A stretch of DNA of 27,242 nucleotides from Okeania sp. (GTDB lineage Bacteria; Cyanobacteriota; Cyanobacteriia; Cyanobacteriales; Microcoleaceae). The number at the start of each line of letters is the position of its first letter. The first letter of the stretch is position 1. Of this stretch, positions 1 through 27,242 are shown piece by piece. The stretch covers positions 1-27,242 of the forward strand of contig NZ_JAYKGW010000134.1 in NCBI RefSeq assembly GCF_035285525.1, read 5' to 3'. The notes under the pieces are model-generated. The model was not told where the DNA came from and ran no database searches. It saw only the letters and a program-made list of their open reading frames with translations. Made by a program: the position numbers and the translations under genes.

Positions 1-404
1 TGTTTGCAGGGGCGGGTCTAATCAGTAAGCTAACGAGTCTTCAGGTTAAGCTAGCTAGACCCGCCCTTTGTTTGCAGGGGCGGGTCTGAGCAGTCAGCTA
101 ACGAGTCTTCAAGTTAAGCTAGCTAGACCCGCCCTTTGTTTGTAGGGGCGGGTCTGAGCAGTAAGCTAACGAGTCTTCAAGTTAAGCTAACTAGACCCGC
201 CCTTTGTAGGGGCGGGTCTAATCAGTAAGCTAACGAGTCTTCAAGTTCAGCTAACTAGACCCGCCCTTTGTTTGCAGGGGCGGGTCTAATCAGTAAGCTA
301 ACGAGTCTTCAAGTTCAGCTAGCTAGACCCACCCTTTGTTTGCAGGGGCGGGTCTAATCAGTAAGCTAACGAGTCTTCAAGTTCAGCTAACTAGACCCGC
401 CCCT
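1..404 (+). repeat. Tandem array of at least 6 copies of a ~68-bp unit (one 64-bp variant), each a long GC-clamped hairpin; truncated by the window edge
   Basis: Units start at 1, 69, 137, 205, 269 and 337 (period 68; the unit at 205 lacks 4 nt). Each unit reads TGTTTGCAGGGGCGGGTCTA-N35-TAGACCCGCCCTT. The arms GGGCGGGTCTA and TAGACCCGCCC are perfect inverted repeats, followed by TTTGTTTG on the + strand. There is no unique spacer between units. Confidence 0.9.
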
Positions 405-504
405 GCTACAGCAGAGGGTTTGGAGAGCAAAACCCTACAGTCTTAAATTCTAGCGATACTACCGGACATAATATAACTTTCACCGCCAACCAGCACTACC
501 ACAA

Positions 505-1041
505 TTAATCCTTACCAAGAGTTAATTTCAAACTTAACTTATAGTCAGTATCTTTGCCATCGTCTGGCGACCAAATATTGACATAATAAACATCAGGTTC
601 TAAAAATGTCGAGATTGATTCCGCTATGGTGCTAGGTTTAAAGGAACCATCAACCCACTTTTCTTCACTATCGTACAAATATGATATACATCTGCATTAC
701 TGCTTGCAGCAGTTTTCATTTTAGTGAACCACAGTAAGGAGGTTGCATGCAAGGTCTCTACAAGGTTTTGGTTATAGCGATGTGGTTTATCCATTTGAAA
801 AGCGCTGTAGTCCCTTTAGTGTAAGATTTAAGGTTCCGCCTTCACCACCTACGGGAAAAGTGTAATAGTCACCCCAATCTATATCTCCCACAAATTCCTT
901 AAAAGCGCGTTTCTTGTTTTTGAGAATACCAAATATTGCGAGCAGTTTCAAAGGTGTTGTCTTTTTCGCTAAATTCCAATAGCTGACAAAATTCAGACAT
1001 TTTCTTATGTAAGGTTTTTCCTTCTCTGACAATGTAAGCAT
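505..1041 (-). pseudogene. Probable frameshifted remnant of a small SMI1/KNR4 (SUKH)-like protein gene
   Basis: The 84-aa ORF 787-1041 (..FPVGGEGGTLNL..) ends at a TAA. Two further minus-strand frames continue without a usable start: MDKPHRYNQNLVETLHATSLLWFTK.. and ..ISYLYDSEEKWVDGSFKPSTIAESISTFLEPDVYYVNIWSPDDGKD*, with the stop at 505-507. The last segment resembles the C-terminal 'vy.wdhe...a.sf..fl' pattern of SUKH-family proteins. The family assignment rests on pattern recall only. Confidence 0.35.
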
Positions 1042-1145
1042 TCAACTTCTTCCTTCTTCCTTCTTCAAATTAAATAAAAGCTAAAAAGGTTTTTTGTGTT
1101 ATAACTTTTAATAGCTACCATAGCCATAAATTTATTAAAAATCCT

Positions 1146-4100
1146 ATGATTAAATTACCAAATTATCACATAGCTAAAAAAATTTATACAGGAACCAGAA
1201 CTACAGTTTATCGTGGGTTAAATACTACTAATCAACAACCAGTAGTTATTAAAGTTATCAATAAAGAATACCCAACATTCTCGGAATTATTACAATTTCG
1301 TCATCAATATACCATTACTAGAAATCTGAATTTATCGGGAATTGTCAAACCTATCTCTCTGGAAAAATATGGTAATGGTTATGCTTTAATTATGGAAGAT
1401 ATTGGAGCAATATCTCTCAAAAAATACCTCAGTAATCAACAATTAAATCTCCCAAATTTTCTAGAACTTGCTATTTCCATAGTGAAAATATTAGAAGATT
1501 TATATCATCATCAGATTATTCATAAAGATATTAAACCTTCTAATATTGTGATTAATCCAGATACTGGAGATATTAAATTAATTGATTTTAGTATTTCTAC
1601 GTTATTACCGAGAGAAACTCAAGAAATTATTAATCCTAATGTTTTGCAAGGTACTTTGGCATATATGTCTCCTGAACAAACCGGGAGAATGAATCGAGGT
1701 ATCGACTATCGGAGTGATTTTTATTCTTTAGGTATTACCTTCTATGAAATACTCACTAATCAATTACCTTTTATTTCTAATGACCCCATAGAATTAGTTT
1801 ATTTTCATATTGCTAAAGAACCAACTCCACCTACCGAGTTAAATACAGAAATACCAGAAACAATCAATAATATTATTCGGAAAATGATGGCTAAAAATGC
1901 GGAAGAACGCTATCAGAATGCTTTTGGATTAAAACATGATTTAGAAACTTGTTTAAACTCTTGGCAAGCAATAGGAAATATTCCTATCTTTGAGTTAGGA
2001 AAACGAGATATTTCTGACCGTTTCACTATACCGGAAAAACTTTATGGTCGCCAAGAGGAAGTTGAGAATTTATTAGATGCTTTTGAAAGAGTGGCTCAAG
2101 GTGAAAGTGAAATTATGTTGGTAGCTGGTTTTTCTGGTATTGGCAAAACCGCAGTAATTAATGAAGTTCATAAACCTATAGTTCGTCAAAGAGGTTATTT
2201 TATTAAGGGTAAATTTGACCAATTTCAACGTAATATTCCTTTTAGTGCTTTGGTACAAGCTTTTCGAGATTTAATGGGAGAATTGTTGAGTGAAACTGCT
2301 AATCAATTAGAGGAATGGAAGACTAAAATTTTGGCAGCATTGGGAGTTCAGGGGCAGGTTATTATTGACGTGATTCCAGAACTAGAATTGATTATTTATC
2401 CTCAACCAGCGGTGGAAGAATTATCAGGAAGTGCAGGGGAAAATAGGTTTAATTTACTGTTTTTAAAATTCATTAAAGTTTTTACGACTAAAGAACATCC
2501 TTTGGTAATATTTTTGGATGATTTACAATGGGCAGATACGGCTTCTTTGAAGTTGATGCAGTTATTAATGAGTGAGAAAAATAGTCAACATTTATTATTG
2601 TTAGGAGCTTATCGGGATAATGAGGTAAATCCGACTCATCCTCTGATATTAACATTAGAGGAAATTGTCAAAAATTCAGCTATTGTAAATACTATTACTT
2701 TAAAACCTTTGGCATTAAGTTCAGATGTCAATCCTTTAGTAGCAGATACTCTTCATTGTTCCGAAGAAATAGCATTTCCATTGGCGGAGTTAGTATATCA
2801 AAAAACTAAAGGAAATCCATTTTTTCTGACTCAATTTCTGAAGGCATTGTACAAAGAAGAATTAATTACTTTTAATTATGAGGTGAATTATTGGGAATGC
2901 GACATTGCGAAAGTTAAGTTATTATCTTTAACTGATGATGTGGTAGAGTTTATGGCAACTCGTCTGCAAAAGTTGTCGTCGTCAACTCAAGAGGTAATGA
3001 AATTAGCAGCTTGTATCGGTAATAAATTTAATTTAGAAACTTTAGGTATTGTCTCCGAAAAGTCTTTGGGAGAAACAGCGAATAATTTATGGGAGGCATT
3101 GCAAGAAGGATTAGTTTTACCAGTGACAGAAATGTATAAGTTTTATATTTCAGAAGAGTCGAATTTGACAGATTTTCCCGGAATAAAAACTGATGCTAAT
3201 TATAGATTTTTGCATGACAGAGTACAGCAGGCAGCTTATTTGTTAATTCCCAAAGCAGAAAAACAAATAACTCATTTAAAAATCGGCAGATTATTATTAG
3301 AAAATATCCCAGAAAGTGAAAGACAAGAGAGAATTTTTGATATTGTTAATCAGTTAAATTATGGAGTAAATTTAATCTCAGATTCTAGGGAACGAGAACA
3401 ACTGGCAGAGTTAAATTTAATGGCGGGAAAGAAGGCAAAAGTTTCTACTGCTTATATGGCTGCAATTAATTATTTCACTTTTGGTTTAGAGTTATTGCCA
3501 GAAAATAGTTGGCAAATAAAATACAATTTAACTCTGGATATATATGTAGAAATGATAGAAGCAGAATATTTAACAACTAATTTTGAAAGGTCAGTTGATT
3601 TAGCAGAAATTGTCTTACAAAAAACCAAAAATATAATAGATAAGGTGAAAGTATATGAGCTAAAAATTCAAATTTATGTAGCTAAACTTGAGTTAAATAC
3701 AGCTATAGAGGTAGGACTTCAGGTACTCGAAATTATGGAAATTAGTTTGGTAGAATCTTGTCCTCCTATTGAAGTAATTGAAAATTTAGCTAACCTGCCA
3801 GAAATGACCGATCAAAACAAGCTGGGAGCTATGAGAATTTTAGTTGCTCTGATATCGCCAGTTTATTTTTTAAATTCTCCACTACTTTCACAAATAATTT
3901 TTACTATGATTTCTTTGTCACTCCAGTATGGTAATTCTACCTATTCAGCCTATGGATATGTTTTAAATGGATTATTTTTGTGTGGAATAATGTCAGAATT
4001 TGAGTCTGGATATTGCTATGGCAAACTAGCATTAAATTTACTAGAAAAATTTAATACTAAAGAATTAAAATCAAGAATCTTGATGGTTTTTAATGGTAAT

Positions 4101-6479
4101 GTTCGACATTGGCGAGAACATTATCGAGTTACGTGCAAACCTTTAGTAGAAGCAATTGAAGTAGGTTTATCTACAGGAGATATTGAATATGCTAGCTATG
4201 CAGTATATGACTATATTAATGCTGTACTGGCAATGGGAGAAAATTTAGAATCTCTGAGTAAAAAGCAAAGTAATTATGTGCAGTTAATGCAAAATCTTAA
4301 GCAGGAACATTCAACTAATTGTGTGAAAATTCAATGGCAGACAGTATTAAATCTTTTAGATAAATCTGAAAATAGTTTCCAACTAATAGGTACGGCTTTT
4401 GATGAAACCAAAATGTTACCAATTTTTAGGGATTCAAAAAATGCCATCCTCCTGTTTTATACCTATTTATATAAAGGTAAATTACTATATCTTTTTCAAC
4501 ACTCTGAAGAAGCTATTCAAGCTTTTAGTATGGCAGAAAAATATATAGATTCAGTAGCAGGTATGCTGATAGTTGCCCAACATAATTTCTATTATTCTTT
4601 AGCATTATTAGAATTTGTTAGACTCAAATCTTGGCAAAATCAAAATAATAATAATTCTTGGTTAAAAAAAGTAGAAATTAATCAGAAAAAGATGGAAATT
4701 TGGGCGCATCATGCTCCCATGAATTATTTACATAAATTTTATCTCGTAGAAGCAGAAAAACATCGGGTACTTCATAACTATCTCCAAGCAATAGAATTTT
4801 ATGAACAAGCGATCGCGATCGCTACAGAGAATGAATATATTCACGAAGTTGCTATCGCTAACGAACTGGCAGCGAAATTTTACTTAGAGTGGAATAAGGA
4901 AACTATTGCCCAAGCATACCTAATTAAAGCTTACTACGCTTATGCTCAGTGGGGAGCAGTTGCTAAACTAAAATACCTGGAAAAATGCTACGGGGATATA
5001 CTGAAACCTCTACAACAAGAATCTAATTTGACTTCTAGTTTAACTACCGATACTGTCACATATACAAGTAGCAATACTTCTTTAGTGCTTGACTTCAGTA
5101 GTTTAATCAAAGTAACTCAAGCTATTTCTGGTGAAATTAAACTAGAGAATTTACTATCGGTTTTAATGCGAGCTACTCTAGAAAATGCTGGTGCGGAAAA
5201 AGGTTATTTAATCCTTCCTCAAGGAGAAAATTGGGTGATAGAAGCTGAAGCTATTCGTAATAGTAATCTAGGGGAAGAATTACAATTAATATCAAAACAT
5301 TCTCTTCCTCTTGAGTCTACAAATAAACTTCCTAATTCTCTCATTTATTATGTGGCACGTACTCAACAAACTGTGGTACTTGATGATGCTGCTAATGAAG
5401 CTAAGTTTGCTGCCGATTCTTACATTCAAAATTATCAACCCAAAAGTATTTTATGTATTCCTATTATTAATCTTTCTCAATTTATTGGCATATTATATCT
5501 CGAAAATAATCTGACAGCAGGAGCTTTTACTAGGGAGCGATTAGAAATATTAAAAGTTTTAACTACTCAAGCAGCTTTCTCTTTAGAAAATGCCAGACTT
5601 TATCAAGAATCTCAGAACTATGCTCAACAATTAGAGGAAACACAACTACAACTTGTGCAAAATGAAAAAATGGCATCTATTGGGCAATTAACTACCGGAG
5701 TTGCTCACGAAATTAACAATCCAGTAGGTTTTATTTCTGGCAATTTAGCTCATGCTTCTGATTATATCCAAAATATGATTAATCTTTTGAACCTCTACCG
5801 TCAAACTTTCCCTCAACCAGGAGTAAAAATTTTAGAGGAAATGGAGGCAATGGAGTTGGATTATCTGATGGAAGACTTACCTAACATGATTGATTCTATG
5901 AAAGAAGGTATCGAGCGGATTACTGAAATTAGCAAATCGATGCGTACTTTCTCTCGCGGGGATCAGACAAGTAAGATATCTTTTAATATCCAGGATGGCA
6001 TAAATAGCACTTTATTAATTCTCAAACATCGACTCAAAGCTAACAATAATCGTCCGGAAATTCAAATAGTAAAAAACTATGGAAATTTGCCAACAATAAG
6101 TTGTTATCCCGGACAATTAAATCAAGTTTTTATGAATTTAATTGCTAATGCTATTGATGCTTTAGAAGAAAGTAATATGGGGAAAACTTTTACGGAAATT
6201 AAAACAGCACCAAATCAGATTGCTATTACTACAGAAATTGACCAAGAAAAACAGCAGGCAATTATTAAAATAAGAGATAATGGTATGGGTATGAGTGAGG
6301 AGGTGAAAAAGAAAGTATTTGGTCATTTATTTACGACTAAACCAGTAGGAAAAGGAACTGGTTTAGGTTTATCAATTTCTCAGCAAATAGTAGAAGAAAA
6401 ACATGGAGGTAAAATTAGTTGTATTTCTGAGTTAGGAAAAGGAACTGAGTTTATTATTAGTTTACCAATTAATGTATAA
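1146..6479 (+). CDS. Multidomain dual kinase: Ser/Thr kinase, AAA_16/STAND NTPase, TPR-like helical region, GAF, histidine kinase (HstK-like), paralogue 1
   Basis: Uninterrupted 1777-aa ORF. STK motifs: VVIKV Lys, catalytic loop HKDIKPSN (1521-1544), DFS (1584-1592), SPE. NTPase: Walker A GFSGIGKT (2127-2150), Walker B VIFLDD (~2505-2522). GAF at ~5088-5600. HK: H-box AHEINNP (His codon 5706-5708), N-box NLIANAIDA, G1 DNGMGM (6276-6293), F-box FGHLFTTK, G2 GKGTGLGLS. No receiver domain. Confidence 0.95.
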   Translation: MIKLPNYHIAKKIYTGTRTTVYRGLNTTNQQPVVIKVINKEYPTFSELLQFRHQYTITRNLNLSGIVKPISLEKYGNGYALIMEDIGAISLKKYLSNQQLNLPNFLELAISIVKILEDLYHHQIIHKDIKPSNIVINPDTGDIKLIDFSISTLLPRETQEIINPNVLQGTLAYMSPEQTGRMNRGIDYRSDFYSLGITFYEILTNQLPFISNDPIELVYFHIAKEPTPPTELNTEIPETINNIIRKMMAKNAEERYQNAFGLKHDLETCLNSWQAIGNIPIFELGKRDISDRFTIPEKLYGRQEEVENLLDAFERVAQGESEIMLVAGFSGIGKTAVINEVHKPIVRQRGYFIKGKFDQFQRNIPFSALVQAFRDLMGELLSETANQLEEWKTKILAALGVQGQVIIDVIPELELIIYPQPAVEELSGSAGENRFNLLFLKFIKVFTTKEHPLVIFLDDLQWADTASLKLMQLLMSEKNSQHLLLLGAYRDNEVNPTHPLILTLEEIVKNSAIVNTITLKPLALSSDVNPLVADTLHCSEEIAFPLAELVYQKTKGNPFFLTQFLKALYKEELITFNYEVNYWECDIAKVKLLSLTDDVVEFMATRLQKLSSSTQEVMKLAACIGNKFNLETLGIVSEKSLGETANNLWEALQEGLVLPVTEMYKFYISEESNLTDFPGIKTDANYRFLHDRVQQAAYLLIPKAEKQITHLKIGRLLLENIPESERQERIFDIVNQLNYGVNLISDSREREQLAELNLMAGKKAKVSTAYMAAINYFTFGLELLPENSWQIKYNLTLDIYVEMIEAEYLTTNFERSVDLAEIVLQKTKNIIDKVKVYELKIQIYVAKLELNTAIEVGLQVLEIMEISLVESCPPIEVIENLANLPEMTDQNKLGAMRILVALISPVYFLNSPLLSQIIFTMISLSLQYGNSTYSAYGYVLNGLFLCGIMSEFESGYCYGKLALNLLEKFNTKELKSRILMVFNGNVRHWREHYRVTCKPLVEAIEVGLSTGDIEYASYAVYDYINAVLAMGENLESLSKKQSNYVQLMQNLKQEHSTNCVKIQWQTVLNLLDKSENSFQLIGTAFDETKMLPIFRDSKNAILLFYTYLYKGKLLYLFQHSEEAIQAFSMAEKYIDSVAGMLIVAQHNFYYSLALLEFVRLKSWQNQNNNNSWLKKVEINQKKMEIWAHHAPMNYLHKFYLVEAEKHRVLHNYLQAIEFYEQAIAIATENEYIHEVAIANELAAKFYLEWNKETIAQAYLIKAYYAYAQWGAVAKLKYLEKCYGDILKPLQQESNLTSSLTTDTVTYTSSNTSLVLDFSSLIKVTQAISGEIKLENLLSVLMRATLENAGAEKGYLILPQGENWVIEAEAIRNSNLGEELQLISKHSLPLESTNKLPNSLIYYVARTQQTVVLDDAANEAKFAADSYIQNYQPKSILCIPIINLSQFIGILYLENNLTAGAFTRERLEILKVLTTQAAFSLENARLYQESQNYAQQLEETQLQLVQNEKMASIGQLTTGVAHEINNPVGFISGNLAHASDYIQNMINLLNLYRQTFPQPGVKILEEMEAMELDYLMEDLPNMIDSMKEGIERITEISKSMRTFSRGDQTSKISFNIQDGINSTLLILKHRLKANNNRPEIQIVKNYGNLPTISCYPGQLNQVFMNLIANAIDALEESNMGKTFTEIKTAPNQIAITTEIDQEKQQAIIKIRDNGMGMSEEVKKKVFGHLFTTKPVGKGTGLGLSISQQIVEEKHGGKISCISELGKGTEFIISLPINV

Positions 6480-6728
6480 TATGAGGCAAAATCAGTGCAG
6501 CAGAGCAAAATTTTAGCTGCGAAAGCAACGACAGAACTAGCAGAGGGGACTGAATGAAAAAAAAGTGTTAAATTAGTAAAAACAAAACTGTTTTCTTGTG
6601 TTATAACTTCTATAATTCTTATATAGTAATCTGATTTTAGTTGTATTCAAAATTTCAAAGCTTTTTAGAGAACAGGCGGGAGTTACGGTACGGTTCCCCA
6701 GAAATCGGAGAGAAATCAGTTTTTTTAT

Positions 6729-6839
6729 TAGACATCTCCAAAAATAAAAAATTAAATCAATTCTTATCCATAAATTATCAATTATTTCTTCCTGTTCCCT
6801 GTTCCCTGTTAAGCGTTCCCTCTTTTCTGGAGATGTCTA
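6729..6839. repeat. 111-bp palindromic element (12-bp perfect terminal inverted repeats) enclosing a heptamer tract
   Basis: TAGACATCTCCA (6729-6740) and TGGAGATGTCTA (6828-6839) are exact reverse complements. The interior contains CCTGTTCCCTGTTCCCTGTT (6791-6810). The element lies in the ~260 nt that are present upstream of paralogue 2 and absent upstream of paralogue 1. Confidence 0.7.
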
Positions 6840-6907
6840 TTGACTTTTTTGATGTGTGACAACCTATGCGCGGATTACTATAAAACCATAAATTTATTAA
6901 AAATCCT

Positions 6908-9900
6908 ATGATTAAATTACCAAATTATCACATAACTCAACAAATTTATACAGGAACCACAACTACGGTTTATCGTGGATTAAATACCACGAATCAAAAA
7001 CCAGTAGTTATCAAATTTCTCAATAAAGAATACCCGACCTTTTCTGATTTATTACAATTTCGGCATCAATATACTATTACTAAAAATCTGAATTTACCAG
7101 GGACTGTTAAACCTATTTCCCTAGAAAAATATGGTAATGGTTATGCCTTCATTATGGAAGATATTGGGGCAGTCTCCCTCAAGACATACCTAAATCATCA
7201 AAAATTAAGTCTGCAAAGTTTTCTGGAACTGGCGATTTCCATAGTTGAAATATTAGAAGATTTATATCATCATCAAATTATTCATAAAGATATTAAACCT
7301 TCTAATATTGTGATTAATCCAGAGACTGGAGATATTAGATTAATTGACTTTAGTATTTCTACATTATTACCTAGAGAAACTCAAGAAATTGTCAATCCTA
7401 ATGTCCTCGAAGGTACTCTGGCATATATTTCCCCAGAACAAACAGGTAGAATGAATCGAGGTATTGACTACCGGAGTGATTTTTATTCTTTAGGGATTAC
7501 ATTCTATGAAATCCTCGCCAACCAATTACCTTTTATTTCTAATGACCCCCTAGAATTAGTTTATTTTCATATTGCTAAAGAACCAATTCCACCTACGGAT
7601 ATAAATACAGAAATACCAGAAATGGTAAATAATATTATTCTGAAAATGATGGCGAAAAATGCGGAGGAACGCTATCAGAATGCTTTTGGATTAAAGCACG
7701 ATTTAGAAACTTGTTTAAAATATTGGCAAGAAACCAACAATATTCCTTTATTTGAGTTAGGAAAACGGGATATTTCTGACCGTTTTAGTATACCTGAAAA
7801 ACTCTATGGTCGTCAAACAGAAGTTCAGAATTTATTAGATGCTTTTGAAAGAGTGGCTCAAGGAGAGAGTGAAATTATGTTAGTAGCGGGTTTTTCAGGT
7901 ATTGGAAAAACTGCAGTTATTAATGAAGTTCATAAACCAATAGTTCGTCAACGGGGTTATTTTATTAAGGGTAAGTTTGACCAATTTCAACGGAATATTC
8001 CTTTTAATGCTTTTGTACAAGCTTTTCGGGATTTAATGGGAGAATTATTGAGTGAAACGGCTAATCAATTACAGGAATGGAAGACTAAAATTCTCTCAGT
8101 ATTAGGTGAAAATGGGCAGGTTATTATTGAAGTGATTCCGGAACTAGAGTTGATTATTTCTCCTCAACCACAGGTAGAAAAATTATCAGGAAGTGCAGCG
8201 GAAAATAGGTTTAATTTATTGTTTTTAAATTTGATTAAAGTCTTTGCGACTCAAGAACATCCTTTGGTAATATTTTTGGATGATTTACAGTGGGCAGATA
8301 CGGCTTCTTTGAGGTTGATACAGTTGTTAATGAGTGAGAAAAATAGTCAACATTTATTATTATTAGGAGCTTATCGGGATAATGAGGTAAATCCGACTCA
8401 TCCTCTGATATTAACATTAGCAGAAATTGTGAAAAGTTCGGCTATTGTTAATACTATTACTTTAGAACCTCTGGAACTAATTTTTGATGTAAACCCTTTA
8501 GTAGCGGATACTCTTCATTGTCATCAAGAAATAGCATTTCCTTTGGCGGAATTAGTAGATCAAAAGACTAAAGGAAATCCTTTTTTTGTTACTCAATTTC
8601 TCAAAGCATTGTACAAGGAAAAGTTAATTACTTTTAATTATGAGGTGAGTTATTGGGAGTGTGATATTGCTCAGGTAAAGTTATTTTCTCTTACAGATGA
8701 TGTGGTAGAGTTTATGGCAACTCGTCTCCAAAAATTGTCATCTGAAACTCAGGAGGTAATGAAATTAGGAGCTTGTATTGGTAATAAGTTTAATTTAGAA
8801 ACTTTAGCTATTGTTTCAGAAAAGTCTGTGGCAGAAACAGCTAATAATTTGTGGTCGGCATTGCAAGAAGGGTTGGTTTTACCAGTGACAGAAGTCTATA
8901 AATTTTATACTTCAGAAGAGTCTAGTTTTACAGATTTTCAAGCCATAGAAACTGATGCTAATTATAGATTTTTGCACGACCGGGTACAGCAAGCTGCTTA
9001 TTTGTTAATACCAGAAGAGGAAAAACAAATTACTCATTTAAAAATCGGGCGATTATTATTAGAAAATATTCCAGAAAATCAAAGGCAAGAAAGAATTTTT
9101 GATATTGTTAATCAGTTAAATTATGGGGTAGATTTAATTTCTGATTCCACAGAAAGAGAACAACTGGCGGAGTTAAATTTAATGGCTGGGAAAAAGGCTA
9201 AAGTTTCAACCGCTTATAATGCTACGGTGAATTATCTAAATATAGGTAGAGAGTTATTAACAGCTAATAGTTGGGAAACGAACTACGAATTAACATTAGC
9301 TTTGTATGTAGAATCAGCAGAAATAAGATATTTAATAGGTGAATATGAAGAAATGGAAAATTTAGCTGAAGTTGTACAACAGCAAGCTAAAATTTTATTA
9401 GATAAAGTTCCAGTTTACATAACAAAAATTCAAGCTGAATTTGCTCAATATCAATTTCTTGAAGGTCTCGATATGGCAACAAAAATTCTTCAAGATATGG
9501 GATTAAAATTATTCCCTAGAACAACAGAAGAAGAGTTGTTTTCTGGTATTCAAGAATTACAGTCATTTCTGGGCGATCGCTCCCCTGAAGACTTCAAACA
9601 ACTTCCAGAAATGACAAACCCGGAAAAGTTAGTCTTAGTGCAAATTCTAGAATTAATAGGAGCAGCAGCTTTTATTAGTGGGTCTCCGTTGTGGTCTAGT
9701 ATAGTTTTTGCCCTGATTACTTTATCTGTCGAATGGGGAAATACATCTGCTTCTGCTTATGGATACACTTGTTATGGAATAATGTTGTGGATCAAAGGAG
9801 AAATTGGAGTTGCTTATCAATTATCTCAGGTAACTTATGGGGTATTTGAAACTTATGGTGGAGATGCTATTAAAGGAGCAGTAGTAGCAGATATACACCT

Positions 9901-12322
9901 TCGTCATTGGCAAGAACATTTGCGAAATAGTTTACCTTCATTCCTCAAATATTATACTCTTGCTTTATCCAGGGGAGATTTTGAATTTGCTGGTTACAAT
10001 CTCTTGTTTCACTATTTTCATGCCTTTTATAGTGGTGAGGAATTAACAGAACTTGTTCAGAAACTTAATGATGCTATTGATACTGTGATTCAAATGAAGC
10101 AAGAAAGTACCGTGAGACGGTTGCAAATGAATCAACAAACTATTCTAAATTTGATTAGCTCGGAAAACCCTGGTGTCTTAGTTGGAGAAGCTTTTAATAA
10201 TACAGAAACACAACCCCAAGATCAAATACTGGTATATCAAAATTTGCACAAACTTTATCTATATTATCTGTTTGGTAACTATCAGGAAGCTCTCAAAATT
10301 TCTCTGGCAACACAACCAAATGTCAATTTAGTTACTTCTCAGTATAGTCAGGTACTTTTATATTTTTATGGTTGCTTGATTTTTCTTGCTCTCTACAATG
10401 ACGCTTCTGAGGAACAACAGCAGCAGTGGTTAGCAGATGTCACCTCTAAACAAGAACAGATGGAAATTTGGGCGCACCATGCTCCCATGAATTATTTACA
10501 TAAATTTTATCTCGTAGAAGCAGAAAAACATCGGGTACTTCATAACTATGTGGAAGCAATAGAACTCTATGAACAAGCGATCGCTCTCGCTACAGAAAGC
10601 AAATATATTCAAGAGGCTGCTCTCGCTAACGAACTCGCAGCGAAATTTTACTTAGAGTGGAACAAAGAAACTATTGCCCAAGCATACCTAATTAAAGCTT
10701 ACTACGCTTATGCTCAGTGGGGAGCATTTACCAAACTTAAACACCTGGAAACTTGCTACGGTGAGTTACTTAAATCCCTGCAACAAGAGCCTAATTTTAT
10801 TTGTAGTTTAACTAATGAAACCGTTACATATACAAGTAGTAATACTTCTTTAGTGCTTGATTTCAGCAGTTTAATTAAAGCTACTCAAGCTATTTCTGGA
10901 GAAATTCAATTAGAGAATTTACTCTCGGTTTTGATGCGAGTTACTTTAGAAAATGCTGGTGCTGAAAAAGGTTATTTAATCCTTCCTCAAGGAGAAAATT
11001 GGGTCATAGAAGCTGAAGCTATTCGTAATAGCAACCTTGAAGAAGAATTGCAACTAACAGCCAAACAATCTCTTCCTCTTGACTCCACAAATAAACTTCC
11101 TAATTCCCTCATTTATTATGTGGCGCGTACTCAACAAACTGTGGTACTTAATGATGCTAATAATGAAACCAAGTTTGCTGCCGATCCTTACATTCAAAAC
11201 TATCAACCTAAAAGTATTTTATGTATTCCTATTATTAATCTTTCTCAATTTATTGGCATACTATATCTAGAAAATAATCTCACAGCAGGAGCTTTTACTA
11301 GCGATCGTTTAGAAGTTTTAAAAGTCCTCACTACTCAAGCTGCTTTCTCTCTAGAAAATGCCAACCTTTATGAAAATTTATCTCTGGCTAAAAATCAACT
11401 TGAAGAATATAGTCATACTTTAGAGGATAAAGTTAAAGAACGCACCGAAGAATTAAACAAAAAAAATATATATTTATCTCAAACTCTCCAGGAACTAAAA
11501 AAGACTCAAGCTCAATTAATTCAAACCGAAAAAATGTCTAGTTTGGGAGTAATGGTAGCAGGAATTGCTCACGAAATTAATAATCCTAACAATTTTATTT
11601 ATGGCAATGTTAAGCACGCCATTGCATACAGCAAAGATTTGCTCAATTTAGTTAATTTGTACCAAGAAGAATATCCTCAACCTACAGCTAAAATAGAAGA
11701 ATTTATAGAAGAATTAGATGTAGAATTTTTAGTTAAAGATTTAGAAAAATTACTAAATTCTATGAAAATTGGGTCGGAAAGGATTAAAGAAATTGTGACA
11801 TCATTACGGAATTTTTCTAGATTAGATGAATCAGATATGAAGCCTGTAAATATCCATGAAGGTCTTGATAGCACTCTCCTAATTTTACAAAATAAACTCA
11901 AATTTCAGAGAGAAAAATCTGAACTTCAAGTAGTCAGAAATTATGGTGATTTACCCTTGGTTAATTGTTATGCTTCCCAGTTAAATCAAGTATTTATGAA
12001 TGTTATTAGTAATGCTATTGATGCTTTGGAAGAGATGAGAAAAAAGAGTAATAAATTAGAAGAACCTACGATTATAATTAGCACAGAAGCAACTAAAAAT
12101 CAGACTGTAAAAATCAAAATTTATGACAATGGTCCTAGTATTAGTCTGGAAAATCAAAATAGGATATTTGACCCATTTTTTACTACTAAACCAGTTGGCG
12201 CTGGTACAGGTTTAGGTTTATCAATTAGTTATTCAATTATTGTAGAAAAACACAATGGTAAATTAACTTGTAATTCTGCACCAGGAGAAGGGGTAGAATT
12301 TGTCATTGAGATTCCATTATAA
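6908..12322 (+). CDS. Multidomain dual kinase: Ser/Thr kinase, AAA_16/STAND NTPase, TPR-like helical region, GAF, histidine kinase (HstK-like), paralogue 2
   Basis: Uninterrupted 1804-aa ORF collinear with paralogue 1. Motifs: HKDIKPSN (7283-7306), Walker A GFSGIGKT (7889-7912), GAF ~10855-11365, H-box AHEINNP (His codon 11570-11572), N-box NVISNAIDA, G1 DNGPSI (12125-12142), F-box FDPFFTTK, G2 GAGTGLGLS. Confidence 0.95.
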   Translation: MIKLPNYHITQQIYTGTTTTVYRGLNTTNQKPVVIKFLNKEYPTFSDLLQFRHQYTITKNLNLPGTVKPISLEKYGNGYAFIMEDIGAVSLKTYLNHQKLSLQSFLELAISIVEILEDLYHHQIIHKDIKPSNIVINPETGDIRLIDFSISTLLPRETQEIVNPNVLEGTLAYISPEQTGRMNRGIDYRSDFYSLGITFYEILANQLPFISNDPLELVYFHIAKEPIPPTDINTEIPEMVNNIILKMMAKNAEERYQNAFGLKHDLETCLKYWQETNNIPLFELGKRDISDRFSIPEKLYGRQTEVQNLLDAFERVAQGESEIMLVAGFSGIGKTAVINEVHKPIVRQRGYFIKGKFDQFQRNIPFNAFVQAFRDLMGELLSETANQLQEWKTKILSVLGENGQVIIEVIPELELIISPQPQVEKLSGSAAENRFNLLFLNLIKVFATQEHPLVIFLDDLQWADTASLRLIQLLMSEKNSQHLLLLGAYRDNEVNPTHPLILTLAEIVKSSAIVNTITLEPLELIFDVNPLVADTLHCHQEIAFPLAELVDQKTKGNPFFVTQFLKALYKEKLITFNYEVSYWECDIAQVKLFSLTDDVVEFMATRLQKLSSETQEVMKLGACIGNKFNLETLAIVSEKSVAETANNLWSALQEGLVLPVTEVYKFYTSEESSFTDFQAIETDANYRFLHDRVQQAAYLLIPEEEKQITHLKIGRLLLENIPENQRQERIFDIVNQLNYGVDLISDSTEREQLAELNLMAGKKAKVSTAYNATVNYLNIGRELLTANSWETNYELTLALYVESAEIRYLIGEYEEMENLAEVVQQQAKILLDKVPVYITKIQAEFAQYQFLEGLDMATKILQDMGLKLFPRTTEEELFSGIQELQSFLGDRSPEDFKQLPEMTNPEKLVLVQILELIGAAAFISGSPLWSSIVFALITLSVEWGNTSASAYGYTCYGIMLWIKGEIGVAYQLSQVTYGVFETYGGDAIKGAVVADIHLRHWQEHLRNSLPSFLKYYTLALSRGDFEFAGYNLLFHYFHAFYSGEELTELVQKLNDAIDTVIQMKQESTVRRLQMNQQTILNLISSENPGVLVGEAFNNTETQPQDQILVYQNLHKLYLYYLFGNYQEALKISLATQPNVNLVTSQYSQVLLYFYGCLIFLALYNDASEEQQQQWLADVTSKQEQMEIWAHHAPMNYLHKFYLVEAEKHRVLHNYVEAIELYEQAIALATESKYIQEAALANELAAKFYLEWNKETIAQAYLIKAYYAYAQWGAFTKLKHLETCYGELLKSLQQEPNFICSLTNETVTYTSSNTSLVLDFSSLIKATQAISGEIQLENLLSVLMRVTLENAGAEKGYLILPQGENWVIEAEAIRNSNLEEELQLTAKQSLPLDSTNKLPNSLIYYVARTQQTVVLNDANNETKFAADPYIQNYQPKSILCIPIINLSQFIGILYLENNLTAGAFTSDRLEVLKVLTTQAAFSLENANLYENLSLAKNQLEEYSHTLEDKVKERTEELNKKNIYLSQTLQELKKTQAQLIQTEKMSSLGVMVAGIAHEINNPNNFIYGNVKHAIAYSKDLLNLVNLYQEEYPQPTAKIEEFIEELDVEFLVKDLEKLLNSMKIGSERIKEIVTSLRNFSRLDESDMKPVNIHEGLDSTLLILQNKLKFQREKSELQVVRNYGDLPLVNCYASQLNQVFMNVISNAIDALEEMRKKSNKLEEPTIIISTEATKNQTVKIKIYDNGPSISLENQNRIFDPFFTTKPVGAGTGLGLSISYSIIVEKHNGKLTCNSAPGEGVEFVIEIPL

Positions 12323-12380
12323 TAATTGTTAGATGAAGGCAGAAAGAAGGCAGAGAGAGGGCAATAGTAGTAGACTGACA

Positions 12381-12577
12381 CATCTAAAATGGTGCAATAT
12401 GTAGGGGCGGGTTTGATCAGAAATTTTCATGCTTACTCTAAGGTTTACATAAACCCGCCCCTGAGACGGTGGCTTATATCACTGGGGGCGGGTCGATCTA
12501 GTAAACCCATGAAAACTCGTTAACTCACTTGCAAAACCCGCCCCTACGGTGTCTTCCTAATGCACCATTCTTAGATG
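12381..12577. repeat. Composite nested palindromic element: outer TIRs enclosing two GGGGCGGG...CCCGCCCC hairpin units related to the 1-404 array
   Basis: Outer IR: CATCTAAAATGGTGCA (12381-12396) against TGCACCATTCTTAGATG (12561-12577), one indel. Inner hairpin 1: GGGGCGGGTTT (12404-12414) with AAACCCGCCCC (12451-12461). Inner hairpin 2: GGGGGCGGGT (12484-12493) with ACCCGCCCC (12537-12545). GTAGGGGCGGG (12401) can also pair with CCCGCCCCTAC (12538-12548). The loop of hairpin 2 (GAAAACTCGTTAACTCACTTG) resembles the reverse complement of the array-unit loop (GAAGACTCGTTAGCTTACTGA). Confidence 0.8.
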
Positions 12578-12750
12578 AAACAGTCCAGTAGGGTGTGTTA
12601 GCGCACAACCCACAACGCACCAATATCCCATATATAGCACCTTTCTTTGCGTAAGTTTTGTATTGATTACTCAGTAAATTAAGAACTTGGAAAAACTAGC
12701 TTTTTATAACCGGATTTGGTATGATAACCGATAACTGATAACTGAAATAA

Positions 12751-12811
12751 CCTATTCCCTATTCCCTATTTCCTTTTCCCTGTTCCCTGTTCCCTGTTCC
12801 CTGTTCCCTAT
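12751..12811 (+). repeat. STRR-type heptamer tract (TTCCCTA/TTCCCTG) ending 5 nt before the cheR-like start codon
   Basis: CCTATTCCCTATTCCCTATTTCCTTTTCCCTGTTCCCTGTTCCCTGTTCCCTGTTCCCTA. It is preceded by ATAACTG-type heptamers at 12724-12745. Confidence 0.9.
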
Positions 12812-12816
12812 CAAGA

Positions 12817-14367
12817 ATGAATCCAACTTTATTACAAAACTTTATTAAATTAATTGCTAACTATACAGGTCTGCATATTCGAGAGCCAGATTATAACAGT
12901 TTTTGCCATAAAATATTGATGCGCATCAGCTCGCTAAAATACTCTTCTCCAGAAGAATATTATCAATTATTAATAAGCCAAGATCAAACAAGTAAAAATG
13001 AATGGGAAAAACTGATAATATTGTTAACCGTAACTGAAACTTATTTCTTTCGAGACCAGGAACAGTTAGGGTTACTTAAAAATGTAATTTTGCCAGAAAT
13101 TATTAAGTTTAAAATAGCATCTAACCAAAAAAAAATAAGTATTTGGAGTGCAGGTTGTTCTACAGGAGAAGAACCTTACTCCTTAGCAATTATAATTCAA
13201 GAATTAATTCCTGGCTGGCAAGAATGGGATATTTTAATTTTAGGAACAGATATTAATAAAGCAGCACTAACTAAGGCAAAACAAGGTATTTATAGTGATT
13301 GGTCGTTTCGTTTATTAGATGAGTGGCTCAAAAGGAAATATTTTTATCAATTTCAGGGAGAATGGCAACTAAATCCAATAGTTAAAAATATGGTCAGTTT
13401 TAGTAATATAAATTTAGTTAAAGATAGTTTTCCTAAGTATATTGATTTGATTTTATGTCGCAATGTTTTTATCTATTTTGAACCTAAGTATACTTCATTA
13501 GTGATGCAAAAATTTTATAATTCTCTCCTCAAGGGAGGGTATCTAATAACAGGTCATGCTGAGTTATTTGGTCAAACAATGAGTAAATTTAGGGTGAAAT
13601 TTTTCCCGAAATCTTTGGTTTATCAGCGCGATGAAGAACAGCTACATGAAAATTATTTAGTTGATACTTCACCCATACTTCCCAAAAAGACGATACCTAT
13701 AACTAAAAGTTTTAAACGTTCATTTCTTAATTCAATATCTGAAAGCAAAGTCTCTACTAATTATAATATTCAGGATAACGATCAAAAACAAATATTATTT
13801 GATTGTAACCAGAAAATTAATCTAAATCACAGAAATGAAACAGCTAGAAAATTAGAACAAAAAAATAGTGATTTGCCACCTAATAAATCGGATAAATTGT
13901 TGTTGGAAGCAGCAGAATTATTTGCAGCTAAAGCTTATACTAATGCGATTAAAAAAGTAGAAAAATTTATGAGTCTAAATCCCCAAAGTTTTAGGGGATA
14001 TAAATTACTAGCTCGATTATATGCCAATGTAGGTAAATATGACCGTGCTATTTTTTATTGTAATCAAGCAATAAAAGTAAATGCTTCTTCATTAGAGCCT
14101 TATTATTTGTTAGTTAATATAGCAGAAGAACAAGGAGATATAGAAGGAGCTAAAATTTTTTTAAAGCGCATAATTTATCTTTACCCACAAGAAGTACCTG
14201 CTTATATAGAACTTGGTTCACTATATGCAGCAGAAAAAAATATAATTCGAGCAAAAAAGATGAAAAATACAGCTTTAGAACTCCTAAAAAATTTACCTGC
14301 TGATGATATGATAGAGTACAGAGGAGGAATTAAAGTTTCTGAATTGATTAAGTATTTGGAAGCATAA
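12817..14367 (+). CDS. cheR: CheR-type protein-glutamate O-methyltransferase with C-terminal TPR domain
   Basis: 516-aa ORF with CheR hallmarks: TETYFFRD, IWSAGCSTGEEPYSLAI (SAM-binding G-rich loop), GTDIN, LILCRNVFIYF. The C-terminal ~170 aa is TPR-like (..AKAYTNAIKKVEKFMSLNPQSFRGYKLLARLYANVGKYDRAIFYCNQAIKVN..). Confidence 0.9.
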   Translation: MNPTLLQNFIKLIANYTGLHIREPDYNSFCHKILMRISSLKYSSPEEYYQLLISQDQTSKNEWEKLIILLTVTETYFFRDQEQLGLLKNVILPEIIKFKIASNQKKISIWSAGCSTGEEPYSLAIIIQELIPGWQEWDILILGTDINKAALTKAKQGIYSDWSFRLLDEWLKRKYFYQFQGEWQLNPIVKNMVSFSNINLVKDSFPKYIDLILCRNVFIYFEPKYTSLVMQKFYNSLLKGGYLITGHAELFGQTMSKFRVKFFPKSLVYQRDEEQLHENYLVDTSPILPKKTIPITKSFKRSFLNSISESKVSTNYNIQDNDQKQILFDCNQKINLNHRNETARKLEQKNSDLPPNKSDKLLLEAAELFAAKAYTNAIKKVEKFMSLNPQSFRGYKLLARLYANVGKYDRAIFYCNQAIKVNASSLEPYYLLVNIAEEQGDIEGAKIFLKRIIYLYPQEVPAYIELGSLYAAEKNIIRAKKMKNTALELLKNLPADDMIEYRGGIKVSELIKYLEA

Positions 14368-14423
14368 ATATCAACCAAAAACTAGGTTTATTACAGCAGA
14401 ATAATTTGCCAAAATACTTTTTT

Positions 14424-14469
14424 CCTATTACCTATTACCTATTACCTATTCCCTGTTTCCTACTCCCTA
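14424..14469 (+). repeat. Heptamer tract (CCTATTA/CCTATTC variants)
   Basis: CCTATTACCTATTACCTATTACCTATTCCCTGTTTCCTACTCCCTA, read directly from the sequence. Confidence 0.85.
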
Positions 14470-14482
14470 AAAAGATGAAAAA

Positions 14483-14602
14483 TATAGCAATTCTAAATAG
14501 TTTGTAAGATTTTATAGTAGGGGTTTGGTCTCCAAACCTACTAAGGGATTTGGAGACCAAACCCCTACAGTTTTTTCGGAAAAATCATTCTTGATTGCTA
14601 TA
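14483..14602 (+). mobile_element. MITE-like 120-bp element (TIR TATAGCAAT / ATTGCTATA) with a central perfect hairpin; family copy 1
   Basis: The termini TATAGCAAT (14483-14491) and ATTGCTATA (14594-14602) are reverse complements. Related copies at 18736-18834 and ~25018-25128 share TATAGCAAT(T/C)CTA(AA)TAG..TTGTAAGATTT..TACAGTTTTTT..AAATCATT. No transposase is encoded. Confidence 0.6.
14517..14576 (+). terminator. Intrinsic-terminator-like hairpin (20-bp perfect stem plus T6) inside the MITE-like element, between cheR and cheW
   Basis: GTAGGGGTTTGGTCTCCAAA (14517-14536) pairs perfectly with TTTGGAGACCAAACCCCTAC (14549-14568). The loop is 12 nt, and AG TTTTTT (14569-14576) follows. Confidence 0.5.
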
Positions 14603-14610
14603 CTTTTTCC

Positions 14611-14650
14611 TCCATACCTATTCCCTCCATACCTATTCCCTCCATACCTA
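14611..14650 (+). repeat. 15-nt tandem repeat (TCCATACCTATTCCC, about 2.7 copies) ending 2 nt before the cheW-like start codon
   Basis: Copies at 14611-14625 and 14626-14640, plus a partial copy at 14641-14650. The ATG is at 14653. Confidence 0.9.
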
Positions 14651-14652
14651 AA

Positions 14653-15738
14653 ATGCAAAATAAATCATATCTGATATTTTCACATAATAACTGTTTTTAT
14701 GGACTAGAAACATTGTCTGTTAAAGAAGTTTTTTTACTGCCAGAAATAACGGCGATCGCGGAAATGCCAGACCCGATTATTGGTATAATTAATCTGAGAG
14801 GAAATGTATTACCTGTAATAGACTTCAATCTGCGTCTGGGGTATCAGCAACAAGAATATTCTTTGACAGATAATCTAGTTGTGATTAACTCAGAATCATC
14901 CACTGTTGGCATCATTGTGAATCAAGTTTATGAAGTCAAAGAAATTCCTACTACAGAAATCAAAATAATTACAGAAATATATAGTCAAGAAAGCCAGGAA
15001 AATCATAAATTAAATTTAGTTGCAGGTATAGCCAAATTAGAAGAAAAATTAATTACTTTATTATCTACTAAAAATCTGATTAGATACACAGAAAAACTAG
15101 CTGATTTTTCTATACATGACTGGAATAATACAGATGATTTAGTCAAAGAAAATTATTTAGAAAAACCTCAACATCAAGAATATTCCAAATTAATATTTTG
15201 CCCCAATGCTACTCCACAAGAAAGAACTATTTTTCAAGAGCGAGCCAAAAATTTGAGAGAAACTCAAAGTGAAGATTTTAGTAACTTAATTCCTCTAGCA
15301 GTAATTGGTTTAAATGAAGAATATTTTGCTATGAATTTAGCAGTAGTAAAAGAGTTTACTAATATTAATAAAGTTACTCCTATTCCTTGTACTCCCAAAC
15401 ATATTTTTGGCAATATAAATTTACGGGGTGAAATTGTTACTTTGTTGGATATTCGAGGTGTTTTAAATATGCAGACTCAGACAACAACAACCCAAAAAAA
15501 TCAAGCCTTAATATTTGACTTAGATGATTTAGTTGCTGGTATTATAGTAGATGAAATATTTGATGTTATTTATCTCAATCCTTTAGATATTAAGTCGATT
15601 CCTGCTATGATTAATCATTCTCAAGCTCACAGTGAGTATTTATTAGGAACTGCTATTTATCGAGAAAAGATGATGAGCATCATCAATTTTCATAAAATTA
15701 TTACCAATAAAGAATTAATTGTGGAAGAAGAAATTTAA
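14653..15738 (+). CDS. cheW: Tandem two-domain CheW-like coupling protein
   Basis: 361-aa ORF with two CheW-like modules (~aa 3-150 and ~205-355). Each carries the ..V.E....I..P.....GIINLRG.V.PV/LLDxR..L pattern (IIGIINLRGNVLPVIDFNLRLG; IFGNINLRGEIVTLLDIRGVLN). Confidence 0.85.
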   Translation: MQNKSYLIFSHNNCFYGLETLSVKEVFLLPEITAIAEMPDPIIGIINLRGNVLPVIDFNLRLGYQQQEYSLTDNLVVINSESSTVGIIVNQVYEVKEIPTTEIKIITEIYSQESQENHKLNLVAGIAKLEEKLITLLSTKNLIRYTEKLADFSIHDWNNTDDLVKENYLEKPQHQEYSKLIFCPNATPQERTIFQERAKNLRETQSEDFSNLIPLAVIGLNEEYFAMNLAVVKEFTNINKVTPIPCTPKHIFGNINLRGEIVTLLDIRGVLNMQTQTTTTQKNQALIFDLDDLVAGIIVDEIFDVIYLNPLDIKSIPAMINHSQAHSEYLLGTAIYREKMMSIINFHKIITNKELIVEEEI

Positions 15739-15750
15739 ACTCATTTTTAG

Positions 15751-15800
15751 GGAGTAGGGAACAGGGAACAGTTATCAGTTTTTTCAGGGAACAGGGAACC
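15751..15800 (-). repeat. Heptamer tract in the opposite orientation (GGGAACA = complement of TGTTCCC) mixed with CAGTTAT
   Basis: GGAGTAGGGAACAGGGAACAGTTATCAGTTTTTTCAGGGAACAGGGAACC, read directly from the sequence. Confidence 0.85.
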
Positions 15801-15862
15801 AGAAATTAACAGAGTATCTAATTAGGATTTGCGCTTCTTCAGTCTTTTTGTCAAGACAGAGA

Positions 15863-15890
15863 GTAGGGAGGTTCCACGGAACTTCCCTAC
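15863..15890. terminator. 13-bp hairpin between convergent cheW and tRNA genes (possible bidirectional terminator)
   Basis: GTAGGGAGGTTCC-AC-GGAACTTCCCTAC (one G-T wobble), followed on the + strand by the T-rich AGAATATTTATTTTAT. It belongs to the GTAGGG...CCCTAC(AG) hairpin type seen elsewhere in the window. Confidence 0.4.
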
Positions 15891-15913
15891 AGAATATTTA
15901 TTTTATAATTTAG

Positions 15914-15986
15914 TGCGCCCTGCTGGAATCGAACCAGCCTTAAAGCGAATTATGAGCTCGCTGCCTCCCCAATCGGCCAAAGGCGC
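15914..15986 (-). tRNA. tRNA with CAU anticodon (elongator Met or lysidine-type Ile2); no encoded CCA; atypical D-arm and variable region
   Basis: The reverse complement GCGCCTTTGGCCGATTGGGGAGGCAGCGAGCTCATAATTCGCTTTAAGGCTGGTTCGATTCCAGCAGGGCGCA (73 nt) folds by hand as follows. Acceptor: GCGCCTT/AGGGCGC. T-arm: GCTGG-TTCGATT-CCAGC. Anticodon arm: GCGAG-CTCATAA-TTCGC. The 3' half resembles E. coli tRNA-Ile2 as I recall it. Confidence 0.75.
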
Positions 15987-16196
15987 TTATGTCTATTTAA
16001 AAGATATCATAACATAACCAAAAAAATAAGGCAAGTTCAATATAACCTTAAATTAATATAAAAACATAAAATATTCTTTGGATGTATGTTATCGCTCTAC
16101 ATAATATTATAATAAGGAAGTTTGGACATTAGCTAGTAAATGGTTTATATTATATCATAACAATATCTAAGAATTATATCTCAAATAGAAAAAACT

Positions 16197-16865
16197 ATGA
16201 ATTCTAGTCTTGTCCTAACTTTAAGTCTACTAGCTATGATGTGTACTGCTGGTTTGAGTAGTGCTTCTTTGGGATTTAAGCTCGGTAGGGAAGCCTTAAA
16301 AGGAATTACTCAACCAGATTCTCGTCCGACTAATAGTTTATTAGGAACTCAAGAAGCTTCAATTCGTCCAGAAGAATTTGTCATATTAGACGAGAAAAAA
16401 ATTATTATTAATGTCAAAAATACTATTCTTAATGGTGGAAAAGTTGAGCAAAAAACAGCCAAAGAAGATGCTAATCAAAAAACAGCTAAGGCTAATTCTA
16501 CTAAAGAAACTGAACCTAAACAAACTTTTCCAATTGTCAGTAATGATGGTGGAGTAGTATTGGAAGTTTATGATGTTCGTAAGTGGGGAAATTCTTTAGT
16601 TTTAGATGTTAATTTAAAAAATGGAGGAAACCGATCTGTAAGATTTTTATACAGTTTTTTGAATATTACAGATGAACAAGGAAGAGTTCTCAGCGCTAGT
16701 ACAGAGGATTTACCAGGAGAACTTCCGCCTAATGGAATCAAATATTATGGTATTATTACTATCCCAATTACTTTATTAGATAATGCTAAGGAACTTTCTC
16801 TAGAACTTACCGATTATCCAGATAAGAAGTTAACTTTGAAAATGCCAAAAATCAGAATAGATTAA
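16197..16865 (+). CDS. Hypothetical secreted or membrane-anchored protein
   Basis: 222-aa ORF. The N-terminus is hydrophobic and signal-like (MNSSLVLTLSLLAMMCTAGLSSASLG). A K/E/T-rich linker is followed by a beta-rich C-terminal domain. No family was recognised. Confidence 0.6.
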   Translation: MNSSLVLTLSLLAMMCTAGLSSASLGFKLGREALKGITQPDSRPTNSLLGTQEASIRPEEFVILDEKKIIINVKNTILNGGKVEQKTAKEDANQKTAKANSTKETEPKQTFPIVSNDGGVVLEVYDVRKWGNSLVLDVNLKNGGNRSVRFLYSFLNITDEQGRVLSASTEDLPGELPPNGIKYYGIITIPITLLDNAKELSLELTDYPDKKLTLKMPKIRID

Positions 16866-17162
16866 GTTAATTTTTCACTCTAAATTAAGAAACATAAAAC
16901 GTAACTATCTCCTGTGGAATGCTTCGCAAACAGCAAGCCCTATCTAAGAGTTGAAAATGGCTTTAAATAAATATAATCTTTAAAGTTGGCTTTGATACTA
17001 ATATCCAATTTACCTTAACTAATAAAGCTTTTATCTCAAACTAAAATAAATAGCTGACCGCTGTTTGCTGACGATGCAGAATGCTTACCATAAAACATAA
17101 TTTTTAGCTCAAAAATTGTCAACTTTAAATATAAAAATATTCATAGGTCTGAGGCAAAATTA

Positions 17163-18635
17163 ATGGCAGTAAGTTGGCTAAATATGCCAGACTTAGAAAT
17201 TCTCATCTGGACAGACATGACCTGGACAGATATACTGTACCGCATCTTGTCTGTTTTTCTATTAATTGCCATAAATGCCTTCTTTGTTGTGGCAGAATTT
17301 TCTATTTTTTCGATCCGGAGGTCACGGATTAATCAGTTAGTGGATGAAGGTGATACTCAAGCAAAAACTGTTCAGCAACTGCAAAGAAATATTGACCGAT
17401 TACTTTCTACTACTCAGTTAGGTATTACTTTGTCTAGTTTGGCCTTGGGTTGGATTGGTGAAGGGACTATGGCAGTGGTTATGAAAAAAGCTATAGTCTC
17501 TATACCACTACCTGGTTATATTAGTCAAGCGATCGCCCATTCCCTAGCTATTCCTATTGTTACTTTTTTTATTTTGGCTTATCTACAGATTGTTTTGGGA
17601 GAATTATGTCCCAAGTCTGTAGCGTTACTTTATTCAGAACAGTTATCTAAGTTATTAGGTCCTTTGAGTCTAGCTATTTCTCGATTCTTTAATCCATTTA
17701 TTTGGATATTAAATCAATCTACTCATTGGTTATTACGATTAGTAGGGATTAGATATTCTGGTAGTGTCTGGAAAGCACCAGTTACTCCAGAGGAATTACA
17801 GTTAATTATCTCAACTTCTACTGAATCAATGGGTTTAGAAGCAGGAGAACGACAAATACTTAGTAATGTCTTTGAGTTTGGAGAGGTATTAGCTGGAGAA
17901 ATTATGGTTCCACGGGTAAGTATAGATTTTATCTCAAGTACAGCTACTTTTCAAGATTTGTTAAATGAAATTCAAGTATCTGGTCATTCCCGTTATCCTG
18001 TAGTTGGTGAATCTATAGATGATATTCAGGGTATTATTGATTTTAGAGAATTAGCCCAACCTTTAGCTCAAGGATTGTTATCTCCACAAACTTCCATTTT
18101 ATCTTGGATTCGTCCTTCCAGATTTGTTTCTGAACAAACATATTTGAATGAGTTATTATCTATAATGCAAAGAATGCATCAAATTCCCAATAATTCTCAG
18201 CATTCAGAAATGGTAATAGTGGTAGATGAGTTTGGTGGAACTGCTGGATTAATTACACGGGAAGATTTGATTGCGGAAATTATTAGTGGTGATGGTTATG
18301 AAATAACTAATACTGAGGAACTTACTTTACAAATGTTGGACGATCAGACTTTTATTGTCCAAGCACAATTAAGTGTGGAAGAAGTTAATCAACTTTTAAA
18401 TTTAGATTTACCAGAGAATGAAGATTATCAGACTTTGGGAGGATTTTTGATTTATCAATTACAAAAAATTCCTACTGGAGGAGAAAATTTGCGTTACCAA
18501 AATTATGAATTTACTGTTGTTTCTGCTGAAGGTCCCCGTTTAGACAAAATTAAAATTCATCAATTAGAAGAGTTAGGAACTGAGGAATTTATTAATTTAA
18601 TTTTAGATGATGAAACAGGGGAAAAAATCAATTGA
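17163..18635 (+). CDS. Hemolysin-family / CNNM (DUF21)-CBS pair-CorC_HlyC transporter-associated protein
   Basis: 490-aa ORF. The N-terminal TM region has the DUF21 pattern (LLIAINAFFVVAEFSIFSIRRSRINQLVDEGD). A CBS pair region follows (IMVPRVSIDF...HSRYPVV...). The CorC/HlyC C-terminal domain reads (..FIVQAQLSVEEVNQLLNLDLPENEDYQTLGGFLIYQLQKIP..). The start codon choice is uncertain. Confidence 0.85.
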   Translation: MAVSWLNMPDLEILIWTDMTWTDILYRILSVFLLIAINAFFVVAEFSIFSIRRSRINQLVDEGDTQAKTVQQLQRNIDRLLSTTQLGITLSSLALGWIGEGTMAVVMKKAIVSIPLPGYISQAIAHSLAIPIVTFFILAYLQIVLGELCPKSVALLYSEQLSKLLGPLSLAISRFFNPFIWILNQSTHWLLRLVGIRYSGSVWKAPVTPEELQLIISTSTESMGLEAGERQILSNVFEFGEVLAGEIMVPRVSIDFISSTATFQDLLNEIQVSGHSRYPVVGESIDDIQGIIDFRELAQPLAQGLLSPQTSILSWIRPSRFVSEQTYLNELLSIMQRMHQIPNNSQHSEMVIVVDEFGGTAGLITREDLIAEIISGDGYEITNTEELTLQMLDDQTFIVQAQLSVEEVNQLLNLDLPENEDYQTLGGFLIYQLQKIPTGGENLRYQNYEFTVVSAEGPRLDKIKIHQLEELGTEEFINLILDDETGEKIN

Positions 18636-18735
18636 ATTTTACTTAAGGAAGATCAAGAAGGAAGAAGGCAAAAGTAAGAAGAAAAAGGCAAACATTTTCA
18701 CCTCATAAAGTTAGCTTTGATAGTAAGAATTAATT

Positions 18736-18834
18736 TATAGCAATCCTAAATAGGTTGTAAGATTTCATGTTTCCACTTGTGTTAGGAAACCAAATTCTTA
18801 CAGTTTTTTTTCACAAATCATTTTATGTTACTAT
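18736..18834 (+). mobile_element. MITE-like element, family copy 2 (degenerate right end)
   Basis: TATAGCAATCCTAAATAGGTTGTAAGATTTCATG...TTCTTACAGTTTTTTTTTCACAAATCATTTTATGTTACTATC aligns with copy 1 at 14483-14602 outside the central hairpin. Confidence 0.5.
18757..18811 (+). terminator. Imperfect hairpin plus T8; candidate terminator downstream of the CNNM/CBS gene
   Basis: GTAAGATTTCATGTTTCC...GGAAACCAAATTCTTAC (outer 6 bp and inner 6 bp paired, with an internal loop), followed by TTTTTTTT at 18804-18811. Confidence 0.45.
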
Positions 18835-19034
18835 CAAGATTTTAGCATTTTTATAACTGAAAAAAAGTGCGCCTATTTGAATTTATTTATCCTGAAAAAG
18901 TGATAATTTTGGGGGGACTATGGCATAAAAATAAAGTAATAATTATTCCTCCTAATTTATCTATCTTCCCCTCTACCGGAGGGGTTAGGGGTGAGTCTCA
19001 AACTCTGCTTTTTTTCAGCTTTTTTCAGCAAACC

Positions 19035-20063
19035 TTAATTAACTACTCCTCTTGCTGTTTCTAACCAACTATCATATTTTTCTTGATTATTTTCTACCCA
19101 CTCTTGAGCATGACGTAAAATATCTTCTACTTTATCCTCACCATCTTTAATACGTAAACTTTCAGCATTCATATCTTCTATAGTAATTTCTACTAACTCA
19201 AACCACTTTTTGGCAACTGGGTTAATTTCTAAGAATTTTTTATTAGCAACTATACGCTGTTGAAGTATAGGAAATCCCAAATTTTTGCCGTCTACTAATG
19301 TATCTTTTTCAGTCAAATTTCCCATATCTTTTGGCAAAGATGTAAAAGGAACTTCTAAGGAAACTACATCTTTCTCTGGCTTTAAAACTGTAGATATCCA
19401 GTGGGGATTATAAGCATAATAAAGAATAGGTTTTCCTTCATTATAGCGAGTAATTGCATCTGCTAATAAAATTTCATATTGTCCTTGATCCTGTTCTACT
19501 GTATCTTCTAGTTCATAAGCTTTGAGATGATGATTTATTACTAATTCACAAGACCAACCAGGATTACAACCAACTAAGTTTGCTTTACCATCTTTATCGG
19601 AGTCAAAAAGTTGGGCTATTTCTGGATTTTTTAATTGTTCAATATTAGTAATGTTATATTTATCGGCTGTTTTTTTATCAATTTCATATTTTTGTATTCC
19701 ATCAGGAGTTAATATTCCAACTTTCTCTAATTTTTCTTCACCACCAGAATTTTCAAAGTATTCTTTGTGTTGCGGGTCATAATAAACGGTACTATATTCT
19801 AAGTCTCCATTAGCAAGAGAAATATAAATTGGAGGATATTCAATTTGTTTGGGTTCTTCAACTTTATAGCCTAATTTTTCTAGACCTATATTGACAATAT
19901 AAGTTTGAAATAATTCTTGTATCCAGGTACTATTAGCAGTACGAATAGTAACTGTTTCTGATTGATCGGGAACCGTATTATCAACTTGTTGGCAAGAAGT
20001 GAAAATTATTAATATAGAAGTTAGGATTGCTCCTAAAATTATTTTGACGGTTTTATTGTTCAT
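19035..20063 (-). CDS. proX: Glycine betaine/proline betaine ABC transporter substrate-binding lipoprotein (ProX/OpuAC family), paralogue A
   Basis: The ORF in the track is 19035-20102. The start is placed at the internal Met (MNNKTVKIILGAILTSILIIFTSCQQ) by alignment with paralogue B. The signal peptide has a Cys lipobox-like site. CNPGWSCE and ..ITRYNEGKPILYYAYNPHWIS..VPFTSLP..GFP..IVANKKFLEINPVAKKWFE..DMNAESL.. match the E. coli ProX sequence as I recall it. Confidence 0.85.
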   Translation of the reverse strand: MNNKTVKIILGAILTSILIIFTSCQQVDNTVPDQSETVTIRTANSTWIQELFQTYIVNIGLEKLGYKVEEPKQIEYPPIYISLANGDLEYSTVYYDPQHKEYFENSGGEEKLEKVGILTPDGIQKYEIDKKTADKYNITNIEQLKNPEIAQLFDSDKDGKANLVGCNPGWSCELVINHHLKAYELEDTVEQDQGQYEILLADAITRYNEGKPILYYAYNPHWISTVLKPEKDVVSLEVPFTSLPKDMGNLTEKDTLVDGKNLGFPILQQRIVANKKFLEINPVAKKWFELVEITIEDMNAESLRIKDGEDKVEDILRHAQEWVENNQEKYDSWLETARGVVN

Positions 20064-20572
20064 TATTTTTATTTTTAGATTAATAAATTTTTCGGATAAC
20101 AATTTTGTTCATAATTTGGTTTTTTTTTGCTGGTAATAAACAGATAAATTTATATCAGTTATTAGCTCTCTTTTTTGCTACAAAATATAGAATTTTAATG
20201 AGAACTTGCTGATTAAAGATAAAAGTCAAGATAAGATAGTTAAGGTTAGTGAGATTTTTATATTCAATTTGTCTCCTAGTTACTGGCTCTTATTTGCTTC
20301 AAAATACTGAATTTTCTGCTCAAATTAAAGAATATTTATTCACAGAAAATAACGTAAATTTTGCCTGTTTTTCCTATCTCGGCATCCCCCCCCATCTCGG
20401 CGTCCTACCGACAGCAACCAATTTTTTCAGCAAACCCTAATTACCAAAGAATTAATAATTAAATAATTAAATAACTCAGGTTTAAAGTCTTCCCTTTCAA
20501 GGGGAAAAAAATAAATTTTTTCTTTTTATTCAATCCTCTTCCTTTTAGGGAGAGGTAATTATCAATTATCCA

Positions 20573-21586
20573 TTATTGAACTGCTTGTCTAGCTATTTCT
20601 AACCAACTATCATATTTTTGTTGATTATTTTTTACCCACTCTTGAGCATGACCTAAAATATCTTCTGGTTTATCTTCACCCTCTTTAATGCGTAAACTTT
20701 CAGCATTCATATCTGCAACAGAAATTTCTACTAATTCAAACCACTTTTTCGCAACTGGATTAGCTTCTAGAAATTTTTTATTAGCTACAATACCCTGTTT
20801 ACTTCTAGGAAAACCCAGATTTTTTCCATCTAATAATGTATCTTTTTCCGTCAAATTTCCCATTTCTTTTGGTAAAGATGTAAAAGGAACTTCTAACCAA
20901 ATAACATCTTTCTCTGGCTGTAAAACTGCAGATATCCAGTGGGGATTATAAGCATAATAAATAATAGATTCACCTTTATTATAACGAGTAATCGCATCTG
21001 CTAAAAGCACTGTATATTGACCTCGATTTTGTTCGACAGTATTTTGTAATTTATAAGCTTCGATTTGATGATCTATCGCCAGTTCACAACCCCAACCAGG
21101 ATTACAACCAACTAAATTTGCTTTACCATCTTTATCAGAGTCAAAAAGTTGAGCTATTTCTGGATTTTTAAATTGTTCAATATTAGTAATTTTATATTTA
21201 TCGGCTGTTTTTTTATCAATTTGATATCCTTGCATTCCTGGAGGTACTAAAGTTCCAACTCCCTCTAATTTTTCTTCACCACCAGCATTTTCAAAGAATT
21301 TATTGTGCCCTGGTTGATAATAAATAACACTATAGTCTAAGTCTCCATTTGCTACAGAAATATAAAGTGCTGGATAATCAATTTCTTTTGGTTTTTCTAT
21401 CTGATAACCAAGTTTTTCTAGACCTATATTAACAATATAAGTTTGAAATGATTCTTCTATCCAGTTACTATGAGCTGTCCGAAGAGTTAAAGTTTGGGAA
21501 TTTTGAACTGGTTGACAGGAGGCAAAAATTATTAAAAAGCTGGTTAAGATTGTTCCTAGAATTATTTTTAGAGATTTTTGTTTCAT
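20573..21586 (-). CDS. proX: Glycine betaine/proline betaine ABC transporter substrate-binding lipoprotein (ProX/OpuAC family), paralogue B
   Basis: 337-aa ORF, roughly 75-80% identical to paralogue A by eye. Features: MKQKSLKIILGTILTSFLIIFASCQP signal/lipobox and a CNPGWGCE motif. Confidence 0.9.
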   Translation of the reverse strand: MKQKSLKIILGTILTSFLIIFASCQPVQNSQTLTLRTAHSNWIEESFQTYIVNIGLEKLGYQIEKPKEIDYPALYISVANGDLDYSVIYYQPGHNKFFENAGGEEKLEGVGTLVPPGMQGYQIDKKTADKYKITNIEQFKNPEIAQLFDSDKDGKANLVGCNPGWGCELAIDHQIEAYKLQNTVEQNRGQYTVLLADAITRYNKGESIIYYAYNPHWISAVLQPEKDVIWLEVPFTSLPKEMGNLTEKDTLLDGKNLGFPRSKQGIVANKKFLEANPVAKKWFELVEISVADMNAESLRIKEGEDKPEDILGHAQEWVKNNQQKYDSWLEIARQAVQ

Positions 21587-21796
21587 TTTAGTTTGATTAA
21601 CAAATTTTACTACTTATTAAATCATAAGCATTTAGGTATTAGCGGTCATCTCATGCTTTGAAATGCTATAGCAAACAGCTTTTTAATAAAAGAAGTAAAG
21701 ATTTGTCTGATTTTTACTACATTCAATTTTTAATTTAGTAACAGTAAAAATTACAGGTCAATGGCCATTCGCCCATACTGCCAACTTCATCTATAA

Positions 21797-21826
21797 TATT
21801 TCCTTCATATATATTTCCTTCATATA
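21797..21826 (+). repeat. Perfect 15-bp tandem duplication in the proX-B/rplI divergent intergenic region
   Basis: TATTTCCTTCATATA occurs at 21797-21811 and again at 21812-21826. Confidence 0.9.
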
Positions 21827-21924
21827 TACTATACCTTAAATTAATCTTTAGTTAGTTATTATTTTATGTATTGGGGAAATTCTGATATAATAAAAGTTTG
21901 GAGTAAAATTTTACAAATACAGTC

Positions 21925-22383
21925 ATGGGCAAAAAATTACAAGTAGTCTTGAATCAAGATGTCAACAAATTAGGAAAATCAGGGGATGTTGTAGACGTAG
22001 CTCCTGGTTATGCGCGTAACTATTTGATTCCTAGGAAAATTGCTTTTCGCACTACTCCAGGTGTTCTGAAGCAAGTAGAACGTCGTAAGGAAGAAGAGCG
22101 ACAAAGACAAATAGAAATTAAGCAAACAGCGACAGCTCAAAAGACTGCTTTGGAAACAGTTGGTCGTTTTAAAATTGCTAAACAAGTAGGTGAAAATGAT
22201 GCAATTTTTGGTACGGTTACTGATAGAGAATTGGTGGAATTAATTAAGGAAAGTACAGGTCAAGAAATAGATAGACGTGGTGTTACTTTACCAGAAATTA
22301 GTAAGGTTGGTTTCTACAAAGCTGAAATTAAACTTCATCCAGAGGTAACTGCTGAAGTGGAGATTCAAGTGGTAGGTAGTTAA
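21925..22383 (+). CDS. rplI: 50S ribosomal protein L9
   Basis: 152-aa ORF. The N-terminus [40 protein letters not shown] is the canonical L9 signature. Confidence 0.95.
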
Positions 22384-22390
22384 CAGCTTT

Positions 22391-22425
22391 TCAGTTATCA
22401 GTTATCAGTTATCAGTTATCAGTTA
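22391..22425 (+). repeat. STRR-type heptamer tract (CAGTTAT, about 5 copies) immediately after the rplI stop
   Basis: TCAGTTATCAGTTATCAGTTATCAGTTATCAGTTA, read directly from the sequence. Confidence 0.9.
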
Positions 22426-22467
22426 GCCTCCTGGTTCGGAACTGCGCTAACAGCTTTTACGGTTCCC

Positions 22468-22743
22468 AAAAAATCAGTTATAAGTTATTAGTTGAACTGG
22501 AAATATGAATGACTGATATCTGATAGAATAGATATTAAAAATATTTACTTTTGACTGAAAATTTTGACTTTTATTACTCAACTTATAATCATCTATCATC
22601 TATACAGATGGCGTGAAAAATCAGTTATTAGTTATTAGTTGAACTCAAAATATAGATAACTGATATCTGATAGAATAGATATTCAAAATATTCGCTTTTT
22701 ACTAGAAACTATCACTTTTATTACTTAATTATTAATAATCTAT
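22468..22743 (+). repeat. Two ~128-bp direct repeats spaced 148 bp start to start (about 80% identity)
   Basis: Copy 1 is 22468-22596 and copy 2 is 22616-22743. Both begin AAAAATCAGTTAT(A/T)AGTTATTAGTTGAACT, share ACTGATATCTGATAGAATAGATATT exactly, and end ..ACTTTTATTACT..AATC(A)TCTAT. Confidence 0.85.
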
Positions 22744-22863
22744 ACTGCTTGTCATATCTTAGGAAATATCTAGTGTTTAAAGCAAAAAAAATGCGCAAGC
22801 AAGTTTTATCCATATATAACTTACGCAAAGATACTAAAAAATACGAACTATAGCTTTTCTACA

Positions 22864-24708
22864 TCAGTCTCGTTCCCTCACCTCATAAGTTAGTTCACCG
22901 TAAAAAATTTCATTATCTATGTCAGGACCAGTAAGTTTTTTAACATCTAAACTACCGTCTTCATTGTACAATGCTAACTCATCTTTTTGAGTAATATCCC
23001 AAGTACCAGAAAGATTAAAATCTAGATTTCCTGTTACCTCTGAGTACGAAGAATAAAGACGATTAAATGAACTATCACCATATAAGAAAATTCCATCAAT
23101 TATTTCCAGATCTGATAATTCTTCCCAAGGATCGATCACTCCATTTAAATTATAATCAAACTCTAAAAAATCGCTATTGTAATAGTAAGATAACCAGCGA
23201 TCGCTCAAGTATGATTCCCAGTCAGTAGGTTCAGGAAAATCTAGACTTTCAACTAACTTATTTGCTATATCTTTATCGTCTTTTAATTTATTAGCAGGTC
23301 CCCCCACTAACACTATACCAGTTTCATTATTAAAACCTACAGTATTAACCACATAAAACTTTTCTTGAGGTTGTGAATTTTTGGTAATATAAGTGTTAGT
23401 AATTTGATTACCTTTTACATTTGCTTTTCCTTGTGGTTCAAAAGTAACTCCACCAATTTCAGTTTCCTGACTCCAGATATTAGCTAATTCCTGAATAGAA
23501 CCTGTCAAGTAATTATTACTGACTTCTACATAGATACCTGGATACTCTTTAGAAGTTAAATTCAATTTATTATTATCATATTCTGAAGGTATTTGACCAA
23601 ACCATCCTTCAGGTATTTCTAAAGAAACTCTATTTTCAAATCCGATTTGTGTACCTGATTCATAAATTATTCCTTCCTGCGGAAAAATTTTATTAACCTT
23701 CTCTGAACTGAAACTAAGTTCATAATTTGTTTTAGCTTTGCCAGGAGCAGATACTTCTAAATAATAAGTTCCTGGTTCTAAAATTTCTGTAATTGTTTCT
23801 GACTTTTTACCTTTATTTGTAGACTTATCCAAAACTGTTTCGCCGTCTTCATCAATTAATTTTATATGAGAATCTTGCTTCAGTTTATCCAGAGAAATAT
23901 CTACTTTCCGTTCTTCCTGAATCTCAAAACTATAGACATCTATTTCATCTCTTTTTCCATTTTCTCTGTACCCAATTTTATCCTTAAATTTCACTGTTTT
24001 ATTAGATAGTTTGCCTAAATTATTAGCTCCTTCTATACTTCTATCATCAGAAATTGTTTCTAAAGTTAAACGATAAGGAGTTTTTGCCGTTCCCACAGCA
24101 GATACCCGGAAATAATAATCTCCTGCTTCTAAATATTCAGTAATATTTTCTGATTGTTTACCTTTTTGATTCGACTTTTCTAATACTTTTTTGCCAGTTT
24201 CATCAAATAAATTAAGGTTGGCATTTTTCTTCAGTTTATCTAGTTGAATACTTACTTCGGCATTTTCAGATAAACTGAAATTATAGTAGTCATGTTTGTC
24301 AGGATTACCATTTTCTTTGTAGCCTATTCTGTCATTTATTCTGATTTTTTCACCAGAAATTATATCTATTTCTGTGGCAGTCTTAAAAGTATCATCTGAC
24401 TTTTTACCAGCTCTTAACTGGATGTCAATATCAGAGCGATCGCCTGTAATTGAATCAATTTCTAGATTTTTAAAAGTTGCATAATCTGTAGAGATATACT
24501 GTAATTCATTTACTTCTAAATCCTGAGAATCAAGCAAATATTCAACAGAGTTTATATAATCATCTGAAGCTAAACTTTGTAGAGAAATATCTGGAGAAGG
24601 AGCGGAATAATTAGTCTCATAGTTTGAGGGTGAAAATAAACTATTTGTATCTTCAGCTTCTGTTTCTATAGTGCTGAATAATGAGCTTGATGATGAGTCG
24701 ATATCCAT
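22864..24708 (-). CDS. Hypothetical protein with two pre-peptidase C-terminal (PPC)-like domains and an unrecognised C-terminal half; no N-terminal signal peptide
   Basis: 614-aa ORF. Two repeats of the PPC pattern are present: D.HDYYNFSL...V.I.LD.L..N.NL.LFDE.GK.VL..S...G..SE.I...LEAGDYYFRVSA....T.Y.L.LE, and a second copy DVYSFEI...GTYYLEVSA. The N-terminus is acidic and Ser-rich (MDIDSSSSSLFSTIETEAED). Confidence 0.7.
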   Translation of the reverse strand: MDIDSSSSSLFSTIETEAEDTNSLFSPSNYETNYSAPSPDISLQSLASDDYINSVEYLLDSQDLEVNELQYISTDYATFKNLEIDSITGDRSDIDIQLRAGKKSDDTFKTATEIDIISGEKIRINDRIGYKENGNPDKHDYYNFSLSENAEVSIQLDKLKKNANLNLFDETGKKVLEKSNQKGKQSENITEYLEAGDYYFRVSAVGTAKTPYRLTLETISDDRSIEGANNLGKLSNKTVKFKDKIGYRENGKRDEIDVYSFEIQEERKVDISLDKLKQDSHIKLIDEDGETVLDKSTNKGKKSETITEILEPGTYYLEVSAPGKAKTNYELSFSSEKVNKIFPQEGIIYESGTQIGFENRVSLEIPEGWFGQIPSEYDNNKLNLTSKEYPGIYVEVSNNYLTGSIQELANIWSQETEIGGVTFEPQGKANVKGNQITNTYITKNSQPQEKFYVVNTVGFNNETGIVLVGGPANKLKDDKDIANKLVESLDFPEPTDWESYLSDRWLSYYYNSDFLEFDYNLNGVIDPWEELSDLEIIDGIFLYGDSSFNRLYSSYSEVTGNLDFNLSGTWDITQKDELALYNEDGSLDVKKLTGPDIDNEIFYGELTYEVRERD

Positions 24709-25017
24709 TGTTTATGCCTCCTGGAATAAAAAAACTAAATTTCAATTAAGTTGGAATTTGTTTGACTGGAGATACACCCACAATGAATACTATAACACAA
24801 TTATTTTTTATCAGTTTAATACAGAGCTATTTATTGATGTTTTAATGGATTAATAGTAGTGTATAACCCCTATTTTAAATTTTCATTAGAGACTAAAAAA
24901 ATATAAGATAAAGTATAAATTTTCATGTAAAAATGATGTTAATTCATTGATTAATTTGCACTTCTTATATTCTCCTAGTCGATAGAATACAGAACTTTTT
25001 TTGATAAATAAGTGGTA

Positions 25018-25128
25018 TATAGCAATTCTATAGAATTTTTAAATGAGATTTCATCAATGGATAATGGATAATTGATAATTGACATAGCAATCTGCCCTGG
25101 TATCTTTACAAATCATTTTTTGTATACC
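25018..25128 (+). mobile_element. Possible third, degenerate copy of the TATAGCAAT MITE-like family
   Basis: TATAGCAATTCTATAG..GAGATTTCAT...ACATAGCAATC...CTTTACAAATCATTTTTTGTATACC shares the left terminus and the ACAAATCATTTT block with copies 1 and 2. The interior carries GGATAAT repeats. Confidence 0.35.
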
Positions 25129-25648
25129 TTTTCGCTTACTGCACTTTGAGCTGGAATTGTAAATACCTGAGCGGCGATCACTATAGTTACCTTTCCCTTT
25201 TAGGACTATACTTTATAAAAATTTTTCTTAACATAAAATTTGACAAAATAGACAAGTTATGAAGAAGCCTCTCAAAGGCTAAAATTGGGAAAAAAGTGTA
25301 TTGAATTAGATATTTTTTTGATAACTGTAGACAGGATTCTTCCTCCCCCTCCTCCCCATTTTCTCTACCCTCCCACAAGGGTTTCAGGAGTTCTTGATAA
25401 GGGATAGCTAAAAGGCGAGAGGATTGACTAAAAGGAAAAAATTTATTTCTCTTGGTCGATTGGATATAGTGTGCTTCGGTTCTCGACTGCTCTTTCAATT
25501 TGAAAGAAGAGACTAATAAAGCTGAATTATTCAATTATTAATTATTCCGTAAATCTAGATAGAGGTTTTTTCTAATAAAAAAATTCTGTATTGATTAGGA
25601 TTTTTCCTTGTAGAAAATTACTATTTAATCCTGTTTTTCCTTCTTTAC

Positions 25649-25684
25649 TATTCCCTGTTCCCTATTCCCTATTCCCTATTCCCT
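25649..25684 (+). repeat. STRR-type heptamer tract (TTCCCTG/TTCCCTA) 14 nt upstream of the dnaB start
   Basis: TATTCCCTGTTCCCTATTCCCTATTCCCTATTCCCT, read directly from the sequence. Confidence 0.9.
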
Positions 25685-25698
25685 TTTTAATTAAATAA

Positions 25699-27242
25699 AT
25701 GCAAAGCGATCGCCTACCTCCCCAAAATATTGAAGCAGAAGAAGCTATTTTAGGTGGTATTCTGCTGGACCCAGAAGCTATTAATCGAGTCACAGAATTA
25801 TTACGCCCGGATTTTTTTGCTATTCAAGCTCATCAAATTATTTATAAAGCAATGTGGCAACTTTATAATCAGGGCAAACCTACAGATTTAATGACTGTTA
25901 CCAGTTTCCTTACTGATAATAATCAGTTGGAAAAAATTGGCGGACAAGTCAAAATTGTTCAACTATTAGAACGAACTATTTCGGCAGTTAATATCGACCA
26001 ATATGCAGCTTTAGTTGTTGATAAATATATTCGACGGAAATTAATCCAAGCTGGAAATGAAATTTTTGATTTAGGATTTAAAACTGCGACTGAATTAGAA
26101 ACTATTCTTGACCAAGCAGAACAAAAAATATTTGCTCTAACTCAGGATAAACCACAACAAGATTTAGTTCCTATTTCTGAGACTTTAATTGATACTTTTC
26201 AGGAAATTGAAGATAGAAATGAGGGGGTTGCTTTACCTGGTTTGGCTTGTGGTTTTTATGATTTAGATGCAATGACTGGAGGTTTTCAAAGGTCGGATTT
26301 AATTATTGTCGCGGGTAGACCTTCGATGGGAAAATGTGCTAGTTATGATACTTTGGTTTTGCAAAAAGATGGTAGTTTAATTACTTTGGCGGAGGTTTAT
26401 CAAAGGCAAGAAATAGAGTTATTAACTTTGGGAAAAAATAGAAGGTTTTATCTGACTAAACCTAGTGCTTTTGTTGATGATGGAATTAAACCTCTATTTA
26501 GAGTTACGACAAAATTAGGAAGATTTGTTGAAACAACAATTACTCATCCTTTTTTGACGGTTGATGGTTGGAAAACTTTGGCAAAATTGCGGGTAGGAGA
26601 AAAAATAGCCGTACCCGGTCGGTTAGATATTTTTGGAAATGAAACTATTCCAGAAAGTGAATTTTCTTCTCTGATTGATTCTGAAAATTTATGTCTTTTT
26701 CCTCTGGTTTTTAAATTGGAAAAGTCGCAGTTAGCTTTATTTATTAAATATCTATTTTCTTCGGATGGATGGGTGAAAATATCTGAAAGTGGAGAAGTAT
26801 GTTTTGGTTATTCTGTTGTTAGTGAAAAGTTGGTTAGGCAAGTACAACATATTTTGCTGAGATTTGGAATTGTTGGTGGTATTGAAAAAGTTGAAGAGAA
26901 GAAAAGTGGAAAAATAAAGGTTGATAAAAGTTTATGGTATTTGACTATTACTGATGCTTTATCTCAGAAAAACTTTATTACAGATATTGGTAGTTTTAAT
27001 TCTCAAAAATTCGATTTGGCTAAACCGGATAACTTCTCTCTTCAGAAATTAGAAAATTGGGAAATTCTCTGGAATGAATTGGTTAGTCTAATGGCAAGTT
27101 TTGCCAAATCAAAACATCAGTCATTGAATAGTAAAACTCTCAAAATAACTTCTGATAAAAATTCTGATAATTTAACGACTACTAATACTATCTCTGGCAA
27201 CTTTCCATATCTAAGTCTAGATTTCGATACCGAAATATTCGA
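25699..27242 (+). CDS. dnaB: Replicative DNA helicase DnaB, 5' part (runs off the window), interrupted by an intein
   Basis: This open frame starts at the ATG at 25699 and is absent from the ORF track because it has no stop in the window. It encodes MQSDRLPPQNIEAEEAILGGILLDPEAI... (DnaB N-terminal signature), ...GFYDLDAMTGGFQRSDLIIVAGRPSMGK (Walker A, 26314-26334), and then a Cys and non-helicase sequence. Confidence 0.9.
   Translation, partial: MQSDRLPPQNIEAEEAILGGILLDPEAINRVTELLRPDFFAIQAHQIIYKAMWQLYNQGKPTDLMTVTSFLTDNNQLEKIGGQVKIVQLLERTISAVNIDQYAALVVDKYIRRKLIQAGNEIFDLGFKTATELETILDQAEQKIFALTQDKPQQDLVPISETLIDTFQEIEDRNEGVALPGLACGFYDLDAMTGGFQRSDLIIVAGRPSMGKCASYDTLVLQKDGSLITLAEVYQRQEIELLTLGKNRRFYLTKPSAFVDDGIKPLFRVTTKLGRFVETTITHPFLTVDGWKTLAKLRVGEKIAVPGRLDIFGNETIPESEFSSLIDSENLCLFPLVFKLEKSQLALFIKYLFSSDGWVKISESGEVCFGYSVVSEKLVRQVQHILLRFGIVGGIEKVEEKKSGKIKVDKSLWYLTITDALSQKNFITDIGSFNSQKFDLAKPDNFSLQKLENWEILWNELVSLMASFAKSKHQSLNSKTLKITSDKNSDNLTTTNTISGNFPYLSLDFDTEIF
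26335..27242 (+). mobile_element. Intein (partial) inserted in the DnaB Walker A/P-loop, with a LAGLIDADG-like homing-endonuclease region
   Basis: GRPSMGK|CASYDTLVLQKDGSLITLAEV.. is block A with Cys1 at 26335-26337. ..TTITHPFLTVDGWKTL.. is block B (TxxH). The N-terminal region closely resembles the Synechocystis DnaB intein (CISGDSLISLA...ANHRFLTIDGWKRL). LALFIKYLFSSDGWV is a degenerate LAGLIDADG motif. The intein C-terminus lies beyond the window. Confidence 0.8.

Follow-up and report, generated by a model that had tools for sequence, protein, structure and literature searches.

Several described systems resemble the locus analyzed here. One is the group of dual kinases of filamentous cyanobacteria represented by HstK of Anabaena (Alr2258) and by the adjacent, co-transcribed Alr0709 and Alr0710 (Pkn40 and Pkn41). 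Another is the STAND class of NTPases, whose sensor repeat arrays are typically fast-evolving. A third is the histidine kinases, for which post-duplication domain shuffling and rewiring of the DHp domain are reportedly treated by Alm, Huang & Arkin (2006, PLoS Comput Biol) and by Capra & Laub (2012, Annu Rev Microbiol), with the homodimer specificity of paralogues said to be the subject of Ashenberg et al. (2011); insulation at the DHp is commonly attributed to point substitutions. In the cbSTKIII family, to which HstK belongs, incongruent STK, GAF and HisKA trees were read as domain shuffling in 2007, and tandem pairs such as Alr0709/Alr0710 were recorded (PMC2176072).

Here we analyze two neighbouring large sensor-kinase genes, the upstream g1 and the downstream g2, on the forward strand of an Okeania contig of 27,242 nucleotides (the window). 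The contig comes from a single metagenome-assembled genome (MAG), and g1 is known from one sequence on this one contig. The two genes were compared on a codon-based MAFFT alignment in windows of 30 codons, with dS and dN obtained per block by the Nei-Gojobori method, and the origin of each block was placed on block-wise neighbour-joining trees of 52 family members with 100 bootstraps. Our results reveal a four-block mosaic in which the parts of g1 have three distinct phylogenetic origins.

A tandem pair of HstK-type multi-kinases

Both g1 and g2 are soluble HstK-type multi-kinases with the HstK/cbSTKIII "dual kinase" architecture (Table 1). From the N-terminus they carry a Hanks-type Pkinase domain (aa 7-264; E=5e-38 in g1, 2e-36 in g2), an AAA_16 NTPase (1e-43 and 3e-42), a TPR-like solenoid, a GAF domain placed between STK and histidine kinase (PF01590; aa 1333-1480 with E=2e-14 in g1, aa 1335-1482 with 1e-14 in g2) and a histidine kinase (HK) ending in HATPase_c (2e-22 and 9e-22). 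The STK motifs VVIK, HKDIKPSN, DFS and SPE are present in both proteins, and the Walker A (GFSGIGKT) and Walker B (VIFLDD) motifs are in place. HisKA stays under the Pfam cut-off in the pair, but both proteins have an H-box (AHEINNP) as well as N, G1 and G2 boxes, the G1 box of g2 reading DNGPS, and the catalytic motifs of g1 are intact. The Pfam nSTAND models are reached below threshold (nSTAND6, 21 bits against a cut-off of 27.7; nSTAND_NTPase5, 16 against 34).

Table 1. Coordinates of the g1/g2 pair, its blocks and associated features in the window
Feature	Position (nt)	Strand	Description
g1 5′ leader	1067-1145	+	homologous to the leaders of g2 and of an orthologue
g1	1146-6479	+	ORF of 1777 aa; chimeric paralogue
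g1 block A	1146-3455	+	STK, STAND-like NTPase and first helices; of g2-clade origin
g1 Pkinase	1164-1937	+	domain search
g1 AAA_16	2037-2600	+	domain search
g1 block B	3456-4691	+	predicted TPR-like solenoid cassette, 412 aa; putatively replaced
g1 block C	4692-5591	+	last solenoid helices, linker and GAF; of g2-clade origin
near-identical stretch	4692-4781	+	adjoins the B/C junction; matches 10460-10549
g1 GAF	5142-5585	+	domain search
g1 block D	5592-6479	+	HK transmitter (short linker, DHp with H-box at ~nt 5706, CA domain); putatively replaced
g1 HATPase_c	6114-6470	+	domain search
g1-g2 intergenic spacer	6480-6907	.	contains a dispersed ~115-nt repeat at 6727-6842
g2	6908-12322	+	ORF of 1804 aa; orthologous (parental-type) copy
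g2 block A	6908-9217	+	
g2 block B	9218-10459	+	
g2 block C	10460-11362	+	
g2 block D	11363-12322	+	

The best 120 of 8000 scored database matches all share this architecture, at 53-67% identity, and many are named as multi-sensor signal transduction multi-kinases or, in the NCBI wording, as 'trifunctional serine/threonine-protein kinase/ATP-binding protein/sensor histidine kinase'. Pfam and NCBIfam hold no equivalog for the whole protein, and Rfam gave no match anywhere in the window. Two further candidate functions were rejected: PADLOC matches the STK domain only (PD-T4-6, mad6, MkoA) and lends no support to a defence system, and the synteny of the CheR-TPR and CheW-CheW genes with the kinases, which could have indicated a kinase-chemotaxis module, is conserved in 0 of 80 loci.

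Block B is predicted to be a TPR-like alpha-solenoid. Its AF2 models (pLDDT 94.7 in g1, 93.0 in g2) consist of 27-29 helices with no strands, and the top Foldseek matches in the PDB are all TPR proteins (CTR9, Naa15, TTC7B, Ski3, LGN, OGT and TPR subunits of the APC/C), with E-values of 6e-6 to 1e-4 and the low TM-scores (0.2-0.4) usual for solenoids. The TPR fold assigned to this block in both genes by a first-pass annotation of the letters is thus supported by structure prediction, although Pfam TPR models remain below threshold inside it and neither Pfam nor NCBIfam has a specific family for it. By analogy with STAND proteins, the solenoid is a candidate for binding an activating ligand and controlling NTPase-dependent oligomerisation.

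The downstream gene is the resident orthologue. In 11 genomes of Okeania, Dapis and Trichodesmium a solitary gene is collinear with g2 in all four blocks, at amino acid identities of 73-87% (A), 61-79% (B), 76-83% (C) and 73-78% (D) and with unsaturated dS of 0.38-0.75 throughout. At these 11 loci, six of which have the full 10 kb of upstream flank, none of the g1 or g2 blocks had a further match, and among 5.8 billion proteins there was no full-length orthologue of g1, the best non-self match being g2 itself (67%). The leader of g1 is homologous to that of g2 (1124-1145 is 100% identical to 6886-6907, and 1067-1110 is 80% identical to 6570-6612) and to the 73 nt that immediately precede the L006 orthologue (78% identity over 1067-1138), so that the duplicated unit would have taken in the leader. 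The 3′ flanks of g1 and g2 show no similarity to each other, and the repeat in the spacer between them has 82-89% matches at unrelated positions in L062, L005, L006 and L003.

Four blocks and three phylogenetic origins

Divergence between g1 and g2 is not uniform along the genes. Nucleotide identity in 30-codon windows is 80-96% in block A (73-100% aa), falls to 40-69% in block B (13-53% aa), returns to 78-97% in block C (4692-5593) and drops again to 49-70% in the remainder after 5593. An unsupervised four-segment maximum-likelihood partition starts its segments at 1146, 3456, 4692 and 5604, with mismatch fractions of 0.116, 0.482, 0.105 and 0.392. The tandem pair with a four-block mosaic that the first-pass annotation had described is therefore borne out, with change points almost exactly where it had placed them; its start for block D, 5594, lies near the right location and is out of frame, the in-frame start being 5592. 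Likewise, the 25-30 extra coiled-coil residues it ascribed to the second paralogue correspond to a coiled-coil linker that is 32 residues longer in g2 by pairwise alignment, an extra segment also seen in the family alignment; the net difference in protein length is 27 aa.

The same pattern holds at synonymous sites, where differences are heterogeneous among blocks (chi2=91, df 3, P=1.3e-19). Overall, g1 and g2 are 88% identical in amino acids and nucleotides in block A (dS 0.43, dN 0.061, dN/dS 0.14) and 88% and 90% identical, respectively, in block C (dS 0.35, dN 0.058). In block B (dS 1.28, dN 0.68) and block D (dS 1.15, dN 0.45) synonymous sites are saturated. Differences in block A had been called mostly synonymous, which holds only moderately, at about 60% (160 synonymous against 108 others). 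All parts of g1 are under purifying selection, with dN/dS of 0.14-0.23 in A, C and, when measured against its donor clade, D.

Trees built separately for each block are incongruent, with bootstrap values of 100 (A), 100 (B), 87 (C) and 96 (D) for the placement of g1. In block A g1 falls inside the g2 clade in all 100 bootstraps; quartet sites favour g1 and g2 as sisters, and the grouping of g1 with g2 alone receives only 38/100. Since g2 is in parts of this block closer to L001 or L004 than to g1, either the duplication would date from around the separation of the species or block A would have a recombination history of its own. In block C g1 is sister to g2 (87/100), with 20-39 quartet sites for this pairing versus 4-10 and 2-6 for the others. 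Block B of g1 lies instead in the P0029/P0030/P0044/P0070/P0121 subfamily, to whose members it is 53-55% identical in amino acids versus 31-33% to g2 and all 11 orthologues, and 31-35% to the g2 clade. Used by itself as a query, block B matched nothing but fragments at no more than 55% identity and gave no donor, so that the origin of B is placed only at the level of this subfamily. Block D of g1 belongs to the P0065/P0119 subfamily (96/100), being 80-81% identical in amino acids to P0065, P0119 and P0140 (81% to P0140) versus 50% aa and 62% nt to block D of g2. Against P0119 (L081:12180-13055) it shows 85.3% nucleotide identity, dS 0.47 and dN/dS 0.23; this dS is comparable to that between g2 and its orthologues (0.43-0.53), as expected with a resident or closely related donor of P0119 type. 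Our search found no donor for D above 85% nucleotide identity, which puts its origin at the level of the donor clade.

All three junctions fall on family-invariant motifs (KAKxSTAY, WAxHAPxN and SLENAxLY) and are knife-sharp at the nucleotide level, with the C/D crossover located within ~5586-5604. The same two B junctions were used elsewhere in the family. P0009 is a positional orthologue with an independent replacement of B: compared with P0006 it is 90-100% identical, then 17-47%, then 83-93%, and its downstream NTP_transferase gene is shared with L002, L005 and L010. Block B mosaics with these junctions occur on independently assembled contigs (three for P0018, two for P0009), and other tandem arrays of the family, at L062 and L081, are likewise mosaic. 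At least three mutually unrelated types of B (<35% aa), namely the g2 type, the P0009/P0013/P0018 type and the g1 type, are found within one partly syntenic orthologous lineage of Okeania, Dapis and Trichodesmium, and they do not track the tree of the flanking domains; the B tree disagrees with the A tree even among g2-type orthologues. Speculatively, and with low confidence, the ~410-aa solenoid could be an exchangeable cassette between KAKxSTAY and WAxHAPxN, subject to recurrent selected exchange or to long-term balancing polymorphism of the sensor surface. Such behaviour is otherwise typical of NLR/STAND immune receptors and, if it applied here, would point to a biotic ligand that evolves quickly, and not a metabolite, as what these multi-kinases follow.

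Histories of the mosaic

We consider it probable (roughly 0.7) that g1 is a lineage-specific tandem duplicate in which blocks B and D were replaced by recombination with distant paralogues. A g2-type gene, leader included, would have been copied in tandem in this lineage roughly when the species diverged (dS ~0.4); the 412-aa solenoid would then have been replaced from a lineage related to P0029/P0044, and a P0119/P0065-like lineage would have supplied the whole transmitter with its linker, DHp and catalytic domain. At KAKxSTAY, WAxHAPxN and SLENAxLY, the family's three most conserved motifs, crossovers would have had short homology at hand and would have yielded an in-frame, functional chimera. 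The mosaic, its junctions, the three origins and the purifying selection are shown by the sequences; the order in which the events took place, recombination as the mechanism and the consequences for function are our inference. The module replacement that the first-pass annotation offered as an alternative fits both B and D, the trees disagreeing at 96-100% bootstrap and dS being saturated in these two blocks only. Its companion suggestion, diversifying selection in situ, is contradicted, since B and D of g1 group with other subfamilies and do not form a long branch off the g2 clade. Divergence in place after simple duplication, whether by relaxed constraint or by diversifying selection and with no exchange, is hardly credible more generally. 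Among orthologues B does evolve about twice as fast as A (dN/dS 0.23-0.34 versus 0.14-0.19), in keeping with what is typical of STAND sensor arrays. Saturation of synonymous sites in B and D of a pair whose A and C are unsaturated, the greater similarity of both blocks to other subfamilies than to the g2 clade (85% nt for D), their foreign placements at bootstraps 100 and 96 and the sharpness of the boundaries refute it as far as the methods allow.

Replacement of B and D has a mirror image, in which an old divergent paralogue stood upstream of g2 and had its A and C overwritten by ectopic gene conversion from g2, leaving B and D as unconverted remnants. Both histories take two recombination events, and sequence alone separates them only incompletely. 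Tandem direct repeats are good substrates for conversion, the two copies come out as sisters in A and C, and tandem arrays of divergent family members are known at L062 and L081. Next to the B/C junction, moreover, 4692-4781 has a single mismatch in 90 nt against g2, exactly as first noted, compared with 7-14 differences from each orthologue, and its edge coincides exactly with the loss of homology, as expected of a conversion tract. This stretch is no more than suggestive of a short recent tract, a 90-nt window with so few differences arising anywhere in A and C with a permutation P of 0.09. The longest concordant run of polymorphic sites, in a GENECONV-type test, is not significant in A (P=0.22) or C (P=0.18), and windowed clustering of synonymous differences inside the two blocks is not robust (P 0.04-0.37). 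With dS of 0.35-0.43, A and C are nearly as divergent as g2 is from its orthologues (0.43-0.55), which argues against homogenisation since about the time of speciation and leaves the earlier description of homogenised domains and patchy gene conversion unsupported. Nor does any sampled protein pair g1-type B with g1-type D (D of the B-group members is 46-48% identical, B of the D-group members 34-41%), so that the ancestor supposed by an overwriting of A and C would itself be a chimera. The related loci, six of them with 10 kb of upstream flank, show one family gene each, and g1 and g2 share a non-coding leader. As no other genome has a g1 copy, duplication after speciation would explain the sisterhood of g1 and g2 without conversion, and we regard the overwriting of A and C as unlikely.

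We also judge it quite improbable that the mosaic is a chimera of MAG assembly, in which paths from paralogues or co-occurring strains were joined at k-mers in conserved motifs. The single-contig provenance of g1 would allow it, and its junctions lie on the most conserved motifs, where mis-joins of the graph are expected. The assembly would have had to go wrong three times in this one gene and stay in register each time, however, and past its junctions g1 matches no known sequence exactly, C being 10% off g2 and D 15% off its nearest relative. A path swap at the 72-nt exact repeat common to g1 and g2 would, we reason, give a cycle rather than a linear order, and the recurrence of the B mosaics on independently assembled contigs also speaks against an artefact.

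Under duplication followed by replacement of B and D, g1 would have kept the STK, NTPase and GAF core while acquiring a different solenoid surface, for input or partner, and a different DHp. The new DHp would in one step keep g1 from forming heterodimers with g2 and direct its phosphotransfer to a different response regulator. The earlier proposal of two sensors with different inputs and outputs on a shared core has its basis in the mosaic, and a different sensor surface and output may reasonably be expected from it.

The pair among known systems

The g1/g2 pair offers a young and clean natural experiment in how a new signalling pathway can be made from an existing giant sensor kinase, probably by duplication and then by whole-module replacement, at conserved seams, of the surface for input and the transmitter for output. 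KAKxSTAY, WAxHAPxN and SLENAxLY are natural splice points and could inform the design of chimeric sensors in a poorly studied family, and the exchange of D suggests one-step insulation of a duplicate from its parent, with dimerisation and response-regulator specificity changed together. Current concepts are unchanged, post-duplication domain shuffling being established for histidine kinases and having been noted in the cbSTKIII family in 2007; the pair cleanly illustrates a mode of bacterial sensor diversification that was known before.

As in cbSTKIII/HstK proteins of filamentous cyanobacteria, g1 and g2 run from a Hanks kinase through AAA_16, a helical region and GAF to a HisKA-like domain and HATPase_c, and they form a tandem pair. 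In contrast to the 2007 survey, shuffling is resolved here, in a young pair, down to the nucleotides of the junctions, the blocks of g1 trace to three distinct subfamilies, and the key exchanged unit is the ~410-aa solenoid, which lay outside that survey's analysis. With the STAND NTPases that carry C-terminal TPR arrays (MalT, AfsR-type regulators, antiviral Avs) the pair shares a P-loop NTPase and, behind it, a long TPR-like solenoid as the most variable part, and by this analogy the variable repeat block is a candidate sensor of a ligand or partner. Unlike in those proteins, the solenoid is internal, with GAF and HK after it, nSTAND models are reached only below threshold and PADLOC matches are confined to the kinase domain. 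The conserved blocks of g1 and g2 are each other's closest relatives, as under ectopic conversion or concerted evolution of tandem paralogues; unlike in concerted evolution, they lack significant tracts, and their dS indicates no ongoing homogenisation. Finally, a lineage-specific duplicate in which both the sensory module and the transmitter are new follows the route to an insulated pathway expected from post-duplication shuffling of histidine kinases. It departs from the usual course of DHp insulation in that g1 exchanged the entire linker, DHp and CA module as one block, and from the usual gain of a sensor in that its solenoid was exchanged like for like, with the same fold and the same length and no new domain type.

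Architecture and block-wise divergence of the kinase pair

The tandem kinase genes g1 (upstream) and g2 (downstream) derive from an Okeania sp. MAG of the Microcoleaceae, marine filamentous cyanobacteria, and each protein occurs on one contig of the protein collection. They share a single domain architecture, in which all three enzymatic domains keep intact catalytic motifs. NCBI names their database relatives 'trifunctional serine/threonine-protein kinase/ATP-binding protein/sensor histidine kinase' or 'multi-sensor signal transduction multi-kinase', and they belong to the HstK / cbSTKIII family of 'dual protein kinases' found in filamentous cyanobacteria (PMC2176072). No response regulator genes are encoded in the window.

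A codon-based global alignment, with dS and dN computed by Nei-Gojobori, recovers all four blocks of the mosaic described in the first-pass annotation: A (STK and NTPase), B (solenoid), C (last solenoid helices, linker and GAF) and D (histidine-kinase transmitter). Divergence is far from uniform, synonymous differences being heterogeneous across the blocks (chi2=91, df 3, P=1.3e-19), and when the mismatch vector is split by likelihood into four segments, unsupervised, the change points fall at 3456, 4692 and 5604. The annotated block coordinates required one correction, which moves the in-frame start of the last block to 5592. The single difference reported between 4692-4781 and 10460-10549 was reproduced exactly, and the extra coiled-coil residues of the second paralogue correspond to a linker before the DHp that is 32 residues longer in g2 in the pairwise alignment, a segment also present in the family alignment.

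All three g1 junctions lie on the most conserved motifs of the family alignment. At the B/C junction, mismatch falls over a few bases from roughly 50% to a single position in 90 nt. Identity shared with available relatives at the junctions is short (roughly 8-22 nt), and we infer exchange by homologous recombination on short identity or by microhomology-mediated joining.

Block B had been annotated as a TPR sensor. Pfam calls no TPR repeats inside it, with only sub-threshold matches at the B/C border. AlphaFold2 models built on family alignments, covering aa 701-1252 of g1 and aa 701-1254 of g2, are confident (pLDDT 94.7/93.0, pTM 0.90/0.88) and wholly helical, with 27-29 helices in helix-turn-helix pairs of near-identical layout. 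The top Foldseek matches in the PDB are TPR solenoids only (CTR9, Naa15, TTC7B, Ski3, LGN, OGT, APC/C subunits and Tom70; E 6e-6 to 1e-4), at the low TM-scores (0.2-0.4) usual for superhelices. Models and matches support a predicted TPR-like solenoid in both copies; its role as a 'sensor' remains an analogy with STAND proteins.

Features of the kinase pair and of the remainder of the window (nt positions unless marked aa)
Feature	Position	Strand	Details
g1 ORF	1146-6479	+	1777 aa
g2 ORF	6908-12322	+	1804 aa
Pkinase (g1 and g2)	aa 7-264		Pfam
AAA_16 (g1 and g2)	aa 298-485		Pfam
Long stretch without Pfam annotation (g1 and g2)	between AAA_16 and GAF
GAF (g1 and g2)	~aa 1335-1480		Pfam
Transmitter with H-box and HATPase_c (g1 and g2)	C-terminal to GAF
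g1 block A	1146-3455		dS 0.43, dN 0.061 vs g2; within g2 clade (bootstrap 100), 88% aa to g2
g1 block B	3456-4691		dS 1.28, dN 0.68 vs g2; groups with P0029/P0030/P0044/P0070 (bootstrap 100), 53-55% aa
g1 block C	4692-5593		dS 0.35, dN 0.058 vs g2; sister of g2 (bootstrap 87), 88% aa to g2
g1 block D	5594-6476		dS 1.15, dN 0.45 vs g2; groups with P0065/P0119/P0024 (bootstrap 96), 79-81% aa
A/B junction	3455/3456		directly after LNLxAGxKAKxSTAY
B/C junction	4689-4695		inside NQKK/MEIWAHHAPMNYLHK
C/D junction	~5595 to ~5600		inside QAAFSLENA/RLYQ; like g2 to ~5595, like P0119 from ~5600
G1 box of g2	12125-12139		DNGPS
Predicted hairpin-forming repeat array	1-402		68-nt unit, six tandem copies (93% matches)
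Dispersed element upstream of g1	704-809		106 nt
Dispersed element in g1-g2 spacer	6727-6842		~115 nt
CCTATTC-type heptanucleotide tandem arrays	12751-12811, 14424-14469, 14609-14650, 25648-25684		intergenic
AGTTATC heptanucleotide tandem array	22378-22425		intergenic
CheR methyltransferase-TPR fusion gene	12817-14367
Double-CheW gene	14653-15738
OpuAC-type lipoprotein-like pair	19035-20102, 20573-21586	-	glycine-betaine-binding type
147-nt repeat, x1.9 (85% matches)	22469-22743		AT-rich spacer, L9 gene / PPC-domain protein gene

Elsewhere in the window, the array at the contig start has units with GC-rich inverted ends (GGGGCGGGTCTA...TAGACCCGCCCC) and a GC content of 0.44 vs ~0.32 elsewhere; it may be the reason why the contig ends here, and a CRISPR-like array was ruled out, there being no spacers. 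The heptanucleotide arrays lie just upstream of CheR, CheW and other genes and are similar to the STRR heptamers known from filamentous cyanobacteria. Both dispersed elements may be repeats of MITE-like type in Okeania and Trichodesmium, the spacer element matching unrelated positions in four other retrieved loci (L062 at 89%, L005, L006 and L003) and the upstream element matching L004, L009, L005 and L011 at 78-84%. The CheR-TPR and double-CheW genes directly 3' of g2 are absent from all 80 loci retrieved in the orthologue scan, so their linkage to g2 is specific to this genome; no MCP, CheA or CheY is present in the window. The two OpuAC-type genes form a second tandem paralogue pair (75% aa identity over 341 residues) with no obvious mosaic.

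Resident copy and origins of the g1 blocks

Scanning one genome per species turned up 11 genomes with one close relative apiece: Dapis M172, M126 and M229; Okeania SIO2F4, SIO3I5, SIO1I7, SIO3B5, SIO2B3 and SIO2C9; and Trichodesmium erythraeum IMS101 and MAG_R02. All 11 are collinear with g2 in all four blocks (aa identity A 73-87%, B 61-79%, C 76-83%, D 73-78%), their block B reaching only 31-34% to that of g1, and none of the 11 loci, six of which include the full 10 kb upstream flank, contains another stretch that matches a g1 or g2 block. No full-length g1 orthologue was found among 5.8 billion proteins (best non-self match g2, at 67%), and dS between g2 and its orthologues is unsaturated in every block (0.38-0.75). 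These sequence comparisons identify g2 as the orthologous copy and g1 as a lineage-specific one. The 22 nt directly before the two ATGs are identical (22/22), and the non-coding leader is also homologous to that of the L006 orthologue, which supports a duplicated unit that would have included the leader. In T. erythraeum IMS101 (L007 12011-12013; NC_008312 ~3.2877 Mb), an in-frame TAG occupies codon 671 of an otherwise full-length, well-conserved reading frame, and this g2 orthologue may be a pseudogene or split gene.

Block-wise BLAST against 120 full-length family members and NJ trees of 52 of them (100 bootstraps) put g1 in three different placements. Searching with its block B alone returned no match above 55%; block D alone matched a Dapis GAF-HK (P0140) at 81% and REC-HK hybrids of Okeania, Dapis and Trichodesmium at 71-74%. 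The nucleotide identity of g1's D is 85.3% to that of the family protein P0119 (L081:12180-13055) vs 62% to that of g2. Its dS to P0119, 0.47 (dN 0.106, dN/dS 0.23), is the same as that between g2 and its orthologues, as expected if the donor was a P0119-type paralogue of the same lineage. Because these placements and the saturation at silent sites are beyond the reach of in situ divergence or diversifying selection, blocks B and D appear to have been replaced, in agreement with the module replacement that the first-pass annotation had proposed as one of two options.

The G1 (DxGxG) ATP-lid box of g2-clade transmitters is non-canonical. Asn replaces Asp in nine of the 11 g2 orthologues (NNGPS, NNGTS or NNGPN), and L003 has canonical DNGPG. 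As g2 has DNGPS and the imported transmitter of g1 canonical DNGMG, the two output modules may differ in ATP handling besides partner specificity.

Tests for gene conversion in the conserved blocks

The view of a homogenised core undergoing patchy conversion was not borne out. Informative sites in quartets favour (g1,g2) with every orthologue, in A (36-52 vs 17-29 and 10-19 for the alternatives) and in C (20-39 vs 4-10 and 2-6). The g1-g2 dS values of these blocks are only slightly below those between g2 and its nearest orthologues (0.45-0.55), and A includes several 180-nt windows in which g2 is closer to the L001 or L004 orthologue than to g1. A GENECONV-type test (longest concordant polymorphic run, permuted) gave P=0.22 for A and 0.18 for C, and within-block clustering of synonymous differences yielded P from 0.04 to 0.37 by window size. 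Blocks A and C keep the age of a duplication near the time of the species split, rather than having been homogenised. The near-identical stretch adjoining the B/C breakpoint (one difference from g2 vs 7-14 from orthologues) stands out, yet codon permutation yields an equally clean window in 9% of cases; it might at most be a single short and recent tract of conversion ending where homology ends.

Family members also form tandem arrays at L062 (9995-15310 and 15770-21637) and L081 (2115-7529 and 7653-13058), with N-terminal kinase domains 70-97% identical and solenoid and GAF parts 20-50%. In L062 the first 180 aa are 92-97% identical, which would make these N-termini a better place than g1/g2 to seek real gene conversion.

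Proposed cassette exchange and history

Three family proteins (P0009, P0013 and P0018) are g2-clade members in A, C and D with a third type of block B, 87-92% identical among themselves, 28-32% to that of g2 and at most 46% to anything else. P0018 is solitary and comes from three independent assemblies. P0009 is a positional orthologue, since the NTP_transferase gene downstream of it also follows the g2-type genes in Okeania SIO2F4, SIO1I7 and SIO2B3. Compared with P0006, another family member, it is 90-100% identical as far as KAKxSTAY, drops to 17-47% within B and returns to 83-93% at WAxHAPxN and beyond, the same two borders as those of g1's B. Distances in A and B disagree among g2-type orthologues (L008, for example, has L002 as its nearest in A, at 0.07, but not in B, at 0.19), g2's B being nearest to that of L008, and in the arrays of Okeania SIO1I7 (L062) and bin P01_H01_bin.35 (L081) N-termini of 70-97% accompany B blocks of 25-45%. 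From the third B type, the distance conflict and the mosaic arrays, block B thus seems to behave as a repeatedly exchanged cassette. The further analogy with NLR-type receptors, in which the solenoid would be a selected, recurrently exchanged or polymorphic cassette, is doubtful.

The most likely history, in part reconstructed, is that the resident gene and its leader were duplicated in tandem to give g1, and that recombination with two distant paralogues would then have exchanged its solenoid cassette and its entire transmitter at conserved seams. Purifying selection has acted on all parts of g1 since then, with dN/dS of 0.14-0.17 for A and C and, measured against its donor clade, 0.23 for D. 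Equal in number of events, the mirror scenario makes g1 an old neighbour of g2 whose A and C were overwritten by g2, but it is improbable, needing an ancestor that united B and D types never seen together among the family members compared and a neighbour gene lacking at all related loci. Still less credit is due to an assembly chimera, since three in-register joins would be required, each block lies 10-15% from the closest relative known, and mosaics of the same type recur across independent assemblies. Pure in situ divergence of B and D is refuted by the dS pattern and the trees, and the diversifying selection once suggested for them cannot yield foreign placements or saturated silent sites.

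Following duplication and replacement, g1 would retain the STK, NTPase switch and GAF pocket of g2, but its solenoid surface would differ, as would its module of linker, DHp and CA. DHp residues are reported by Laub and colleagues to set both homodimer and response-regulator specificity, so a whole-transmitter swap would insulate g1 from its parent in one step.

The pair is a well-resolved new example of an evolutionary mode and a family that are already known. Adjacent duplicated pairs, such as Alr0709/Alr0710, have been noted for cbSTKIII kinases, and for the same kinases Zhang et al. 2007 described domain shuffling that involves GAF and HisKA (PMC2176072), a description that the proposed exchange of the block B cassette generalises.
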